A stretch of DNA of 64,000 nucleotides from an uncultured Alphaproteobacteria bacterium. Lineage in GTDB: Bacteria; Pseudomonadota; Alphaproteobacteria; RF32; CAG-239. The stretch covers positions 26,441 through 90,440 of the forward strand of contig CALXTS010000001.1 in NCBI GenBank assembly GCA_944391465.1, in the 5' to 3' direction. Under the pieces are notes generated by a model. It saw only the letters and a list, made by a program, of their open reading frames with translations, did not search any database and had not been told where the DNA came from. The position numbers and the translations under genes are program-made. Shown here piece by piece: positions 1 to 64,000 of the stretch (the first letter of the stretch is position 1; each line of letters begins with the position of its first letter).

Positions 1-1536
1 AGTCAGGCTCAGGTGGAAAAGCGTAATTCTTTGTACGATATTATGGAATTTGCCGCAAAATTTTTTGAAAAAAGTTTAAAAATGCCGGAAGGGCGCTGCG
101 GTTTAGAGTATTTGTATAATCGTGGCTTTGATGATGACATTATCAGTAAGTTTCGTTTGGGATATGCTCCGAATAATAACGGTCTTAAGGCTCAGTTATC
201 TTCTAAAGGTGTTTCTGAAAAAGAAATGGCTGAGCTTGGGTTGATTGCTATTCCGGAAGATAAAAGCCGTAAGCCTCATGATTTTTTCAGAGAGCGCGTT
301 ATGATTCCGATTATGGATAAAAGGGGGCGCGTTATTGCTTTTGGCGGACGGTTGATGGTTGATGGTCAGCCTAAATATCTTAATTCTCCGGAAACACCGA
401 TTTTTAATAAACGTCGTGTGCTTTATAATTTAAATTATGCTCGCGATAAAGGTTATGAAAATAAGTCTTTGATTATTTGTGAAGGTTATATGGATGTTAT
501 TGCCATGGATAAGTTCGGTATCGGATATGCCGTGGCGCCTTTGGGAACGGCTTTGACGGAAGATCAGATCCAAGAGGCTTGGAAAGTCGTTAATGAACCG
601 ACATGTTGTTTTGACGGAGATAGTGCCGGTGTCAGGGCTGCGGTTCGGTCGGTTGACAGAGTCTTACCGATTTTGAAACCGGGATATTCTTTAAAATATG
701 CTTTTTTGCCAGATAAACAGGACCCTGATGAGTTTTTAAAAGCGCACGGACAAGAGGAATTTCTTAAAGTTGTAAATGATACAACGCCTCTTAATGATTT
801 GTTGTGGAAGAAAAATGTTGATTTGATGCAGAGTTTGGATACTCCTGAACAAAAAGCGCTTTTTGAAAAAAATATTAAAGAAGAAGTGGCTAAAATTACT
901 GATAAAACCGTCAGAAACTATTATGCCCAAAATATGCATGAACGTGTTTATAATGAATTGGGGAAGGGTGCTTGGCAACGAAAACTCTCCCAGAAATCGA
1001 ATTCATATAAAAATTTCAGACAAGCAGGGGGGGGCGAGAATAAAAAATATCCTCAAGTTTCTGCTGCCGGTATGCTAAAAACTGATTTGGATGATTTGGG
1101 TGCGCAGTATATCGTTTCGGCTTTGTATTGTTATCCGAATTTATTAGATGAATATGAAGAACGCTTGCTTGGTTTTGAAATCAAAAATAAAAATCTTAAA
1201 ACGATGCTGGATTTGATGTTTGAAGCCTCTCATGAAAGTGAAAAAACTTTAGATAATGCTCAAATTCAAAAGTATTTGGAAGATAAAAGTCAGAGCGAAA
1301 ATGTTAAAAAGTTTTTGGAAGTTAAGATGATGCTTAAATTAAATCACGATGTAATTACCATGCGTAAGAATCTTGATTTAAAAATTACGGAATTTCAATT
1401 GAAACAAATTGATTCTGAAATTAAAGACTGTCTTGCTAAATTAGAGGGCGACTCGTTTTCAGATGAACTTTATAAACGATACGAATCGTTGAAAAAAGAG
1501 CGAGAAACATTAATAAGTAATGAATATCCCGAATAA
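1..1536 (+). CDS. dnaG: DNA primase DnaG, 5'-partial. The reading frame is open from position 1, so the zinc-finger N-terminus lies upstream of the window.
   Basis: A TOPRIM-type block (LIICEGYMDVIAMDKFG) and the primase core (YNLNYARDKG) are present. The gene sits directly upstream of rpoD, the classic dnaG-rpoD arrangement. Confidence 0.85.
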   Translation, partial: SQAQVEKRNSLYDIMEFAAKFFEKSLKMPEGRCGLEYLYNRGFDDDIISKFRLGYAPNNNGLKAQLSSKGVSEKEMAELGLIAIPEDKSRKPHDFFRERVMIPIMDKRGRVIAFGGRLMVDGQPKYLNSPETPIFNKRRVLYNLNYARDKGYENKSLIICEGYMDVIAMDKFGIGYAVAPLGTALTEDQIQEAWKVVNEPTCCFDGDSAGVRAAVRSVDRVLPILKPGYSLKYAFLPDKQDPDEFLKAHGQEEFLKVVNDTTPLNDLLWKKNVDLMQSLDTPEQKALFEKNIKEEVAKITDKTVRNYYAQNMHERVYNELGKGAWQRKLSQKSNSYKNFRQAGGGENKKYPQVSAAGMLKTDLDDLGAQYIVSALYCYPNLLDEYEERLLGFEIKNKNLKTMLDLMFEASHESEKTLDNAQIQKYLEDKSQSENVKKFLEVKMMLKLNHDVITMRKNLDLKITEFQLKQIDSEIKDCLAKLEGDSFSDELYKRYESLKKERETLISNEYPE

Positions 1537-1614
1537 AATGTATGTTTTTTTATTTTAATTGTCGGTATCTTGATTTTTTTGTGTCGAATCGGTGTGATTT
1601 TTATCTTCTTGCCC

Positions 1615-1643
1615 TTGACAATAGAGTAAAAAATAATTAAAAG
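1615..1643 (+). promoter_or_regulatory. Putative sigma70-type promoter for rpoD: TTGACA, a 17-nt spacer, then TAAAAG.
   Basis: A consensus -35 hexamer at 1615-1620 and a -10-like hexamer at 1638-1643, about 55 nt upstream of the rpoD ATG. Confidence 0.3.
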
Positions 1644-1698
1644 TTTACCAGCTTGAAGTTTATTTAAATAAAATAAAACCGGTTTTTAAGGAATTTAA

Positions 1699-3780
1699 AT
1701 GTCAGATATTGAGAATCAGGACTTGTATGACGGAGCGTCTGCCGATGCGCCGTTAATTGACTCTTTGGGTACGGCTGTTAAACGGTTGATTGATAGAGGT
1801 AAAGTCCGCGGTTATATTACAATTGAAGAATTAAATAAAGCTCTCCCAATGGAGCGCGAATCGTCTGAAAATATTGAAGATATTATGGCTGGTATTTCTG
1901 ATATGGGTATCAGTATTATTGCCGAGTCGGATGTCGATAATTTTGAGGCGGATTCCGTTGAAGATGAAATCGTTGATGATGATGACGATGAAGGCGGAAA
2001 TTTTGATGAAAAAGAACTCGGCCGCAGTGATGATCCCGTCAGAATGTATTTGAAAGAAATGGGTACGGTGGAATTGCTCTCCAGAGAAGGGGAAATTGCA
2101 ATTGCAAAACGTATTGAAGCCGGTAAAACCGTTATGATTGACGGTTTGTGCGAAAGCCCGATGACTATTAAAGCTATTGCCGATTGGCGAGATGAGTTGC
2201 TTAACGGAACTATGCAACTGCGTGATATCGTCGATTTGGAAATGATGTATGGCGCTGATGTCGATGATATGGCTTTTGAAGAAGATGATAATTCAAATGT
2301 CGATGATTTGGATAAGGTGGCCGAAGAATTAGAGACCAAAGAAAGTCTTGATGATATTGATGATGATTTAGATGATGATATGGAGCTTGATAGCGCTGTT
2401 GATGAAGAAGATGATGATGAAATGGACAGCGATGATATGGAAGGCTCTGATGCCGAAGGTGATGATGCTTCCGGTGATGAAGATGATATGGATGGTAACG
2501 GTGGAAGAACTTCTGCATCCGTAGCTGCTATGGAAGAAGCTCTTAAAGAACCAGTACTTGATATCTTAAATAAAATCTCAAGCTATTATGATGATTTGAA
2601 AAAAATTCAAAATCAGCGCGTGGCTGCAATTATTGCCGGCAAAAATTTGACTCCGACTGTTGAGAAAAAATATCTTCAAGTTAAAAGAGAATTGGTTGAA
2701 TTAATGAGTTCTATTCATCTGAATTCTACTCGTATTGAGCAACTTGTAGAACAACTTAATTCTTTGAATAAACGCTTGATGGGGTTGGAAGGAAAATTGC
2801 TTCGTTATGCTTTATCTTGCAAAATTAAACGTGAGGATTTTCTTGCCGCATACCAAAAATCAGAGTTGGATCCAAATTGGCTTGAGAATATATCTCATAA
2901 AAAAGATAAGCATTGGCAAGCCTTTGTTGAAAAATATGGTTCCGAAATTCAAGAGTTGAGAGATTCCGTTGCTCAGATGGCTCAAGAATGCGGGTTGCCG
3001 ATTTCTGAATATCGCCGTATGGTCGATACAATTAAGAAAGGTGAGCGTGAAGCCGAATTTGCTAAAAAAGAAATGATTGAAGCAAACTTGCGTTTGGTTA
3101 TTTCTATTGCTAAAAAATACACAAATCGCGGATTACAGTTTTTGGATTTAATCCAAGAAGGAAATATTGGTTTGATGAAAGCCGTTGATAAATTTGAGTA
3201 TCGTCGCGGTTATAAATTTTCAACTTATGCTACTTGGTGGATACGTCAGGCGATTACTCGCTCAATAGCTGATCAGGCTCGTACCATTCGTATTCCTGTT
3301 CATATGATTGAGACGATTAATAAATTAGTACGTACTTCTCGGCAGATGTTGGCTGAAATGGGAAGAGAACCTGTTCCCGAGGAGTTGGCGCAAAGGTTGT
3401 CTATGCCGCTTGAAAAAGTACGAAAAGTTATGAAAATTGCTAAAGAGCCGGTTTCTTTAGAGGCTCCGGTCGGAGATGAAGAAGATTCTTCTTTGGGTGA
3501 TTTTATTGCTGATGATACTGCTTTGCAGCCGTTGGATTCTGCAATTCATTCAAATTTAAAAGAGACTTGTACCAGAATTTTATCTTCTTTGACACCAAGA
3601 GAAGAGCGTGTTTTAAGAATGCGTTTTGGTATCGGAATGAATACGGATCACACTTTGGAAGAAGTAGGACAACAATTTAATGTTACTCGCGAACGTATTC
3701 GTCAGATTGAAGCAAAAGCGCTTCGTAAATTAAAACATCCGAGTCGTTCAAGAAAATTACGGTCATTTTTGGATCAGTAA
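1699..3780 (+). CDS. rpoD: RNA polymerase sigma factor RpoD (sigma70) with a long poly-acidic non-conserved insertion.
   Basis: Region 2 ([30 protein letters not shown]) and region 4 ([16 protein letters not shown] ... [27 protein letters not shown]) are recognisable. A D/E-rich block occupies roughly aa 75-260. Confidence 0.95.
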
Positions 3781-3798
3781 TTATATTTTACATTGTAC

Positions 3799-3827
3799 AA
3801 AGCGCCGAAAATCGGCGCTTTTCTTTT
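3799..3827 (+). terminator. Rho-independent terminator after rpoD.
   Basis: agcgccga / aaa / tcggcgct hairpin followed by ttttctttt. Confidence 0.7.
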
Positions 3828-3904
3828 AAAGATTTATTGACAAAATCATGCTTAAGGGATAGTTTTACAAGAATGCATATTTACTATTAAAAAACAATTG
3901 TGAA

Positions 3905-4723
3905 ATGGAACATTTTGGAAATTTGAAAAAGTTCATGTTGGAAGCAGGAAGGCTTTCACTTGAAAAGAGAAACGCTAAACATGACCAGACTTTTAAAGGC
4001 CATGATGGTAAAGCAAATTTTTTGGTTACAGAAGTTGATTTGGAAATCAGCCGGAAATTTAAAGAATTTTTGGCGGAAAATTATTCTCATCTTAACTATA
4101 TGATTATTGATGAAGAAACAATCGGTAGTTTGGAAGGGACGGTTTTTGAAAAAGTAAAAGAAACCGAGTATCAATTTGTTATTGATCCGATAGATGGTAC
4201 GGTCAACTATGCCGCGGGTATTCCTTTGTTTGGGATTTCCATTGCGGTTATGAAGGACGGAAAAATGCTTGAGGGCTATTTATATGCTCCGGCTTTGGAT
4301 GAACTTGTTTATACCAATGGTAAAAACGTTTATCTGGAAAAAGATAACAAGATGCAGATACTGCCAAAAAATCTAAAATCAGACTCTCGTGTTTTGATGG
4401 GGCATTCGTGGTTCATTGAGGGGCAAAAACCTGATGTATTTATTTGGGAGGATTATTTCTCCGCGGTTATTTACTTTTTGTTTATTGCTCAACGTCGTCT
4501 TCGTGGTGCTGTCTTGAGAGCTAATTTATGGGATATTGCCGGTGGAATGGCTATTGTAAAAGTTTTGGGTATGGGACTTTATGATTGTGAAACTGCTGAA
4601 GAGATTGATGAATTCTCTGAAAAATGGTTTAATTCACAATGTAAAGTTAAAAAGCCTTATCTTATTTGTTTCAAAGATGATTTCGAGATTATTATGAATG
4701 CAGCCGGAAAAGTTAAGTATTAA
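3905..4723 (+). CDS. Inositol monophosphatase family protein (SuhB/CysQ-like).
   Basis: Metal-binding motifs (EVDLEI; VIDPIDGTVNYAAGIP; LWDIAGG). Confidence 0.75.
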   Translation: MEHFGNLKKFMLEAGRLSLEKRNAKHDQTFKGHDGKANFLVTEVDLEISRKFKEFLAENYSHLNYMIIDEETIGSLEGTVFEKVKETEYQFVIDPIDGTVNYAAGIPLFGISIAVMKDGKMLEGYLYAPALDELVYTNGKNVYLEKDNKMQILPKNLKSDSRVLMGHSWFIEGQKPDVFIWEDYFSAVIYFLFIAQRRLRGAVLRANLWDIAGGMAIVKVLGMGLYDCETAEEIDEFSEKWFNSQCKVKKPYLICFKDDFEIIMNAAGKVKY

Positions 4724-4763
4724 ATTTAAGGTTGTAAAGTTTAATTTCTAAAAATATTCAATT

Positions 4764-5174
4764 ATGAAAAGAGATTTAAAAGTCGCTTCAGATGAGCAAG
4801 CTGTTAAGTTGATGTTGTCATTTCTGGTGGCAAATATGTTGGACAATGAGTTGCAGGTTGAGGATCCGAAAGCAGAGCAGCCAAAGTATGTTGTTAAATA
4901 TGGTTGGTTGTCTCAAGCTAAGGATACAAAACAAAAGGTAGGTTGTCCGTGTTATGTGGCAGAATATGAAGGATATATTCCCGGTCATACTAAAGCGGTT
5001 AGAGCAATCCTCTATGTTAAGTCATTCGCTCAGAGGAATCCGACGATGACTAAGATGCGCATTGTTCCTGATGGAAACTATGATTTTGTTGAAATTGCCG
5101 ATGGTGATATCTTCAAGATGGATGATGGTCGCAAATACTTGCGAAAAGATGGCAAGGTTTCAGTAGTTGAATGA
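4764..5174 (+). CDS. Hypothetical protein, 136 aa.
   Basis: A clean ORF with a hairpin terminator downstream. No recognisable motif. Confidence 0.5.
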   Translation: MKRDLKVASDEQAVKLMLSFLVANMLDNELQVEDPKAEQPKYVVKYGWLSQAKDTKQKVGCPCYVAEYEGYIPGHTKAVRAILYVKSFAQRNPTMTKMRIVPDGNYDFVEIADGDIFKMDDGRKYLRKDGKVSVVE

Positions 5175-5187
5175 TTTTTGAGCCTGG

Positions 5188-5233
5188 AAAAGATTGGTTT
5201 TGTTCTGTTTAGAACAAAACCAATCTTTGTTTA
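5188..5233 (+). terminator. Long hairpin with about a 17-bp stem, a likely terminator.
   Basis: aaagattggttttgttct / gttt / agaacaaaaccaatcttt followed by gtttat. Confidence 0.5.
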
Positions 5234-5325
5234 TATGAAGATTTAAATTTAGGGCTTGACTATCGTAATTAATTATCTTATTTTCACATCTGTCAGTGAG
5301 CAGGAAATGTTTTCTGACTATTTGT

Positions 5326-5402
5326 GGGCCCTTAGCTCAGTTGGTTAGAGCAGGCCGCTCATAACGGTCTGGTCGTTGGTTCGAGTCCATCAGGGCCCAC
5401 CA
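5326..5402 (+). tRNA. tRNA-Met (anticodon CAT). This is an elongator type with a G1:C72 pair, but tRNA-Ile2 (lysidine-CAT) cannot be excluded.
   Basis: Cloverleaf GGGCCCT...AGGGCCCACCA with the anticodon loop ctCATaa. A genomically encoded CCA is present. Confidence 0.85.
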
Positions 5403-5406
5403 TAAA

Positions 5407-5438
5407 ATCCCTTCCCAAAGCGGAAGGGATTTTTTTTT
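5407..5438 (+). terminator. Rho-independent terminator after tRNA-Met.
   Basis: atcccttcc / caaagc / ggaagggat followed by T8. Confidence 0.8.
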
Positions 5439-5460
5439 GTACTCGACTTAATTATTAAAT

Positions 5461-6285
5461 TTATTCAGAAATATCTGTGTCCGATAAATCTATAGGCTCA
5501 TTAATGTAGCTTTCGTATTCTTCTGCTGTTAAGCAATTCGGATCTTTTTTGCTAATTGTGTCATATATTTCTAAAAAATCAGTGTGTGAAATTAAGGGTT
5601 CTGTGTTTTCATAATTTTTCATCATTTGAACATTGTAATCAGCAAATTCTTCTTTGCTGATGCAGTTATCTGCATTTTTATCCATTTGGTAAATATTTTC
5701 GGCTGTTTGCTCAACTTTGATGTTTTCTATTAAATTATCGACAAATTCTTGAGGGTCTATATTTTTTAATTGTTCGGTAGTTTCTTCCAGTCTATGCTTC
5801 ATTTCGTCCAGTTTGGCAAGGCTTTCTTCCATACTCGGAATATCTTGTTCGTTGTATATGCCGTCTTTATTGCGATCCATCTGGCGAAAACGTTCTTTTA
5901 TCATCCATTCTTGAATATCGTTCCAGAAATTAAGAAATTCTTGTTCTGATAATTTATTATCATTTGAGGTATCGGCTTTTTTAAAAAATTCCATAATTGT
6001 TTTTTGATTAGTTTGTTTTTGTTCATCGGTAAGTAGTTTGTTGTAATTTAATCCTTCAATGAATTTTGATGTTTCTCTGTCGGAGATATAGTGGTCATTA
6101 TTTATATCTAGCAATTGCATTGAGGATTGTAAAACTTCTTGATATTGCGGAGAATTTTTCATTGTATCTTTGAGGTTCTTTACCATTGTTTGTTCATCGA
6201 AAGAAAAAGTTGTTTGAGTAAAAGCAGTGTTTGTGTTTACGATGCTTATTATTCCAAGACAAAGTCCAAAATAAATTTTTTTCAT
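5461..6285 (-). CDS. Secreted calcium-binding protein with four EF-hand loops.
   Basis: An N-terminal signal peptide (MKKIYFGLCLGIISIVNTNTAFT). Four canonical 12-residue loops: DINNDHYISDRE, DTSNDNKLSEQE, DRNKDGIYNEQD, DKNADNCISKEE. Confidence 0.7.
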   Translation of the reverse strand: MKKIYFGLCLGIISIVNTNTAFTQTTFSFDEQTMVKNLKDTMKNSPQYQEVLQSSMQLLDINNDHYISDRETSKFIEGLNYNKLLTDEQKQTNQKTIMEFFKKADTSNDNKLSEQEFLNFWNDIQEWMIKERFRQMDRNKDGIYNEQDIPSMEESLAKLDEMKHRLEETTEQLKNIDPQEFVDNLIENIKVEQTAENIYQMDKNADNCISKEEFADYNVQMMKNYENTEPLISHTDFLEIYDTISKKDPNCLTAEEYESYINEPIDLSDTDISE

Positions 6286-6460
6286 AATTACTATCCTGTT
6301 TAGAAATGTTTTTTATGTATCTGATTGTAATAGCAAATAATATTAATCTCAAGAATAGGGTGATAAAATTTGTGTGTAAAAAAGATATGCCGTTGTAATA
6401 TGTTTTTTTTATAAGCTACACTGTCTGTAGAGAGTGTATTGTTTGAGTTATGAGGAAAAG

Positions 6461-8086
6461 ATGAAAGTTGTTGTTATAGGCGGAGGTGCCGGAGGTTCAA
6501 GTTTTGCAGCCAGAATGCGTCGCTTGGATGATAAGGCGCAAATTACGGTATTGGAAAAAAGTGCGGAAACTTCAATTGCCAGTTGCGGATTGCCTTATTT
6601 TATCGGTAATGTGATTACTGAACGGAGTAAAATGCAGGTAACTACTCCCGATGTTATGAAAAAGGTCTTTAATATTGATGTCAGACTGAATTCTGAGGCT
6701 GTAAAAATAGACGTCGTCAATAAAAAAGTTCTGACTAAGAATAACGAAGTTTTTGAGTATGATAAGTTGGTTCTTTCAACCGGGGCTAAGGCGTTTGTTC
6801 CTTCTATAGACGGTCTTGAAAATTTACCTTATTTTACGGTAAAAAGTTTGGCAGATGCAGATAAAATTAAAGCATATATTTCTTCTTATAAACCCCAGAC
6901 GGCTGTTGTTATCGGCGGAGGATTCATTGGTGTTGAAGTTGCTGAAAATCTTTGTCATTTGGGGCTAAAAACTTCTCTTGTTGAAGCAGTTCCTCAAGTG
7001 CTTTCTCCTTTAGATGAGGAAATGGCAGCGCCAATTCAACTTGAAATGAGAGAAAAAGGTGTACGGCTTTATTTGAATGACGGAGTACAAAAAGTTGAAA
7101 AAAATGTGCTCGTTCTTAATTCAGGTAAAAAGATTTCTGCTGAAATGTTGGTTTTGGCAATAGGTGTCAGGCCAGAAACGGAATTGGCAAAAGATGCCGG
7201 AATTAGGTTAACAGAAAAAGGCGCCATTGTTACAAACGAATATATGCAAACTAATATTGCTGATATTTATGCTTGTGGTGACAGTGTTGCCGTAACGGAT
7301 TTTGTATCCGGGCAATCAGCCATGATTGCTTTAGCTGGTCCCGCTAATCGGCAAGGGCGTTTGATTGCTGACCATATTGCTCAAAATCATCCGTATCCTT
7401 ATAAGGGAACCTTAGGAACCGGTATTGTTAAAGTTTTTGATTTGACAGCGGCTTTTACCGGTAATAATGAAAAACAACTTCAGCGGGCAGGGGTTGCTTA
7501 TCAAAAAATGATTATAACCTGTAGTTCTCATGCCGGATATTATCCGAAATCAGAAAATCTGATTCTAAAAGTTTTGTTTGATGAAACCGGAAAAATCTTG
7601 GGTGCTCAGGCTGTTGGTAAAGATGGTGTCGATAAAAGAATAGATGTAATTGCTACTGTTATTCGACTAAATGGAACAGTCTCTGATTTAAGAGATGCCG
7701 AACTTTGTTATGCTCCTCCTTATTCGGGTGCTAAAGATCCTATAAATATAATCGGAATGGCTATTGAAAATATGCAAAATGGTTTGAATAATCCTTATTT
7801 GGGAACGGATTTTTCCGATATGGCAATTGTAGATGTTCGCCCGCCTGAGGTCTATGCTCAAGGGCATATTGAAGGTGCGGTTAATATTCCGGCGGCACAA
7901 ATCAGAGCTCGATATCAAGAACTCCCTAAAAATAAACCAATAATGGTCTATTGTGTAAAGGGATATACAAGCTATGTTGTTTCAAGATTTTTGGCTCAAA
8001 ATGGTTTTGATAATGTCTTGAGTTATTCGGGAGGTTGGACGTTTTATAAAATTTTAAAAGATAATTTTGATAAAAGTACAGACTAA
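6461..8086 (+). CDS. CoA-disulfide reductase / NAD(P)H oxidase family flavoprotein with a C-terminal rhodanese domain (CoADR-RHD type). The ORF track starts at 6434; the start is more likely MKVVVIGGG at 6461.
   Basis: GGGAGG FAD motif, the active-site Cys in SCGLPY, a second GGGFIG NAD motif, and a C-terminal rhodanese module (VDVRPPEVY...YCVKGYTSY). Confidence 0.8.
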   Translation: MKVVVIGGGAGGSSFAARMRRLDDKAQITVLEKSAETSIASCGLPYFIGNVITERSKMQVTTPDVMKKVFNIDVRLNSEAVKIDVVNKKVLTKNNEVFEYDKLVLSTGAKAFVPSIDGLENLPYFTVKSLADADKIKAYISSYKPQTAVVIGGGFIGVEVAENLCHLGLKTSLVEAVPQVLSPLDEEMAAPIQLEMREKGVRLYLNDGVQKVEKNVLVLNSGKKISAEMLVLAIGVRPETELAKDAGIRLTEKGAIVTNEYMQTNIADIYACGDSVAVTDFVSGQSAMIALAGPANRQGRLIADHIAQNHPYPYKGTLGTGIVKVFDLTAAFTGNNEKQLQRAGVAYQKMIITCSSHAGYYPKSENLILKVLFDETGKILGAQAVGKDGVDKRIDVIATVIRLNGTVSDLRDAELCYAPPYSGAKDPINIIGMAIENMQNGLNNPYLGTDFSDMAIVDVRPPEVYAQGHIEGAVNIPAAQIRARYQELPKNKPIMVYCVKGYTSYVVSRFLAQNGFDNVLSYSGGWTFYKILKDNFDKSTD

Positions 8087-8171
8087 TCGCTCGGCAAAAG
8101 AGGATTGTTTTGCATGTTTTTTCAAAATGTGTTATAAATGAAAATATGAAAGAACTTCAAGAGAGGCGTAA

Positions 8172-9527
8172 ATGTCTAATCCATATGCTCGTATTTTTTA
8201 CAATGATTTTAAAGAACGTTTTTTGAAACCGGAAAATAAGTCCGATGATTTTGTCGTACCTGCTAAATTTCAGCGTTTTTTAGATAATATGAATAAGATT
8301 TTTCAAAAATCAGAAGATGACAAACAATTTAATATTAATCCTAAAGGGTATAAAATAGAGGCTAAGGATTTTGCTGATTTTGTGCTTAGCTTAGGAGCAA
8401 CAATGTTTGCAAGCGCCGGAAAGATTCCGAATTTAAATGAAAAAGACAGTCGCTCTCCAGAAATAATAGAGTTTTTTGAAAGTGTGAAGAATTTTTGCAT
8501 TCAGAATTCTACCAAGTTAAGCGAAGATTTTGATTATGAATTTTTTAAATTAAATTCTTCAACGGGAAAACTTGAATTGATGGAAGATTTGCCGAATGTT
8601 CAGAAAAAAGGAATTTTTTTCTTTGGCGTAAATCGTAGTAGTTTTAATAATATGGATGATGTGAATTGTTTTTTTAAGAAAGCAACCAAAGATATTTTTG
8701 ATAATGAGGCTTTTTTGGGTTCGGATATTTATTCTGTGGCTTTGCCAAAGTGCTTTCCTGAAGAAATTGCAATGTCAACTATTCTTAAAACAATTGAAAA
8801 TTCTGAATATATTAACAGTTATGACCGATTTTTTGTTGAGGAATATTGGAGCTCGTATATCGGTAAAGATTTGGAATTTGATGAAAATGGCTTGGTTATT
8901 GGCGGAAAGCCTTATTCTCAGGAAGTTTTGCAAGAAAATTTAAAAAATTTAAAAGTTTTTGGTTATTGTGCTGGGGCGGCTAATGCTCATAGATGTCTTA
9001 AGGCTCTTAAAAATATTGCGGGACAATTGTATGATGAAAAGTTTTTGGCAAAGGCTTGGAAAAATATTAAAGTTGTTAGCTATGCATTTCCTCTTGAGCA
9101 AGAAAAAATTGATTATAACTGCGTTTCCGTTATGAGTAATGACAAAAATCCCGATAATCCAGAAACTGTTATTTTAACGCTTTTTCCGAGCCAGTATCAT
9201 AAATTGTGCATTAAAGATGAAAATGCTGTTAAAATTACTGATGAAGAAAACTGTAAGTATGTTGCTTTAGAATTACCTAAGGAAATTTCAAAGATTGATA
9301 CGCAAGGCAGGCGCTTTTCTTGTGCGATTGATAACAGGAATGGTCATCGTTTGCAAAATGCAACAGCTAAAAATGATACTTCACATAACTTTGAGGCGGT
9401 TTGCTATATTTTAAAATGTTGCATGAATAATGAGCCCGTAAATAATGGAAAATTATGTAGAATTGCTCAGAATTTGTCTGCTGCGGATTTATGCAGTTAT
9501 AAATTGGGAAATCAGAAGTCATCGTAA
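8172..9527 (+). CDS. Hypothetical protein, 451 aa, with no recognisable domain. The C-terminus is Cys/His-rich.
   Basis: A long clean ORF in the same orientation as flanking genes. There is no signal peptide. Confidence 0.55.
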   Translation: MSNPYARIFYNDFKERFLKPENKSDDFVVPAKFQRFLDNMNKIFQKSEDDKQFNINPKGYKIEAKDFADFVLSLGATMFASAGKIPNLNEKDSRSPEIIEFFESVKNFCIQNSTKLSEDFDYEFFKLNSSTGKLELMEDLPNVQKKGIFFFGVNRSSFNNMDDVNCFFKKATKDIFDNEAFLGSDIYSVALPKCFPEEIAMSTILKTIENSEYINSYDRFFVEEYWSSYIGKDLEFDENGLVIGGKPYSQEVLQENLKNLKVFGYCAGAANAHRCLKALKNIAGQLYDEKFLAKAWKNIKVVSYAFPLEQEKIDYNCVSVMSNDKNPDNPETVILTLFPSQYHKLCIKDENAVKITDEENCKYVALELPKEISKIDTQGRRFSCAIDNRNGHRLQNATAKNDTSHNFEAVCYILKCCMNNEPVNNGKLCRIAQNLSAADLCSYKLGNQKSS

Positions 9528-9665
9528 AAAGATTCTTATAAAAGCTGTTTTGATAAAAAAACGGCTTTTGTTTTTTTGATATTGACAAAAACATAAAAAA
9601 GTTTAGCTTCTGATTAAAATAAGCTACTATTTATATCTTATTGTTTAATCTTAAAATTTATTGTT

Positions 9666-10154
9666 ATGTCTTTGTTTATGCTTCTTATTGTTGTTGTTTA
9701 TATAATAACGGCAATAATACTGTATCGTTCAGTGACTTCAGGTTTTTTTTATTGTGACAGCGCGGCCATATATAATGGTATTCTTTCGGTTATCTTTTTT
9801 ATCAAATTGATTTTGAAAGGTTTTGATGAAAATATTTTATGGATTTCTTTGATTATCGGAAGTATGTTTTGTGTTGTGGTTTATACGCTGATGCGTTTAA
9901 ATGTCGGTTATAAAGTAACTTCTCATTCCGGGCATTGTTGTAATAGCGGAGATGACAATGTTTCTGATTATTTGAGCTATCGGGAAGAGGAGTTGCTTAA
10001 GACAAATGCTGATTTGATTGAACGATTGGAGCGTTCAACCGGTGGAGTTAACACGCCTCATGATATCTATGATTCTGACGGGCAGGTTGACTTTAACAAG
10101 GTTGAGCAAAATAATGCGGATATGCAGACAGAGTTAGATATGTCTCGAGATTAA
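9666..10154 (+). CDS. Hypothetical small membrane protein with three predicted TM helices and an acidic C-terminal tail.
   Basis: Hydrophobic N-terminal half (LLIVVVYIITAIILY; ILSVIFFIKLIL; ISLIIGSMFCVVVYTL). Confidence 0.5.
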   Translation: MSLFMLLIVVVYIITAIILYRSVTSGFFYCDSAAIYNGILSVIFFIKLILKGFDENILWISLIIGSMFCVVVYTLMRLNVGYKVTSHSGHCCNSGDDNVSDYLSYREEELLKTNADLIERLERSTGGVNTPHDIYDSDGQVDFNKVEQNNADMQTELDMSRD

Positions 10155-10173
10155 GTATCCGTATCGTATATGC

Positions 10174-10210
10174 AAAAAAGGTGTTCATTTGAACACCTTT
10201 TTGTTTTTTT
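10174..10210. terminator. Bidirectional rho-independent terminator between convergent genes.
   Basis: aaggtgttc / attt / gaacacctt flanked by an A-run and a T-run. Confidence 0.75.
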
Positions 10211-11528
10211 ACTTTTCATTGCTTTGTTTTTTGAGTTTCATTAAATCTTTGAGATTATTAATGTGTTTCTTTTGTAAGTGTTTGGGCGCATGATTAAATT
10301 TACTGAAAGTAGATAATTTGCCATGATTCTTTTTCAAAGCCATTTGTTTGGCACCTTCACCTTTATTACCAACGGCTTTAATATCTTTTATCAGCTTTTG
10401 TTGTGCGGCCTCACTTAGTTTTTCAGAACTGTTTAAGGCTTTGCTCAGTGAAGAGGAAAGACCGTATTCTTTATATATTACATAACTGTACGCCATTTTT
10501 TCTTTGCTAATATCTTGGGGAAGGCTGAAGATGCCTTTGGCTATTTGTTGCTCAATTTGCTGATAGAGTTTTTCTTTTTTTGTTTTTGAACTCAGAATTT
10601 CTATCGTATTGTCATAATAACGGTTCCAGATACTTTGTTTGGAAATTTCTTGTTCAGATGTTTTTGAGCTCGAAAGATTGCTGACTTTTTGCCAGTGAAC
10701 TTCAGGAGCATATGTCTGAACAGTGTCTTGTTTTTGTTCTGAAATATTTTCTTGATGGTTGCTTGTGGTGTTTTCAGAAGAACAACCCGATTTTATACCA
10801 AACACACTTCCCAAAAGCGTTAATGTTGTTAAAGCGGCTATTTTAACTTTGTTTCCAAATCGAAAACGATTTGATTGTGTTTTTGATGGTTGAGGTTGGT
10901 TTTGTATAGATGTGTTTTCTTTAATTAAGGTGCGAATTTTTTGTTTTGCCTCTTCTTCAGTTTCTTCTGCCGGATGACAGATAACGCTGATATAATTCAT
11001 TGTTGCTTGATAGTCTTCCGGTTTTAAAATAATTTTATCTTTAACTATAGCGTCGGCATAGGCAGAAGCCTCGTTTTTTAATCTTTTAATTTCTTTTTTG
11101 CGTGATTGTCTGAAAAACATCGTCAGCCATATCTTTTTATGTAAAGAACGGTATCTTTCTGATTTTTTACGGAGTTTGTTTGAGGATAAATATTTTACGT
11201 CTTTTGATTTTGGATTAATTTTTTCCCAAAAAGTTTTGTTTGCTTCTTCCAGGTATTGTTTTATATCAAAATCGGCTTTTTTTTGCAGACGGTTTAAAAG
11301 TTCATCTTTTTGAAAATTTCCGAATATATTAACATAATCTGCCCATATTTTAATATCTTCTGCGGAAATCAGAATTTTATTTTTGGCAAGTTTATCAAGC
11401 AACTCATCTGCTCGATTATTAATTTCTTCCATTTTTGCGTATGTTTTAATTGAGAAACTTTTACTTCTAAGTTTTTTATATTTAGAAATATCCTGACGTA
11501 ATGATTTTATTAATTTTGTTTTATCCAT
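10209..11528 (-). CDS. Hypothetical Lys-rich protein, 439 aa, with a single central TM segment and an anti-sigma-like bitopic topology.
   Basis: A long ORF with a central hydrophobic stretch (KIAALTTLTLLGSVFGI). No catalytic motif was recognised. Confidence 0.5.
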   Translation of the reverse strand: MDKTKLIKSLRQDISKYKKLRSKSFSIKTYAKMEEINNRADELLDKLAKNKILISAEDIKIWADYVNIFGNFQKDELLNRLQKKADFDIKQYLEEANKTFWEKINPKSKDVKYLSSNKLRKKSERYRSLHKKIWLTMFFRQSRKKEIKRLKNEASAYADAIVKDKIILKPEDYQATMNYISVICHPAEETEEEAKQKIRTLIKENTSIQNQPQPSKTQSNRFRFGNKVKIAALTTLTLLGSVFGIKSGCSSENTTSNHQENISEQKQDTVQTYAPEVHWQKVSNLSSSKTSEQEISKQSIWNRYYDNTIEILSSKTKKEKLYQQIEQQIAKGIFSLPQDISKEKMAYSYVIYKEYGLSSSLSKALNSSEKLSEAAQQKLIKDIKAVGNKGEGAKQMALKKNHGKLSTFSKFNHAPKHLQKKHINNLKDLMKLKKQSNEK

Positions 11529-11656
11529 TGTTTTGCCGTAATTTGTTTTAATTTTTTAATGTCATAGGGGGCTTGTTATAAATGCTTGAAAACTTTTTGT
11601 CAAGCGCTTTGTTGTTTGCGAGAAGCCTTGCGGAAATTACAAGGCTTCTCTATTTT

Positions 11657-11932
11657 TTATTTTTTGGGATATTGTTTTTTTATTGAGCTAATAAAATCTT
11701 TCCATACCGTTGTATGATTAACCATATCATGGTATATCATATCTAATTGTTCGGCGAGAGGAGGGTACGCTAATTCTCTGTTTTGCCGATATCCTAGCGT
11801 ATCTTCTCGCGGAGAGACCATGCAGATATCATGGTTTTCCAATTCGCTAAGTTCTAAGCTCATCTTGGTTGCTTTGGCTGCAAAAGATGCGTATTGTTGT
11901 GCCGTGTAAGGGTATTTTAAAAGATTATCCAT
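11657..11932 (-). CDS. Hypothetical 91-aa protein downstream of the tail-fibre gene. A tail-fibre assembly or chaperone role is possible.
   Basis: The ORF starts 12 nt after the tail-fibre stop on the same strand. Confidence 0.4.
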   Translation of the reverse strand: MDNLLKYPYTAQQYASFAAKATKMSLELSELENHDICMVSPREDTLGYRQNRELAYPPLAEQLDMIYHDMVNHTTVWKDFISSIKKQYPKK

Positions 11933-11944
11933 TTTTTATTCCTT

Positions 11945-13381
11945 TCATGCTTGTTCCGCTCCATATCCATAGGCTCGCCAGATAATGCCCCATTCGCCTT
12001 CTTCTGTTGAAACGCTGCGAGTGCGAAAGCCCGTTGTTGTTTGTAGAAATGTATTACCATAGTAGTCTAGTTGGTTTGTGTAACATCTTAATGTTGTTTG
12101 AATGTGGTAATTGGTATCTCGGTAAGGTTGTAGCAAATTTACCGGAAATTTACTTAATGAATTGTCTGTCCAAAAAGCATAACCACCTTGTTCAAGCCAA
12201 CCACTTTTATATCTGCGGTACCAGCTCTCTCCTTCGCTCCAACTTTCAACAACAAAATCTATTCCGGGCATGACGTTGCTCAAGTCTGTTTTTACGGCTT
12301 CTCCAACTTTTTGGTCTATCAAATTTTGAATGCTGGCAAATTGAGCTTCACTGACATTTTCAAATTTGTTGGCAATGACAATATAAAAATATAAACCATT
12401 GTTTTCTTTATTGCCAAAATATGGAAGTCTTACACTTTTGTTTTCTTCATCTACTACATAAAAACGACAGTAACTATTGCCACTTTCATCAGTGTTGGCT
12501 AAAAGTTCTGCGGTGTATTCTTCTTGCGTTTTGGCGTATTGAGCATATTCTTCATTATTAATTGATAAGGCCCTTAGCCGTAACATTTCTGTCCAGAAAT
12601 CAGGATAGCCGCTATCACATCCACTTATTAAATATCCTTCAGCGTAATTTGGATCATTTAACGGAAGTAGGCCTGCGTATGATGCCGGATGATCAAAACT
12701 AATTATACTGCCAATATGTAAAAAACGACTTTCTCTAGAGGCTTGTTGAGCCAGTTGAGCTTCTTCTTTAGCTTTTTCAAATGCATTTTGAGATTCCGTT
12801 GCCGAGGTTTGCGCTGATGTTGCGCTTGCTTGGGCATTTTGAGCTGCATTGAGTGTTTCACTGTGGTATGTGGTCATCAAATCATTAAATTCATCAATTT
12901 GAATTTTTGAATTGGTTAATCCGGTTCCATCATTATTCCAGATAATGGCTTTATTTGGAGAAGGTTGCGGAAATTCTTTTTTAAGTCCGGAATTATTTGA
13001 ATAGACCGGAAGCAAAAAAGAGCGATTAAGTGCTTCGGCAATTTGTTGGGTGCAAGCTATTTGATAATTAAATTCATAATTGAGTGCTTTACTTCTTATT
13101 TCTCCGCCTTCTTGAAAGTCACTGACGCGTTTGATGCTTAGTTCTCTGACAATTGAAATGACGGTATCTTTAGCCGGAGGAGTTCCAAATATAACACTGC
13201 CTCCGGTTTCTGATGTTGAAAACTCAATGCTGAATCCTTCATTGGTTTTTATATTGTCAATATAAACGCAAATATTACCGCTTTCAAAGATTAAAAACGG
13301 AAAGACAAACGTGGTTTGAAGACCATCTGCGATATAGTTGATGTGCGGAATGGTCTCATCAATTGTAATATTTTTTTCCAT
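11945..13381 (-). CDS. Phage T7 gp17-like tail fibre protein (N-terminal tail-attachment domain plus a coiled-coil shaft).
   Basis: The N-terminus (YIADGLQTTFVFPFLIF...VISIVRELSIKRVSDFQEGGEIRSKALNYEFNYQIACTQQIAEAL) aligns by eye with the T7 gp17 N-terminal domain (YQLDGSNRDFNIPFEYL...[37 protein letters not shown]). It is followed by a Q/A/S-rich heptad region, as in gp17. Confidence 0.65.
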   Translation of the reverse strand: MEKNITIDETIPHINYIADGLQTTFVFPFLIFESGNICVYIDNIKTNEGFSIEFSTSETGGSVIFGTPPAKDTVISIVRELSIKRVSDFQEGGEIRSKALNYEFNYQIACTQQIAEALNRSFLLPVYSNNSGLKKEFPQPSPNKAIIWNNDGTGLTNSKIQIDEFNDLMTTYHSETLNAAQNAQASATSAQTSATESQNAFEKAKEEAQLAQQASRESRFLHIGSIISFDHPASYAGLLPLNDPNYAEGYLISGCDSGYPDFWTEMLRLRALSINNEEYAQYAKTQEEYTAELLANTDESGNSYCRFYVVDEENKSVRLPYFGNKENNGLYFYIVIANKFENVSEAQFASIQNLIDQKVGEAVKTDLSNVMPGIDFVVESWSEGESWYRRYKSGWLEQGGYAFWTDNSLSKFPVNLLQPYRDTNYHIQTTLRCYTNQLDYYGNTFLQTTTGFRTRSVSTEEGEWGIIWRAYGYGAEQA

Positions 13382-13403
13382 GAGTGTTCCTTGTATTAAA
13401 TTG

Positions 13404-13440
13404 CAAAAAAAAACTCTTTTCTGTGCAGAAAAGAGTTTTA
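13404..13440 (-). terminator. Rho-independent terminator after hpnE on the minus strand.
   Basis: aaactcttttctg / tgc / cagaaaagagttt hairpin. The plus-strand A9 run becomes a T9 run on the minus strand. Confidence 0.8.
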
Positions 13441-13511
13441 AAATGGCAAAATTATCCCTTTGCCGAAATAATCTATAACAAATTAAATTGATAAAGTCAA
13501 GGAAAATATTC

Positions 13512-14600
13512 CTATTTTTGCTTTTTCTCTTTGGTTAAAGCCGTCTTTACGGCTCGTCTTGCCGAAAGGATAGCCGCCTCAATGGAACATGGGAAATCTT
13601 TCATTGTCCAGTCTCCGGCAATAAACATATTTCCATATTTTGTTTGTGCGTTTTCAGGGCGGAGAATATTGTTATATACATCTTGTGCGATGGTTGCGTT
13701 TTGGTGAATAATAACTTTATGTGGAGGTAAAAAAGCTGAATTTACTCCACGAAGGATATCTAGTTGTTTCCAAAGTCTTTCGGGGAGGGCTTTTATTTCT
13801 TCAACTGTCATGCGAGCATCAGAAATTGTGAATGAAACAATATCTTCATTAATAAATACCCAATCGGCTAATCCGTTTATTATTCCCATATAGCCGGCTA
13901 ATTTAGGTAAATTTATTTCTTGTGACGTGCGAAAATGAACGTTGATTATGCTGTTAAAAGTAAAATCGCGACTTTGAAATATTTTTGAATAAGCAGCTGC
14001 GTCTAAAGCAACAATAACAATATCATTTTTATCTAACTCCAATATTCCTTTATTGAAGTGTAAGGTTGCTATTTTTCCAAATTCTACACCTACACTTTCT
14101 AAGCGATGTCCGTATTTTATTTCATCTGCGTAGATAAGCATTGGATTAATTAATCTTTGTGTTAAATCATTTTTTGAAAAATAGACGCCGAGTTGGTGTT
14201 TGCTCCACGGAAAAAGTTTCCAGCAGATATTTTTTATCATTTTGCGGGGAATATCTTCGGCTTGAGTGTTGCACATTGATTTGAGTATTTGTCGATGGTA
14301 TTTGAAAATTTTGCTGGTAATGGTGTCTTTTTCTGCATCCCAAAAGTAGGTTTGGGACGGCCAGCGATGAACTCCGGTCAGAGCTGAAGCCATTCTGTTT
14401 CCTCGCAAAATTACATGTGTCGCATTATCTAAGCGGCACCCCATTTCTTTGTCATCATATGAATAACAGCGTCCTCCGGGACGATTGTTTGCTTCATAGA
14501 TAATAATTTTGCTTTGCGGGCGTTGTTTTCTTAGAAAACGTGAACACATCAATCCGGCAATTCCGGCTCCTATAATATGATATGTCGGTTGGTTTGGCAT
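13512..14600 (-). CDS. hpnE: Squalene-associated FAD-dependent desaturase (hydroxysqualene dehydroxylase) HpnE.
   Basis: An N-terminal dinucleotide-binding motif (HIIGAGIAGLMCS) and amine-oxidase-like architecture. It is the third gene after two squalene/phytoene-synthase paralogues. Confidence 0.7.
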   Translation of the reverse strand: MPNQPTYHIIGAGIAGLMCSRFLRKQRPQSKIIIYEANNRPGGRCYSYDDKEMGCRLDNATHVILRGNRMASALTGVHRWPSQTYFWDAEKDTITSKIFKYHRQILKSMCNTQAEDIPRKMIKNICWKLFPWSKHQLGVYFSKNDLTQRLINPMLIYADEIKYGHRLESVGVEFGKIATLHFNKGILELDKNDIVIVALDAAAYSKIFQSRDFTFNSIINVHFRTSQEINLPKLAGYMGIINGLADWVFINEDIVSFTISDARMTVEEIKALPERLWKQLDILRGVNSAFLPPHKVIIHQNATIAQDVYNNILRPENAQTKYGNMFIAGDWTMKDFPCSIEAAILSARRAVKTALTKEKKQK

Positions 14601-14602
14601 TA

Positions 14603-15436
14603 TTATTTTTCCATATAGGCTTTGAGTGTCAAACAGAGTTTTAAAAATTTACTGACTTTTGGTTTGGGCGATATTATCTCCCATCCACGATTTTGCATGA
14701 TATCAAAATATCTTTTATAAACATATGCAATAGCTTTTACCGGACGGGCTATTTTTTTATCAAGTTTCTTTATTTGTCTGAAAGCCTCTTGATAATATTC
14801 ATCGGCAAGTTGAGCAAGATCCTCTCGAGCAATAGCTAAGTTTTTATCGACAACAACAGTCATCGGGTCCCTGGATATTATTCCCGCTTTTCGCAAGCAT
14901 TCTTCAGGGATGTAGAGCCGTTGCGCCATGGCGTCTTCTTTTACGTCACGTAAAATATTGGTAATTTGCAAAGCTGTTCCCAGCGAGGTGGACAAGTTTT
15001 CGATTTGTTTTTCGTCTTTGCATCCAAAAATTCTTAAAGATAAATTTCCGGGAACGCCGGCAACTCCTCGGCAATAACGTTTAAAATCTTCCATTGACGG
15101 GGCTTGAATAGGAAAGGGGAGATCCATGGCTATACTATCTATCATACGGATAAACTCTTCTTTGGGAAGACCAAATCTCATACAGTTTTTGTAAATGCGA
15201 CGGCCAATATCCGTGCTGGGCTGTTTTTTATCAAAAATATTGTCCATCTCTTCTCGCCAGTCGTTGATTATTTCCAGTTTTTCTTCAACACTGTCATTGC
15301 CGTCAACAATGTCATCTAAATGCCGAAACAAGGCGTATATGGTAAACATGGCATTGCGACGGGCGCGAGGCAAGAAACGCATGCTCCAAAAAAAAGATGT
15401 TCCTGATTTTTTTACCATGTTTTTGATGTTATTCAT
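14603..15436 (-). CDS. hpnD: Squalene/phytoene synthase family protein, probably presqualene diphosphate synthase HpnD. The start is taken at the internal MNNIKNM, which avoids overlap with the upstream gene.
   Basis: Trans-isoprenyl diphosphate synthase head-to-head motifs (YALFRHLDDIVDG; ...NILRDVKEDA). It is the second gene of the operon. Confidence 0.7.
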   Translation of the reverse strand: MNNIKNMVKKSGTSFFWSMRFLPRARRNAMFTIYALFRHLDDIVDGNDSVEEKLEIINDWREEMDNIFDKKQPSTDIGRRIYKNCMRFGLPKEEFIRMIDSIAMDLPFPIQAPSMEDFKRYCRGVAGVPGNLSLRIFGCKDEKQIENLSTSLGTALQITNILRDVKEDAMAQRLYIPEECLRKAGIISRDPMTVVVDKNLAIAREDLAQLADEYYQEAFRQIKKLDKKIARPVKAIAYVYKRYFDIMQNRGWEIISPKPKVSKFLKLCLTLKAYMEK

Positions 15437-16299
15437 TTTATTGTTCCGACAGTTCTTTTTCTGGTAAATAACCCTCTCATTCCTCCGATTATGGATGATT
15501 TTATCCAATCAGTACGGGATAGTTTAATTTCTTGTGAGAGAATATCATTCTTTTGTAGTTTTTTTATCATACAATTAGTTAAAGAAAGTATAATTCCGAG
15601 TTCTATTTTCAAACGTTTGTTTTTTACAATTGAGGGAAGAAGCTCGGCATCTTTGAGCATGGATTGTTGGCGGGCGAGAATTTCATTTTTGAGTTCTGTA
15701 AGCCCTGGTGTACTGTATGTCAGGTACAAATCACTATCTTGGACATCATAATGTTTACACATATCTTCAGGTAGATATATGCGTCGTAGCATCATCGCGT
15801 CATATTTTATATCTTGGATGTGGTTGACGATTTGTAGGACGGTACATAGTGTTGCGGCCGGAAGATAGGTTGATGGATTTTCATTGTGAATGGCCAACAT
15901 AAAACGTCCGACCGGTACTGCTGAATAGTTGCAATAATCTATGAGTTCATCCCAAATCCGAGGTCTGATATTCTCAGCATCTCGACGGAAGGCTTTTAAT
16001 AAATCCGTATAAAGTGAGGCGTCTAAATTTTCAGATTTAAATAACTGTCCGAGGGCACTGGCTTCGGTACTTGCTTTATTTTTTTGGGGATTTAAAAATG
16101 CTGTTTCATATTGGTTTAGAAGGTGTAATTTTTCGTCCGGACTTAATTCATTATTATCCGCAATATCATCGGCACTGCGCGCTGCTTTGTAATATGCCAT
16201 GACTAAAGGGCGCAGTTTTTTATTTATAAATTTACCGACGGTAAAATTTTCATCAGGTGCATTTTTTTTGCGTATTTTGTTCATATTGCCTCCAGCCAT
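15433..16299 (-). CDS. hpnC: Squalene/phytoene synthase family protein, probably hydroxysqualene synthase HpnC.
   Basis: ENFTVG near the N-terminus, [14 protein letters not shown] and [12 protein letters not shown] motifs. It is the first gene of the hpn operon. Confidence 0.7.
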
Positions 16300-17630
16300 T
16301 TTTGTAAATCAGCCAAAGCTCTTTGCGTATAGGCTTTTTTACGATCCATTCCTTTGATTTTATGAAATTTTCCGTTTGCTGTCGTTTCGCCGCTGATGGT
16401 CGGAAATATCCCAAAATTTATATTCATCGGTTGGAAGTTTTCAATATTTGTATCATCTCTTAAATGTTTTAACATTGCTCCAAACGCAGTTGTCTCCGGC
16501 GGAAGAATTGCTTCTTGTTTTAAAACTTCACAAGCTGTAAAATAACCAGCAAGCCATCCGATTGATGCACTTTCAATATATCCTTCACAGCCGGTGATTT
16601 GTCCGGCAAATCTGATGTGAGGTTTGCTTTTTAATCTCAGATAATTATCTAGTACTATCGGGCTTTTTATAAAAGTGTTTTTGTGTATTCCTCCCAAGCG
16701 AGCAAATTCGGCATTTTCAAGCCCCGGAATCATTCTGAAAATACGTTGTTGTTCTCCATATTTTAATTTGGTTTGGAAACCGACGATATTTCTTAAAGTA
16801 TCTTCCTTGTTATCTTGGCGGAGCTGTACAACGGCATGTGCTTTTATGTTGGGGCTGTGCGGATTGGTTAGTCCGACCGGTTTCATCGGACCATAGAGCA
16901 GGGTGTCGCGTCCTCTTTCTGCCATTACCTCAATCGGAAGGCAACCGTCAAAATATTCAGCTTTTTCAAAGTCATGGAATTCGACTTTATCTGCTTTGAG
17001 CAATTCCTCAATAAATTTTTCATATTGTTCTTTATTCATGGGGCAGTTGATATAATCAAATTTATCCCCTTTATCATATCGAGATTGATACCAGGCTTTT
17101 GTAAAGTCAATGCTATCTTTGTAAACAACAGGAGCGATGGCATCGTAAAAATTAAGATACTGATTGTTGGTTTCCTTGAGTATGGCTTTGATTAAGTTTT
17201 CAGATGTCAGTGGTCCGCTGGCTATAATGTATTTTTCATTGTTGTTTTCTGGTAGCTCGGTTACTTCTTCATTAATAAAACTTATGTATGGGTGTGCGTG
17301 CAGTTTCTCTGTTACCATATGGGCAAAGCCTTCTCTGTCAACGGCTAAGGCTCCTCCGGCGGGGACTTTACAGGCATCAGCGCATTGCATTATTAAAGAA
17401 TCGGCACGACGCATTTCTTCATGCATTAGTCCGACGGCATTGTGTTCGAAATCATCTGAACGAAGTGAATTGGAACAAACAAGTTCTGCACACCATTCAC
17501 TTTTATGTGCAGGAGAGAATTTTTTTGGGCGCATTTCATGAATGATGACCTCTATCCCTCTTTTGGCGAGTTGCCAAGCTGCTTCCGAGCCGGCTAATCC
17601 TGCTCCTACAATGTGAACTTTCTCTGCCAT
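16281..17630 (-). CDS. trmFO: Methylenetetrahydrofolate--tRNA-(uracil54-C5)-methyltransferase TrmFO (Gid).
   Basis: An FAD-binding N-terminus ([18 protein letters not shown]) and overall GidA-like, shorter TrmFO architecture. This protein is characteristic of alphaproteobacteria and Firmicutes. Confidence 0.85.
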
Positions 17631-17775
17631 TTTTATTACCTTCTTTATTTATGTTGGGTTTTTTATAAATTTATTCTTATCAAATGTAAATAAAAACTTC
17701 TTATGATAAGTTGTGCTTAATGTTTGCTATATTGAATTAAACTTAGTATATTTTATAAAAAATTGGCTGATTTTA

Positions 17776-18972
17776 ATGATGAATAAAAAGTTTTGTTTAT
17801 ATATATCAGGAGCATTGTGCTTTGCTTTTTTCTCTTCAATGGCTTTTGCCAGTGAAGACAGCGTGCCGTATATGTATGGCGGTGCGGTTAATTATGAGCA
17901 ACTTGAAATGGTAAATGCTCAGATGAGCAAAACTAAACCGGAATTTGAACAAGGCGATATTTTTGGTGCGGATACGTTTGATATCGGTGATGAAACACCT
18001 GTTTTGCCTCCTGAAAATAAACAAGAAGATATAACATCCGGTACGGAGTTGCCTTCACCAAATGCGACTCCTGAAGTTCCTATGCTTCAAGCTGATTCAG
18101 ATTCTCAAAAAGAACAGAAACTGCCGGAAAAAGAACTTAATCAGGAAAGTTTGAGTGAGAATTTTTCTGATACGGATGTTGCAGAAGAAAATGCTTTTGC
18201 CGGAGAGGAAGATTTCCTTTTATCCGAAGAAACAGCTGATGCCGGAAACAAGCAAACCTGGATTGATAAGATTTCAAGTGAGAAAGCTCTTTCTAAGTTT
18301 AAGGATTTATCATCAGGAGAAGATAGTTTGGAGGATTTGGTTGATAAGGCGCGTTCCGGAACTAATAAACGTTCAAATGCTTCGGTTTTTGATATTTCCG
18401 GTTTGATGTTACGTATGACTCTCAAGCAAGTTGATGGTATTATGCAAAACAGAGGGTTTAAAAAGGTTATGGAACGTCTTGAAATCCCTAATTTTATAAA
18501 ATGGAGAAATGAAGAAAAATGCCGAAACAGCGGTGTTGTCGGTTATGAAAGGTTGGAGGCCTGTGTGATACAAAAAGCTAAAGAAGACAAACATCAATAT
18601 GTGCAACATACAAAGTATGCCAAATATGATACAAAAGAAGAGATTGAGGTTTTCTTTACCAGTAATTTTACGGATAATAAGGCTTATAAAATTATGTATC
18701 AGAGTATGGCTTCGGCTCTTACCGGAAACAGTCCTAAGGCTATGTATCTTTACAATATAAAAGTTTATGATTTTTGGAGGCGAATTAATCGTAAATATGG
18801 GGTTCCCGATAATAAACAGATGGTTACATGGGGCTTGGGTAACGGAAAAGCCTATCTTAAAGCAAAAACCGGAGAATTGGTTTTGGAAGATCCTATGTTT
18901 AGGGAGCTTGATTATACGAGAATGTCACGCGAAGATCAGCGATATTTGGCAACGGATTTGTATAGTTTTTAA
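17776..18972 (+). CDS. Hypothetical secreted protein with an acidic low-complexity N-terminal region. The start is the internal MMNKKF, where the signal peptide begins.
   Basis: Signal peptide MMNKKFCLYISGALCFAFFSSMAFA, followed by a D/E/S-rich stretch. Confidence 0.55.
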   Translation: MMNKKFCLYISGALCFAFFSSMAFASEDSVPYMYGGAVNYEQLEMVNAQMSKTKPEFEQGDIFGADTFDIGDETPVLPPENKQEDITSGTELPSPNATPEVPMLQADSDSQKEQKLPEKELNQESLSENFSDTDVAEENAFAGEEDFLLSEETADAGNKQTWIDKISSEKALSKFKDLSSGEDSLEDLVDKARSGTNKRSNASVFDISGLMLRMTLKQVDGIMQNRGFKKVMERLEIPNFIKWRNEEKCRNSGVVGYERLEACVIQKAKEDKHQYVQHTKYAKYDTKEEIEVFFTSNFTDNKAYKIMYQSMASALTGNSPKAMYLYNIKVYDFWRRINRKYGVPDNKQMVTWGLGNGKAYLKAKTGELVLEDPMFRELDYTRMSREDQRYLATDLYSF

Positions 18973-18992
18973 TATTGAAAGAGTTTAGTAAA

Positions 18993-19607
18993 ATGAGTAA
19001 TGAATTGTCATCTGTTGAAATTGCCGAATTGATTTGTACCCGTATAAGTCATGATCTTGTCGGAAATGTCGGAGTTATTGCAAATGGTGTGGAATTGTTG
19101 GAAGAGGGTGATGTCGAGTTTTTAGATGATATTCGCTCTATTTTTAAAACGGGTTCCGGAGTTTTAGCGTCTCGTCTTAAATTTTTTCGGCTTGCTTTCG
19201 GACTAAATAACACTAATCTTGAAGATTTTGATTTTGTAAAGGAAATTGTAAATAACTATCTTCAGACACTTGGAAATAAAAATTATCCGATAATGCTTGA
19301 TTGGAAATTGGAAAATTCAACCTATACTAAAGCTGTTTTGGTTATGATTATGATTATGTCCGATATTTTTATTAGAGGTGGAAAAATTAACGTTGTTTCT
19401 GAAAATGGACGGGTTAGGGTATTTCCGATTTCTGATTATTCAATGTCAGATGAGAAAATAAAAACAGTAAAAAATATTTTAAATGGTGAAGAGACTGAAC
19501 CTTCGGCGCAATATGCTCCGGTTTATTTTTTAATTTCTTTATTAAGGAAACAAAAAATTAATCTTTATGTTATAAATTCCCCGAACTTGGAATTGGTAGT
19601 GGAGTAA
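18993..19607 (+). CDS. chpT: Histidine phosphotransferase ChpT. The ORF track starts at a TTG at 18975; an ATG at 18993 with an upstream AAAGAG is preferred.
   Basis: RISHDLVGNVGVIANGVELLEE ... SRLKFFRLAFG and MLDWKLE align well with the Caulobacter ChpT (RLCHDFISPASAIVSGLDLLED ... LLQFTRVAFG ... TLDWQIE). Confidence 0.8.
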   Translation: MSNELSSVEIAELICTRISHDLVGNVGVIANGVELLEEGDVEFLDDIRSIFKTGSGVLASRLKFFRLAFGLNNTNLEDFDFVKEIVNNYLQTLGNKNYPIMLDWKLENSTYTKAVLVMIMIMSDIFIRGGKINVVSENGRVRVFPISDYSMSDEKIKTVKNILNGEETEPSAQYAPVYFLISLLRKQKINLYVINSPNLELVVE

Positions 19608-19616
19608 AAAACTGAT

Positions 19617-19982
19617 ATGCCCAGATGTGTTATTGCTGATGACTCTAAAGTAATAAGGATGCTTTTAAGCCGAATTATGACGAATTTCGGTTTCGAGGTT
19701 TCTGAGGTTGAAGATGGTGAAGAATTATTGGAGAATTGCCTTACTACTCAGCCCGAATTGATTATCAGCGACTGGGAGTTGCCAGCAATGGATGGTATTG
19801 ATGTTTTGTATAAAATTCGTGGGTATTCTCGTTTAAAACAGCCGAAATTTGTTTTTTGTTCTTCTTTTAATGATATTTCAAAGGCTCAAGAAGCTGTTGA
19901 TGGTGGTGCGGATGATTATATCTTTCGCCCCTTTGATGAGGAAATTATTGCGACGAAATTAACTATTTTAGGGTTGTTGTAG
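19617..19982 (+). CDS. Single-domain response regulator (CheY/CpdR-like receiver).
   Basis: Acidic pocket DD (aa 8-9) and phospho-acceptor Asp in IISDWELP. An Arg replaces the conserved Lys in DYIFRPF. Confidence 0.8.
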   Translation: MPRCVIADDSKVIRMLLSRIMTNFGFEVSEVEDGEELLENCLTTQPELIISDWELPAMDGIDVLYKIRGYSRLKQPKFVFCSSFNDISKAQEAVDGGADDYIFRPFDEEIIATKLTILGLL

Positions 19983-19992
19983 GAGGGGAAAT

Positions 19993-20895
19993 ATGAGAAA
20001 AAGTGATTTTGAATTTTTGACCTCACTCCTGCGTCAGTATGCCGGTTGGGATTTTAATGAAGAACAGTATTTTGTTGTTGATAGAAAAATCTCTAATTTT
20101 ATTCGAGAAAAAAATTACCCCGATGTTGAAGATTTAATTGATGAACTTAAATTGGGTGCAAGAGCTTTGATTTCTCAAGTTGTTGAGAGTTTGGCGTTGT
20201 CTGATACTTCTTTTTATAGAGATTTTGACGTATTTCAGCGTTTTGAGACTATTTTGTTGCCAAATTTACGTGAAAACAACCGTTCCAGTAAAAAAATCCG
20301 TTTTTGGAGTTTGGGGTGTGCTACCGGTCAAGAAGCATATTCAATCGCGATGGCTGTAAAAAATACCGTTTTGGGGTTGGATGATTGGAATATTGAAATT
20401 TTGGGTAGTGATTTATCTGCGGAAGCTATCAATAAAGCTCAGAAAGGTATCTATAATAATTTTGAAGTTCAAACAGGTTTAAATGTGAAATCTATTCTGA
20501 AGTTTTTTCATCAGGAAGGTGCTAATTGGGTAATTAATGATGATATTAGAGGTATGGTAGATTTTCGTCGTTATAATCTTTTAGAGGATATTACTTTTTC
20601 AAATAAATTTGATGTTATCTTTTGTCGGAATGTTTTGCGTTTCTTTTCTCCGGAATATCAACAATTGCTTTTAGCAAAAATAAGTTCTTATCAGGCACAA
20701 GGCGGAATCCTCTATTTAGGGAAAAATGAGCATATTGAAGGTATTGAGGATTATTATAATAAATTACCCGGATTTAATTGTGTGTATGTTTCTAAGATTA
20801 CAACCGTACAGCAAGATATGTCTTTACAGAAGGTTTCTGGGAGTGAAACGGTAGAAGTTATGCCTAGTTTTGTCCGCCCTACAGGATTGTTGTAA
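19993..20895 (+). CDS. cheR: CheR-type chemotaxis protein methyltransferase.
   Basis: FFRDFDVFQ and the SAM-binding block IRFWSLGCATGQEAYSIAMAV, with overall CheR N- and C-domain organisation. Confidence 0.8.
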   Translation: MRKSDFEFLTSLLRQYAGWDFNEEQYFVVDRKISNFIREKNYPDVEDLIDELKLGARALISQVVESLALSDTSFYRDFDVFQRFETILLPNLRENNRSSKKIRFWSLGCATGQEAYSIAMAVKNTVLGLDDWNIEILGSDLSAEAINKAQKGIYNNFEVQTGLNVKSILKFFHQEGANWVINDDIRGMVDFRRYNLLEDITFSNKFDVIFCRNVLRFFSPEYQQLLLAKISSYQAQGGILYLGKNEHIEGIEDYYNKLPGFNCVYVSKITTVQQDMSLQKVSGSETVEVMPSFVRPTGLL

Positions 20896-20921
20896 AATGT
20901 ATTAGTGTTTTTGCATTTATT

Positions 20922-20957
20922 AAAATCCGTCGGAACGTTAATTCCGACGGATTTTTA
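20922..20957 (+). terminator. Rho-independent terminator after cheR.
   Basis: aaaatccgtcggaa / cgttaa / ttccgacggatttt followed by T5. Confidence 0.8.
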
Positions 20958-21182
20958 CTTGCTGCAATAAATTTTGTCCTTAGGATAAAATTATTTGTTG
21001 ACTCTGTGTTTTTGATGGGATATACTGAAGGAGTAATATGCTGGCGGATATTTTTAATGTTTAAGGATATTCGCATACTATGAACATATAAATAACTCTG
21101 ATAATATAAATATATTTTGGCGCCACCGAAATATAAATCTCCGTCCGTATATTACCTCAGTTTATTATTGAGGAGAACGGAC

Positions 21183-22271
21183 ATGCAGAAGCATATACAT
21201 CTTATTTCAGTATTCATCCTTAGTCTTTTTTTATTTATCTGCAAAGCCCAAGCGGCAGTTTTGTTTCTTCCTCATGCAAATTACGGATATGCGGAAACTT
21301 GTCTTCGTTTAGGTATGACCGATACGATGCGCAGCGGTTATGTCTGCGAGCAAAAAAGCGTTATTGATGAAATGAACAAAGAAAAGATAACGGTATGTTA
21401 TAAGAACTGTCGTGCGCAAAGCTGTAAAATCATCAATTCAAGTTACAAAACAAGTTCCGAGAAAAGTTCATATGAGATGAAAGGTTATAACTGTACGGAG
21501 AGTTCTGAGAAAAGTATCAGCGGCTCATGTTACAAGTGTGATTGTGATAACGGAAACGTTAAGAACGGTTATTGTTTATGTAGCTCAGGATATAGTCGCA
21601 AACAAGTTGACGGGGCATGGAGTTGTGTTTGTGAGGCGGTTGACCATAAAGAACTGATAAATGGCGCGTGTCGGTGTTCATCTGGTTATGTTATGGACGA
21701 CAAGAACAACTGTATTTGTGACGGAAGCGTCAATAAAGAAATTAAAGCCGACGGAAGTTGCGGCTGTATAGCCGGCACGGCGGAACAATCGGACGGAAGT
21801 TGTAAGAAGGTTGAATGTTTATCGGGTTATTATTTAGATAATTCGACCTGTATGGCGTGTCCGGAAGGGAGTTACAGTGAGGCTGGTTCGATTGGTATAG
21901 ACAGTTGTGAATACTGTCCGGAAGGTTACACGTTAGGATTAGGCAATTGCGAAAAAGAAGAGCATCCGGAAGGATTTGAATACAGTAACGCGGTAGATTC
22001 CAACAATATGCCGATATATTTGGGAAATCGGATATGCGGGAAGTGTGAAGAAAAGAAATGTACGGAACCGTACGGAAAGATAGACAGTTGTTCCGATGAC
22101 ACGAAAGCGCTTTTTTATAACGGAGAATATGCAGGAAACACGGCGTGCGGAGCATGTATCCAAATCAAGTGTGCGGAAGGCAAGATAGATTATGAGGCGT
22201 GTTATGAGGAAAGCGGCATAAACTACGGTGCGATTTCTGCGTGGGTATCCATGGGCAGTTTGGTTGAATAG
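21183..22271 (+). CDS. Secreted cysteine-rich repeat protein with ephrin-receptor-like / GCC2-GCC3-type CxxCPxGxY modules. The start is MQKHIHL, which has a GAGGAG RBS.
   Basis: Signal peptide (LISVFILSLFLFICKAQA) and more than 50 Cys residues in repeated CxC...SGY and C..CPEGSYS / CEYCPEGYT modules. Confidence 0.65.
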   Translation: MQKHIHLISVFILSLFLFICKAQAAVLFLPHANYGYAETCLRLGMTDTMRSGYVCEQKSVIDEMNKEKITVCYKNCRAQSCKIINSSYKTSSEKSSYEMKGYNCTESSEKSISGSCYKCDCDNGNVKNGYCLCSSGYSRKQVDGAWSCVCEAVDHKELINGACRCSSGYVMDDKNNCICDGSVNKEIKADGSCGCIAGTAEQSDGSCKKVECLSGYYLDNSTCMACPEGSYSEAGSIGIDSCEYCPEGYTLGLGNCEKEEHPEGFEYSNAVDSNNMPIYLGNRICGKCEEKKCTEPYGKIDSCSDDTKALFYNGEYAGNTACGACIQIKCAEGKIDYEACYEESGINYGAISAWVSMGSLVE

Positions 22272-22292
22272 TAACAAGGACGGAGAAAGGCG

Positions 22293-23552
22293 ATGAAAGA
22301 TTACAGAAAGTATGCGTTATGGTATGGGGTTGGTTGTTTGATATTACCGCAAATAAGCTATGCGATGACTTGTGAAGAAGCTCCGGATTGTACGGCGCTC
22401 GGGTTTAAGGTTTCCGGCTCGGAGGTTAAGAGTAAGTGCAACGGATTGAGCCGAATGAAGTGTCCTTTCGGGGATTATTACTTCTGCTCCGAGAAAAAAT
22501 GCGAAGAAGATGATTATCCTTATACCAAAAGCAACTGCAGCTATACTCTTGCCGGAAGTACCTGTGAAGATGCACAAGGAACTCATTATAAGGAATGTAT
22601 TCAGTCTTGTGATACATCAAAATATCCTTATACGTCATCAAACTGTGAAGGTTCAGTTTCAGGAACGACGTGTAGAGACAGCAGCGGAACGCACTACAGT
22701 GCTTGTGTTTGTGGTTATACATATACCACCAGCAATTGCACTTCTCCTAAAGAACCAAGCGGAAAATCTTGTTATGACGGAACACAGTATAAACATGAAT
22801 ATTGTACATGTCCGAGCGATTATAAATATTATAGCTATACTTGTAGTGGTACCTTAGGCGGCGGTTCTTGTTGTAAAAGCGAAGATTATAGTGGGAAATG
22901 TATTAGTGAATCTTATAAATCTTGTGATTGCGGCGATGAATACAAATATACTATAGACAATTGTTCTGGTAATATCAGTGGCTCTATTTGTGTAAGTAGG
23001 TACGTTGATAACAGAATATCTAGTTATCCAGGAACCGATTATGCAACGGAGTGTTGCACAAGCGGATGTTGTATCGGATATTTTTACTATAGTGATGATA
23101 CTTGCGGAAAAGAAGAAACAAAATCAGGGACAAAAACTTTAGGAGTAGTGGTCGCTTCCGGAAAAGTATTAAATGTGGAAAAAAATGCAGTATCTCAAAT
23201 TAGTGCTATTGAAGATTTTACTTTGGCTTGCAGCATTTATAATGAAGGAGGAAAATCTTGGTATGCACCTTCCATCAGCGATTTACAATCAATCAGAATT
23301 GATATTTTGAATGCGGATGGAACTTATGATAATAATTTTAGAGAAACCGATTATTATATTTCTGCAACAGGAACTGCTTCTCAAATATACATGTATAAAG
23401 CAGCAAACACTTATACACACAAAGGTGGTGTATCTGCTACGAAAGGAATGGTGACGACAAAATCTTTACCTATAGAAGAAACTGGATATCAGCCAGATAT
23501 GAGTGATTATGTTGCAATACATGCATATGCCAGTTGTATGTTCAACTTTTGA
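22293..23552 (+). CDS. Secreted cysteine-rich protein with tandem ~35-aa YPYT-SNC...G-TC-D--GTHY--C modules and a non-Cys C-terminal domain of about 150 aa.
   Basis: Signal peptide (YALWYGVGCLILPQISYA). The module is repeated at least three times (DDYPYTKSNCSYTLAGSTCEDAQGTHYKEC; SKYPYTSSNCEGSVSGTTCRDSSGTHYSAC; YTYTTSNCTSPKEPSGKSCYDGTQYKHEYC). Confidence 0.65.
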   Translation: MKDYRKYALWYGVGCLILPQISYAMTCEEAPDCTALGFKVSGSEVKSKCNGLSRMKCPFGDYYFCSEKKCEEDDYPYTKSNCSYTLAGSTCEDAQGTHYKECIQSCDTSKYPYTSSNCEGSVSGTTCRDSSGTHYSACVCGYTYTTSNCTSPKEPSGKSCYDGTQYKHEYCTCPSDYKYYSYTCSGTLGGGSCCKSEDYSGKCISESYKSCDCGDEYKYTIDNCSGNISGSICVSRYVDNRISSYPGTDYATECCTSGCCIGYFYYSDDTCGKEETKSGTKTLGVVVASGKVLNVEKNAVSQISAIEDFTLACSIYNEGGKSWYAPSISDLQSIRIDILNADGTYDNNFRETDYYISATGTASQIYMYKAANTYTHKGGVSATKGMVTTKSLPIEETGYQPDMSDYVAIHAYASCMFNF

Positions 23553-23565
23553 GATGTTTTATAAT

Positions 23566-23593
23566 CAAAAAGCCCCTCAAACGAGGGGCTTTG
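23566..23593. terminator. Bidirectional hairpin terminator between the Cys-rich gene and recA.
   Basis: aaaagcccctc / aaac / gaggggcttt. Confidence 0.55.
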
Positions 23594-23611
23594 GAGTTAG
23601 TTAGTCCGAGG

Positions 23612-24646
23612 TTAGTCCTCATCTACCGATGTTTCTTCATTATCTCCGATTAATTCACTGCTTAAGTGTCCGGCATCGGCTTTGATTTTGTTCTCAATTT
23701 CTTGAGCTACGTCCGGATGATCTTTAAGGAATTGTTTGGCATTTTCTCTGCCTTGGCCGAGCTTTTCTCCATTGTAGGCAAACCATGAGCCTGATTTTTC
23801 AACAACGTTGGCTTTAATTCCTAAATCTAACAACTCTCCCGTTTTGGAAATTCCTTCACCGTACATGATATCAAAATCAATAACTTTGAACGGAGGAGCT
23901 ACTTTATTTTTAACAATCTTTACACGCGTTTGGCTACCAATAATATCTTCTTTGTCTTTAAGTTTGCCGATACTGCGAATGTCTATACGAACAGAGGCAT
24001 AAAATTTAAGAGCGTTACCTCCGGTAGTGGTTTCCGGATTACCAAACATAACGCCGATTTTCATGCGAATCTGATTAATGAAAATGATAAGTGTATTGGA
24101 GCGGGCTACTGTTGAAGTTAATTTTCGGAGTGCCTGACTCATCAAACGAGCTTGCAGTCCCATATGAGAATCGCCCATTTCTCCTTCAAGCTCCGCTTTG
24201 GGAACCAAGGCGGCAACCGAATCGACAACCAGAACATCTATTGCTCCGGAGCGAACCAGAGTATCTGTGATTTCCAATGCTTGTTCTCCTGCATCCGGTT
24301 GAGATATCAGCAGATTTTCAATATCAACGCCGATTTTTTTAGCATAAGAGGGGTCCAGAGCATGCTCAGCATCAATAAAAGCGCAAGTGCCGCCTTTTTT
24401 TTGGGCTTGAGCAATAACACTGAGGGCTAAGGTTGTTTTTCCGGAACTTTCCGGACCATAAATTTCAACAATTCGTCCGCGGGGCATTCCACCGATACCG
24501 AGAGCTAAATCCAATCCTAAAGAGCCGGTGGAGATTGCCTCAATATCTACATGTGCATTATCTTGTCCGAGTCTCATGATTGAGCCTTTGCCGAAGGCTT
24601 TTTCAATTTGGCTTAATGCCGCGTCAAGAGCTTTATCTTTATCCAT
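23612..24646 (-). CDS. recA: Recombinase RecA.
   Basis: Walker [23 protein letters not shown], and the L2 loop region. Confidence 0.97.
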
Positions 24647-24752
24647 ATTATTCTACCTTATAATAAAGTTTATATTATATTTCCGTTATATCCGAGTTGT
24701 TGAAAAATACAATTTCAGACTCTCAGTTATCCCTTGTTAAAAGTAATATGTT

Positions 24753-25706
24753 CTATTTTTGTTCTTTTGGCAAGGGTTTTTTTATATGATAATACTTTTT
24801 TTTACGCGGATAGAGGTTTTCTCCGGTTTTGGCTGCTTCTTGAAATGTTTTGAAATCTTTGAATTCCGATAATGATGCTGTAATGATAGCTCCGAAGATT
24901 ACGACAATCCAAGTACAATAAATCCAAATTAACAGTACCGGTATTGCGGCCATGGTACCGTATAATGTTTTGTATAAAGCTCCGGCTGACATAACAGAAC
25001 CAAAAAATTTGCGCAGTATCAAAAACATTATGAGGGCGGCTAAAGCTCCCAGGCATCCGTGCCAAAAAGGAACTTTTTTATTGGGAACTAAAACATATAA
25101 AAGAATTAGAGCCAATAAAGTGAAAATGCTCGGAATTACAGAACTTAGATAAAATTCTGAACTGATTATGTATTCAGGCATGAATTTTTGCAGTGTATAA
25201 ACGTATCCACGCAAGGAAAAAGCTGTTCCCAATAACAAAGGTCCTAATGTAATGACGGTCCAGTAAAGAGTAATCTTTGTTTTTATATTACGCGCTTTGT
25301 GTACTTTGAATATAAAATTAAGGCTGTTTTCTATCGTCGAAAGCATTAAAATCGCCGTTATGGCTATTCCGATAACGCCGATTGTCGTTAATTGTGCTGT
25401 CGCATTCACAAAATCAGCAAAGTATTGGCTCAATTCTTGTTCTATATCCGGTACAAAATTACGGAGAATAATTTCTTGCATTTGTTCTTTGGCGCCTCTG
25501 AATACCGGAAAAGCCGAAAATATTGCCAATCCGATTGCAAGCAACGGTACTATTGCAATTAATGAAGTATAACTTAATGAGGCGGCTACCCGAAATATTG
25601 TATCATCTTTGGTTCTGATAAAAAGGTATCTGATGTATTCTTTTAATGTTTTTTGCAGATTTGAAAACTTTATTTTCAATGGTTGAGTTGAGTTTTTAAT
25701 ATACAT
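24753..25706 (-). CDS. YihY/BrkB family inner-membrane protein.
   Basis: VAASLSYTSLIAIVPLLAI and multiple TM helices typical of the YihY/virulence-factor BrkB family. Confidence 0.75.
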   Translation of the reverse strand: MYIKNSTQPLKIKFSNLQKTLKEYIRYLFIRTKDDTIFRVAASLSYTSLIAIVPLLAIGLAIFSAFPVFRGAKEQMQEIILRNFVPDIEQELSQYFADFVNATAQLTTIGVIGIAITAILMLSTIENSLNFIFKVHKARNIKTKITLYWTVITLGPLLLGTAFSLRGYVYTLQKFMPEYIISSEFYLSSVIPSIFTLLALILLYVLVPNKKVPFWHGCLGALAALIMFLILRKFFGSVMSAGALYKTLYGTMAAIPVLLIWIYCTWIVVIFGAIITASLSEFKDFKTFQEAAKTGENLYPRKKKYYHIKKPLPKEQK

Positions 25707-25805
25707 TCGACACCCTTAAAAAAAGTTATTTACAAATTGCTTTTAATTCTATAAAAATCTGGATAGAATTCAAGATATATTTAATTAATAGTAAAGGAAA
25801 AAGAT

Positions 25806-26633
25806 ATGACTGCGACTACAGCTTTGATGGCTGGTAAAAAAGGCCTGATTATGGGTCTGGCAAATGACAAGTCTATTGCTTGGGGAATTGCTCAGGCTTT
25901 GAACAGTCAGGGTGCTCAATTGGCAATTTCTTACCAAAATGAGGCTTTGGAGAAAAGAGTTCAACCTTTGGCAGCTCAGTTGGATAAAGAGGCTTTGCTG
26001 ATTAAATGTGATGTCTCCGATTCAGCAAGTGTTGAAAACTGCTTTAAAGAATTGGGTGAAAAATGGGGAAAAATTGATTTTGTTGTACATGCAATTGCTT
26101 TCTCTGATAAAAATCAGCTTAAAGGTCGCACAATCGATACAACTCGCGATAACTTCAAAATGACCATGGAGATTTCTTGCTTCTCTTTCCTTGAGGCTTG
26201 CAAATATGCTTCTCCGATTATGAATGAAGGTGGTTCTATCGTTACTTTGACTTATATGGGTAGTGAGAGAGTTTTGCCTAACTACAATATTATGGGTGTG
26301 GCTAAAGCCGCATTAGAGGCTTCTGTCAGATATGCCGCTATGGATATGGGAAAACAAGGTGTGCGTGTTAATGCCATTTCTGCCGGCCCGATTAAAACTT
26401 TGGCTGCTTCGGGAATCGGCGATTTTCGTAAAATCTTGCATTGGAATGAATTAAACGCTCCGTTGTTGCGTAATGTTACTCAAGAAGAAGTCGGAATGGC
26501 TGCATTAGGTCTTCTTTCTGCTTGCGGAACAGGTATTACCGGTGAAGTTATTCATGTTGACTGCGGTTATCACATTCAGGGGATGTTGAATCTGGATAAT
26601 ATTCCGGCAACTGCAGCAATGCTCAGCGAATAA
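25806..26633 (+). CDS. fabI: Enoyl-[acyl-carrier-protein] reductase (NADH) FabI.
   Basis: GKKGLIMGLANDKSIAWGIA N-terminus and the SDR fold, with Tyr/Lys catalytic residues in context (TYMGSERVLPNYNIMGVAKAALE). Confidence 0.9.
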   Translation: MTATTALMAGKKGLIMGLANDKSIAWGIAQALNSQGAQLAISYQNEALEKRVQPLAAQLDKEALLIKCDVSDSASVENCFKELGEKWGKIDFVVHAIAFSDKNQLKGRTIDTTRDNFKMTMEISCFSFLEACKYASPIMNEGGSIVTLTYMGSERVLPNYNIMGVAKAALEASVRYAAMDMGKQGVRVNAISAGPIKTLAASGIGDFRKILHWNELNAPLLRNVTQEEVGMAALGLLSACGTGITGEVIHVDCGYHIQGMLNLDNIPATAAMLSE

Positions 26634-26650
26634 GTATTTCGAAATCTTTG

Positions 26651-26688
26651 AAAGCCTTCTTCCTTGTTTGGGAGAAGGCTTTTTGTTT
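26651..26688 (+). terminator. Rho-independent terminator after fabI.
   Basis: aagccttcttcc / ttgtttg / ggagaaggctt followed by tttgtttt. Confidence 0.7.
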
Positions 26689-26784
26689 TATAGAATTTTT
26701 TGGGAGTGTAACTCTTAAAATGTGCTTGTGAATGAATGATATTTTATTAAAATAACTGCAAAGCTGTTTTATAATGAGGAAAAT

Positions 26785-28596
26785 ATGGTTGAGGTTAGTA
26801 CTCCGTTTCCGGAAAGGAAATTACGCAGAAAAAAAGTCATTAATACCAAAATATTAATTAAATCTTTGGTTTATGCTTTTGCTATTTTCGGATTGTTATT
26901 TATTATCTTTTTGCTTTCTATTATCGGCTTGTTGCGGCAAGAAACGGGGGCTCCTGCGGCTGTTCCGTCTTCTGCAATATTAACAATTGATTTTGATGAT
27001 GATTATAGTGAAGTTCGTAAAGACAATTTATTAACCGAAATCAGCGAAACGCGGAGTATTGCTTTTTATGATTTAATTAAAGCCATTAATGTTGCGGCGA
27101 TTGATAAAAGAATTAAAGTCTTGGTGGCAAATATCGGCATATCTAATCTTGGGATTGCTCAGATTCAGGATTTGAGAAAGGCAATTAAAGGTTTTAGAAA
27201 AACCGGAAAAAAAGCATATATGTTTTCTAACGGCTTTGGTCCTTTAGGGCAGGGAACTTCAGAATACTATCTTGCCGGAAGTTTTGATAAGATTTATATG
27301 CAACCAAACAGTGAGGTCGGAATTACCGGAATTGCCATTGAAGTTCCTTTTGCGCGGCAATTTTTAAATAAAATCGGTGTGTTTCCTGAGTTTTATTCTC
27401 GTTATGAATATAAAACAGCGGCGGCAAGTTTGACGGATGCTCAAATGTCTGTTCCGTTCAGACGTCAGCTTGAAGATTTGGGAAAAAGTATTTTTAATCA
27501 ATTTATCAGTGATATCAGTTCTGATAGAAATATTGAGGAAAGCGTTCTCAGAAATTTGGTTAATCAAGCACCGTTATCCGCAGAAACTGCTTTGAAAAAT
27601 AAATTGATTGACGATGTCATTTATCGGCAGGATTTATTTAATCAGCTAGCTAAAGAGTATCATGCCGAAGAAATCAGTGTGGGGGATTATATTTCAAATT
27701 TCAGTCGCGCCAAGGCATCAAAACAAATTGCTTTTTTGGTAATTGACGGAACTATTAATGATGGAAAGAGTATTGATAATCCTGTAAACGGGGAAACAGT
27801 AGTCGGTTCGGAAACTGTTGTCTCTCAATTGGAGGAAATTGGCAAAAATTCAAAAATCAAGGCCTTGGTTGTCAGAGTTAATTCTCCGGGAGGAAGCTAT
27901 ATTGCCTCTAAGGAAATATGGCATGCTTTGAATAAATTAAAATCCGATAAAAAAATACCAATTATCGTCTCAATGGGAGATTATGCCGCAAGTGGCGGGT
28001 ATTTTGTGGCTTTGGCCGGAGATAAAATCGTGGCGGCTCCGTCAACCGTAACAGGTTCTATCGGTGTTTTGGGCGGAAAATTGGTTTTTAAGGATTTATG
28101 GAAAAAGTTAGATATTAATTGGAGCGAGGTAGATTTTGGTAGCAATGCCGGAATTTTGAGCGTAAATAGAACTTTTTCAAATCAAGAAAAAAGTATATTT
28201 AACAAATCATTAGATTCTATATATGAAGATTTTACTTTAACAGTTTCTCAGGAGAGAAATATTCCTCTTGATCGTGTTAAAAATTTGGCTAAAGGACGAG
28301 TTTGGAGTGGCGAAGATGCTTATAAGTTTAAATTGATTGATGATATCGGTGGTATTGATAAATCTTTGGAATTAGCTAAAGAATTGGCAGCTATCGCTTC
28401 TGATGAGAAATACAGCATCGTTTATTATCCGAAACCTAAAACTCTTCAAGAAAAAATTATGGAAGTTATAAAATCTTCACCTTCGGTCTCAATTAATCAG
28501 CTTAAAGCGCAATTAGGTCTTGAAAATGACGCTTTTTCTGTGCTACAAAGACTGAAATATAATTTGGCGTTGCCGCCGTTTATTATGAATATCTGA
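26785..28596 (+). CDS. sppA: Signal peptide peptidase SppA (protease IV, 67K type).
   Basis: An N-terminal TM, two ClpP/crotonase-like halves, and catalytic Ser context (SMGDYAASGGYFVALAGDKIVA). Confidence 0.85.
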   Translation: MVEVSTPFPERKLRRKKVINTKILIKSLVYAFAIFGLLFIIFLLSIIGLLRQETGAPAAVPSSAILTIDFDDDYSEVRKDNLLTEISETRSIAFYDLIKAINVAAIDKRIKVLVANIGISNLGIAQIQDLRKAIKGFRKTGKKAYMFSNGFGPLGQGTSEYYLAGSFDKIYMQPNSEVGITGIAIEVPFARQFLNKIGVFPEFYSRYEYKTAAASLTDAQMSVPFRRQLEDLGKSIFNQFISDISSDRNIEESVLRNLVNQAPLSAETALKNKLIDDVIYRQDLFNQLAKEYHAEEISVGDYISNFSRAKASKQIAFLVIDGTINDGKSIDNPVNGETVVGSETVVSQLEEIGKNSKIKALVVRVNSPGGSYIASKEIWHALNKLKSDKKIPIIVSMGDYAASGGYFVALAGDKIVAAPSTVTGSIGVLGGKLVFKDLWKKLDINWSEVDFGSNAGILSVNRTFSNQEKSIFNKSLDSIYEDFTLTVSQERNIPLDRVKNLAKGRVWSGEDAYKFKLIDDIGGIDKSLELAKELAAIASDEKYSIVYYPKPKTLQEKIMEVIKSSPSVSINQLKAQLGLENDAFSVLQRLKYNLALPPFIMNI

Positions 28597-28609
28597 AAAG
28601 GAATAAGTT

Positions 28610-28897
28610 ATGGCTATTGATACGGAAACCGTAAAAAGAATCGCGTTCTTGTCTCGTTTGAGAGTGGATGATGATAAAATTGAAGTGACCGAAAATGAGT
28701 TTAATAAAATTTTGCAATGGGTTGAGCAACTTAATGAAGTTGATGTTTCCGATGTTGAACCTCTGATTTCTGTTAACGAAAATACTTTATCTTTGAGAGA
28801 TGATGAAGTTACCGAAGGAAATCAAAGTCAGGCCGTTTTAGCGAATGCTCCTATGCAAGAATATGGTTATTTCGCTGTTCCGAAAGTTGTCGAATAA
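28610..28897 (+). CDS. gatC: Glu-tRNA(Gln)/Asp-tRNA(Asn) amidotransferase subunit C.
   Basis: A 95-aa protein (VKRIAFLSRLRVDDDK...) sitting immediately upstream of gatA-gatB. Confidence 0.9.
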   Translation: MAIDTETVKRIAFLSRLRVDDDKIEVTENEFNKILQWVEQLNEVDVSDVEPLISVNENTLSLRDDEVTEGNQSQAVLANAPMQEYGYFAVPKVVE

Positions 28898-28954
28898 ACT
28901 TTTATGTGTTTGAAATCTTTGCTCTCTTTATGATTTAATTTGAAAGATTTAAAA

Positions 28955-30412
28955 ATGTCTGATTTAACAAATTTAACTATTGCCGAAGCCAGAGATGGGC
29001 TTAAAAAGAAAGAATTTACAACAATTGAGTTGACAGAGGCTTATATTGCCAAAATGAACGATTGTCGCAAACTTAATGCCTTTGTTTGTGAAACTCAAGA
29101 ACATGCTTTGGAACAAGCGAAACTCAGTCAAGAAAAGTATAATAATAATACGGCAGGTGAATTAGAGGGGATTCCTCTGGGAATTAAGGATTTGTTTTGC
29201 ACCAAAGGAATCGCAACAACTGCTTGTTCTAATATTCTTAAAGGTTTTATTCCTCCGTATGAATCTACTGTTAGCGAAAAGTTATTGGCTGCAGGGGCTT
29301 CTTTTTTGGGAAAACTTAATTTGGATGAGTTTGCTATGGGTGGCAGTAATGAGACCTCGGCTTTCGGTCCGGTTGTAAATCCGTGGAGTAAAAATGTACC
29401 TTTGGTTGCCGGTGGGTCTTCCGGAGGATCGGCTGCTGCCGTTGCCGCAAATATGTGTGCGGGAGCGACAGGTACGGATACCGGAGGTTCTATTCGTCAG
29501 CCTTCATCATATTGCGGAGTTACCGGTATTAAACCAACTTATGGGCGTTGTTCTCGGTACGGAATTATTGCTTTTGCATCTTCTTTGGATCAGGCAGGAC
29601 CAATCGCAAAAGATGTTCGTGATTGCGCCATTATGCTGAAAAATATGGCCGGATATGATCCTAAAGACAGTACCTCAGCTAAAGTTGATGTTCCTGATTT
29701 TGAAAAATTTATCGGACAGGACATCAAAGGTATGAGAATCGGGATTCCAAAAGAATTCAGAGTTGATGCTTTGGATAAAGAAGTTGATGCTTATTGGATG
29801 AAGTCTGCAGAAATCCTTAAACAACGTGGTGCTGAGATTGTTGAGATTTCTTTGCCTCATACCAAATATGCTTTAGCGACTTATTATATTGTTGCTCCGG
29901 CTGAGGCTTCTTCTAATTTGGCTCGTTATGACGGTCTTCGCTATGGAAATCGTGTCAATGGACAGCATTTGGATGATATGTATATTAATTCTCGCACCGC
30001 CGGTTTTGGTAAAGAAGTTAAAAGACGAATTATGATTGGTACTTATGTTCTTTCTGCCGGATATTATGATGCGTATTATCTGAAAGCTCAGAAAGTGCGT
30101 CGGCTTATTCGTGATGATTTTATTAAAGCTTTTGAAAAATGTGATTTGATTTTAACTCCGACGGCTCCGACAGCGGCTTTCCCGATAGGAGATAAGTCTA
30201 TGAATGAGAATCCTATTTTGATGTGGTTGAATGATATCTTTACGGTTTCAATCAGTTTGGCCGGACTTCCGGCAATGAGTTTGCCTGTTGGTTTGTCTGC
30301 TGAGGGGTTGCCTCTTGGAATGCAGGTTGTTGGAAAAGCCTTTGATGAGGCTTCAATATTTAAAGCGGCGAGCGCTTTGGAAAAAGATGTTGATTTTAGA
30401 AAGGTAAGATAA
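28955..30412 (+). CDS. gatA: Glu-tRNA(Gln) amidotransferase subunit A. The ORF track begins at a TTG at 28940; the ATG at 28955 is preferred.
   Basis: Amidase signature [13 protein letters not shown] and the catalytic Ser in [16 protein letters not shown]. Confidence 0.95.
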
Positions 30413-30413
30413 A

Positions 30414-31871
30414 ATGACAGGGATGATTATTCAGGGAAAAACCGGAAATTGGGAAGTTGTCTGCGGTTTGGAAATCCACTGCCAGATTATTTCAAAATCT
30501 AAAATGTTTTCTGGGGCTTCAACTCATTATGGATCTGATCCTAATGAGAATGTTTCTTTTGTTGATGCCGGAATGCCCGGTATGTTGCCGACGTTAAATA
30601 AAGAATGTGTTCGTCAGGCCGTGAAAACCGGATTAGGGTTAAATGCGGTTATTAATAAATATTCAGAGTTTGCTCGTAAGAACTATTTTTATGCCGATTT
30701 ACCTCAGGGGTATCAGATAAGCCAATTTAAGTATCCGATTGTCGGGGAAGGTTTTGTTAAAATTGATTTGGAGGACGGAAGTTCTAAAAATATCGGTATT
30801 GAACGTTTGCATATTGAGCAAGATGCCGGAAAGTCTATTCATGATATTTCCCCTGATAAAAGTTTTATTGATTTGAATCGTGCCGGGGTCGGTTTAATGG
30901 AGATTGTTACAAAACCAGATTTTCGTTCTCCGGAAGAAGCGGGTGCTTTTTTGCGTAAGTTGCGTTCAATTGTTCGTTATTTGGGAACTTGTGACGGAAA
31001 TATGGATGAAGGTTCTATGCGTTGTGATGTCAACGTTTCTGTTCGCAAGGTTGGAGAGGAAGCATATCGTACACGTTGCGAAATGAAAAACGTTAACTCT
31101 GTTAAATTTGTGATGCAGGCGATTGAAACAGAAGCTCATCGTCATGTGGAGACTTATGAAAATGGCGGGGTTATTGAACAGGAGACACGTCAGTTTGATC
31201 CGGTGAAAGGTATCAGCAAAGTTATGCGTAAAAAAGAATTTGCTCATGATTATCGTTATTTTCCGGAGCCGGATTTGTTGCCTCTGGTTCTAGATGATGA
31301 TTTTATTAATCAGGTTCGTTCAGAAATGGTTGAATTACCTGATGCCAAAAAATCTCGTTTTGTTCATGATATGGGGCTAACGCCTTATGATGCAGATGTC
31401 TTGTGTGAAAGTCGAGAAACTGCAGAATTTTTTGAAAAAGCGGCTAAAGGTAGAGATGCTAAGAAGGTTGCAAACTGGATGATGGGTGATTTCTTTGCGA
31501 TGCTTAATGAAAAGAAAATAACATTAGAAGAAAGTCCCGTTAGTGCTGAAAACCTTGGAAAATTGGTCGATTTGATTACATCTGATGTTATAAACGGAAA
31601 AACGGCCAAAGATGTTTTTGTCATTATGACAGAGACAGGTGATAATCCGGAGAAGATTGTTGAAGAAAAAGGCTTAAAACAGGTTACGGATACCGGAGCC
31701 ATTGAAGCTGTTATTGATGAAGTTATCAGTGCGAATCCTGATAATGTTGCCGCATATAAGGCCGGAAAGGTTGCTTTGATGGGGTGGTTTGTCGGACAGG
31801 TTATGAAAGCCTCTAAAGGCAAAGCTAATCCGGGAATTGTTAATAAAATATTGGCAGAAAAGCTGAAGTAG
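30414..31871 (+). CDS. gatB: Glu-tRNA(Gln) amidotransferase subunit B.
   Basis: [14 protein letters not shown]-terminus with a C-terminal GatB/YqeY domain. Confidence 0.95.
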
Positions 31872-31886
31872 ATTGTATTTATTTCT

Positions 31887-31920
31887 AAAAAGAAGCCCCT
31901 ATGTAGGGGCTTTTTGTTTT
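31887..31920. terminator. Bidirectional terminator between gatB and the DUF192 gene.
   Basis: agcccct / atgta / ggggct flanked by an A-run and a T-run. Confidence 0.7.
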
Positions 31921-31927
31921 GAAATTT

Positions 31928-32668
31928 TTATTGTGCCGGAACCGGAATGGGTGCAGGAATTGGCTTGGGGACTTCAATAGGAGCTTTTTGAGCGCCGGTT
32001 ATTGAAGCGGGTAAGGGCAACGGGCCATTTCCGTTTGCCGGTGCGGTCGGTTTTGCGCCGGTTATTGAAGCAGGTAAGGGCAACGGGCCATTTCCGTTTG
32101 CCGGTGCGGTCGGTTTTTCAATATTTAGTTTAGGGACAGGGATTGCATCAGCCTGATTTTCTGGTGCTGCAGGAGCTGCTATCGGAGCAGGGGATGGAGC
32201 TTCAGATGTATCTAAGAGGCTTTTAAACATAGCGTGCGTGATTTTATCGCCGACTTTGATGGCGTTTTTATTAATTTGCCCCGCATTTAGTTCAATAACG
32301 GCACGAACAGGTTCTCTGCAGATGATAAGCTCTTCAGACATTGGCGTTGCATTTTCTTTTAGCATGATTACTGATGCATCTGGTCCTACAAAGAGCATAT
32401 CCAGAGGTATCTTGGTATTTTTCATCCACATGGCGACCGGACGAACTGGATAAATGTTGAAAATCATTCCGCTGTTGAAATCCAATTTTTCTCTTTTCAT
32501 TAACCCTGCCTCAAGTTCTTTTGGGGTGTTGGCGGTTTCTACCATGAAACGGACTTCTCCGTTGGTGGTTTTTATGACTAGCGGTGTCAGCGGTTTTTGT
32601 TGAACCGGTTCTTCTGAACAACTGATGACCAATAAAGTAAGCGCAAAGAGCTTAAATATTTTGTGCAT
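31928..32668 (-). CDS. Secreted DUF192 (COG1430) domain protein with a C-terminal Pro/Ala-rich tail that contains an exact 21-aa duplication.
   Basis: Signal peptide MHKIFKLFALTLLVISCSE. DUF192 core (GLMKREKLDFNSGMIFNIYPVRPVAMWMKNTKIPLDMLFV...VIELNAG) and the tail KPTAPANGNGPLPLPASITGA repeated twice. Confidence 0.7.
   Translation of the reverse strand: MHKIFKLFALTLLVISCSEEPVQQKPLTPLVIKTTNGEVRFMVETANTPKELEAGLMKREKLDFNSGMIFNIYPVRPVAMWMKNTKIPLDMLFVGPDASVIMLKENATPMSEELIICREPVRAVIELNAGQINKNAIKVGDKITHAMFKSLLDTSEAPSPAPIAAPAAPENQADAIPVPKLNIEKPTAPANGNGPLPLPASITGAKPTAPANGNGPLPLPASITGAQKAPIEVPKPIPAPIPVPAQ
31992..32117. repeat. 63-bp direct tandem repeat in two copies with one mismatch, inside the DUF192 gene.
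   Basis: gcgccggttattgaagc(g/a)ggtaagggcaacgggccatttccgtttgccggtgcggtcggtttt at 31992-32054 and 32055-32117. Confidence 0.9.
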
Positions 32669-32672
32669 TCTG

Positions 32673-33236
32673 TTACTCCTTAGTTTTTTTGCTGTTTTTT
32701 AGCGAAAGTTTTCGCGGGCTCCATTGTGAAACAACAACGGGACCGTTTTGTGAAATTAAAATCTTTTTAGGCGCGTTTCCCTTGCTTTGATTAAAAGATT
32801 CATTTCTTAAATTATCTTTGAATTCAAAAGCAATATTACTTACATCTACAATATTTCGGCGTCCGGATTGGTAATGTTTTGTATAGCCGGATGTCTTTTT
32901 TATAAAATCAGCCAATGCTTTAATGCTTAATGGAGAGTATTTTTGCCATATCAAGTCTAAAAAATTGTTTATCGGTTCTGAAAATTCGGGAATTTCCATT
33001 AACGGGCGGCCAAATGAAAGTGCTTTTTGGAGTGTGGGTTCTACAAAACCGCTGTGATCACAAATAAAAAGGCTTGGAAACAAGTAATTTCCGTCATTGA
33101 GCAGTGAATAGTGCATTTGTGCAAGAAAGATAAGGTGTTGGAGTTTTTCGGGCTCGAGGTAAAACCCTTCGCTTTCCGATTTTTTTAAAAACCAGTTAGC
33201 AGCATCAAAAGCAGAATTGATTGCAGGTGTCGGCAT
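32673..33236 (-). CDS. Panacea-domain (DUF4065, SocA-like) protein, a putative antitoxin-type module.
   Basis: FDAANWFLKK ... LEPEKLQHLIFLAQMHYSLLNDGNYLFPSLFICDHSGFVEP matches the Panacea core pattern (KLQKLLYFAQ ... F.DE.F.AW..GPV). It lies 4 nt upstream of the DUF192 gene on the same strand. Confidence 0.55.
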   Translation of the reverse strand: MPTPAINSAFDAANWFLKKSESEGFYLEPEKLQHLIFLAQMHYSLLNDGNYLFPSLFICDHSGFVEPTLQKALSFGRPLMEIPEFSEPINNFLDLIWQKYSPLSIKALADFIKKTSGYTKHYQSGRRNIVDVSNIAFEFKDNLRNESFNQSKGNAPKKILISQNGPVVVSQWSPRKLSLKNSKKTKE

Positions 33237-33421
33237 CAGAGTTTTCTCCGCGGTTTATGAATGTCTAGATTATAATATATCTCTTCTCAAATACAAATAA
33301 ATATTTTAAGTATTCAACTATAATTAAATTGCTAAAAAATTTTTTTTATGCTTGTGTTATATTCATAAATATAATATCTATACTTTTAGACGTCGTATTT
33401 TTTTTGATTAAGGATTTATCA

Positions 33422-34204
33422 ATGCTGAACTTGAAAAGTTTAAAATTATTAACGCTTTTATTTAGTTTTTCTTTTATGCTTAGTGCTTGTAACAGCGTTA
33501 TTTTTCCTGAAATAGATGAAAATGAGGAAGATATTGTTGTTCATGAGGGTGGGCGAGTTGATAAAACTAGTGGCTCTGTCGAGGAAGATGATGCTATAAA
33601 ATCTGATGCCGAGAATGCTGCTTATGAAGGGCAGGATGATGAAGAGGTTGATGAAGAACCTGAGCTTCCGGCAGATGTCAGTTCTGAAGACACTGAAATT
33701 CCTGAAGAGGATAAGGTAACACCGGCGAAGACTACTCCCGTGGCTGTGGAAGATGGTATAAGTTCAGCTGAACAAGTTGCTGAAAATCAGCAAGCTAAGT
33801 CAGATGCCTTGATTGATGAAATGCTTGGAAATTCTGATGAGCCCAGTGTAAATTATCGAGCTGAAACTATTTTGTTTGAGAATGGTAGTGCTGTTGTTGA
33901 CAGCAAATATAATGCAGCTTTAAGCAATTTAGTTAAACAGGCAAAGGCTCATAATGCGACTTTGAAGGTTTATGGATATGCTTCCAGCAGAACACGAAAT
34001 ACCGATATCGTTTCTCATAAAATGGCTAACTTTAAGGTTTCTTTACAAAGAGCTGAAAATGTTGCCGCTGTTTTAAAAAGAGCCGGTCAGCCTGCTGATA
34101 AAATTGTGATAGAGGCTTTGTCTGATTCTGCTCCGCTTTACAAAGAGGTTATGCCAGAGGGCGAAAGATTGAATCGTCGCGCCGAGGTTTATATCGTTTA
34201 TTAA
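33422..34204 (+). CDS. OmpA/Pal-family peptidoglycan-binding lipoprotein with an acidic linker.
   Basis: Lipobox LLFSFSFMLSAC. C-terminal OmpA-like domain (ILFENGSAVVDSKY ... LKVYGYASSRTRN ... SLQRAENVAAVLK ... NRRAEVYIV). Confidence 0.75.
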   Translation: MLNLKSLKLLTLLFSFSFMLSACNSVIFPEIDENEEDIVVHEGGRVDKTSGSVEEDDAIKSDAENAAYEGQDDEEVDEEPELPADVSSEDTEIPEEDKVTPAKTTPVAVEDGISSAEQVAENQQAKSDALIDEMLGNSDEPSVNYRAETILFENGSAVVDSKYNAALSNLVKQAKAHNATLKVYGYASSRTRNTDIVSHKMANFKVSLQRAENVAAVLKRAGQPADKIVIEALSDSAPLYKEVMPEGERLNRRAEVYIVY

Positions 34205-34270
34205 AAGTTTTGGGAATTTTTAAAGCGGTTTTGCGGCTTTTTGTAATATAAATGCTGTAAAATCGCTTTT

Positions 34271-36070
34271 TTGTATTTTGAGATATTGGAAAAAAAAGTG
34301 GATAATTCAGTTACCGAAATTAAGTCATTGGGCGGAAATTTGTGGAATGTTGCCCAAGCAGATGAAAGAATTGTTGAACTTATGGTTCAGCGTTACAATC
34401 TTCCCTATATTATGGCAAAAATTTTAGTTTTGCGCGGTGTAAATGTTGATGAGGTGCCTGCCTATCTTGATCCGAAAATTCAAAATCTGATGCCGAATCC
34501 TTTTGTCCTTAAGGATATGCAAAAGGTTTCTCAGCGGCTTGCAGAGGCTGTTATAAAAAAGCAAAAAGTGGCAATTATCGGGGATTATGATGTTGATGGT
34601 GCAACATCATCTTCCGTGTTGATGTTGTTTCTACGTGCGGTGGGGCTTGAACCCTTGATACATATTCCTGAACGAGATGAAGGTTATGGACCGAGTAAAA
34701 AAGCTGTTGATGATTTTAAAGCTCAAGGTGCTGAAGTTTTGGTTACGGTTGATTGCGGAACAACGGCTTTTGAGGTTTTGGAATATGCAACCTCTCAAGG
34801 AATGGAGGTTATGGTTATTGACCATCACGAAGCGGAGGCTTCCTTACCTAAAATATTCGGTGTTGTTAATCCTAAACGTTTAGACGAAGACAATGATTAT
34901 CCTTATCTGCGTTATATGGCTGCGGTTGGTGTTGTTTTTTTGACCGTGGTTGCTATTAACAGAGAATTGAGAGAAAAAGGTTTTTATAAAGCTGATATTA
35001 AAGAGCCTGATTTGATGAAGTGGCTCGATTTGGTTGCTTTGGGGACGGTTTGCGATGTTGTGCCTTTGAAAGGTTTAAATCGGGCTTATGTTAAGCAAGG
35101 GCTTAAGGTTATGGCTAATCGCGGTAATCTAGGTTTAACAGCTTTGATTGATAAGGCCGGATTGACCGAAACGCCAAGTGCTTTCCATCTCGGATATGTC
35201 TTGGGTCCGCGTATTAATGCCTGTGGTCGTGTCGGGGAATCGTATATGGGCAATAAGTTGCTTTGTGAAACGAATTCTTATCAGGCTGATTTAATGGCTG
35301 AAAAATTATGCGAATTTAATGTCCAACGTAAAGATATAGAAGCCTATGTTATGTTATCGGCTATTGAAATATTGGAAGGTAATCCTAATAAATATCCGAT
35401 AGCATTTGTTTATGCAAAAGATTGGCATCAGGGCGTTATCGGAATAGTTGCCGGAAAATTAAAGGAAAGATATAATCTGCCGTCTTTTGTGATGTCTATT
35501 GAAGATGATGAAGTTAAAGGTTCGGCTCGTTCCATTCCGCAGGTTGATTTAGGGGCTTTGGTTATGGCCGCTAAAGAAAAGGGAATCTTAACAAAGGGCG
35601 GTGGGCATACCATGGCAGCGGGTTTTTCTTTAACGGAAGACAAAATTGAAGAGTTTTATGAGTTTGCCGGACAATATGTTGTTGAGAAAATCGGCGGAGA
35701 AGCTCTTACGCCGACAATAGAAGTTGATGCAACGCTTGATGCAATGGGTATTAATTTTGAATTGGCAGATTATTTGGAAAAATTGGAGCCTTTTGGTGCC
35801 GGAAACAGCGAGCCGAAACTTTTATTAAAAAATGTAAGAGTTTCTAAATCCTCAATTGTTGGGGTGGGGCATGTTCGTTGTATTTTATCATCGGCAAACG
35901 GCGGTAGTTTGAAAGCTATGGCTTTTCGTGTGGCTGATAATGAAATCGGGAAGGCTTTACTGCAAGCAAAAGGTGATACTTTTGATGTTATCGGTGTTTT
36001 AAGAAAGGATAACTGGCAAGGAAGAAATAATCTGCAATTTATTATAGAAGATATTCGAAAACCGGTTTAA
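34271..36070 (+). CDS. recJ: Single-stranded-DNA-specific exonuclease RecJ.
   Basis: DHH motifs (VAIIGDYDVDGATSSSVL; VDCGTT; MVIDHHE) and a DHHA1 region (GGGHTMAAG). Confidence 0.92.
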   Translation: MYFEILEKKVDNSVTEIKSLGGNLWNVAQADERIVELMVQRYNLPYIMAKILVLRGVNVDEVPAYLDPKIQNLMPNPFVLKDMQKVSQRLAEAVIKKQKVAIIGDYDVDGATSSSVLMLFLRAVGLEPLIHIPERDEGYGPSKKAVDDFKAQGAEVLVTVDCGTTAFEVLEYATSQGMEVMVIDHHEAEASLPKIFGVVNPKRLDEDNDYPYLRYMAAVGVVFLTVVAINRELREKGFYKADIKEPDLMKWLDLVALGTVCDVVPLKGLNRAYVKQGLKVMANRGNLGLTALIDKAGLTETPSAFHLGYVLGPRINACGRVGESYMGNKLLCETNSYQADLMAEKLCEFNVQRKDIEAYVMLSAIEILEGNPNKYPIAFVYAKDWHQGVIGIVAGKLKERYNLPSFVMSIEDDEVKGSARSIPQVDLGALVMAAKEKGILTKGGGHTMAAGFSLTEDKIEEFYEFAGQYVVEKIGGEALTPTIEVDATLDAMGINFELADYLEKLEPFGAGNSEPKLLLKNVRVSKSSIVGVGHVRCILSSANGGSLKAMAFRVADNEIGKALLQAKGDTFDVIGVLRKDNWQGRNNLQFIIEDIRKPV

Positions 36071-36108
36071 TATATGAGAAATTTTCAAGTTTAATAAAGA
36101 GTAATGGT

Positions 36109-36813
36109 GTGAAAATGACGGATAATGCAAAAGAGCGGGCTAATAATATTAAACATATTCGTATGGAGCGGAAAAAGGCTGTTTTTATGCAGCTGGGAGC
36201 TAAACTTCGGGCTTACTTGTTTTCGGGAATTTTAGTTACGGCTCCGGTTGCTATAACTTTTTATATGGCCTATAAATTTATTTTTTGGGTCGATCGTCTG
36301 GTCAATCAAATGTTGCCGCCGCAGTATCAGTTTGATAATGTTTTTCCGTATGCCATTCCCGGTCTTGGTTTGTTGGTTTTAATTGTCTTTTTGATTATTG
36401 TCGGAATGTTTACGGCAGGTTTTTTAGGCGGTTTTTTGGTTCGGTTGGGAGAGTGGATTGTGAATAAGGTTCCGCTTATTTCCAGTGTCTATTCTCTTCT
36501 TAAACAAGTTTTTGAGACTATTTTTTCTAATAAAACTCAGGCTTTTTCTAAAGTTGTAATGTTGGAATATCCCAGAAAAGGAATTTGGATACTTGGTTTT
36601 GTCAGTGCGGAGTTAAAAGGTGAGGTCAGGGGGCATTTTCAAGAAGAAATGTTGAATATCTTTATTCCGACGACGCCAAACCCAACATCAGGTTTTTTAA
36701 TCTTTGTTCCTAAAAAAGATACTATTGAATTGAAAATGACCGTGGAAGAAGGGATTAAATTTGTGATTTCCGGTGGTTTGGTCGAACCGGAAAATATGCC
36801 GCGGAAAAAATAA
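36109..36813 (+). CDS. DUF502 (COG2928) family membrane protein.
   Basis: TM helices and the conserved LLKQVFE ... GIWILGFV ... IFIPTTPNPTSGFLIFVP block typical of DUF502. Confidence 0.65.
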   Translation: MKMTDNAKERANNIKHIRMERKKAVFMQLGAKLRAYLFSGILVTAPVAITFYMAYKFIFWVDRLVNQMLPPQYQFDNVFPYAIPGLGLLVLIVFLIIVGMFTAGFLGGFLVRLGEWIVNKVPLISSVYSLLKQVFETIFSNKTQAFSKVVMLEYPRKGIWILGFVSAELKGEVRGHFQEEMLNIFIPTTPNPTSGFLIFVPKKDTIELKMTVEEGIKFVISGGLVEPENMPRKK

Positions 36814-36936
36814 ATTATGTTTCTTGTTTGGGTAAATCTATTATTTTAAAGAGCTTTTTTGTAATAAATTAAAAAAAATACTTGATTATTTTTTTCAGGT
36901 GCTTTATTTGTAAGCACAGCTTAATTGAAGATTAAT

Positions 36937-37022
36937 GCGCTCGTGGCGGAATTGGTAGACGCGTAACGTTGAGGTCGTTATGGGCTAAGCCCGTGAAAGT
37001 TCGAGTCTTTTCGAGCGCACCA
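36937..37022 (+). tRNA. tRNA-Leu (anticodon GAG).
   Basis: GCGCTCG acceptor, a long variable arm (atgggctaagcccgt), the anticodon loop ttGAGgt, and a 3' CCA. Confidence 0.85.
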
Positions 37023-37108
37023 TCTTTTGATTAAGTTATTTTTTTATTCATTTTACAGGTTCAGAATCGGCACGATATATTTCAACTTTTAAATTTGAGG
37101 AGGGAATT

Positions 37109-38545
37109 ATGAGTAAAAAGCACAACAAAAGCCTCTTCAATCATAAAAGAAAAATTCTGAACAGAAAGAAAAAAATTCAAAATAAAAATCAGTCCGGATA
37201 TTTATTGGGAATTGGACCGCACATGGTTAATTCCATTGAAGTCGCTTTGCGAGAGGGCGACGATATTCATGTACGGAAAATTGTTGAAGGGCTTGATGAA
37301 TATGAACTTGCCAAGTTGATAGAAGTTCTTGATTTCAGTTCTCGTAAAAAGTTGATAGAAATTTTGGGAGATCGGATTAATCCTGATGTATTTCCCGAAT
37401 TAAACGATGTTGTTCAGGAACAGGTTATTGAAACCTTAGACGAACCTCAGATTGTTAAAATTGCTAATGAACTTGATTCTGATGAAGTTGTCGAAATCTT
37501 GGAACATATGGATGAAGATGAGCAGAATCATATTATTGCGCAACTTGATCCGGAATTAAAATATCAGGTTCAGTCTTCCTTATCTTATCCCGAAGATTCT
37601 GCAGGGCGTTTGATGACGCGCGAATTTGTTGCGATGCCTGATGGTTGGACGGTTAAAGATGCCAAAGAATATCTTTTGAAAAATCAAGAATTGCCGGAAG
37701 ATTTTTATGAAATATTTTTAACGGATGATAAGTATCATCCTACAGGGCAGATTGCTTTGGATAAACTTTTGCGAGCAAAACCTTCTCAACGTTTGTATGA
37801 TATTATGGATGGTGAGATTGTTCCGATTGATGTTGACACCGACCAAGAGGAAGTCGCTCATATGTTTAGAGAGTATGGTTGGATGTCGGCAATGGTAGTT
37901 GATAAACGAGGACATTTAATCGGCGCAATCAATATTGACGAGGTTGTTGATGTTATTCATGAAGAAGTTTCTGAAGATATCATGCACTTGTCGGGAACTG
38001 AGGAAGGTGATGTTTATAGATCCGTATTTTCTATCTTTCGTTCAAGGGTTGTTTGGTTGATTACTAATTTGTTTGCAACCATTTTAGCGGCATCTGTAGT
38101 AAAAGGTTTTCAAGATATTATTGCGCAGGTTTCCATTTTGGCTGTATTGATGCCGATTGTTGCTTCAATGGGCGGAACAACCGGAAATCAAACCTTGGCG
38201 GTTGTGGTTCGGGCTTTGGCTACAAAAGAATTAACTTCTTGTAATACGCTGAGAGTTATCGGAAAAGAATTTTTGGTTGGTTTATCAAACGGAATGTTGT
38301 TTGCCGGATTGATTGCCTTGATTACGCATATTTGGTTTCCCGAACACCAAATCATCAGCTTGATTATTGCAATTGCCATGCTCATAAATTTGACAATTGC
38401 AAGTTTGGCTGGAATTCTAATTCCTTTATTACTTAATAAACTTAAGGTTGATCCGGCAATCTCTTCGGGAGTATTTTTAATTGCAATTACTGATTCCGGC
38501 GGTTTCTTTGTCTTTTTAGGTTTGGCTAAGTTGTTTTTGTTCTAA
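37109..38545 (+). CDS. mgtE: Magnesium transporter MgtE.
   Basis: An N-domain, tandem CBS domains and a C-terminal MgtE TM domain (PIVASMGGTTGNQ ... ITDSGGFFVFLGLA). Confidence 0.9.
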   Translation: MSKKHNKSLFNHKRKILNRKKKIQNKNQSGYLLGIGPHMVNSIEVALREGDDIHVRKIVEGLDEYELAKLIEVLDFSSRKKLIEILGDRINPDVFPELNDVVQEQVIETLDEPQIVKIANELDSDEVVEILEHMDEDEQNHIIAQLDPELKYQVQSSLSYPEDSAGRLMTREFVAMPDGWTVKDAKEYLLKNQELPEDFYEIFLTDDKYHPTGQIALDKLLRAKPSQRLYDIMDGEIVPIDVDTDQEEVAHMFREYGWMSAMVVDKRGHLIGAINIDEVVDVIHEEVSEDIMHLSGTEEGDVYRSVFSIFRSRVVWLITNLFATILAASVVKGFQDIIAQVSILAVLMPIVASMGGTTGNQTLAVVVRALATKELTSCNTLRVIGKEFLVGLSNGMLFAGLIALITHIWFPEHQIISLIIAIAMLINLTIASLAGILIPLLLNKLKVDPAISSGVFLIAITDSGGFFVFLGLAKLFLF

Positions 38546-38591
38546 ATTTTATATGAATATCTTTGAGTTAATGCTTTTTATTTAGAGCTGA

Positions 38592-39122
38592 TTGGCATAT
38601 AGTGGTATCGTTATTTGGATTTTTAAGGGAGAAGTTGACGTGCGGCTAGGGCTGTTAGTGGCGTTGGGTGTGATTGTATCTGACCAATTTACGAAATATT
38701 TTGTTTTGAATCTTTTGTTGGATGAACGCGCCGGAATTGTTTATTCGTCTTTTTTTAATGTTGTGAGAGCTTGGAATACCGGTGTCAGTTTTTCAATGTT
38801 TAATAATTACGGAAATCTTGGTGCAATTGTTTTATCTGTGATTGCTTTTGCGATTGTTGCTTTTTTGGTTTATTGGTTACGAAGTGAAAAAAGTCGCTTG
38901 GCTCAGGTGTCCCTTGGGTTTATTATAGGCGGAGCTCTCGGAAATGTAATTGATAGGGTGCGCTTTGGAGCTGTTTTTGATTTTTTGGATTTTCATATCG
39001 GAGAAAATCATTGGCCGGCATTTAATTTAGCTGACAGCTTTATTTGTGTCGGCGCGACTCTGTTGATTGCGCAGAGCCTTTTTGAAATATGGGCAAAAAA
39101 AGAGGTGAAAAATGAAAATTAA
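38592..39122 (+). CDS. lspA: Lipoprotein signal peptidase II (LspA). The true start is uncertain and may be a GTG near 38640.
   Basis: Conserved WNTGVSFSMF and FNLADSFICVGATLL (catalytic Asp) motifs. Confidence 0.8.
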   Translation: MAYSGIVIWIFKGEVDVRLGLLVALGVIVSDQFTKYFVLNLLLDERAGIVYSSFFNVVRAWNTGVSFSMFNNYGNLGAIVLSVIAFAIVAFLVYWLRSEKSRLAQVSLGFIIGGALGNVIDRVRFGAVFDFLDFHIGENHWPAFNLADSFICVGATLLIAQSLFEIWAKKEVKNEN

Positions 39123-39363
39123 GCAATGGATGTTTATATGTTTGCTGTTTTGTATCTTTTTGTCAGGTTGCAAAAATACAACTAAAGCGGATTTGGGGTT
39201 GGCAAATCAGGCTCCTGATGAGTTTATGGTCATGCCTCGCAAACCGTTATCTCTTCCTCCTGAGTTTGATTTGCGTCCGGTAAGTGAGTCGCAAAATGGA
39301 GAAAATGCGTCTCTTTCTGATGCAGAAGCGGGGTTAATTGATCAACTGAAAGGCAATAAATAG
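39112..39363 (+). CDS. Small lipoprotein (DUF3035-like).
   Basis: Lipobox IFLSGC. The gene overlaps the lspA stop. Confidence 0.5.
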   Translation: MKIKQWMFICLLFCIFLSGCKNTTKADLGLANQAPDEFMVMPRKPLSLPPEFDLRPVSESQNGENASLSDAEAGLIDQLKGNK

Positions 39364-39369
39364 AGCTGT

Positions 39370-40701
39370 ATGGTAAGATATTTTGCATATATTTTATTCT
39401 TGCTGATGCTTGTGTCGGTTAGGCCGACGCAAGCAAAGCTGTTTAATGGTGAGGAGTTTTATTTGGAAAACGGCTTGCAAGTAATTGTCGTGCCGAATCA
39501 TAGGGTTCCGATTATCAAACATATGTTATGGTATAAATCCGGAAGTGCCGATGAACCTCTCGGAAAAGGCGGTGTTGCTCATTTATTGGAGCATCTGATG
39601 TTTAGAGGAACGCACAAAATTCCAGATAATAAGTTTAATGAAATTATGGATGATAACGGTGCTGAAAGTAATGCTTTTACCAGTCTTGATATGACGACAT
39701 ATCATCAGAGTTTGGATATTTCTCGCTTGGAAATGGCTATGTTTTTGGAAGCTGATCGTATGCAGAATCTTAATTTTAGTAAAGAGGCTTTTGAGGCGGA
39801 AAAAAATATTGTTTTTCAAGAAAGAAAACAGAGAGTTGATAATAATCCGGCGGCTTATTTCGGTGAGGCAATGCGTCGCGGATTGTGGCAAAATCATCCT
39901 TATAGCCGTCCGGTTACAGGAACTGATGAGGAAATTTTAAGCCTAACGCCTCAAGATGTTATGGATTTTTATAAAAAACATTATACTCCCAACAATGCTG
40001 TTTTGGTTCTCTCCGGTGATATAGATGTTTATACGGCCAAAAAATTGGCCGAAAAGTATTATGGCGGAATATCTAAAGGGAAAAAAATCGAAAAATCAGA
40101 TACTCCGGTAATTGAGCCTAGTTTGCGTCAAGAGATTTCGATGTCTCGTCCTCAGATTAACAGTGTGAGTGTGGTGAAGACATACGCTGCGCCGTCGTTT
40201 AATTTTATGCCTGAATATCAGTATGCTTTAAGTGTGTTGGCATCGTATATGGGGGATGGCGATACATCAAAACTTTATAAAAAACTTGTATTGAGAGATA
40301 AAAAAGCTCTGGTAGTTTCTGTTTCTTATGACGGAGTTGCTGACAGTTATGGTACTTTCAGCATATCTGCGGTTCCTCAAGACGGCATAACCCCTGATGA
40401 ATTGATTGTTTCTATCAATAATGCCTGGGCAGAGGCTTTGGCCGAACTTGATGAAAAAGAGCTTTCCAGAATTAAGCAAAAGTTACTCGCCGGTTTGGTC
40501 TATTTGAAAGATAATCCTAAGGATGCGGCTTATATCGTCGGTTCAATGGCGGTTGTCGGAATCCCGTTGGAGGAAATTGAAAAACAATCTGATAAAATAA
40601 AAGAGGTTCGCCTTGTTGATATGAAAAAAGCTGCGGCATTATTAGAAAAAAAATCTCCGCAGATTACGGGCGTTTTATTGCCTGATGGAGGTGCTGAATG
40701 A
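39370..40701 (+). CDS. M16 family zinc peptidase (pitrilysin-like), the active subunit.
   Basis: Inverted zinc motif HLLEHLMFRGT with a downstream Glu (LEAD...E). Confidence 0.85.
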   Translation: MVRYFAYILFLLMLVSVRPTQAKLFNGEEFYLENGLQVIVVPNHRVPIIKHMLWYKSGSADEPLGKGGVAHLLEHLMFRGTHKIPDNKFNEIMDDNGAESNAFTSLDMTTYHQSLDISRLEMAMFLEADRMQNLNFSKEAFEAEKNIVFQERKQRVDNNPAAYFGEAMRRGLWQNHPYSRPVTGTDEEILSLTPQDVMDFYKKHYTPNNAVLVLSGDIDVYTAKKLAEKYYGGISKGKKIEKSDTPVIEPSLRQEISMSRPQINSVSVVKTYAAPSFNFMPEYQYALSVLASYMGDGDTSKLYKKLVLRDKKALVVSVSYDGVADSYGTFSISAVPQDGITPDELIVSINNAWAEALAELDEKELSRIKQKLLAGLVYLKDNPKDAAYIVGSMAVVGIPLEEIEKQSDKIKEVRLVDMKKAAALLEKKSPQITGVLLPDGGAE

Positions 40702-42098
40702 GTAGGCGTCCAATTTATATGAGGTCTTCACACAGGGGCTTGAAGACGTTTTTTGTCTTAGCTTTATGTGTTTGGGGCGGTTGGTATTTGTATAAAAATA
40801 CATTTGTTTTTGATATTCAGAAAGTTATTGATGCGTCTATTTTAAAAGAAAAGTTTTTTGAAGCTGATGTAAAAGAAATCGTATCTCCTAAATATGGTAT
40901 TAAGGCGTATTTGTTGGAGGATCATACAAATCCGATTATAAGTTTGAATTTTTCATTTAAAAATGCCGGATATGCCGCAGATGATGAAAATGCTCAAGGA
41001 GTGGCTGTCTTGAGCTCTTCGTTGTTAACGGAAGGTGCCGGAAAATATAATTCTCAAGCATTTAAAGAAATACTTGAAAATAAGGCAATCGGCTTGTCTT
41101 TTGCCGCAGACAGAGAGGATTTGAACGGGAGTTTGTTAACAACGAAGCCCAATCGTCGGATAGCCTATGAGCTTTTGCGCGAGGCTTTGATTCATCCGCG
41201 TTTTGATGCTGAAGATGTTGAACGAAACAAATTACAAATGTTGGAAGCATTGAAACGACAAAAAGAACATCCCGAAAATGTTTTGAGTTTGTCCGTGGCT
41301 AAAGAAGTTTATGGGACACATCCTTATGCTCGTAATCCGTTGGGAAAAGAGAGGGATATTCGTCAGATTAATGCAGAGCAACTTAAAAGTTTTGTAAAAA
41401 ATAATTTAACTCGCTCTAATTTGATTGTGGGTATTGCAGGGGATATTTCTTCAATTGAGGCAAGAAACATGTTGGATAATGTTTTTGGTGCTTTGCCTGA
41501 AAACGGTAATGCCAACTTTGTTAGAGATGTTAAAATTAATTTTGATGGTCGAAATAAAGAAATAAAGTTGGATTCAGGGCAAAATATGATAATGAAAGTT
41601 GCTCAAGGTGTTGCTCGAAATGATGCCGATTTTTATCCTTTGTTTATTGCTAATCATATTTTGGGCGGTTCTGGGCTTAATTCTAAACTTTCTCAGGAGA
41701 TAAGAGAAAAAAGGGGTTTAACTTACGGTGTTTATTCTTATATGTCGATTGATGGTAAGGCTCCGTTGCTGGTGGGTGCTTTTTCAGCAACGGCAGATAA
41801 ATTTACTCAGGCTGATGAGCTTTTTGAAAAGGTATGGCTTGATTTTGGCGAAAACGGTGTTTCTCAAGCTGAGCTTGATAAGGCTAAAAAGTTTTTGACA
41901 GCCTCTTATAATTTGCGTTTTGCCTCTATTCAGAATATATCTGAAATTTTGTTGGCTATGCAAAAATATGATTTGGGGTTGGATTTTCTAAAAAAACGTA
42001 ATTCTTATGTAAAAAAAGTAAAATTAGATGATGTGAATCGTGCAGCAGAAAAGTATTTTAATAATAATTTGATTAGTGTTGCGGTGGGAAGTTTTTAG
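40698..42098 (+). CDS. M16 family peptidase paralogue, probably a non-catalytic partner because it lacks HxxEH.
   Basis: M16 fold similarity (GVAVLSSSLLTEGAGKYN...). A 4-nt ATGA overlap with the upstream gene suggests translational coupling. Confidence 0.75.
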   Translation: MSRRPIYMRSSHRGLKTFFVLALCVWGGWYLYKNTFVFDIQKVIDASILKEKFFEADVKEIVSPKYGIKAYLLEDHTNPIISLNFSFKNAGYAADDENAQGVAVLSSSLLTEGAGKYNSQAFKEILENKAIGLSFAADREDLNGSLLTTKPNRRIAYELLREALIHPRFDAEDVERNKLQMLEALKRQKEHPENVLSLSVAKEVYGTHPYARNPLGKERDIRQINAEQLKSFVKNNLTRSNLIVGIAGDISSIEARNMLDNVFGALPENGNANFVRDVKINFDGRNKEIKLDSGQNMIMKVAQGVARNDADFYPLFIANHILGGSGLNSKLSQEIREKRGLTYGVYSYMSIDGKAPLLVGAFSATADKFTQADELFEKVWLDFGENGVSQAELDKAKKFLTASYNLRFASIQNISEILLAMQKYDLGLDFLKKRNSYVKKVKLDDVNRAAEKYFNNNLISVAVGSF

Positions 42099-42107
42099 TA
42101 AAGTGGA

Positions 42108-43769
42108 GTGACGAAAATGTTTATGAGCAGTAAAGAAGTTAATAAGTCTAGAATTTGGAAAAAGTTAGAGCGCCATTATAAAAGTTTTCGCAAGACAGAA
42201 ATGCGCGATATGTTTAAAAAAGACCCTCAGCGAGCAGAAAAATTCAGTATTTCTTTAGATAATTTGACTTTTGATTATTCTAAAAACCGAATTAACGAAC
42301 GGACAATGAAATATTTGCTGACATTGGCAAAGGAAAGGAAGGTTGCCGAGAAAATTCAGCAAATGTTCAGTGGTGAAAAAATAAATAAGACAGAGAATCG
42401 TTCGGTTTTACACATCGCTTTACGTAATCGAGCCAATACACCGATTTATGTTGACGGACAAAATGTTATGCCAAAGATTAATGATGTACTTGCAAAAATG
42501 CGTAAATTTACTGAGGCTGTTCGTTTGGGTGAATTTAAGGGGCATACCGGCAAAAAACTGACGAATATTGTTAATATCGGTATCGGAGGCTCTGATTTGG
42601 GGCCTAAAATGGCGGTAGAAGCTCTGAAAAAGTATTGGGCTAAGGATACTAACTGTTATTTTATTTCTAATATTGATGGAACAGCTTGTGCAGAAGTTTT
42701 GAATAAAGTTGATCCGGAAACAACATTATTTATTGTGTCTTCCAAAACTTTTACAACAATTGAAACTCTTACTAATGCCAAAACCTGTCGTAAATGGTTG
42801 GTCGATGCTCTTGGCGAGCATGCCGTTGCCAAACATTTTGTGGCTGTTTCCACAAATGTTAAAGAGGTTGAAAAATTTGGTATTAATCCTGAAAATATGT
42901 TTGAGTTTTGGGATTTTGTCGGCGGAAGATATTCCATGTGGTCGGCTATCGGGTTATCAATTGCCATTGCTATCGGTATGGATAATTTTGAAAAAATGCT
43001 TGAGGGTGCGTTTGCTATGGATAATCACTTTAAAACAGCACCTTTGGCGGAGAATATTCCGGTGATTATGGCTTTGTTGGGCGTTTGGTATAACAACTTT
43101 TTTGGATTTAAAAGTATTGCGGTTATTCCATATGATCAATATTTGCAGTATTTACCGGCTTATTTGCAACAATTGGATATGGAAAGCAATGGTAAACATG
43201 TTTCTTTGGATAATCAGTATATCAAATACTCAACGGCTCCGGTTTTGTTTGGCGGAGCGGGAACAGATGTTCAACATTCTTTCTTCCAGATGATCCATCA
43301 GGGTACATCAATTGTTCCGTGTGATTTTATTGTTCCGGCTATTTCTCATAATGAGATTGGTGAGCATCATGAGATTTTGTTAGCTAACGTTTTGGCGCAA
43401 GGAGAAGCTCTGATGCGCGGAAAAACCGTTAAAGAAGCGGTTGAAGAATTGAAAAAATCCGGAAAAAGTAAAGAGGAAATTGAAGAGCTTAAAAAATATA
43501 AAAGTTTTCCAGGAAACAGACCTTCAAATACAATTGTTCTTAAAAAAGTTGATCCGTATTCTTTGGGTATGTTGGTTGCCATGTATGAACATAAGGTATT
43601 TGTTGAAGGGGTTATTTGGGATATTAACTCTTTTGACCAAATGGGTGTTGAACTCGGAAAACAAATGGCTCTCAGCATTTTACCTGAACTCGGTGGAAAT
43701 GCAACGGGGCTTTCTCATGACAGTTCAACGTCTCGTTTAATCGAATTGATTAGAAAACTTCGTAAGTAG
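42108..43769 (+). CDS. pgi: Glucose-6-phosphate isomerase.
   Basis: IGIGGSDLGP, VSSKTFTTIETLTNA, and the catalytic region (GGRYSMWSAIGL ... ESNGK). Confidence 0.93.
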   Translation: MTKMFMSSKEVNKSRIWKKLERHYKSFRKTEMRDMFKKDPQRAEKFSISLDNLTFDYSKNRINERTMKYLLTLAKERKVAEKIQQMFSGEKINKTENRSVLHIALRNRANTPIYVDGQNVMPKINDVLAKMRKFTEAVRLGEFKGHTGKKLTNIVNIGIGGSDLGPKMAVEALKKYWAKDTNCYFISNIDGTACAEVLNKVDPETTLFIVSSKTFTTIETLTNAKTCRKWLVDALGEHAVAKHFVAVSTNVKEVEKFGINPENMFEFWDFVGGRYSMWSAIGLSIAIAIGMDNFEKMLEGAFAMDNHFKTAPLAENIPVIMALLGVWYNNFFGFKSIAVIPYDQYLQYLPAYLQQLDMESNGKHVSLDNQYIKYSTAPVLFGGAGTDVQHSFFQMIHQGTSIVPCDFIVPAISHNEIGEHHEILLANVLAQGEALMRGKTVKEAVEELKKSGKSKEEIEELKKYKSFPGNRPSNTIVLKKVDPYSLGMLVAMYEHKVFVEGVIWDINSFDQMGVELGKQMALSILPELGGNATGLSHDSSTSRLIELIRKLRK

Positions 43770-43788
43770 TTGAAATTTGGAGTTTTTT

Positions 43789-45624
43789 ATGCCTATCAGA
43801 ATTTTACCATCAAATCTGGTGAATCAAATCGCGGCAGGAGAGGTTGTTGAAAGGCCGGCCTCTGTTATTAAAGAGTTGGTTGAAAATGCCATAGATGCCG
43901 GTGCAACTTCTATTGAAGTTCGTTTGGTTGACGGTGGAAAGAGTTTAATTACCGTTACGGATAATGGTAAAGGTATGATGCCTGAAGAGTTATCTTTGGC
44001 TGTAGAAAGGCATGCAACATCAAAATTACCAAATGATGATTTATTTAATATAAATTTTCTCGGGTTTCGAGGTGAGGCTTTGCCTTCTATTGCCTCTGTT
44101 TCCAGAATGGCAATTATTTCAAGAGTAAAAGATGCCGACAGTGCTTGGAAAATTGAGGTTAATGGCGGTGAAAAGTCTGAGCCTCTTCCGGTTGCCGCAC
44201 CACAAGGTACCAGAATTGAGGTTAGAGATTTGTTCTATGCAACGCCGGCTCGTTTGAAATTTTTGAAAACCGGAAGTTCTGAGACGGCTCAGTGTGTTGA
44301 TATTTTGAATAGAATAGCGTTAGCAAATCCTTCAATATCTTTTAGCCTCTATGACGGAGATAAGAAAAAAATATTTTTGCAGCCGTGCAACGGAGATTTA
44401 TTTGATGCTCGTTTGGAACGTTTGTCCGCGGTTATGGGAAAAGAATTTGGTGAAAATTCTATTTTGATTAATGCGGAACGCGAGAGTGTAAAAATAAGCG
44501 GGTATGTTTCTTTGCCGACACTTAATAAAGCAAATTCATTGTCTCAGTTTTTGTTTGTGAATAATCGTCCGGTAAGAGATAAGTTGTTATTGGGAGCTAT
44601 TCGCGGCGCTTATCAAGATGTTTTGGCCTCAAATCGGTATCCGATGTGTGCTTTGTTTTTTGATGTTGAACCGAAATATGTTGATGTTAATGTGCATCCG
44701 GCAAAAGCGGAGGTTCGTTTTTATGACAACGCTTTGGTTCGAGGTTTGTTGGTAAGCGCTATTCGAAATGGTTTGCAAGAATTTTCTAATAAGACATCTA
44801 ATACGATTAATTTGCAAGAGCTCCTTCAAGATAGTGTTCCGAATTTTGAAAAATCTTCTGAAATGAGTTCTGAAAGTATTTTTTTGCGAGATAGTCGTTC
44901 TTTTGTATCCCAATCTTCTGCGTATAATTTTCAGTCCAGACCCTCGAAGGGTTCTTCTTATAAGTCTCAAGCCATGTTACCGGAATTGGAGCGTAATTTT
45001 TCTCTTCGGGTAGAAAATGTGGAAGATGTGGTTGAACGTAGTGATATCGGTCCTTTGGGGTTAGCTAAGGCTCAGTTCCATGATACCTATATTATTTCTC
45101 AGAGCGAAGATAGCATTATTATTACGGATCAACATGCCGCTCATGAGAGAATTGTAATGGAAAAACTTAAAGAGAGCCTGCTCAAAGGAAATCCAGCGAC
45201 ACAAATGTTGCTCATTCCTGAAATAGTAGATTTAGACGCTTGTGAAAAAGATCGAATTTTAACGGCAGCAGAAGAATTGAAAAAACTTGGTCTCGTGGTT
45301 GAAGAATTTGGTTCTACTGCCGTGATTATTCGGGAAATTCCGGCTCTGATTAGCGGAGCGGACGTTAAGGCGCTTATAAAAGATATTGCTCAAGAAATGT
45401 CAGAGTGGGGGACGGGGTTTGAACTTACCGAAAAATTACATTTGGTTTGTGCTACAATTGCGTGTCATGGTTCGGTTCGAGCCGGAAGACGGCTTAATAT
45501 TGAAGAGATGAATCATTTATTAAGAGATATGGAAAAGACGCCTCATTCAGGACAATGCAATCATGGACGTCCAACTTATGTAGAACTTAAAATCTCTGAT
45601 ATTGCAAAATTGTTTGACAGATGA
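43789..45624 (+). CDS. mutL: DNA mismatch repair protein MutL.
   Basis: GHKL ATPase N-terminus (ANQIAAGEVVERPASVIKELVENAIDAGAT ... VTDNGKGM) and a C-terminal dimerisation domain. Confidence 0.93.
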   Translation: MPIRILPSNLVNQIAAGEVVERPASVIKELVENAIDAGATSIEVRLVDGGKSLITVTDNGKGMMPEELSLAVERHATSKLPNDDLFNINFLGFRGEALPSIASVSRMAIISRVKDADSAWKIEVNGGEKSEPLPVAAPQGTRIEVRDLFYATPARLKFLKTGSSETAQCVDILNRIALANPSISFSLYDGDKKKIFLQPCNGDLFDARLERLSAVMGKEFGENSILINAERESVKISGYVSLPTLNKANSLSQFLFVNNRPVRDKLLLGAIRGAYQDVLASNRYPMCALFFDVEPKYVDVNVHPAKAEVRFYDNALVRGLLVSAIRNGLQEFSNKTSNTINLQELLQDSVPNFEKSSEMSSESIFLRDSRSFVSQSSAYNFQSRPSKGSSYKSQAMLPELERNFSLRVENVEDVVERSDIGPLGLAKAQFHDTYIISQSEDSIIITDQHAAHERIVMEKLKESLLKGNPATQMLLIPEIVDLDACEKDRILTAAEELKKLGLVVEEFGSTAVIIREIPALISGADVKALIKDIAQEMSEWGTGFELTEKLHLVCATIACHGSVRAGRRLNIEEMNHLLRDMEKTPHSGQCNHGRPTYVELKISDIAKLFDR

Positions 45625-45686
45625 TTTTTTCTTTTCTATTACAGATATAATTTCAAAGAATAAGATAAGAAAGGAAAGCTAATCTT

Positions 45687-46463
45687 ATGTTTAATCAGGT
45701 TTTTATTCAAGGATTAATAGCGTCTGCTTTTGCCGGATTGGTTACCGGTTTGGGTGGTTTTATGATTTTTTTAAAACGACGCTATTCTCAAAAAGATATA
45801 GATTTTATGCTTAATTTGGCAGCCGGAGTAATGTTATCGGCATCTTTCTTTTCTTTATTGGTGCCGGCAATGGGAAAAATTTTGACTTTTGATCCTGATG
45901 TTCATGTTGCCGGATTTTGGTATGCTTTGGCTGTGTTTACCGGGGTGGCTTTGGTTTGGATACTGAATGCGATTTTGCCTCATGAGCATAATAATATGGG
46001 ACATCATGGTCCTCATTTTAGTTTAAGGGCTGCTTGGTTATTTATTATAGCCATAACTTTGCATAAGTTGCCGGAAGGGTTGGCTGTGGGTGTTGCTTTT
46101 AGTGCCGAAGATTTTATGAATCCGGATAGTTTGGTTATTGGTATTGCTTTACATAATATTCCCGAAGGTTTGACTATTGCGATTTCTTTGGTTGCCGCAA
46201 ATTGTTCTAAATTAAAAGCCGCAACAACGGCTTTGTTGATAGGTCTGGTTCAACCTTTGGGCGCTATTATCGGGTTATTAACCATGGGATTCAGTGATAA
46301 AATTGTTCCTTTGGGAATGGCAATGGCCGGCGGAACTTTATTGTTTGTGGTTATAAATGAGATATTACCGGAAACTTACGGTACAAAGCAAACCGAGCGA
46401 TCGGCTTTTGCTGTTTTTGTTGGTTTTATTTTTATGACATATTTAAAAATTGTTTTAGATTAA
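45687..46463 (+). CDS. zupT: ZIP family zinc transporter ZupT.
   Basis: Motifs HKLPEGLAVG and HNIPEGLTIA with 8 TM helices. Confidence 0.85.
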   Translation: MFNQVFIQGLIASAFAGLVTGLGGFMIFLKRRYSQKDIDFMLNLAAGVMLSASFFSLLVPAMGKILTFDPDVHVAGFWYALAVFTGVALVWILNAILPHEHNNMGHHGPHFSLRAAWLFIIAITLHKLPEGLAVGVAFSAEDFMNPDSLVIGIALHNIPEGLTIAISLVAANCSKLKAATTALLIGLVQPLGAIIGLLTMGFSDKIVPLGMAMAGGTLLFVVINEILPETYGTKQTERSAFAVFVGFIFMTYLKIVLD

Positions 46464-46475
46464 ACATACTAAATA

Positions 46476-46506
46476 AAAAATCCCCTTTATAAAGGGGATT
46501 TTTTAT
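46476..46506. terminator. Bidirectional terminator shared by zupT and tRNA-Ser.
   Basis: aaaaaatcccctttat / aaaggggatttttt palindrome. Confidence 0.75.
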
Positions 46507-46594
46507 TGGCGGAGAGTACAGGACTCGAACCTGTGCATCGTTATTCACGATGACGGATTAGCAATCCGCTGCATTACCACTCTGCCAACTCTCC
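46507..46594 (-). tRNA. tRNA-Ser (anticodon GCT).
   Basis: Reverse complement GGAGAGTTGGCAGAGTGGTAATGCAGCGGATTGCTAATCCGTC... with a long variable arm, an ACTCTCCGCCA 3' end, and the anticodon loop ttGCTaa. Confidence 0.85.
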
Positions 46595-47018
46595 ATCTGT
46601 GGTACGGACTTATATTTATATTATGTTTTTAGCTCCGTCAATAGCTTTTTTGAAATTTGTGCAACTTATTTTGTTTTTGAGTAAAATTTATTGTTTTTTA
46701 TTGAGTTTGGTTTGTTCTTTTTTTTGATTTTACAAATTTGATATAAAATGTTATATTGTCGCTGTCTAAAATTTTGAAAGTTGTTTTGTTGGTTTTAGAA
46801 GATGAAAAACTTATTATCGATATCGAAAGATACTTTTCGGGAGCTTTGAAAAAGTTAAAACATCTTGTAAATTTTTATAATATACTTAAAAACAAAAATA
46901 AAAATTCTGTATTTGTAGATAGATTCTTATTATCCGGCCTGGGGAGAGAATGAGGCTATTTTTTGTGTCCTTATGGGGCTTTAGTTGAAAATAGGTTTTT
47001 CATGATTATTCTAAAATT

Positions 47019-48296
47019 ATGAAAGAAGAGGGGTTGCTCATGGCTAAAAAATTTGATTATGAACGTATTTGTAAAAAATTTTATAAGCTCAATGTTGGTG
47101 CTTTATTTGTGAAAATGGGTCCCGAAAAACTTAAAATTGTTTTTAATATCATAAAAAAAGTTAAAGATGATATTGATTATGTTATTTGGATTGCTCCTTC
47201 TCAGTATTTGGCTACTAAAATTTATATGGAAGATATTGCGTATGTTGCAGGGGAGGATATTGCCAGTAAAATTTGTTTCTTTTCCATGGAAAATATTTCA
47301 GTCAAAGATAATGAATATTTAAAACTTTATAATATAAGTGACCGAAATAAGGTTTTTTGTGTTGTCGATGAGAGTATTAATATCAAAAATACTAAAACCG
47401 GACGAACCAAACGTCTGATTGCCATGAAAAACAAGTTTGATTATCGTTTAATTTTGTCGGGAATGATGCTTACTCAAGGTTTGGCTGATTTATATTCTCA
47501 GGTGCAATTTTTGGATTCTGCTATTCTTAATATGACTAAAACTCAGTTTATGCATACGTTTATGCCTTATTATGAAGATGATTTTGAGGTGTCTAAACGT
47601 TGGTCAACTCCCCAAAATGAAGCAAGGTTGATTAAGATGATTCGTCCTTATATCTTGGCTTTTGATTTAAGAGATGATTTTAAAATTATTTATCACAGTA
47701 CTGATTTTCAATTAACTCCGAAGGAAAAAGAATCTTATCAACAGGAAAAAGATGCTTTTTTAAAAGGACGTGACAGAGTGGCTTTTTTACAAGTCGTTCA
47801 GCGTTTCCAATATTTTTATACTATTAGCAGTGATAAGGTTAAGGCTTTAATCAAACTTGTCGATGAAATTCAAAAACGTAATGAAAAAGTTATTATTTAT
47901 ACAAAATATTTGAGTGAAATTAAGTTTTTTAAAGAGGCTCAATTGCTGGGAAAAAACAAATATGTGATTATGTCCGGTAATACTAACAAACTTAACGCTT
48001 TAAAACGGTTTGAAAAAAATGTGGATATTATGTTGTGCACATATAAAGTTGAAGCGCCTCGTTTGAATCTTACCGGTTTTAATAATATTATCTATTTTAC
48101 TCAAACCTATGATTATAAAGATAAAATTCAAACTCTGAATAATTTTTATAATAATAATATCAAAGAAATAAACGTTTATGACTTTTGGGTGGATACAAAA
48201 TTAGAAGGCTTGATTAAAGATAATTTACTTCGCAAAAAAAATGTGCTAAATAATGTTTGTAGTGTTATGTCAAAAAATGAGGCCTTGGAACTATGA
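47019..48296 (+). CDS. SNF2/DEAD-like helicase-family protein with degenerate ATPase motifs. It has no canonical GxGKT, and motif VI lacks the arginines.
   Basis: Motif II DESINIKN (cf. DEAHRIKN), motif III RLILSGMMLTQGLADLYSQVQFL (cf. RLLLTGTPLQN.L.ELW.LL.FL), and helicase-C blocks (KVIIYTKYLSEIKFF; MLCTYKVEAPRLNLTGFNNIIYF). The Walker-A position reads MGPEKLK. Confidence 0.55.
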   Translation: MKEEGLLMAKKFDYERICKKFYKLNVGALFVKMGPEKLKIVFNIIKKVKDDIDYVIWIAPSQYLATKIYMEDIAYVAGEDIASKICFFSMENISVKDNEYLKLYNISDRNKVFCVVDESINIKNTKTGRTKRLIAMKNKFDYRLILSGMMLTQGLADLYSQVQFLDSAILNMTKTQFMHTFMPYYEDDFEVSKRWSTPQNEARLIKMIRPYILAFDLRDDFKIIYHSTDFQLTPKEKESYQQEKDAFLKGRDRVAFLQVVQRFQYFYTISSDKVKALIKLVDEIQKRNEKVIIYTKYLSEIKFFKEAQLLGKNKYVIMSGNTNKLNALKRFEKNVDIMLCTYKVEAPRLNLTGFNNIIYFTQTYDYKDKIQTLNNFYNNNIKEINVYDFWVDTKLEGLIKDNLLRKKNVLNNVCSVMSKNEALEL

Positions 48297-49594
48297 AGAT
48301 ATATAAAGATAAAAATGTTTATGACGCAACTATTGATAGAATTAAATTTGCGTTTGATAACTTTGATAATGTTTATGTATCTTTTTCCGGTGGTAAGGAC
48401 AGCGGCTTGTTGCTAAGTATGGTGCTTGATTATAAACGTCAGCACAATATTTCTAAAAAAATAGGGGTGTTTCATCAGGATTTTGAAGCTCAATATGAAT
48501 TGACAACCGAATATGTTACCAAAATGTTTGAGGAAAATATTGATGATATTGAACCTTATTGGGTTTGTTTGCCGATGGGGTCAAGGTGTGCGGTAAGCAA
48601 CTACCAGATGTATTGGTATCCGTGGGATGATGAAAAAGAAGAACTTTGGGTTCGTGAAATGCCTAAAATGCCTTATATCATCAATTTAAAAAACAATCCG
48701 TTTGATTTTTATAAATACAAAATGTCTCAAGAAGATTTGTATGCCGAGTTTGGGCAATGGTATGCCAGAACGCATAAGGGAAAAACAATTTGTCTTTTGG
48801 GTATTAGAGCTGATGAGTCTATTAATCGTTATCGCGCTTATGCTAATACTCGGAAAGTGTTAATGAAAAATTCTCAGTGGACGACCAAAATGGGAAAAAA
48901 TTTTTATAATGCTTATCCTATGTATGATTGGTCAACAAAAGATGTTTGGATTGCTAATGGAAAATTTGGCTATGAATATAACAAAATTTATGACTTGTAT
49001 TATAAAGCCGGTTTGTCTATTAATCAAATGAGAGTTTCAAGTCCATATCACGAAAACGCTAAGGAAAGTCTCAATTTGTACAGAGTCTTAGAACCTGCTA
49101 CTTGGGCTAAAGTCGTTTCTCGTGTTAATGGTGCTAATTTTGCGGCAATGTATGGAAAATCTAAGTTAATGGGGGTTGGAAAGATTACTTTGCCGGCAGG
49201 GCATACCTGGCGTTCTTATGTCAAATTCCTGTTGGCAACTTTACCCAATGATATTAGAGAAAATTATATTGCCAAATTTAAAACTTCCATCCGCTTTTGG
49301 TGGAAAAAAGGTGGCGTCGTTAGTGATCAAGCGTTGGAGGAGTTGGAGGCTTGCAATTATCGTATTCGACACAATGGTCGCAGTGGGTATAATAAAGAAA
49401 AAGACAGAATCTTATTCTTGGGGACTCCTGATAATACTGATGATATAAAATCGACTATTGATATTCCGTCTTGGAAGAGAATGGCCGTTTGTATTCTCAA
49501 AAATGACCATTTATGTAAGTATATGGGGTTTGCTCAGACTAAAAAACAAACTCAACGTGAAAAGGAATTAATTGAGAAATATAAAAGTTTGTGA
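48293..49594 (+). CDS. PAPS-reductase-like PP-loop ATP pyrophosphatase family protein with a DUF3440-like C-terminal region (IbrA/DndC-like).
   Basis: PP-loop VYVSFSGGKDSGLLLSMV, a length of about 430 aa, and a 4-nt overlap (ATGA) with the upstream SNF2-like gene. Confidence 0.65.
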   Translation: MKIYKDKNVYDATIDRIKFAFDNFDNVYVSFSGGKDSGLLLSMVLDYKRQHNISKKIGVFHQDFEAQYELTTEYVTKMFEENIDDIEPYWVCLPMGSRCAVSNYQMYWYPWDDEKEELWVREMPKMPYIINLKNNPFDFYKYKMSQEDLYAEFGQWYARTHKGKTICLLGIRADESINRYRAYANTRKVLMKNSQWTTKMGKNFYNAYPMYDWSTKDVWIANGKFGYEYNKIYDLYYKAGLSINQMRVSSPYHENAKESLNLYRVLEPATWAKVVSRVNGANFAAMYGKSKLMGVGKITLPAGHTWRSYVKFLLATLPNDIRENYIAKFKTSIRFWWKKGGVVSDQALEELEACNYRIRHNGRSGYNKEKDRILFLGTPDNTDDIKSTIDIPSWKRMAVCILKNDHLCKYMGFAQTKKQTQREKELIEKYKSL

Positions 49595-49603
49595 GGAATA
49601 ATA

Positions 49604-50119
49604 ATGGCTGATTTTGTTAGTCCGGTTTATAATGTCATGGCTGTACCTGTTGAGAAGGTTTTTGCTAATGACTATAATCCGAATAAAGTGGCACCACCGG
49701 AGATGAAATTGTTAGAGCTTTCCATTTGGGAAGATGGTTTTACTCAGCCGGTTGTGTGTTATTATGACAAAGAGGGGGATAAATATATTGTTGTTGATGG
49801 TTTCCATCGTTATACAATTATGAAAACCAGCGAACGGATTTATGCCAGAGAACACGGAAAACTTCCTATTGTGGTCATTGATAAGGATTTAGGTGAAAGA
49901 ATGGCCTCCACGATTCGACATAATCGCGCCAGAGGTAGTCATAATGTTGATTTGATGAGTAATATTGTGGCTGAGTTGGTTGAAATGGGAAAAAGTGATA
50001 GTTGGATTTGTAAGAATATCGGTATGTCTGCCGACGAGTTGTTACGAATGAAACAAGTAACCGGTTTGGCGGCTTTATTTAAAGACGATGAGTTTTCCTT
50101 GAGTTGGGAAACTAAATAA
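49604..50119 (+). CDS. ParB-like nuclease-domain (ParB/Srx, DGQHR-type) protein (IbrB/DndB-like).
   Basis: KYIVVDGFHRYTIMK (cf. DG.HR) and TIRHNRARGSHN blocks. It sits 9 nt downstream of the PP-loop gene. Confidence 0.6.
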   Translation: MADFVSPVYNVMAVPVEKVFANDYNPNKVAPPEMKLLELSIWEDGFTQPVVCYYDKEGDKYIVVDGFHRYTIMKTSERIYAREHGKLPIVVIDKDLGERMASTIRHNRARGSHNVDLMSNIVAELVEMGKSDSWICKNIGMSADELLRMKQVTGLAALFKDDEFSLSWETK

Positions 50120-50135
50120 AGTGCAATGTTATAAC

Positions 50136-50168
50136 AAAAAAGCGCAGTTTAAAAACTGCGCTTTTTTG
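50136..50168 (+). terminator. Rho-independent terminator closing the three-gene cassette.
   Basis: aaaaaagcgcagttt / aaaa / actgcgctttttt. Confidence 0.8.
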
Positions 50169-50243
50169 TATCGGATTCTCTTTAAGCTATAAAGATACTG
50201 ATTATATACTGAGGGGAAAGTTAATTGTTTTATAGAGGAAAGT

Positions 50244-51158
50244 ATGATGAAACAAGTACAATTAAATACCGGAAGTATGATTCCGATTATAGGGTTAGGA
50301 ACGTGGAAATCAATGCCTGGCGAATTATATTCGGCTATTCGGTGGGCTATTAAACTTGGTTATAAGCATTTTGATTGTGCGGCTATTTACGGAAATGAAA
50401 AAGAGGCTGGTCAAGCGTTAGCAGATGCAATTAAAGAAGGAGATGTTAAACGAGAAGAATTGTTTGTAACATCGAAATTATGGAATGATGCTCATGCCGC
50501 GCAAGATGTGGCTCCGGCTTTGGAAAATACTTTGCGGGATTTGCAATTGGATTATTTGGATTTGTATTTGATTCATTGGCCGGTGGCTCAAAGAAAAGGG
50601 ACAGGTATTCCTGAAAATTCTGATGATATTTTAAATATTCCGGAGGAAGTGACTTGGGCAGAAATGGAAAAACTTTATCTCTTGGGTAAGACAAAATCTA
50701 TAGGTGTTTCTAATTTCAGTATTAAAAAGCTACAACAATTAATACAAAAGGCTGATATCATTCCCGCTGTAAACCAGATAGAATCGCATCCGTTTTTACA
50801 ACAGAAAAAGATGATTGATTTTTGTAAGCAAAATAATATCGCCATTACGGCTTATTCTCCGCTCGGTTCCGGAGGAGATAGTAATAGAAGCGTGCTAGAT
50901 AATCAGATTATTAAAGAGATTGCATGGCGTGTTAAAGCTACTCCGGCTCAAGTTGTTTTGGCTTGGCAAGTGCTTCGAGGTGTTATTGTTATTCCTAAAT
51001 CTATCCATGAAGAACGTTTGCGTGAAAATTTATCCGCATTAAATATTGAACTTGATGCAACTGATATTGAAAAGATTAATGGGTTAGATGAAAATTATCG
51101 TTTTATTGACGGAAAAGACTTCCTTTATGGAAGTGAAGATTTGTGGGATGAAGACTGA
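50244..51158 (+). CDS. Aldo/keto reductase family oxidoreductase.
   Basis: AKR catalytic tetrad context (IPIIGLGTWK; HFDCAAIYGNE; LYLIHWP; IGVSNF). Confidence 0.85.
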   Translation: MMKQVQLNTGSMIPIIGLGTWKSMPGELYSAIRWAIKLGYKHFDCAAIYGNEKEAGQALADAIKEGDVKREELFVTSKLWNDAHAAQDVAPALENTLRDLQLDYLDLYLIHWPVAQRKGTGIPENSDDILNIPEEVTWAEMEKLYLLGKTKSIGVSNFSIKKLQQLIQKADIIPAVNQIESHPFLQQKKMIDFCKQNNIAITAYSPLGSGGDSNRSVLDNQIIKEIAWRVKATPAQVVLAWQVLRGVIVIPKSIHEERLRENLSALNIELDATDIEKINGLDENYRFIDGKDFLYGSEDLWDED

Positions 51159-52132
51159 CTTAATAAAAAATTCAAAACATCTTGTGGCTTTTCCCATTGA
51201 ATACTGATTTCTAAAACATTAATTCCTTCTTGTAAATCGGATGGGATCTTAACAAAATCTTTTGCGGTGGTATAAAGAACAGCATCTTGTTCTTTTGCTA
51301 CCGCTTTTAGTTTTAATAATTCTTCTCGATTGTAGAAATGGTGGTCTGGAAAGTCAAATGATTGAACAATCTCAAAACCACACTCTCTTAATGATTGATA
51401 GAATTTAGATGGGCGGCCGATACCTGCAAAGGCAATGACTGATTTGTTTTTTATATCTTGTTTTTGTGGGGAGATATGTCCATAAAAAACAGGGATATTT
51501 TTAAATTTCTCGGCAATATGGTATTTGTCTTCACCAATAATGGCTACAGCGGAAACTCTTTTTATACCTTGAGAGAAAAATTCTCGCATCGGACCGGCAG
51601 GGATACACAAACCATTTCCTAAACCAAATTGTCCGTCAATAACCAGAAGTGAAATATCTTTATATAAATAGGGGTTTTGAAAGCCGTCATCCATGATGAT
51701 AAAGTCTGCTCCAAGTGAACAGGCTTTTTGAGCAGCCTCAAAACGTTTATGATTAACTATAACCGGAGCCTGTCTTGCCAAAAGAAGAGGTTCATCGCCG
51801 ACATCTTGAGCTGAGTGCTTGTTTTTATCAACCTGGATATTTTGTAATTTTCCGCCATATCCTCTGGTTATGAAGTAAGGGATTTTATCTGCATGTTGTA
51901 ATAATTGAGCTATAGAGACGGCAATTGGGGTTTTCCCTGTCCCTCCGGCAGTGAGATTTCCGATACAAATGACTTTAGATGGGCATTTTTGAGGTTTGAT
52001 TAATTTGATTCTCAGGGCTGTCGCCAAGCCATATATTAACCCGAGAGGGCTTAATATAAAAGACAATAAATTCATGTCTTTCCAATGGCTTGGCGTGCGC
52101 ATCTTAAATATACTCTTTAACTTTTTCAACAA
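51125..52132 (-). CDS. lpxK: Tetraacyldisaccharide 4'-kinase LpxK.
   Basis: P-loop VICIGNLTAGGTGKTP. Confidence 0.85.
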   Translation of the reverse strand: MLKKLKSIFKMRTPSHWKDMNLLSFILSPLGLIYGLATALRIKLIKPQKCPSKVICIGNLTAGGTGKTPIAVSIAQLLQHADKIPYFITRGYGGKLQNIQVDKNKHSAQDVGDEPLLLARQAPVIVNHKRFEAAQKACSLGADFIIMDDGFQNPYLYKDISLLVIDGQFGLGNGLCIPAGPMREFFSQGIKRVSAVAIIGEDKYHIAEKFKNIPVFYGHISPQKQDIKNKSVIAFAGIGRPSKFYQSLRECGFEIVQSFDFPDHHFYNREELLKLKAVAKEQDAVLYTTAKDFVKIPSDLQEGINVLEISIQWEKPQDVLNFLLSQSSSHKSSLP

Positions 52133-53363
52133 TACTGTCTAATACTTTAGCCTCGCTGGTTGCCCAGTTGTATGCCAGACTGCATTTGGCTTCAAGTAAG
52201 TCTTTGTTGCTTAAGAGTTGACGAATTTGTTCTTCTAACTCTACAGTATCATTTACTTGTATAAGAGCATCGGCTTTTTTTGCTCTGTTTACGGCATCCG
52301 TAAAATTATGCATATACGGACCGACTATTGTGGCATCTCTGACACGTGATGGTTCAATAAAGTTTTGACCTCCGTGCGGGATTAAAGAACCTCCGATAAA
52401 TACAATCTTTGAAATGTCATACCAAATGCCCATTTCTCCAATGGTATCGGCAATATAAACATCCGTACTTGTTGTAATTTTTTCATTTTTAGAGCGTAAA
52501 GCCGTTTTTAATCCCATTTCATTGATTTGTTGTTGAATTTCTGTTCCACGGGGAGGGTGTCTCGGGGCGATAATCGTTAATAGATTCGGAAATTCTTCTT
52601 TTAAGCGTTTATGAATTGAAGCGGCTTTGATTTCTTCATCGTTATGTGTTGAGCTAGCCAGCCATAGCGGACGCTTTCCGATTTGACTTAAAATATCATT
52701 TTTTTTGTTTTCATCAATCGGCAGGGGCAATCCGGAATATTTCAAATTACCGAGGCAGATTGCATTTTCAGCTCCGAGAACTCTCAATCTGTAAGCATCT
52801 TCTTCTGATTGTCCGAGGCAAAGGGTGAAACAATTAAGCAATTCTTTGCAGACGAAATCAAATTGCTGCCAACGTTTAAAACTTTTGTTAGAGATTCTAC
52901 CATTGATTAAAATCAGTGGAATATTGCGCTTTTTTATACTTGAAAGAATCGCAGGCCAAAGTTCAGATTCAAACCATAATGCAACATCGGGTTTCCAATA
53001 CTTTAAGAATCTTCTGGTGAAAATAGGGTTATCTATAGGAATATATTGATGAAAAGCTCGTTCAGGGAGGCGTTTATTCATAACGTCTGCAGAAGTAACG
53101 GTTCCTGTTGTAACCATTACATGAACATCGGGATACGTTTCCAAAATTTTATGAATTAACGGGAGCATAGAGATTGATTCTCCGACAGAGGCGCCGTGCA
53201 ACCATATTAAGCGACCTTCCGGACGTTTTAATGTTGGTTTGCCAATACGTTCATTAAAGCGTTTTATATCTTCTTTCCCTCGTTCTTGGCGTTTTTTTAT
53301 GTAGCCACGAATGGCTATGGGGTAAAGAATAGTTATCAGTGCATTGTATATATTAATAAACAT
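52104..53363 (-). CDS. waaA: 3-deoxy-D-manno-octulosonic acid (Kdo) transferase WaaA/KdtA.
   Basis: Glycosyltransferase GT30 N-terminus (LIWLHGASVGESISMLPLI) and C-terminal GT-B blocks (VFIGGSLIPHGGQNFIEP). Confidence 0.85.
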   Translation of the reverse strand: MFINIYNALITILYPIAIRGYIKKRQERGKEDIKRFNERIGKPTLKRPEGRLIWLHGASVGESISMLPLIHKILETYPDVHVMVTTGTVTSADVMNKRLPERAFHQYIPIDNPIFTRRFLKYWKPDVALWFESELWPAILSSIKKRNIPLILINGRISNKSFKRWQQFDFVCKELLNCFTLCLGQSEEDAYRLRVLGAENAICLGNLKYSGLPLPIDENKKNDILSQIGKRPLWLASSTHNDEEIKAASIHKRLKEEFPNLLTIIAPRHPPRGTEIQQQINEMGLKTALRSKNEKITTSTDVYIADTIGEMGIWYDISKIVFIGGSLIPHGGQNFIEPSRVRDATIVGPYMHNFTDAVNRAKKADALIQVNDTVELEEQIRQLLSNKDLLEAKCSLAYNWATSEAKVLDSIVEKVKEYI

Positions 53364-53378
53364 ATCTTTTTTCCTTAT

Positions 53379-54125
53379 TTAACGATGCTTTTTAACTTTG
53401 GGTTTATCTTCATCCGGTATGACCGGTATCATTTCTAATTCTTTATCTATGCGCATGCAAGTTTCATTAAAATCTTTTTCTATCTTTTTACGATATTCTT
53501 CTAGTTGTTCGGGGGAAGAATCTTGCGGAATATAAATTGGTTCGGATATATTGAAAATCCCTTTGGAAAAAGGTACCGGAATCATCATTTTATCCCAGGC
53601 TTTTTCTATAACAAATGAGTTGGCTATACTGTATGTCATGGTTACGATTGGTTTTCCGGTTTTGTGTGCATAATAAATCGGAGATTTGCCTAAACGCATT
53701 CTTGGTCCGCGAGGTCCGTCAGGGACGATAAAAATAGACGTATTGTCCTTTTGTAAGGTGCGCATAAGTTCTAATGCAGCACTGCTTGCATTTTCATTGC
53801 TGGAACCATCAATTGTTTTGATGCCGAAGTTTTTCAGGAGTTTAGCAATAAGTTGTCCGTCTCGGTGAGGAGATACCAAGGCATAAAGATCACAATACTC
53901 TGTCTTGAAAAAAACAGGAAGCATAACGGCTCTACCGTGCCATGCAATACAAACGGCTCCCGTATCTTTGATGTTGATGAAATTCTCCAAACCTTCAATT
54001 TTCCATTTGGTTGTCTTTTGAACCATTCGAATATAGTTGCATAGAGTTGAACTTATGAGATTGCTGCAAATATTAGAATTGAGCAAGCGGCGGGTTTGAT
54101 GTCTGATAAATTTGCGTAAAGTCAT
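53379..54125 (-). CDS. DUF374 / lysophospholipid-acyltransferase-like protein commonly found upstream of kdtA.
   Basis: IAWHGRAVMLP ... VSPHRDGQLIAKLL ... IVPDGPRGPR blocks. Confidence 0.7.
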   Translation of the reverse strand: MTLRKFIRHQTRRLLNSNICSNLISSTLCNYIRMVQKTTKWKIEGLENFINIKDTGAVCIAWHGRAVMLPVFFKTEYCDLYALVSPHRDGQLIAKLLKNFGIKTIDGSSNENASSAALELMRTLQKDNTSIFIVPDGPRGPRMRLGKSPIYYAHKTGKPIVTMTYSIANSFVIEKAWDKMMIPVPFSKGIFNISEPIYIPQDSSPEQLEEYRKKIEKDFNETCMRIDKELEMIPVIPDEDKPKVKKHR

Positions 54126-54136
54126 TTCTTAATTAT

Positions 54137-54427
54137 CTATCTTGGGTTTGTATCTATAACGTTAACACCAATACTTTCATTATCGGTGACGACAACTTCT
54201 CCGTGTCCGATGAGGACATTGTTGGCATATATGTCAACATAGTCATTAATGCCGCGATCAAGTTCAACAACTGCTCCGCGTCCGAGTTTTAAAAGTTGGT
54301 TTACGCGCAGATCTGCGGTACCCAGAGTGATTGAAACTTCAACCAGAATATCATCTTCAGAATTTGCTTTTTTATTAAAAGCCATATATTTGCTCCTGAT
54401 TCCTACAAAATTATTTTTTACAGACAA
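54137..54427 (-). CDS. fliN: Flagellar motor switch protein FliN (SpoA domain), short form.
   Basis: ILVEVSITLGTADLRVNQLLKLGRGAVVELDRGINDYVDIYANNVLIGHGEVVVTDNESIGVNV aligns closely with the FliN C-terminal SpoA domain. Confidence 0.75.
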   Translation of the reverse strand: MSVKNNFVGIRSKYMAFNKKANSEDDILVEVSITLGTADLRVNQLLKLGRGAVVELDRGINDYVDIYANNVLIGHGEVVVTDNESIGVNVIDTNPR

Positions 54428-54642
54428 CTTTTCGCGTTTATCATATAAGATATTTTTGAAACTGCAAATTTTTTCTGCATACTTATTTACACTTATTTTG
54501 AATAAAAAATATTTTTGTGGATTATAAAGTTATTCGTTGCGGGAAATACTTATCTGTGGCAAAAAAGTTAGTGCTTTGATGTTGCAGATGCAATATCTCT
54601 TTCTTATATTAAAGGTGTGTTTAATTTATTATAGGTGTTGAA

Positions 54643-56976
54643 ATGGCTTTGAAAAAAGAAAAGTATCCGGTGTTGCCGCTTAGGGATATTGTTGTTTATC
54701 CGAAAATGATTGTACCTTTGTTCGTCGGTCGAGAAAAGTCTATCAACGCTTTGCAAGAAGTGGTCGATAATGACCAAAATATCATTCTTGCGACTCAAAA
54801 AGATGCTACGGTTGAAGATCCTACCGATGACGATATTTATTATGTCGGTACTATTGGTACGGTTTTGCAGCTTTTGCGTCTTCCCGATGGTACGGTTAAA
54901 GTTTTAATTGAGGGGCTTGAACGCGTTAAGATTGATAAATTTTATAAAAATCAGTCTTATATTGAGGCCAGTGTTACGATTTTGCCGGACTCGGATAAAA
55001 ATACTCAAGAGTTAGAAGCCTTGGTAAGAGCTGTTTTATCTCAGTTTGAAGAGTATGTTAAACTTTCTAAAAAAACGCCTCCTGAGGTGTTGGTTGCCGT
55101 TAATCAAATAGATGATTACAGTAAACTTGCCGATACGATAGCTTCTCATCTCTCTCTTAAAATTGCCGATAAGCAGGCTTTGTTAGAGGGGGCTACTCTT
55201 AATGAACGTTTTGAAAAGATTTTAGGCTTTATGGATGCGGAAATTACCTTGCTTGAGGTTGAGAATAAAATTAAAACCCGCGTCAAAAAACAAATGGAAA
55301 AAAGCCAGAAAGAATATTATCTGAATGAACAGATGAAGGCTATTCAGAAAGAACTCGGTGATGGTGATGAAGATGCCGAGATTTCTGAGTATATGAAAAA
55401 AATTGAAAAGACTAAACTTTCCAAAGAGGCTAAGGATAAGGCTCTGGCAGAAGTTAAAAAACTTAAAAATATGAGTGTGATGTCTGCCGAGGCTACGGTT
55501 GTCAGAAATTATCTGGATTGGTTGTTGGATATTCCATGGAAAAAGAAATCTAAAGTTAATAAAGATTTGAATAAAGCCATGGATGTTCTTGAAAAAGATC
55601 ATTACGGTCTTGAGGAAGTGAAAGAGCGTATTGTTGAATATCTTGCTGTTCAATCAAGAGCAGATAAAGTAAAAGGTCCGATTTTGTGTTTGGTTGGTCC
55701 TCCGGGGGTTGGAAAAACATCTCTCGGAAAGTCGATTGCAAAGGCTACAGGTCGCAATTTCGTCAGAGCATCGCTCGGCGGAATGCGTGATGAGGCTGAA
55801 ATTCGTGGTCACAGAAGGACATATATAGGCTCCATGCCGGGAAAAATTATTAAAGGTATGAAAAAAGCCGGTACGTCTAATCCTTTGTTCTTGTTAGATG
55901 AAATAGATAAAATGGGGAATGATTATCGCGGAGATCCGGCTTCTGCTTTGCTTGAAGTTTTGGATCCGGAGCAAAATGCCGCATTTAATGATCATTATCT
56001 TGAAGTGGATTATGATTTGTCTGATGTGATGTTTGTGACTACGGCTAACTCTATGGATATGCCGCGGCCGTTGCTTGACCGTATGGAGGTTATCAGACTT
56101 TCGGGTTATACGGAAGATGAGAAACTTCAAATTGCTAAAAAACATTTGATGCCGAAGATATTTGCCGAGAACGCGGTTAAACCGACGGAACTTGAAATTA
56201 CCGATGATGCTATTTGCAGTATAATTCGTTATTATACGCGAGAGGCCGGTGTGCGTAATTTGGAAAGAGAAATTTCAAAACTTGCTCGTAAGGCGGTAAA
56301 AGAAATTTTACTTTCTAAAGAAAAAAGAGTGCGCGTTACCGAAAAGAACATTGATAAGTATCTCGGTGTTATCAAATATCGTTTCGGAGAAGCCGAAGAG
56401 CAGGATCATGTCGGTGTAACAACCGGTTTGGCTTGGACGGAAGTCGGTGGAGATATTTTGTTTATTGAAGCTGTTGATATGCCGGGGAAGGGAATCGTTA
56501 AGCAAACGGGAAAACTCGGTGATGTGATGAAAGAATCTATCGAAACGGCTTATTCCGTTGTTCGAGCTCATGCCAAAGATTTGGGAATCGAGCCTGAAGT
56601 GTTTGAAAAAACAGACATTCATGTTCATGTTCCTGAAGGGGCTACACCTAAAGATGGTCCGTCTGCCGGTATAGCCATGTACACGACTTTGGTTTCAACG
56701 TTAACAAAAATTCCGGTCCGTAAAGATGTGGCAATGACCGGAGAAATAACTTTGCAGGGTAGGGTGCTTCCTATCGGAGGGTTAAAAGAAAAGTTACTTT
56801 CTGCTCTGCGTGGGGGAATTAAAACCGTAATTATTCCGAAAGAGAATGAGAAAGATTTGAAAGAAATTCCTAAAAATGTTTCGGAATGCTTAAAAATCGT
56901 TCCGGTTTCGGAGGTCAGCGAAGTTCTAAAAATTGCTCTGAACGGAAAGCTCAAACCTTTAAAGAGTAAAAACTAG
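54643..56976 (+). CDS. lon: ATP-dependent protease Lon.
   Basis: Lon N-domain, AAA+ Walker A GPPGVGKTS, and protease domain catalytic Ser (PKDGPSAGIAMYTTLVS). Confidence 0.97.
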   Translation: MALKKEKYPVLPLRDIVVYPKMIVPLFVGREKSINALQEVVDNDQNIILATQKDATVEDPTDDDIYYVGTIGTVLQLLRLPDGTVKVLIEGLERVKIDKFYKNQSYIEASVTILPDSDKNTQELEALVRAVLSQFEEYVKLSKKTPPEVLVAVNQIDDYSKLADTIASHLSLKIADKQALLEGATLNERFEKILGFMDAEITLLEVENKIKTRVKKQMEKSQKEYYLNEQMKAIQKELGDGDEDAEISEYMKKIEKTKLSKEAKDKALAEVKKLKNMSVMSAEATVVRNYLDWLLDIPWKKKSKVNKDLNKAMDVLEKDHYGLEEVKERIVEYLAVQSRADKVKGPILCLVGPPGVGKTSLGKSIAKATGRNFVRASLGGMRDEAEIRGHRRTYIGSMPGKIIKGMKKAGTSNPLFLLDEIDKMGNDYRGDPASALLEVLDPEQNAAFNDHYLEVDYDLSDVMFVTTANSMDMPRPLLDRMEVIRLSGYTEDEKLQIAKKHLMPKIFAENAVKPTELEITDDAICSIIRYYTREAGVRNLEREISKLARKAVKEILLSKEKRVRVTEKNIDKYLGVIKYRFGEAEEQDHVGVTTGLAWTEVGGDILFIEAVDMPGKGIVKQTGKLGDVMKESIETAYSVVRAHAKDLGIEPEVFEKTDIHVHVPEGATPKDGPSAGIAMYTTLVSTLTKIPVRKDVAMTGEITLQGRVLPIGGLKEKLLSALRGGIKTVIIPKENEKDLKEIPKNVSECLKIVPVSEVSEVLKIALNGKLKPLKSKN

Positions 56977-56984
56977 TATGTTTA

Positions 56985-57018
56985 GAGAAGGCGCAATGAG
57001 CGCCTTCTTTGTTTTTTT
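56985..57018 (+). terminator. Rho-independent terminator after lon.
   Basis: gaaggcgc / aatga / gcgccttc followed by tttgttttttt. Confidence 0.8.
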
Positions 57019-57253
57019 ATAAGAATCGCAAAATCAGTTTTTTAGCTTTTGAATCTCTTCAGAATCCTTTTATTTTCAAGCATTAGCTGTGAATAACTCT
57101 TAAAAAATCTTTTTTTTGGGAAAAAAATACCTTTTTTTGTTTGTAAACGTTGATTTTGTTTGACTTATAAAAAAATAAAGGCTTAAATTTCTTTGTAGCC
57201 GGGGAGTGTTTCTCCGCTGGTTTATTTTAACTTATATTAGAGGAGTTACCGTC

Positions 57254-57526
57254 GTGAATAAAAACGAATTGATTGCTAGTATTGCTAGCGAAACAGGTTT
57301 GACTAAAACTGATTCTGCAAAAGCTTTGGATGCTTTTGTTTCTTCTGTTACCAGTGCTTTGAAAAAAGGTGATGAAGTTCGTTTGATTGGTTTTGGTACT
57401 TTTGCAGTTTCTAAACGTTCTGCTACAACTGGTCGCAATCCGCGTACCGGTGCCGAAATCAAAATCCCGGCTCGTAAGCAGGCTAAATTCAAAGCTGGTA
57501 AAGCTCTTCAGGATTCTGTAAACTAA
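57254..57526 (+). CDS. hupB: DNA-binding protein HU. The GTG start at 57254 is preferred; the ORF track extension from 57206 is unlikely.
   Basis: VNKNELIASIASETGLTKTDSAKALDAF ... GFGTFAVSKRSATTGRNPRTGAEIKIPARKQAKFKAGKAL is a canonical HU. It is followed by two tandem hairpin terminators (57538-57560 and 57576-57607). Confidence 0.9.
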   Translation: MNKNELIASIASETGLTKTDSAKALDAFVSSVTSALKKGDEVRLIGFGTFAVSKRSATTGRNPRTGAEIKIPARKQAKFKAGKALQDSVN

Positions 57527-57575
57527 TATAAGCGATGGGGCTGACGATTGTTCAGCCCTTAGGTTTATGTTTTTA

Positions 57576-57607
57576 TAAAAACGGGGTTTTATATCCCGTT
57601 TTTTTTG
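57576..57607 (+). terminator. Rho-independent terminator, the second of two after hupB.
   Basis: aaaaacgggg / ttttatat / cccgt followed by T8. Confidence 0.8.
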
Positions 57608-57752
57608 ATGTCTTATGAATGGAAAATATTAATTAGTTGAGTAATTTATGGGATTTATGCCTGTTTGGAGCTTTTATTTTATTAAAAAATCTCTTTATTT
57701 GTTTGATATATTGATGTTTTCTAAAAAAAAATAAAAAATGTGATTTTTTTAC

Positions 57753-57781
57753 TTGATTAATTTTTTTTGTGAGTGTATAAA
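57753..57781 (+). promoter_or_regulatory. Putative sigma70 promoter for tRNA-Val: TTGATT, a 17-nt spacer, then TATAAA.
   Basis: Hexamers at 57753-57758 and 57776-57781, about 19 nt before the mature tRNA 5' end. Confidence 0.4.
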
Positions 57782-57799
57782 GTTCTTCGTAAACAAGAT

Positions 57800-57875
57800 G
57801 GGCGCTTAGCTCAGCTGGAAGAGCATCTCGTTTACACCGAGAGGGTCGGGAGTTCGAACCTCTCAGCGCCCACCA
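57800..57875 (+). tRNA. tRNA-Val (anticodon TAC).
   Basis: GGGCGCTTAGCTCAGCTGGAAGAGCATCTCGTTTACACCGAGAGGGTCGGGAGTTCGAACCTCTCAGCGCCCACCA, with the anticodon loop ttTACac. Confidence 0.88.
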
Positions 57876-58021
57876 ATCAAAGCCTTTGGTCAAGACCGAA
57901 GGCTTTTGTTTTATCTATAAATATCCCCATATATAAGCTACCAAATAGCTACCTATAATATTTTATAAATATAAGATGCTATATAATGAAAAAGCCCTGA
58001 ATTGAATTCAGAGCTTTTCTT

Positions 58022-58801
58022 TTACTTTCCTGTATGGAATTTTATTTTATTCTTTCCACCTATATTTAAAAGTGCTTTTTCTGTGTTTTCGGTTAATGCA
58101 ACCAAATTTTTTCCATATTTGGATGAACAAGCCCCAAGGCTTCCACTAATTTTCAGGGTTTCTTTTTTATTTATCTTAAATGATAGTTTTTCTATATTTT
58201 CTAAAAGACGCTTTGCTACTATCTTTGACCCTTTTTCATCGGAATTAGCTAAGAAAATTATAAATCTTTCCTCGTCTAAACGGGCAACCAAGTCACTGTT
58301 TCTTAAATCCTTTTCTAAAATGTTGCCGGATTGTTTTAGAACTTTGTTGACTGTTTTTGTGCCATATTGTTCTTTAATTTGAGATATTTCATTTATTTTT
58401 ATCATCATAATTGCAAAATTTTGCTTTTCTTGCAGTGCTTGATTAATTTTTTCAGATGCCGCTTCCGTAAAATATTTATAATTATATACGTTTGTGATGT
58501 CATCTCGACGAGCTTTTTCTATTTTATCTTCGGCATCATAATACAAAATCATCATGAGAATGATGAATGTGCAAAAAAATGTTATTAAGTTTGATATAAT
58601 CAAAATGTAAGATTCTATGTAAACGCCATATGCAAACCAACAAACAAGTCCAAGACTGTATATTGTGTACATGTAGCTCGACATGTTTGTAACGTTTTTG
58701 GTCTCAATTATGCGCAGAATTTGTATTGTAAAAGTCAGGATAGTTGCTAATCCGGCCGCATATCCGATATAGGTAAATAAAGTCTCTTCATCAAATAACA
58801 T
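58022..58801 (-). CDS. Fusion protein: an N-terminal PQ-loop (SemiSWEET-like, 3-TM) membrane domain plus a C-terminal degenerate GGDEF domain (A-site LDEER) with an intact RxxD I-site.
   Basis: The N-terminus (TFTIQILRIIETKNVTNMSSYMYTIYSLGLVCWFAYGVYI) fits the PQ-loop repeat. The GGDEF-domain blocks read DITNVYNYKYF, IKINEISQIKEQYG, and RNSDLVARLDEERFIIFL (cf. RxxD-LVAR-GGEEF). Confidence 0.6.
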   Translation of the reverse strand: MLFDEETLFTYIGYAAGLATILTFTIQILRIIETKNVTNMSSYMYTIYSLGLVCWFAYGVYIESYILIISNLITFFCTFIILMMILYYDAEDKIEKARRDDITNVYNYKYFTEAASEKINQALQEKQNFAIMMIKINEISQIKEQYGTKTVNKVLKQSGNILEKDLRNSDLVARLDEERFIIFLANSDEKGSKIVAKRLLENIEKLSFKINKKETLKISGSLGACSSKYGKNLVALTENTEKALLNIGGKNKIKFHTGK

Positions 58802-58891
58802 TTCAGCACTCCCGAATTTATTTTTTTTAGACTAGTCTATTACTCTTTAATTAAAAGTTAAATTTATTAGAATATCCTCAGGATACTTAAA

Positions 58892-59401
58892 TTGTGTTTG
58901 GTAAAAAATTTGAAAAAATATGCTTTTAAATTAGATATAACCTCTTTATATTCTTATGTTTATGAGAATAAAATAATGCTTTATCCGGTATTACTTTATA
59001 TATCGGCAAGGTTTTTTAATGCTTTTTCTGTTTTGTCCGAAATTGTTTATCGAATTTCATTTTCAGATAATAAATCAGTTGGTTACTCAAAAATTAATTT
59101 TACAGAACATTTTGCTGATTTTTATAATTTATATATTTGGGATTACTGGAACATTTCTCAAAATGAAAAGTTTGAAACAGATATTGAGCTTTTAAAACAT
59201 TTTTTGACGATTTCTTTTGATGAAGATGAACTCTTAAAACAATCATCGGATTATCCAAGATTTATTTGGGATAAGCCACAAAATGTTAATGATAAATGTT
59301 TAATCGATTTGTTTGTTCTTGATCCTTCAGGAGAATTGGATGTTTTGCATTTTCAAGAAAACCTGCAAAAAATTATAGACGATTTTTTAGAATGGATTTA
59401 A
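58892..59401 (+). pseudogene. Chloramphenicol-acetyltransferase (CAT) family-like ORF. It appears truncated and lacks the catalytic His region. The ORF track start is a TTG.
   Basis: KLDITSLYSYVYENKIMLYPVLLYISARFFNA matches CAT type-A [32 protein letters not shown]. No HHAVCDG motif is present, and the ORF is only 169 aa. Confidence 0.4.
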
Positions 59402-59484
59402 GGATAATTATGTTTCTGTAATTGACTATTCAATTAACTTAGGTTACAAAAAAACTCAGTTTTTATCTAGCAAAGGATTATATT

Positions 59485-60447
59485 ATGGAAAAAATTCGGG
59501 ATTTGTTTACGAATCATTATGTGTTGCCAGAGAGTTGGCTATGGGTGATTTTTGGAATCGCTGTTGTTATTTTATTGGCGTGGGATTTGTTTTTCTTTAA
59601 TCGAAAAAATGAGGTTCCGAATTTTATTCATACTTTAGTTCTTTGTATTGTATATATTTTGGCGGCTTGTGTCTTTGGCGTCTTTGTGATGTATGAAGAG
59701 GGGTTTGATAAAGGTATGTTATTCTTTACCGGTTTCTTGGTGGAGAAGAGCTTGTCTCTTGATAATATCTTTATTATTTCCGTTGTTTTCACAAGTTTGG
59801 GAATTCCTCGGATGTATCAGCATAGAGTCTTGTTTTGGGGAATCTTAGGGGCAATTGTTATGCGTGCCGTCTTAATCGGTGTCGGTGGTGCTCTTATCTC
59901 AAACTTCCATTGGGTCTTATATCTGTTCTCAGCTTTTTTGGTTTATACCGGTGTCAAAATGTTGGTTACAAAGCATGATGAAGAAGGCAAGTTTGAAGAC
60001 AGTCGCTTATATAATTTTATGCGTAAGATTTTTCATGTGACGCATGAAATTCGTGGAGAGCATTTCTTTGTTAAAGAAAACGGAAAACATTACATTACGC
60101 CTTTGTTCTTTGCTCTGGTTACGATTGAGACAATGGACGTTATTTTTGCTTTGGACAGTATTCCGGCCATTTTCTTGCTGACTCAAGATATCTTTATTGT
60201 TTATACAAGTAATATTTTCGCAATTTTGGGTTTGAGAGCGTTATATTTCTTGCTTGAAGCGGCCGTTCATAAATTTACATATCTTAAACCGGCACTTTCT
60301 ATTATTTTGATATTTATCGGGTTAAAGATATTTGCTCCACATTTGGGAATAGAGTTGCAGGCTTGGCATTCTCTTAGTGTAACATTTGGTTTGCTGTTTG
60401 CCGCAATTGTTATGTCTTTGTTGAAAAGTGATAAGAAAATAGCTTAA
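59485..60447 (+). CDS. TerC family integral membrane protein (Alx/YkoY-like).
   Basis: LSLDNIFIISVVF and ALDSIPAIFLLTQDIFIVYTSNIFAILGLRALYF duplicated TerC motifs. Confidence 0.8.
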   Translation: MEKIRDLFTNHYVLPESWLWVIFGIAVVILLAWDLFFFNRKNEVPNFIHTLVLCIVYILAACVFGVFVMYEEGFDKGMLFFTGFLVEKSLSLDNIFIISVVFTSLGIPRMYQHRVLFWGILGAIVMRAVLIGVGGALISNFHWVLYLFSAFLVYTGVKMLVTKHDEEGKFEDSRLYNFMRKIFHVTHEIRGEHFFVKENGKHYITPLFFALVTIETMDVIFALDSIPAIFLLTQDIFIVYTSNIFAILGLRALYFLLEAAVHKFTYLKPALSIILIFIGLKIFAPHLGIELQAWHSLSVTFGLLFAAIVMSLLKSDKKIA

Positions 60448-60458
60448 TTGGATGAAAT

Positions 60459-60893
60459 ATGGGAGTGAATAAAATAAAAATGTGGGCTGTTTATGCTTTG
60501 TTGTCGGCTTTTTTTGCTGCCGCAACTTCGATTTTGGCAAAAATCGGAATTGAAAATGTTGATTCCAATTTAGCTACGGCAATTCGAACCGTTGTAATTA
60601 TGTTTTTGGCGGCGGGAATTGTTTATGTTACCGGTGTACATCATCAAATTCCCGAAATATCTTCTAAAAGTTGGTTGTTTTTGGTTTTATCAGGAATTGC
60701 AACCGGATTGTCCTGGTTGTTTTATTTTAAGGCCTTGCAAATGGGAGAGGCTTCAAAGGTTGTTCCGGTTGATAAGTTTAGTGTGGTTATCAGCATGATT
60801 ATGGCTTTTGTCTTTTTGCATGAGGCTGTTACTCTTAAAGTTGTTTGTGGCGGTCTTTTAATTACTCTCGGAACTTTTATTCTGATTTTGTAG
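60459..60893 (+). CDS. Small EamA-like (DMT superfamily) 4-TM transporter.
   Basis: A 144-aa protein with 4 TM helices and a single EamA-like half-domain. Confidence 0.6.
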   Translation: MGVNKIKMWAVYALLSAFFAAATSILAKIGIENVDSNLATAIRTVVIMFLAAGIVYVTGVHHQIPEISSKSWLFLVLSGIATGLSWLFYFKALQMGEASKVVPVDKFSVVISMIMAFVFLHEAVTLKVVCGGLLITLGTFILIL

Positions 60894-60959
60894 TTGCAAG
60901 TTCTAAAAAAAATCCCTCTCTTTGATTATATTTACCAAATATAATTGAGGAGAGGGGCT

Positions 60960-61457
60960 ATGACTGTTTTTGTTAATGATAAAATGCAGCGTAATTATAC
61001 CTATGAGCTCAGTGAACCAGAAGGGGAAAATTTTGCTGATGATTTCAAACCTGAGTTTTCTCCTCAAAAGATGTTGGAACTCGGCGTATTTGAGGGAAAA
61101 TATTTAAATGATTGCCGCGGAGAATTTCCTAAATCTTGGTTTGAAAATGCAAAACTTTCTTTAGGTGATGGTGATATTAATTGTAATTTCTTTAAAGTGA
61201 AATCTCGGTTGCCTTTATCGCTATGGCAAAGAAAAGGTTGGATTATTGATCCTGATCCCAGAGGGTGGTTTCAGTGGTATTGTCGTTATTACAGAGGACG
61301 CAGAATTCCTGAGGTCGATGATATTCAGATTAAACGGTGGCGTTCATTTAAACGGCATCAGGCGCAGATTATAAAAAATTGCCTGCCTTATGATTTGGAT
61401 TGTCGTAAAAAACAAAGGCAGGCTTTACTTCAATGGGCATATAATCCATTTATTTGA
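60960..61457 (+). CDS. Conserved hypothetical protein with a Trp/Arg-rich motif (GWFQWYCRYYRGRR). No function is assigned.
   Basis: A clean ORF. The start is taken at MTVFV. Confidence 0.5.
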   Translation: MTVFVNDKMQRNYTYELSEPEGENFADDFKPEFSPQKMLELGVFEGKYLNDCRGEFPKSWFENAKLSLGDGDINCNFFKVKSRLPLSLWQRKGWIIDPDPRGWFQWYCRYYRGRRIPEVDDIQIKRWRSFKRHQAQIIKNCLPYDLDCRKKQRQALLQWAYNPFI

Positions 61458-61461
61458 ATGA

Positions 61462-62877
61462 TTATTCCGCAGGAGTACTTTCTAAATTAATTTTATGCGG
61501 CATAGGTTGTATTTTTTGCGCCTTCCATTTGATTGCCAGTTTTGAACGTCTGTGGCTGAGTTTGCGTATGGTTACAATGTAACCTATAAAGACAACTGAT
61601 GAAGCGGCAATCCAAGCAATCGGTCCTGCATAGCAAATACCGACATATCCTAATTTGGGTGCAAGATAAGCTGCGGCAAATGAGCGCATAACTAACTCCA
61701 TGATTCCCGCTATTAAAGGAATAATCGAATCCCCCATTCCTTGAAGTGTATTCCTATATATAAATATTTGTCCGAGGAAAAAGTAAAATAGAGTACTTAT
61801 ATTAAGATACTGTCTGGCTGTATCAATGATAATCGGATTTTCCCCTTCAATAAAAATTCCAACCATTCCTTCTCCAACAAAGCGTACCAACAAAGCTATA
61901 AAGATACTGAAGGAAAGTGATATCAAAGAGCTGTTTTGTACTCCCGTACGGATACGTCCAATCATTCCGGCTCCGCAGTTTTGGGCGGTGTATGTGGCCA
62001 TTGCTATTCCCAAAGCGACCATCGGTTGGGTTGCCAATTGTTCAATACGCAAAGCGGCCGTGAATGCAGCGATAGTGTCTGCTCCGAAAGAATTGCAGAC
62101 GCTTTGGACAAACATTAATCCTAATGATAAAATGGAAAATTGAATTGCCATCGGGATAGCAATATTTAAATGTGCCATCATGTATTTACGGTCGAGTTTC
62201 CAGTCTTGTTTGCGTATTCTTAATAAGGGATATTTTTTACGCATATAAATCATACAACTAACTGCTGAGAACGTCATAGCTATGGCGGTTCCGATTGCTG
62301 AGCCGACAACTCCAAAATTAAGAAAATAAATCAGACAGAAGTTTAAAATGATGTTCAAGATTGTTGAAAATATTAAAAAATAAAGAGGGGTTTTGCTATC
62401 GCCCAAAGCGCGTATAAATCCAGATAAAAGGTTATAGCCAACAATCATTATTAATGAATAAGATAAGACAATCATAAAGTTGTATGCATCTTCCATAATT
62501 TCTGCAGGAACATTCATCAATTGTAAAAGTTTACGCATGAAAGTTATCAGAAAAATTGTCATTATCAGGCTTAGCCCTAATGCAGCCGTTAAACTATGTG
62601 TGACTGATTTGCGAACGCCTTCGGCATCTTTGGCTCCGAAACGTTGTGCCGTTATTACGGTTAAACCTCCCGTAAATCCAAGAGTTACCAATATAACAAC
62701 GAAAAATATCGGGGCAGAAGCTCCGACTGCCGCTAATGCATTAATGCCAATCAGCCGTCCGACTATAATAATGTCAGAAATTTGATATAGTTGCTGAAAT
62801 ATGTTGCCAATTAAAAGCGGAACTGCAAATTTTAGTATTAATTTGGTCGGATTGCCGGCCGTCATGTCTTTTATCAT
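61462..62877 (-). CDS. MATE family efflux transporter (NorM-like).
   Basis: 12 TM helices and an N-terminal LLIGNIFQQLYQISDIIIVGRLIG motif typical of MATE. Confidence 0.85.
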   Translation of the reverse strand: MIKDMTAGNPTKLILKFAVPLLIGNIFQQLYQISDIIIVGRLIGINALAAVGASAPIFFVVILVTLGFTGGLTVITAQRFGAKDAEGVRKSVTHSLTAALGLSLIMTIFLITFMRKLLQLMNVPAEIMEDAYNFMIVLSYSLIMIVGYNLLSGFIRALGDSKTPLYFLIFSTILNIILNFCLIYFLNFGVVGSAIGTAIAMTFSAVSCMIYMRKKYPLLRIRKQDWKLDRKYMMAHLNIAIPMAIQFSILSLGLMFVQSVCNSFGADTIAAFTAALRIEQLATQPMVALGIAMATYTAQNCGAGMIGRIRTGVQNSSLISLSFSIFIALLVRFVGEGMVGIFIEGENPIIIDTARQYLNISTLFYFFLGQIFIYRNTLQGMGDSIIPLIAGIMELVMRSFAAAYLAPKLGYVGICYAGPIAWIAASSVVFIGYIVTIRKLSHRRSKLAIKWKAQKIQPMPHKINLESTPAE

Positions 62878-63036
62878 TCTGATTTCCTGTCTTTTTTCTT
62901 AAGAATCTCTTTTATTTTTAAAGCCAATGGAATTTAAGGCTATATCTTTTAAATGTAAAGTATAAATTTACATTATTTTAGTATGTTAAAGGTATATTTA
63001 GGTATAAATTTTAGTTTTATAACCAAAGGAGATAAT

Positions 63037-63333
63037 ATGCATATTATATTGTTGTTTGCTGTAATTTATATTGGGATTGCAGAATGGCGGATTGCAGATT
63101 TAAGAAAAAAACTCAAAGGGTATCGTCAACTTAGTATAAAACTTGATAAAGATCAGAGTGTTTGGTATTCCGGCGTGTTGCCTAAAGCTGAAGCGCTGTG
63201 CTTGTTTCAAGAAACAAATGGAACTTATTTACTTTCAAAATTATCTGATAAACATTGGTTAAAAAAAGATGGACAGGTCGATTTTGAAAAAATAAAAAGA
63301 TGGGCTTATGTTGATGATTTGGACAAAATTTAA
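63037..63333 (+). CDS. Hypothetical small protein with one N-terminal TM helix.
   Basis: GGAG RBS upstream of MHIILLFAVIYIGI. Confidence 0.4.
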   Translation: MHIILLFAVIYIGIAEWRIADLRKKLKGYRQLSIKLDKDQSVWYSGVLPKAEALCLFQETNGTYLLSKLSDKHWLKKDGQVDFEKIKRWAYVDDLDKI

Positions 63334-63404
63334 GATTGACTCATTATCTAAAAAGCAATAAGTTTCAAAATATTCAACAAAATATTGGTGAAAATGAACG
63401 TAAA

Positions 63405-64000
63405 ATGAAACAAGAACTTTTGGCTCCTGCCGGAGATATTAACGCCGGATATGCAGCTCTTTATTATGGCGCAGATGCCGTTTATTTGGGATTGCAACAG
63501 TTTTCGGCACGGGCAACCGCGGTTAATTTTAGTGATGAAAACTTAGATGAATTTGTCGGCTTTGCTCACTCTTTAGGGCGTAAGGTATATGTTACGATTA
63601 ATACTCTGGTGCAAGAAAAAGAACTCTCTGATTTGCTTAAAACATTAGACGTTTGTTCAAAATACAAAGTTGATGCCATTATTTTGCAAGATTTGGGTGT
63701 TGCCGGAATTATTCGCAAATATTATCCGGAGCTTGAATTGCATGCAAGTACTCAAATGGCGGTTCATAATAAAGAAGGGGCTTTAGCTTTACAGAAAATT
63801 GGTTTTTCCAGAGTTGTGTTGGCTCGAGAATTGACTTTGCCGGAAATTACGGAAATCGCTCAGATTCCAAATTTGGAAACCGAGGCTTTTATTCATGGGG
63901 CATTATGTTATTCTTATAGCGGATTGTGTTTGTTTTCTTCTGTTTTAACCGGAAAAAGTGCTAATCGCGGTAAATGTCTGTATCCGTGTCGCTCTTGTTT
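63405..64000 (+). CDS. Peptidase U32 family protein (RlhA/TrhP-like), 3'-partial. The gene runs off the window.
   Basis: MKQELLAPAGDINAGYAALYYGADAVYLG ... ELHASTQM ... CYSYSGLC, the signature of the U32 family. Confidence 0.8.
   Translation, partial: MKQELLAPAGDINAGYAALYYGADAVYLGLQQFSARATAVNFSDENLDEFVGFAHSLGRKVYVTINTLVQEKELSDLLKTLDVCSKYKVDAIILQDLGVAGIIRKYYPELELHASTQMAVHNKEGALALQKIGFSRVVLARELTLPEITEIAQIPNLETEAFIHGALCYSYSGLCLFSSVLTGKSANRGKCLYPCRSC

Follow-up and report, generated by a model that had tools for sequence, protein, structure and literature searches.

An IbrA/IbrB pair with a degenerate SNF2-fold partner beside a tRNA-Ser gene in an uncultured alphaproteobacterium

To our knowledge, the sole experimental report on IbrAB concerns eib activation in E. 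coli, and in Sandt et al. 2002 the two proteins reportedly activate prophage eib genes and are not presented as modification enzymes. The corresponding K-12 genes, ybdNM, are controlled by the LysR repressor CitR/YbdO (PMC9068703), and YbdM has been called 'completely uncharacterized' (PMC8764527). A ParB-like partner of a DNA-modifying enzyme is known from other systems, where a phage T-dioxygenase needs ParB176 to act on dsDNA (PMC13229309) and the ParB-like DpdB is needed by DpdA (summarised in PMC12839542). In addition, the inactive SNF2 domain of DndH has been proposed to bind DNA (PMC10853773).

Here we describe a three-gene cassette in a 64,000-nt stretch of DNA (hereafter the window) from an uncultured gut alphaproteobacterium. 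It is best explained as a copy of a phage-borne module that has become fixed in the chromosome ('domesticated'); the core family of the module includes E. coli YbdN/YbdM. The role in defence or DNA modification for which an earlier note had put it forward as a candidate is a possible one.

Layout and gene content of the locus

All three genes lie on the plus strand: gene 1 (ORF 47019-48296) encodes a SNF2-fold protein, gene 2 (48293-49594) an IbrA/YbdN-type enzyme of 433 aa and gene 3 (49604-50119) an IbrB/YbdM-type protein of 171 aa. ORF calling reproduced these spans as given in the earlier note, together with the ATGA overlap of genes 1 and 2 and the 9-nt gap between genes 2 and 3; the three form a translationally coupled operon. 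The gap reads GGAATAATA, and a GAGGA Shine-Dalgarno overlaps the IbrA stop. For gene 1 the ORF span stands and the start has to be moved: it is more likely the ATG at 47040, which on direct reading follows the Shine-Dalgarno AAGAGGGG and most likely yields a protein of 418 aa, matching the length in relatives. The operon ends at a bidirectional intrinsic-terminator-like hairpin of unassigned strand (50134-50169, inverted repeat I7), which has perfect 17-nt arms, an A-run and a T-run and is the terminator that had been noted downstream. The surroundings are housekeeping genes, as the earlier reading had it, and not defence genes: upstream lie pgi, mutL and zupT, and downstream an aldo-keto reductase (AKR), lpxK and waaA. 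No desulfurase or DndD/E gene lies in the neighbourhood, also as described before, and neither a nuclease gene nor a DndA, DndD, DndE, DndFGH or PglZ gene was found near the cassette.

The adjoining tRNA-Ser(GCT), found by ARAGORN and Rfam, was located at 46507-46594 within a minus-strand transcription unit (46473-46672) with a promoter region of about 80 nt and a terminator hairpin (46472-46507). With this minus-strand orientation, it is the 5′ end of the tRNA that borders the cassette. The relatives checked (L001, L005 and L021) carry the tRNA on the plus strand, and the window segment aligns to the minus strand of L001, L021, L005 and L022 with 82-91% identity; judging by these alignments, the whole unit of about 200 bp is inverted in the window genome. 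In 18 of 18 syntenic species this tRNA is flanked by zupT and gene 1; it belongs to the ancestral locus and is a conserved neighbour of the cassette.

The 445-nt spacer upstream of gene 1 contains a degraded-gene remnant on the plus strand (46756-46953, tblastn), a 65-aa ORF which joins residues ~93-131 to residues ~371-396 of a Rossmann-type protein of 396 aa (E = 1e-7 and 2e-6 with the L001 protein against the spacer). The 424 nt previously taken as simply non-coding are largely a deletion remnant of this gene, which is intact in the closest relatives (L001, L002 and L004). Directly 5′ of gene 1 follows a conserved plus-strand block (46895-47039; 79% identity to L001 over 137 nt), in which a promoter-like site at 46985-47012 matches at 9/12 positions, as weak evidence of a promoter.

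The SNF2 assignment of gene 1 held (Pfam SNF2-rel_dom, E = 3e-8; Helicase_C, E = 2e-4), with further matches to phrog_62 (E = 5.5e-38), of the family profile to Sulfolobus SNF2 1z63 (E = 4e-25) and, weakly, to DpdE. Its ATPase was rightly suspected to be degenerate: Walker A reads GPEKL against GxGKT, motif VI has no arginines and motif III is SGMM, with the DESI and IKN motifs retained. Its arginine fingers gone, the protein of the window is, as far as its motifs indicate, catalytically dead. All ~57 alphaproteobacterial species, that of the window included, keep the ORF but have lost its Walker A, its arginines in motif VI and a small gene upstream of it; the phage and Opitutales copies have intact ATPase motifs and the small upstream partner gene. 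The suggested GC comparison with the flanks came out negative, since the dip in gene 1 is a property of the gene itself and is present in every lineage (gene 1 < IbrA < IbrB, phage included); the GC content of the trio tracks that of the host.

Gene 2 is IbrA as proposed, with full-length identity of 32% to E. coli YbdN (E = 5e-68) and a match to phrog_2302 (E = 3.8e-113). Its N-terminal domain is a PAPS-reductase-like PP-loop ATP pyrophosphatase (Pfam PAPS_reduct, E = 1.7e-9), with SGGKDS intact at residues 32-37, and its C-terminal domain is DUF3440 (E = 7.7e-77). These matches establish IbrA as a predicted enzyme of the PP-loop ATP-pyrophosphatase type. Among 165 sequences, conservation reaches at least 97% at SGGKDS and about 50 further residues, which points to catalysis and not to a purely structural role. 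In the AF2 model the N-domain is confident and the DUF3440 half has pLDDT <50. Foldseek with the N-domain returned CysH, FMNAT (FMN adenylyltransferase), CysD, LarE, TtuA, TilS and GMP synthetase, all weak matches with target TM-scores ≤0.5; the best profile neighbour outside the IbrA family is DndC, weakly.

Gene 3 was likewise correctly assigned to IbrB (49% identity to YbdM, E = 6e-54; phrog_2159, E = 7e-77). Of its description as ParB/DGQHR-like, the ParB N-domain was recovered and the DUF262/DGQHR part found no match. The N-domain carries the motifs NxYNPN, DGFHR and RHNRARGxH and the C-terminal segment is HTH-like; by these features IbrB can be assigned to the ParB/Srx fold with an HTH-like tail. 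Its best alignment is with the DNA-binding CTPases Noc and ParB (family profile against Noc 7ol9, E = 4e-7, with DGFHR aligned on GERR), and it has weak matches to the kinases SbnI and SerK.

Distribution and age of the cassette

The combination, unrecognised in the earlier note, is no one-off but a widespread phage module. The trio was found, through gene 1, in 73/73 bacterial species-representative genomes (gut Alphaproteobacteria, Opitutales and two others): IbrA follows gene 1 at all 73 loci and IbrB comes next in 71, the remaining two being contig ends. It is complete in 73 of the 79 viral contigs, the other six being cut by contig ends, and the gene order is permuted in some lineages, viral loci among them. 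IbrB accompanies IbrA in 77/79 viral loci and gene 1 does so in 20 of the 45 with adequate flanks; IbrA-IbrB is the obligate core of the module and the SNF2 gene is accessory in phages. In 17 viral loci an inserted EctC-like cupin separates IbrA from IbrB. The phage module is located between a lysis cassette and downstream early or replication-type genes (Cro-like, antirepressor, recombinase, replication).

A recent island beside the tRNA is not what the relatives show. With gene 1 as the query, 18 species-representative genomes were recovered that have the trio at this very site, and five such contigs were recovered with waaA. Saturation at synonymous sites is the same in the trio as in the flanks, with which it has diverged together, no integrase gene or att repeat was found at the cassette, and the tRNA is ancestral. 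Presence among relatives is variable: L254 is syntenic yet without the trio, which is dispensable in at least this close relative.

IbrA and IbrB (dN 0.03-0.08) evolve more slowly than PGI (0.07-0.12), MutL (0.10-0.19) or WaaA and are the slowest of the locus, and gene 1 (0.05-0.38) is similar to LpxK. For all three genes of the trio dN is far below dS, which is saturated, and among the ~57 species the three ORFs are intact apart from a single frameshift, in L085. By these rates, the gene 1 ORF is kept under purifying selection despite the lost ATPase motifs.

Proposed mechanism and competing explanations

The reading that we favour, and hold tentatively, is a domesticated phage module in which IbrB guides IbrA to an ATP-dependent adenylation on DNA and the dead SNF2 protein serves as a scaffold. 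Specifically, IbrB would bind DNA, probably in a nucleotide-gated manner, and recruit or activate IbrA, which would spend ATP on adenylating a base carbonyl or backbone phosphate. This step would initiate a covalent modification with an effect on the reading or cutting of the DNA. Originally, ATP-driven access to duplex DNA may have come from the SNF2 partner, which in the window would survive only as a DNA-binding or scaffold subunit. DNA is suggested as the target because IbrA is partnered by a dsDNA-translocase fold and by a ParB-type protein that ends in an HTH-like tail, because its nearest outside profile neighbour is, weakly, DndC, and because ParB176, DpdB and the DNA binding proposed for the inactive SNF2 domain of DndH provide precedents. 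As there is no nuclease partner, we infer that the host copy is an orphan marking or regulatory system and not restriction-type immunity. Several points count against this reading: the eib work reportedly concerns activators and not modification enzymes, PP-loop enzymes mostly act on tRNA or small molecules, small-molecule kinases exist among ParB/Srx-fold proteins, and we know of no substrate or product for any IbrA/IbrB family member. Moreover, the DUF3440 half is modelled with too little confidence to display a nucleic-acid-binding surface, the module has no linked nuclease that depends on modification or is sensitive to it, and the trio is dispensable in L254.

A somewhat unlikely alternative is that the trio forms a transcription-regulatory nucleoprotein complex, which controls a conserved regulon in the host without DNA modification. 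IbrB would then be a ParB-like regulator that binds DNA under control of a nucleotide switch, IbrA would be the co-factor that it requires, and the SNF2-like protein would act at promoters as remodeller or scaffold. The family is annotated as 'co-activator of prophage gene expression', eib activation in E. coli is the only phenotype that we know of, and the HTH-like tail of IbrB, the missing nuclease partner, the housekeeping-level conservation and the position of the phage module between lysis and early or replication-type genes would all suit such a role. However, the at least 97% conserved PP-loop site and dozens of residues of IbrA point to catalysis, and the active translocase in the phage module suggests action along DNA rather than at single promoters; regulation would also be compatible with modification, since modification could be the means of activation. 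It is rather improbable that IbrA modifies tRNA or other RNA or makes a nucleotide-derived small molecule, by oxyanion adenylylation as in CysD and FMNAT and with IbrB as a ParB/Srx-type kinase or NTPase partner. The Foldseek neighbours, from CysH to GMP synthetase, are consistent with such chemistry, as are the weak SbnI and SerK matches of IbrB, the EctC-like cupin (a small-molecule enzyme fold) of the 17 viral loci and the label 'adenylyltransferase' of an IbrA homolog in one phage record. Against these stand the uniformly low TM-scores, the tight linkage to a SNF2 dsDNA-translocase fold in phages and bacteria, and the best alignment of IbrB with Noc and ParB, plus its HTH-like tail.

We consider it very improbable that the cassette arrived recently beside tRNA-Ser as a phosphorothioation module of the Dnd, Ssp or BREX4 kind or as another type of self/non-self defence. 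PAPS-reductase-family and ParB-family proteins do occur with an NTPase, as in Dnd, there are weak matches to DndC, BrxP, ZorD and DpdE, presence is variable, and the tRNA 3′ end faces the cassette in the ancestral orientation. Yet the Dnd analogy drawn earlier fails: IbrA scores 21.8 bits with the DndC model TIGR03183, the cut-off of which is 290.4, and is without the three-Cys cluster plus Cys dyad of DndC (feature definition PMC10853773), and IbrB is without a DUF262/DGQHR match. A Dnd system was rejected for the trio on this score, the missing cysteines and the missing Dnd partners; a defence-system profile search returned no named match, in line with the impression that no named system was present. 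The absence of DndA, DndD, DndE, DndFGH, PglZ and nuclease genes nearby, the housekeeping neighbours, the apparently dead ATPase and the divergence with the flanks, with no integrase or att repeat, also argue against defence. Hardly credible at all is a non-functional prophage remnant in decay, which the destroyed ATPase motifs and low GC of gene 1, the gene remnant in the adjacent spacer and the absence of the trio from one relative might bring to mind. It is already contradicted by the conservation data, namely three ORFs intact in about 57 species (the L085 frameshift is a singleton), dN far below saturated dS, IbrA and IbrB as the slowest-evolving genes of the locus, and a preserved terminator and translational coupling.

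Comparison with known systems

E. coli ECOR-9 IbrA/IbrB and the K-12 paralogs YbdN/YbdM have the same domains as the window pair (PAPS_reduct and DUF3440; ParB-like N-domain and HTH-like C-terminal tail), and are encoded by adjacent, overlapping genes in the order A then B, which is also the order in the window. They differ in that ybdNM has no SNF2-like partner and that YbdN lacks Cys92, unlike the window IbrA. In Streptococcus phage PY4 and Lactobacillus phage AQ113, the same three families (phrog_62-like, phrog_2302 and phrog_2159) stand in the same gene order as in the window. Window gene 1 matches the phage proteins with E = 3e-27 and 5e-31, and its IbrB is 63-65% identical to phage IbrB. 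The phage SNF2-like copies keep GTGKT, NGTP, GLNLQ and QxxxRxxRxGQ and, from these motifs, look like active translocases, whereas the window lineage has lost such motifs; most are accompanied by a small upstream protein (phrog_5809, 27058 or 8389), absent in the window lineage.

With Dnd, in which DndC is the PP-loop enzyme, DndB the ParB-superfamily protein and DndD the ATPase, the trio has this theme of proteins acting on DNA in common; it has no restriction module, DndA, DndD or DndE, and its scores are far below the family cut-offs. The 5mYOX176/ParB176 and DpdA/DpdB pairs share the requirement of a duplex-DNA enzyme for a ParB-fold partner (PMC13229309; PMC12839542), and the Dpd 7-deazaguanine system has the SNF2-like DpdE, which gene 1 weakly matches. 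The catalytic partner in the window is a PP-loop enzyme rather than a dioxygenase (5mYOX176) or transglycosylase (DpdA), with no TGT/DpdA gene at the cassette, and IbrB has an HTH-like tail, whereas ParB176 is without an obvious DNA-binding domain. The inactive SWI2/SNF2 of DndH has no ATP-binding signatures or arginine fingers, like gene 1 (PMC10853773), but consists of the C-terminal lobe only, fused in a large restriction protein, while gene 1 encodes both lobes in a stand-alone protein of 418 aa. The trio is a variant of the known, poorly understood IbrA/IbrB pair.

Gene layout and family assignment

ORF finding recovered three forward-strand genes at 47019-48296, 48293-49594 and 49604-50119, as the earlier note had described, with a 4-nt ATGA overlap between the stop of gene 1 and the start of gene 2 (CT-ATGA-AG, 48293-48296) and a 9-nt gap from the gene 2 stop to the gene 3 start; the GAGGA ribosome-binding site for gene 3 overlaps the gene 2 stop codon. 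Gene 1 most likely begins at the ATG at 47040, since AAGAGGGG stands just before this codon and the resulting 418 aa agree with the 417-418 aa of its relatives. The strong terminator proposed downstream is a perfect hairpin with 17-nt arms and with A and T runs on its flanks (50134-50169), and tRNA-Ser(GCT) is indeed adjacent (46507-46594, minus strand), its 5′ end abutting the cassette in the window's orientation. The surroundings are housekeeping genes, as had been noted, namely a peptidase M16 gene, pgi, mutL and zupT upstream, and an aldo-keto reductase (AKR) gene, lpxK, waaA and a DUF374 gene downstream. In the ORF calls the AKR gene (plus strand) is convergent with lpxK (minus strand) and their 3′ ends overlap by 34 nt (51125-51158); the AKR gene is missing at this position in three related loci (L005, L021 and L085).

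The PP-loop, PAPS-reductase-like assignment of gene 2 holds, with a match to PF01507 (PAPS_reduct) over the cut-off (E = 1.7e-9) and a C-terminal DUF3440 domain (PF11922, E = 7.7e-77; 257.6 bits against a cut-off of 25). The product also matches the phage protein family phrog_2302 (E = 3.8e-113) and aligns over its full length (433 aa) with YbdN of E. coli K-12 (32% identity, E = 5e-68), and on these matches gene 2 can be assigned to the IbrA/YbdN family, combining PAPS_reduct and DUF3440. Among 165 unique bacterial and viral homologs, the PP-loop SGGKDS (residues 32-37) and about 50 more residues are at least 97% conserved, and the ATP-pyrophosphatase site is predicted to be intact and highly conserved. 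In the same sequences Cys92 is present in 99%, Cys408 in 95% and Cys398 or Cys400 in most; YbdN has Cys408 as the only one of these conserved cysteines, and neither a CC dyad nor a CxxC motif is present in IbrA. A further homolog search, run with the IbrA profile, yielded mostly sequences of a single abundant species and contributed little new diversity. The AF2 model is confident for the PP-loop N-domain alone, and the DUF3440 half is not interpretable because its pLDDT is below 50. When the modelled N-domain was searched with Foldseek, weak and generic PP-loop resemblances were obtained (CysH, FMN adenylyltransferase, CysD, LarE, TtuA and TilS), and a sequence match against the PDB returned no IbrA-like protein.

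The ParB fold proposed for gene 3 also stands: the family profile matches Noc, a CTP-binding ParB-family protein (7ol9, E = 4e-7), with the DGFHR of IbrB aligned on the GERR box of Noc (a GxxR-type nucleotide-binding box), and the Pfam ParB_N model scores only 20.2 bits on gene 3 against a cut-off of 26.3. Gene 3 is a member of the IbrB/YbdM family: it matches phrog_2159 (E = 7e-77), shares 49% identity with YbdM (E = 6e-54) and has an HTH-like C-terminal segment. The motifs NxYNPNxVAPPE, VDG[FY]HR and ASTIRHNRARGxH show no variation between alphaproteobacterial copies, those of Firmicutes phages and YbdM itself.

For gene 1, the SNF2-family assignment is borne out by PF00176 (SNF2-rel_dom, 33.5 bits against a cut-off of 24.9), accompanied by a Helicase_C match slightly under the Pfam cut-off (21.9 bits). 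The family profile matches the Sulfolobus SNF2 core 1z63 (E = 4e-25) and the IKN after motif II is invariant in the family, so that the protein is predicted to have a genuine SNF2 fold, that is, a two-lobed SF2 core with SNF2-specific motifs and hence the fold of a dsDNA translocase. The degeneracy of Walker A and motif VI that had been suspected is real (GPEKL for GxGKT, and NNFYNNN, devoid of arginines, in motif VI), and motif III reads SGMM. Judged from sequence, genes 2 and 3 belong to known families, and gene 1 has an SNF2 fold but lacks the catalytic features that membership calls for. The family of gene 1 counts few members (257 cluster representatives out of 1.84 billion at E ≤ 1e-30), and ten long relatives of gene 1 add only unannotated extensions or a GNAT domain, with no ParB or PAPS_reduct fusion among them.

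Distribution of the module and history of the site

The combination, which had not been recognised as any named system, is not a one-off: the trio is a conserved module widespread in bacteria and phages. A scan of species-representative genomes with the gene 1 profile gave 73 bacterial loci, comprising about 57 from gut Alphaproteobacteria (CAG:495, Ca. Scatocola and similar MAGs), about 14 from Opitutales, one from a Holosporaceae MAG and one from a Melioribacteraceae MAG. In all 73 gene 1 is followed by IbrA, and in 71 of them IbrB comes after it, the remaining two being contig ends; in the window the IbrB gene directly adjoins IbrA. Relatives of gene 1 occur on 269 viral contigs, and the full trio is present on 73 of the 79 that were retrieved, contig ends truncating the other six. 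Viral gene orders differ by lineage (gene 1-IbrA-IbrB, IbrA-IbrB-gene 1 and gene 1-IbrB-IbrA), and this permutation points to functional coupling of the trio. In Streptococcus phage PY4 and Lactobacillus phage AQ113 the trio lies between the lysis cassette and downstream early/replication-type genes, and their helicase-like genes are true gene 1 homologs (E = 3e-27 and 5e-31). When viral loci were instead surveyed from IbrA, an IbrB partner was found in 77/79, an SNF2-like gene in 20 of the 45 loci with adequate flanks, and there is no SNF2 gene at E. coli ybdNM. For these reasons the IbrA–IbrB pair is regarded as the obligate core and the SNF2-like protein as a frequent accessory, IbrB being the predicted obligate ParB-fold partner of IbrA, with an HTH-like tail.

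Several further associations were observed. An EctC-like (ectoine-synthase-like) cupin (PF06339, E = 1e-44; for example at 8164-8670 of viral locus L177) is encoded in 17 viral loci, mostly with IbrA on one side and IbrB on the other, and the SNF2-like gene is missing from 13 of the 17; gp104 of Mycobacterium phage Gaia (L020, 6302-7201) is annotated in its record as an ectoine synthase/ParB multidomain protein; the gene upstream of IbrA in the same phage was considered as a gene 1 homolog and ruled out, as it is not homologous. Recurrent neighbours in the other SNF2-less loci are an unannotated 132-aa protein in 44 loci, a stand-alone fragment with a match to the end portion (C-terminal) of DUF3440 in 22 and a DEAH helicase in 13. 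In the Opitutales loci L008-L011 the trio is preceded by purA, mcsA, mcsB and clpC and followed (at about 11500-17000) by Imm53 immunity-protein and RHS-repeat toxin-type genes of strain-variable content. In the assembly collection, 8544 indexed blocks contain one and the same IbrA sequence, P0150 (considered together with the homologs P0185 and P0207), and the contigs with it reach 2 Mb. The gut alphaproteobacterium it comes from is very abundant and has its trio at another chromosomal site, between HD/msrAB and ArsB-type transporter genes.

At the site studied here, the order pgi, mutL, zupT, tRNA-Ser, trio, (AKR), lpxK, waaA is common to 18 species-representative genomes found via gene 1. 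Across these syntenic loci identity to the window is 81-94% for IbrA, 84-95% for IbrB and 43-92% for gene 1, compared with 74-89% for PGI, 73-86% for MutL, 69-88% for WaaA and 57-72% for LpxK; the IbrA–IbrB pair is more conserved than glycolytic and repair enzymes in this one abundant gut lineage, which implies a function important to the cell. Values of dN/dS are indicative only, as synonymous sites are saturated (pS 0.6-0.86), and dN and ORF integrity were used in their place. This saturation is equal in cassette and flanks, which indicates that the cassette diverged together with the chromosome.

As an unbiased test, a search anchored on waaA alone was performed. In five of the contigs it returned the trio occupies this site (two of the five end inside the trio), and one syntenic contig, L254, lacks it. 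L254 confirms variable presence among relatives, since it reads zupT, tRNA-Ser, terminator, an unrelated 190-aa ORF of opposite orientation (13498-14070), AKR and lpxK; the cargo of the slot next to tRNA-Ser thus differs between species. Some 25 relatives at a greater distance have a different context after AKR, and another abundant lineage has the trio elsewhere on its chromosome. The spacer between zupT and gene 1 varies from 260 to 2501 nt across species, with varying ORF content. In the window, what had been described as a 424-nt AT-rich non-coding stretch is largely the remnant of a gene. Specifically, a 65-aa ORF (46756-46953, within the spacer 46595-47039) joins two segments (residues ~93-131 and ~371-396) of a Rossmann-type protein of 396 aa with weak matches to 2-Hacid_dh and AdoHcyase_NAD. 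This protein is intact in the closest relatives (L001, L002 and L004), L056 has it at 60% identity, and the spacer reads as a deletion remnant of its gene. An Rfam search of the spacer found no known RNA family.

The usual hallmarks of a genomic island were sought at this locus, and no integrase ORF, no direct repeat of the tRNA 3′ end (the closest, D19, is a 12-nt match at chance level) and no flanking att-like repeats were found. In three relatives (L001, L005 and L021) ARAGORN places tRNA-Ser on the plus strand with its 3′ end toward the trio, an arrangement compatible with ancient integration. The unit of about 200 bp that holds the promoter region, tRNA-Ser and terminator hairpin (46473-46672) shares 82-91% identity with the opposite strand of L001, L005, L021 and L022, and is inverted in the window alone. 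When GC was compared with other lineages, the dip over gene 1 proved intrinsic to that gene and not peculiar to the window. More specifically, GC rises from gene 1 to IbrA to IbrB in the window, three other alphaproteobacterial lineages, Opitutales and one Streptococcus phage, and trio GC tracks host GC in each lineage compared.

Active and degenerate forms of the SNF2-fold subunit

The catalytic Walker A and the motif VI arginine fingers of gene 1 are lost in all ~57 alphaproteobacterial species and intact in Opitutales and phages. Indeed, the copies from phages, Opitutales, Holosporaceae and Melioribacteraceae retain GTGKT/GSGKT, DESI, NGTP, GLNLQ and QxxxRxxRxGQ, while every alphaproteobacterial copy has a scrambled and hypervariable Walker A and has lost the motif VI arginines, with the DExx glutamate also gone in several (DGS, DDS, DDC). 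The dead site notwithstanding, the gene 1 ORF is intact in all but one species, and its dN is similar to that of LpxK; a decaying remnant is poorly supported, and the alphaproteobacterial protein is best described as a predicted conserved pseudo-enzyme, not a pseudogene product. The one exception (L085, 5956-7260) has a single frameshift in a gene otherwise almost identical to that of L005, next to IbrA and IbrB genes whose products are 90% and 92% identical to those of the window; the frameshift is probably an assembly error, recent loss being the alternative.

A second difference accompanies the state of the ATPase. A small ORF lies upstream of gene 1 in 13/17 recovered bacterial loci with an intact ATPase (for example 86 aa at 7775-8035 of the Opitutales locus L008; also in L073-L092 and in viral loci such as L103), and it is absent from the window and from all dead-ATPase loci. 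Its product has no Pfam match and ends in the tail H-x-P..I.P.[YF]NQ..IDEL[KR]. Related small proteins (phrog_5809, 27058 and 8389; about 88-127 aa) precede gene 1 in most viral loci, and the small protein may be a fourth subunit of the module.

Possible function and comparison with known systems

A search of the open-access literature found IbrA and IbrB as annotation labels only. It found no study of how the pair works and nothing on the SNF2-IbrA-IbrB trio, the small fourth gene or the dead-ATPase lineage, earlier comparative-genomics surveys possibly mentioning the association. YbdM has been called ‘completely uncharacterized’ (PMC8764527), and ybdNM is known only as an operon repressed by the LysR-type protein CitR (PMC9068703). 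E. coli K-12, thousands of genomes of gut bacteria and hundreds of phages carry the pair. The active and dead ATPase versions form a natural matched set, and one syntenic relative has no trio.

A defined subset of phages combines the pair with an SNF2 translocase and a small partner protein, which points toward action on duplex DNA. In a possible mechanism, IbrB would bind DNA and then recruit or activate IbrA, which would adenylate the DNA target as the opening step of a covalent change; the SNF2 subunit of the phage ancestor would have given ATP-driven access to duplex DNA, and would now act as a scaffold. This DNA-modification reading is a serious candidate, slightly more doubtful than probable. 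A purely regulatory complex is a less probable rival, which agrees with the ‘co-activator’ name of the family, which was reportedly named for a phenotype, the co-activation of prophage gene expression. An IbrA acting on RNA or a small molecule is another, less probable still, and agrees with the fold neighbours of IbrA and with the EctC-like cupin encoded inside the pair in those viral loci. If IbrA does modify DNA, this would be a new enzymatic route to DNA modification and would explain a long-standing ‘y-gene’ pair of E. coli. The broadest reading, in which IbrA–IbrB is the core of an unrecognised and widespread class of ATP-dependent nucleic-acid modification, with an adenylation chemistry unlike methylation, phosphorothioation or deazaguanine insertion, is unlikely as a whole; phages would add an SNF2 motor and a small coupling protein, independent bacterial captures (E. 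coli ybdNM, gut Alphaproteobacteria and Opitutales) would form an orphan epigenetic or regulatory system, and the alphaproteobacterial motor would have become a pseudo-enzyme scaffold.

A Dnd-like defence system is poorly supported; the earlier note had compared the pair with DndC and DndB. PADLOC (PADLOC-DB 2.0) confirmed that no named defence system matches and reported no complete one, its partial and weak matches being ZorD (56.7 bits, over the helicase core), DpdE, DndC, BrxP and PD-Lambda-5_A (E = 0.028). The PADLOC DndC model reaches E = 2.6e-7 on IbrA within residues 161-264 only, and IbrA scores 21.8 bits against the DndC equivalog cut-off of 290.4 (TIGR03183). The likeness of gene 3 to DndB/DGQHR proteins also failed, as there is no DUF262/COG1479 match and Pfam yields ParB_N alone. 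DndD, DndE and DndA partners were looked for in the window and in the related loci examined, and none was found; the module is linked neither to a nuclease nor to an enzyme that mobilises sulfur. The cassette does not belong to the Dnd, Ssp, BREX-4 or Dpd systems.

DndC is defined by a [4Fe-4S] centre on three cysteines and a separate cysteine dyad (PMC10853773), whereas the cysteine pattern of IbrA differs and a metal site of another kind is possible. The motif of IbrB is DG[FY]HR, inside a ParB_N-type domain. For the proposed division of labour, known systems offer parallels: a phage thymine dioxygenase needs a ParB-like activator to act on dsDNA (PMC13229309), in the Dpd system DpdA requires DpdB (summarised in PMC12839542), and the inactive SNF2 domain of DndH has been proposed to be DNA-binding (PMC10853773).

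Follow-up and report, generated by a model that had tools for sequence, protein, structure and literature searches.

A gene on the minus strand of the 64,000-nucleotide stretch of alphaproteobacterial DNA analyzed here (hereafter the window) encodes a 259-residue protein in which a three-helix membrane module resembling SemiSWEET transporters is fused to a GGDEF domain. The domain has lost its catalytic residues and keeps an RxxD I-site. What might a transporter-type membrane module do when joined to such a domain? The best explanation, which we put forward tentatively, is that the protein is a dimeric I-site receptor for c-di-GMP whose output would be the fused SemiSWEET-like module. An earlier note on this DNA, made from the sequence, had given the correct coordinates of the gene and no strand, which was supplied by the list of open reading frames (Table 1). 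A protein identical to the 259-residue fusion is present in public assemblies (P0101).

Table 1. Features of the fusion gene and its immediate flanks, in window coordinates
Feature	Position	Strand	Basis
Whole gene, 259-aa SemiSWEET-like / degenerate-GGDEF fusion	58022..58801	minus	ORF list; Pfam MtN3_slv and GGDEF; stop codon included
Shine-Dalgarno sequence GGGAG, 7 nt 5' of ATG	58809..58813	minus	Read from sequence
Start codon ATG	58799-58801	minus	ORF reading
Three-helix SemiSWEET-type module (aa 9-86, to about 88)	58544..58777	minus	Pfam, NCBIfam, phmmer, AF2
I26-Q27 at the PQ-motif position, hinge proline replaced	58721..58726	minus	Alignment to LPQ, IPQ and APQ of solved SemiSWEETs
W55, pocket tryptophan (Lb W48 / Ec W50)	58637..58639	minus	Alignments; conserved 95/95
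N71, pocket asparagine (Lb N64 / Ec N66)	58589..58591	minus	Alignments; conserved 92/95
Linker/stalk YYDAEDKIEKARRD (aa 87-100), cytoplasmic extension of TM3 into the GGDEF domain	58502..58543	minus	Family alignment; AF2
Degenerate GGDEF domain (aa 101-255, from about 98)	58037..58501	minus	Pfam, Foldseek
IKIN (aa 134-137) replacing (I/V)D(I/V)D	58391..58402	minus	8WCN and family alignments
I-site RNSD = RxxD (aa 167-170)	58292..58303	minus	R and D invariant 95/95
DEERF (aa 176-180) at the GG(D/E)EF position, degenerate A-site	58262..58276	minus	Alignment to 8WCN 'arlggeef'
R198, third I-site arginine (equivalent of PleD R390 / PelD R402)	58208..58210	minus	Invariant 95/95
Terminator-like hairpin GCTCTGAATTCAATTCAGGGC then TTTTT, directly 3' of the stop codon	57989..58014	minus	Read from sequence

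The C-terminal part is a GGDEF domain, as the earlier note had proposed. Pfam GGDEF (PF00990) matches residues 98-246 with an E-value of 3.4e-28, and many GGDEF domains are among the phmmer matches in the PDB. The AF2 model, a monomer with a pLDDT of 84.8 overall and just 58-81 in the transmembrane part, contains the GGDEF fold, which Foldseek matches to GGDEF crystal structures with target TM-scores of 0.86-0.91 and rmsd values of 1.5-2.4 Å. The GGDEF motif itself, which the earlier note had suggested checking along with the Pfam profiles, the membrane topology and the distribution of the fusion, is not intact. The active site had been read as LDEER; the degeneracy stands, but the register was one residue off and DEERF occupies the GGEEF position. 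The replacement of the metal-binding motif by IKIN was correctly identified, and is seen both in the alignment to 8WCN and in that of the family (95 full-length homologues, to which all family counts given here refer).

PleD numbering, taken here as the query residue plus 192, agrees with the 8WCN alignment at the IKIN, RxxD and motif columns. On this assumption the A-site substitutions are D327K, N335K, D344N, G368D, G369E, E371R and K442G. In PleD, D327 binds metal, N335 and D344 bind guanine and K442 binds phosphate. The query residues at these ligand positions are K135, K143, N152 and G248, and none of the ligands is restored within the family. The GG(D/E)EF position reads [DENG][DEN][NED]xF in the relatives, GG is never present and the A-site is degenerate in all 95. 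Having lost GG together with its ligands for metal, guanine and phosphate, the domain, judged by these alignments, cannot make c-di-GMP. A conventional, catalytically active diguanylate cyclase carrying a membrane sensor domain would fit the strong Pfam match and the NCBI name “diguanylate cyclase” carried by homologues, but is hardly credible given the change of GG to DE, the replacement of the D327, N335, D344, E371 and K442 equivalents and the lack of GG(D/E)EF in any family member. The NCBI annotation of the homologues is almost certainly wrong.

The I-site is kept throughout the family. RNSD (R167-D170) is followed by LVARL and then by D176EERF, which puts five residues between RxxD and the motif position, as the earlier note had observed. 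R167 and D170 form a triad with R198, which we equate with PleD R390 through the fixed offset of 192, and this triad is invariant in homologues spanning 42-99% identity (95/95). In the GGDEF domain, conservation reaches 95% in only 14 of 155 columns, half of which (7) lie in or adjoin the I-site. In PleD, PelD, PopA and PssE the I-site triad binds an intercalated dimer of c-di-GMP. PleD R313 cross-links GGDEF domains in that protein; its equivalent in the family is Q or E, so the cross-linking geometry of PleD is not transferable. Every homologue pairs a degenerate A-site with R167, D170 and R198, and the conclusion already drawn in the earlier note, that the protein is a receptor and not a cyclase, is therefore probably sound.

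Several characterized receptors share this arrangement. PssE (Lmo0531) of Listeria monocytogenes has a degenerate GGDEF motif, DKDDA, with RxxD five residues upstream, and binds two molecules of c-di-GMP per protein with a Kd of 0.79 µM (PMC4125290). I-site receptors listed in the literature include PopA and PelD, the latter of the GGDEF type with a Kd of 0.5-1.9 µM (PMC12564702). PssE and PelD (the latter from Pseudomonas aeruginosa) resemble the fusion in having an N-terminal membrane segment, a cytoplasmic GGDEF domain, a destroyed GG(D/E)EF motif and an RxxD kept five residues upstream. PopA of Caulobacter crescentus, like the fusion, combines a degenerate A-site with an RxxD I-site, which is functional in PopA, and is an alphaproteobacterial c-di-GMP effector (PMC12564702). 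However, PopA is a soluble REC-REC-GGDEF protein lacking a membrane module, and its output is polar localization and the delivery of CtrA to ClpXP.

Could the domain bind a different nucleotide? This might be another cyclic dinucleotide, (p)ppGpp or GTP, held at the I-site or elsewhere, or the domain might perform non-canonical catalysis. The PDB holds PleD with ppGpp or pppGpp plus c-di-GMP (9G85, 9G86), and the hairpin that replaces GG keeps an acidic/amide character ([DEN][DEN][NED]). Nor was a cyclase seen in the DNA sampled, which also weighs against the preferred reading, in which c-di-GMP would have to be present in the host: an HMM derived from the GGDEF domains of the family, run on all ORFs, found no second GGDEF/cyclase gene in the 64-kb window and ~545 kb of partly redundant homologue flanks, roughly 0.6 Mb in total that is highly redundant and represents part of the genomes only. 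This HMM was sensitive enough, because it detected a canonical Clostridiales GGDEF; when contigs were scanned with the single protein as query, the sole match was a Clostridiales GGDEF, unrelated and 28% identical. Pfam found no EAL, PilZ or other c-di-GMP genes among the 40 ORFs at window positions 43-49594; of the six ORFs that follow, between 49.6 kb and the end of the window, five are covered by precomputed Pfam labels of a syntenic, near-identical locus (L002) and that at 49604-50119 was left out. Nevertheless, the A-site is unlikely to bind GTP because the equivalents of N335, D344, D327 and K442 are all lost, and the residues of the conserved triad are precisely those of the c-di-GMP I-site. 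A ligand other than c-di-GMP, or an unusual catalytic activity, is quite improbable.

The N-terminal part had been assigned in the earlier note to the PQ-loop/SemiSWEET proteins, and the SemiSWEET portion of that assignment is well founded. Pfam MtN3_slv (PF03083) matches residues 12-91 above threshold (E 8.6e-8; score 32.6 bits, cutoff 23.7), and phmmer finds the solved SemiSWEETs 4QNC, 4RNG and 4X5M with E-values of 1e-9 to 1e-13 (2.6e-12 and 4.7e-13 for Leptospira SemiSWEET 4QNC, searched against the PDB). The PQ-loop portion fared less well: the Pfam PQ-loop model reaches only 12.1 bits on the protein, below its cutoff of 22, and the proline of the motif is absent. The SemiSWEET models of NCBIfam all fall below cutoff, SemiSWEET_2 scoring 60.6 bits against 80. 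Helices at residues 5-34, 40-62 and 65-98 of the AF2 model make up three transmembrane helices, the number expected by the earlier note. The spread of Lys and Arg residues, read from the sequence, fits an N-out/C-in topology, with R30 and K35 in loop 1, further basic residues after TM3 and an acidic N-terminus.

Solved SemiSWEETs from Leptospira biflexa (4QNC), E. coli (4X5M/4X5N) and Thermodesulfovibrio (4RNG) share with the fusion three transmembrane helices, the Gln of the PQ motif (Q27, aligned to Ec Q22), the pocket Thr, Trp and Asn and a conserved Ser that opens TM2. The pocket threonine, T20 (Ec T15), is conserved in 95/95 homologues. The fusion differs from them in the extension of TM3 into a 170-residue cytoplasmic domain, and in the family-wide replacement of the hinge proline by Ile, Leu, Phe or Val (78, 9, 7 and 1 of 95, respectively, with Pro in 0), next to a Gln that is present in all 95. 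In EcSemiSWEET, the P21A mutation abolishes transport (PMC4309421). As the corresponding proline is missing from 95/95 homologues, canonical alternating-access transport by the SemiSWEET-like module is doubtful. The replacement of the hinge proline went unremarked in the earlier note, as did the conservation of the membrane module and linker far above that of the GGDEF domain.

The linker between the two parts is the best-conserved stretch of the protein. Its consensus is YYDxEDKIERxRRD, and conservation is 95% or higher in 11 of its 14 columns. Family members share on average 87% pairwise identity in the linker and 68% in the membrane module vs. 39% in the GGDEF domain. Helix 65-98 is unbroken in the AF2 model, such that TM3 runs straight into the GGDEF domain. 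TM3 of EcSemiSWEET also extends out into the cytoplasm (PMC4309421), and SemiSWEET TM3 is described in the literature as shifting position in the transport cycle. Judged by the identity of the linker and the modeled continuity of the TM3 helix, the membrane module and GGDEF domain are tightly coupled. The identity of 68% against 39%, together with the retention of T20, W55 and N71, indicates in turn that the module is more than a mere anchor.

These observations bear on a reading patterned on PelD and PssE, which are membrane-anchored degenerate-GGDEF I-site receptors acting on partner proteins. Here the helices would provide anchoring and dimerization only, and c-di-GMP would switch on an unlinked machine, e.g., a polysaccharide synthase. 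Sugar-nucleotide and glycosyltransferase genes do lie within a few kb at some loci, with UDP-glucose dehydrogenase, RgpF and PIG-L at one (L007) and DegT and UDP-glucose dehydrogenase at another (L015). However, a membrane module so much better conserved than the GGDEF domain speaks against such a role, the SemiSWEET pocket residues would be unexpected in a simple anchor, and the gene, in contrast to pelD and pssE, is never part of a conserved operon. We consider this reading improbable. PssE and PelD further differ from the fusion in that their membrane parts are not SemiSWEET-like, their genes belong to exopolysaccharide operons and they act on separate synthases, whereas the fusion has a highly conserved transporter-type membrane fold and no conserved neighbors.

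According to the preferred explanation, that of a c-di-GMP receptor acting on its own membrane module, the protein would be an inner-membrane homodimer, like all SemiSWEETs, with each chain contributing a three-helix SemiSWEET-type bundle oriented N-out/C-in. TM3 would continue unbroken through the near-invariant stalk to the cytoplasmic GGDEF domain. c-di-GMP occupying the I-sites of two membrane-proximal GGDEF domains would alter their mutual arrangement, and the rigid TM3-stalk helices would relay this rearrangement to the membrane module; the central Thr20/Trp55/Asn71 pocket, whether open, closed or occupied, would therefore track the cellular c-di-GMP level. Because an apparently dead cyclase domain keeps only its putative c-di-GMP-binding site, a c-di-GMP-controlled membrane module is the likeliest of the readings considered. 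There is a parallel in BcsA-PilZ, the cellulose synthase whose membrane translocation module is controlled by a c-di-GMP-binding domain fused to it on the cytoplasmic side (PMC12564702), although the binder there is PilZ and not GGDEF, and the channel belongs to a glycosyltransferase and not a SemiSWEET.

The earlier note had gone on to suggest a c-di-GMP-gated sugar transporter. The c-di-GMP-binding part of this suggestion fits the invariant I-site, while the transporter half is weakened by the family-wide absence of the PQ proline, so that a membrane module acting like a sensor has to be taken seriously as an alternative. In its outside-in form, the module would be a non-transporting transceptor that binds a periplasmic sugar-like ligand, and TM3 and the stalk would relay binding to the dead GGDEF domain, changing either its affinity for c-di-GMP (sequestration or release) or its interaction with a partner. 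The loss of the hinge proline in 95/95 homologues with retention of T20, W55 and N71, the abolished uptake of EcSemiSWEET P21A (PMC4309421) and the extreme conservation of the linker are all consistent with this. A precedent for a transporter fold as sensor ahead of a GGDEF domain is Sd-Amt1 of Shewanella denitrificans (PDB 8QJ3/8QPF), an Amt-HAMP-GGDEF ammonium receptor (PMC11152129) whose structure 8QJ3 is among the PDB matches of the query and whose transporter fold and cytoplasmic GGDEF domain serve signaling and not bulk transport. However, Sd-Amt1 is an active cyclase that receives its outside-in signal via HAMP, whereas the fusion has a dead GGDEF domain, an I-site only and a 14-residue helical link. 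An outside-in transceptor would also have an output domain with neither enzymatic activity nor a known partner, no conserved neighboring gene could provide that partner, and loss of the proline is no proof that transport is lost. On balance we regard this direction of signaling as rather unlikely.

A second analogy, structural only, is the KDEL receptor, which has a SWEET-type fold and arose as a receptor from a transporter of that type on loss of a PQ motif; it is eukaryotic, with seven transmembrane helices, a peptide ligand and no nucleotide-binding domain. Possibly the fusion is the first SWEET-family membrane module under direct second-messenger control, either as a c-di-GMP-gated solute path without the canonical proline hinge or as a KDEL-receptor-like bacterial SemiSWEET turned transmembrane sensor, linking a sugar-like ligand in the periplasm to the binding of c-di-GMP in the cytoplasm.

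Degenerate-GGDEF I-site receptors and SemiSWEETs are each known already, but the literature searched contained no description of a fusion between them, and the word GGDEF is absent from a 2017 survey of 3,249 SWEET/SemiSWEET proteins. We know of no native role for bacterial SemiSWEETs. If c-di-GMP controls the module, a transporter-type fold would join the direct outputs of c-di-GMP, a natural variant lacking the proline would be available for testing the hinge-proline model of the PQ-loop superfamily, and the role of a bacterial SemiSWEET could be tested within a defined signaling context. Either form, gated pathway or sensor, would if true offer a way into the physiology of bacterial SemiSWEETs, whose transport is of low affinity (PMC4309421).

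As for the distribution of the fusion, it is limited to one narrow clade of alphaproteobacterial metagenome genomes from the human gut and rumen, labeled “Alphaproteobacteria bacterium”. A single 90% cluster holds 203 sequences, and of the 38 loci recovered most are labeled as human-gut assemblies; the family occurs commonly in metagenomes of the human gut and of ruminants, and thus concerns an uncultured but widespread gut lineage. Carriers of the gene include the metagenome-assembled genomes GCA_017467515.1 and GCA_045615365.1. A HMMER profile search of 1.84 billion representatives found the SemiSWEET part only in P0053, P0155 and fragments, and the next hits (at most 148 bits) have GGDEF domains only, often in tandem. 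That search gave no sign of an “active ancestor”, since none of the SemiSWEET-GGDEF fusions it found has an intact GGDEF motif. Searching from the most distant member (P0097) returned the same family with a few new close members and no outside relative. A homologue search with the N-terminal 95 residues gave truncated or frameshifted family members only and no stand-alone relatives; stand-alone SemiSWEET relatives encoded at two of the homologous loci (L053, L015) keep PQ.

A conserved operon was considered and rejected, because no neighbor is conserved: nothing is shared across the gene calls of 6 lineages, neighbor BLAST, synteny against the window or Pfam annotation of human-gut neighbors. 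Nor do the surroundings of the gene point to a substrate or pathway for the fusion. At the gathering threshold, Rfam finds four tRNAs only in the window and no c-di-GMP riboswitch. A scan of the window for promoters and terminators was unremarkable, and its consensus missed the hairpin downstream of the gene because of one mismatch in the stem. GcrA and a CcrM-type methyltransferase are present in the homologous loci.

The fusion protein does consist of a SemiSWEET-like membrane part and a GGDEF domain, and this two-domain description, taken from the earlier note, is correct far beyond chance. Pfam places MtN3_slv (the SemiSWEET/SWEET family) at aa 12-91 (E 8.6e-8; 32.6 bits, gathering score 23.7) and GGDEF at aa 98-246 (E 3.4e-28). 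PDB sequences that match the N-terminus include SemiSWEETs from Leptospira (4QNC, E 4.7e-13), Thermodesulfovibrio (4RNG) and E. coli (4X5M); many GGDEF domains match the C-terminus. An AlphaFold2 model made from a 46-sequence family alignment (mean pLDDT 84.8) has long helices at 5-34, 40-62 and 65-98 followed by a GGDEF fold, which Foldseek aligns to GGDEF crystal structures, several of them c-di-GMP-bound (target TM-scores 0.86-0.91, rmsd 1.5-2.4 A). The label "PQ-loop" fares less well: MtN3_slv scores above its gathering threshold, but the Pfam PQ-loop model reaches 12.1 bits, below its 22, and the proline of the motif is missing. NCBIfam SemiSWEET_2 scores 60.6, below its 80.

Features of the fusion gene and protein, and long unmatched ORFs of the window
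Feature	Position	Strand	Detail
Fusion ORF, single	58022-58801	-	259 aa; ORF list
ATG start of fusion gene	58799-58801	-	sequence
GGGAG Shine-Dalgarno, 7 nt 5' of ATG		-	sequence
tRNA-Val, one flank of fusion gene	57800-57875		Rfam
Long ORFs unmatched in Pfam	8172-9527, 10209-11528, 11945-13381, 17776-18972, 21183-22271, 22293-23552		window
Membrane module	aa 9-86		mean pairwise identity 68%; 29/78 columns >=95% conserved
Linker YYDxEDKIERxRRD	aa 87-100		mean pairwise identity 87%; 11/14 columns >=95% conserved
GGDEF domain	aa 101-255		mean pairwise identity 39%; 14/155 columns >=95% conserved
Metal-binding Asp, PleD D327	K135		IKIN for IDID
Guanine ligand, PleD N335	K143
Guanine ligand, PleD D344	N152
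GGEEF, PleD 368-372	D176-E-E-R-F180
Phosphate-binding Lys, PleD K442	G248
I-site, PleD R359	R167
I-site, PleD D362	D170
I-site, PleD R390	R198

The GGDEF domain cannot be a cyclase. PleD numbering is the query residue plus 192, with no indels between D100/D292 and R198/R390; it follows what we take to be the PleD sequence, and the HMMER alignment to 8WCN bears it out at the IKIN, RxxD and motif columns. The active site, previously read as LDEER, is indeed degenerate, but that register was one residue off and the motif is DEERF (176-180). Once this is corrected, RNSD lies exactly five residues upstream as claimed, as in PleD, and the replacement of the metal-binding IDID by IKIN stands. The motif is not intact anywhere in the family: GG(D/E)EF occurs in 0 of the 95 full-length homologues, the position reading [D/E/N/G][D/E/N][N/E/D]xF, and the I-site triad R167, D170 and R198, complete in the query, is invariant. 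That the protein is an active cyclase is hardly credible, since the defining features of diguanylate cyclases fail; the NCBI name "diguanylate cyclase" carried by homologues is for that reason very probably wrong. At the sequence level, the degenerate A-site and invariant triad support a receptor rather than a cyclase, and point to I-site-receptor anatomy. Degenerate GGDEF domains with RxxD are known to bind c-di-GMP, as in PssE (Kd 0.79 uM, two c-di-GMP per protein), PopA and PelD. The fusion carries every sequence feature by which membership of this class was tested, and appears alike on the nucleotide side; a different ligand or activity of the GGDEF-like domain is highly doubtful. The fusion would thus combine I-site reception with an output module that is new and part of the same chain.

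What could the membrane module contribute? Its SemiSWEET pocket is retained, its hinge is lost. The putative substrate-pocket residues T20 (95/95), W55 (95/95) and N71 (92/95) align to Ec T15, W50 and N66. I26 aligns to the Pro of the LPQ, IPQ or APQ motif in solved SemiSWEETs; across the family this position is Ile in 78, Leu in 9, Phe in 7 and Val in 1, never Pro, and the following Gln is present in 95 of 95. In E. coli SemiSWEET, where TM1 is kinked at this Pro, the "binder-clip" motion of transport hinges on the PQ motif, and uptake falls to background in P21A (PMC4309421). TM1 of the modelled fusion is an unbroken helix. The N-terminus is a divergent SemiSWEET relative failing one defining feature, the hinge Pro, whereas the stand-alone relatives encountered at loci L053 and L015 keep PQ. 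The L015 protein (3365-3655, 96 aa, LPQ) is encoded on the contig of P0155, and its gene and a convergent UDP-glucose dehydrogenase gene overlap at the latter's 3' end; a second interval, 8001-9080, accompanies this observation. The main rival reverses the flow, making the proline-less module a sensor of a periplasmic ligand. Loss of a PQ motif went with the change from transporter to receptor in the KDEL receptor, and in Sd-Amt1, an Amt-HAMP-GGDEF receptor, a transporter fold likewise serves as sensor; we consider this reading unlikely.

Conservation is inverted relative to that expected of an anchor plus a receptor, and of the 14 conserved GGDEF columns half belong to the I-site or adjoin it. 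A near-invariant helix, short and rigid, connects the two domains: in the model TM3 (residues 65-98) runs as one helix straight into the GGDEF domain, which fits both the movement of TM3 in the SemiSWEET cycle and its protrusion into the cytoplasm in EcSemiSWEET (PMC4309421). A PelD/PssE-like receptor whose membrane part is only an anchor is quite improbable, fitting poorly with this pattern and with the absence of an operon. Past "not a cyclase", every functional step is one that we infer. With confidence just short of even, we favour a receptor for c-di-GMP that acts through the SemiSWEET-like module fused to it. Because SemiSWEETs are obligate dimers, two GGDEF domains would be suspended immediately below the bundle of six helices; binding of c-di-GMP would alter their arrangement and, via TM3, shift the state of the pocket. 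In one sub-lineage (L013 3001-3797, L014 2307-3103) a frameshift falls exactly in the linker, where YYDAEDKIE is followed by RERRDDITTVY in another frame, giving a 137-aa SemiSWEET ORF and a 129-aa GGDEF ORF. The split recurs in independent assemblies (P0157, 3 contigs; P0303, 19 member sequences on 13 contigs) which makes a genuine pseudogene or split gene more probable than an assembly error.

A word-indexed search of 5.8 billion proteins returned 99 relatives at 42-99% identity, nearly all with the same two Pfam domains and about 260-320 aa. When 1.84 billion 50%-identity representatives were searched exhaustively with a HMMER profile, P0053 and P0155 were the only full-length ones with the SemiSWEET part, besides a few fragments; scores then fall from 307 to 148 bits or less, through GGDEF only, so the fusion forms one narrow, isolated clade. 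Its carriers are uncultured bacteria. P0155, of 359 aa and extended at the C-terminus by a Lys-rich tail, is the most distant member. Neither search found a fusion with an active GGDEF. Few homologues bear a name, and it is then "MAG: Alphaproteobacteria bacterium"; homologous loci carry GcrA and a CcrM-type methyltransferase, and the names of the samples suggest metagenomes of human gut and ruminants. Full-text literature searches combining SemiSWEET, MtN3, PQ-loop or SWEET with GGDEF, diguanylate cyclase or c-di-GMP gave no relevant paper, and the word GGDEF is absent from a large survey of SWEET/SemiSWEET diversity; the architecture is undescribed in the literature searched, occurs widely among gut metagenomes, and yields clear predictions. 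The best non-family matches of the family profile, P0162-P0199, are proteins of ~500 aa with two tandem GGDEF domains. Over the columns covered, which exclude GG(D/E)EF, the second domain of many lacks the IND(T)YGH guanine-binding block (e.g., KIDNL…LREQHG), a similar loss to that in the fusion family, and keeps RxxD; the receptor domain may be most closely related to these proteins.

The fusion gene is probably monocistronic, with a hairpin and T-run directly 3' of its stop codon and, opposite the tRNA, a divergently transcribed ORF without a Pfam match. No c-di-GMP riboswitch or other Rfam element was found near it. Its neighbours differ in every lineage examined, no homology was found among the small unannotated ones, and there was no synteny with the window even at 68% protein identity. 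On a human-gut contig a family member adjoins a 2672-aa ORF without a Pfam match (L043 11162-19180, minus strand). No further GGDEF gene was found across the window and ~545 kb of homologue flanks, which are partly redundant, nor EAL or PilZ families among 40 ORFs at 43-49594 (Pfam); of the six ORFs from 49.6 kb to the end, all but 49604-50119 were covered, only by precomputed Pfam labels of L002, a locus syntenic with and near-identical to the window.

The window (36.7% G+C) holds housekeeping, chemotaxis and hopanoid genes (Pfam). Two squalene/phytoene-synthase-family genes and a flavin amine-oxidase-like gene in tandem (13512-16299, minus strand) are an HpnC/HpnD/HpnE-like squalene (hopanoid precursor) cluster of a low-GC gut alphaproteobacterium. 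EF-hand calcium-binding domains are uncommon in bacteria; a 274-aa protein (5461-6285, minus strand) has such matches (EF-hand_7, E 8.5e-15). Six long ORFs, of 362-478 aa, lack any Pfam match at E<=1e-6. That at 17776-18972 forms one same-strand run with an unmatched 204-aa ORF (18993-19607), CheY (19617-19982) and CheR (19993-20895), and the two within 21183-23552 lie downstream of it across a 287-bp gap. An SNF2-related-domain gene followed by a PAPS-reductase/DUF3440 gene (47019-49594, plus strand) resembles DNA-modification or defence-type loci.
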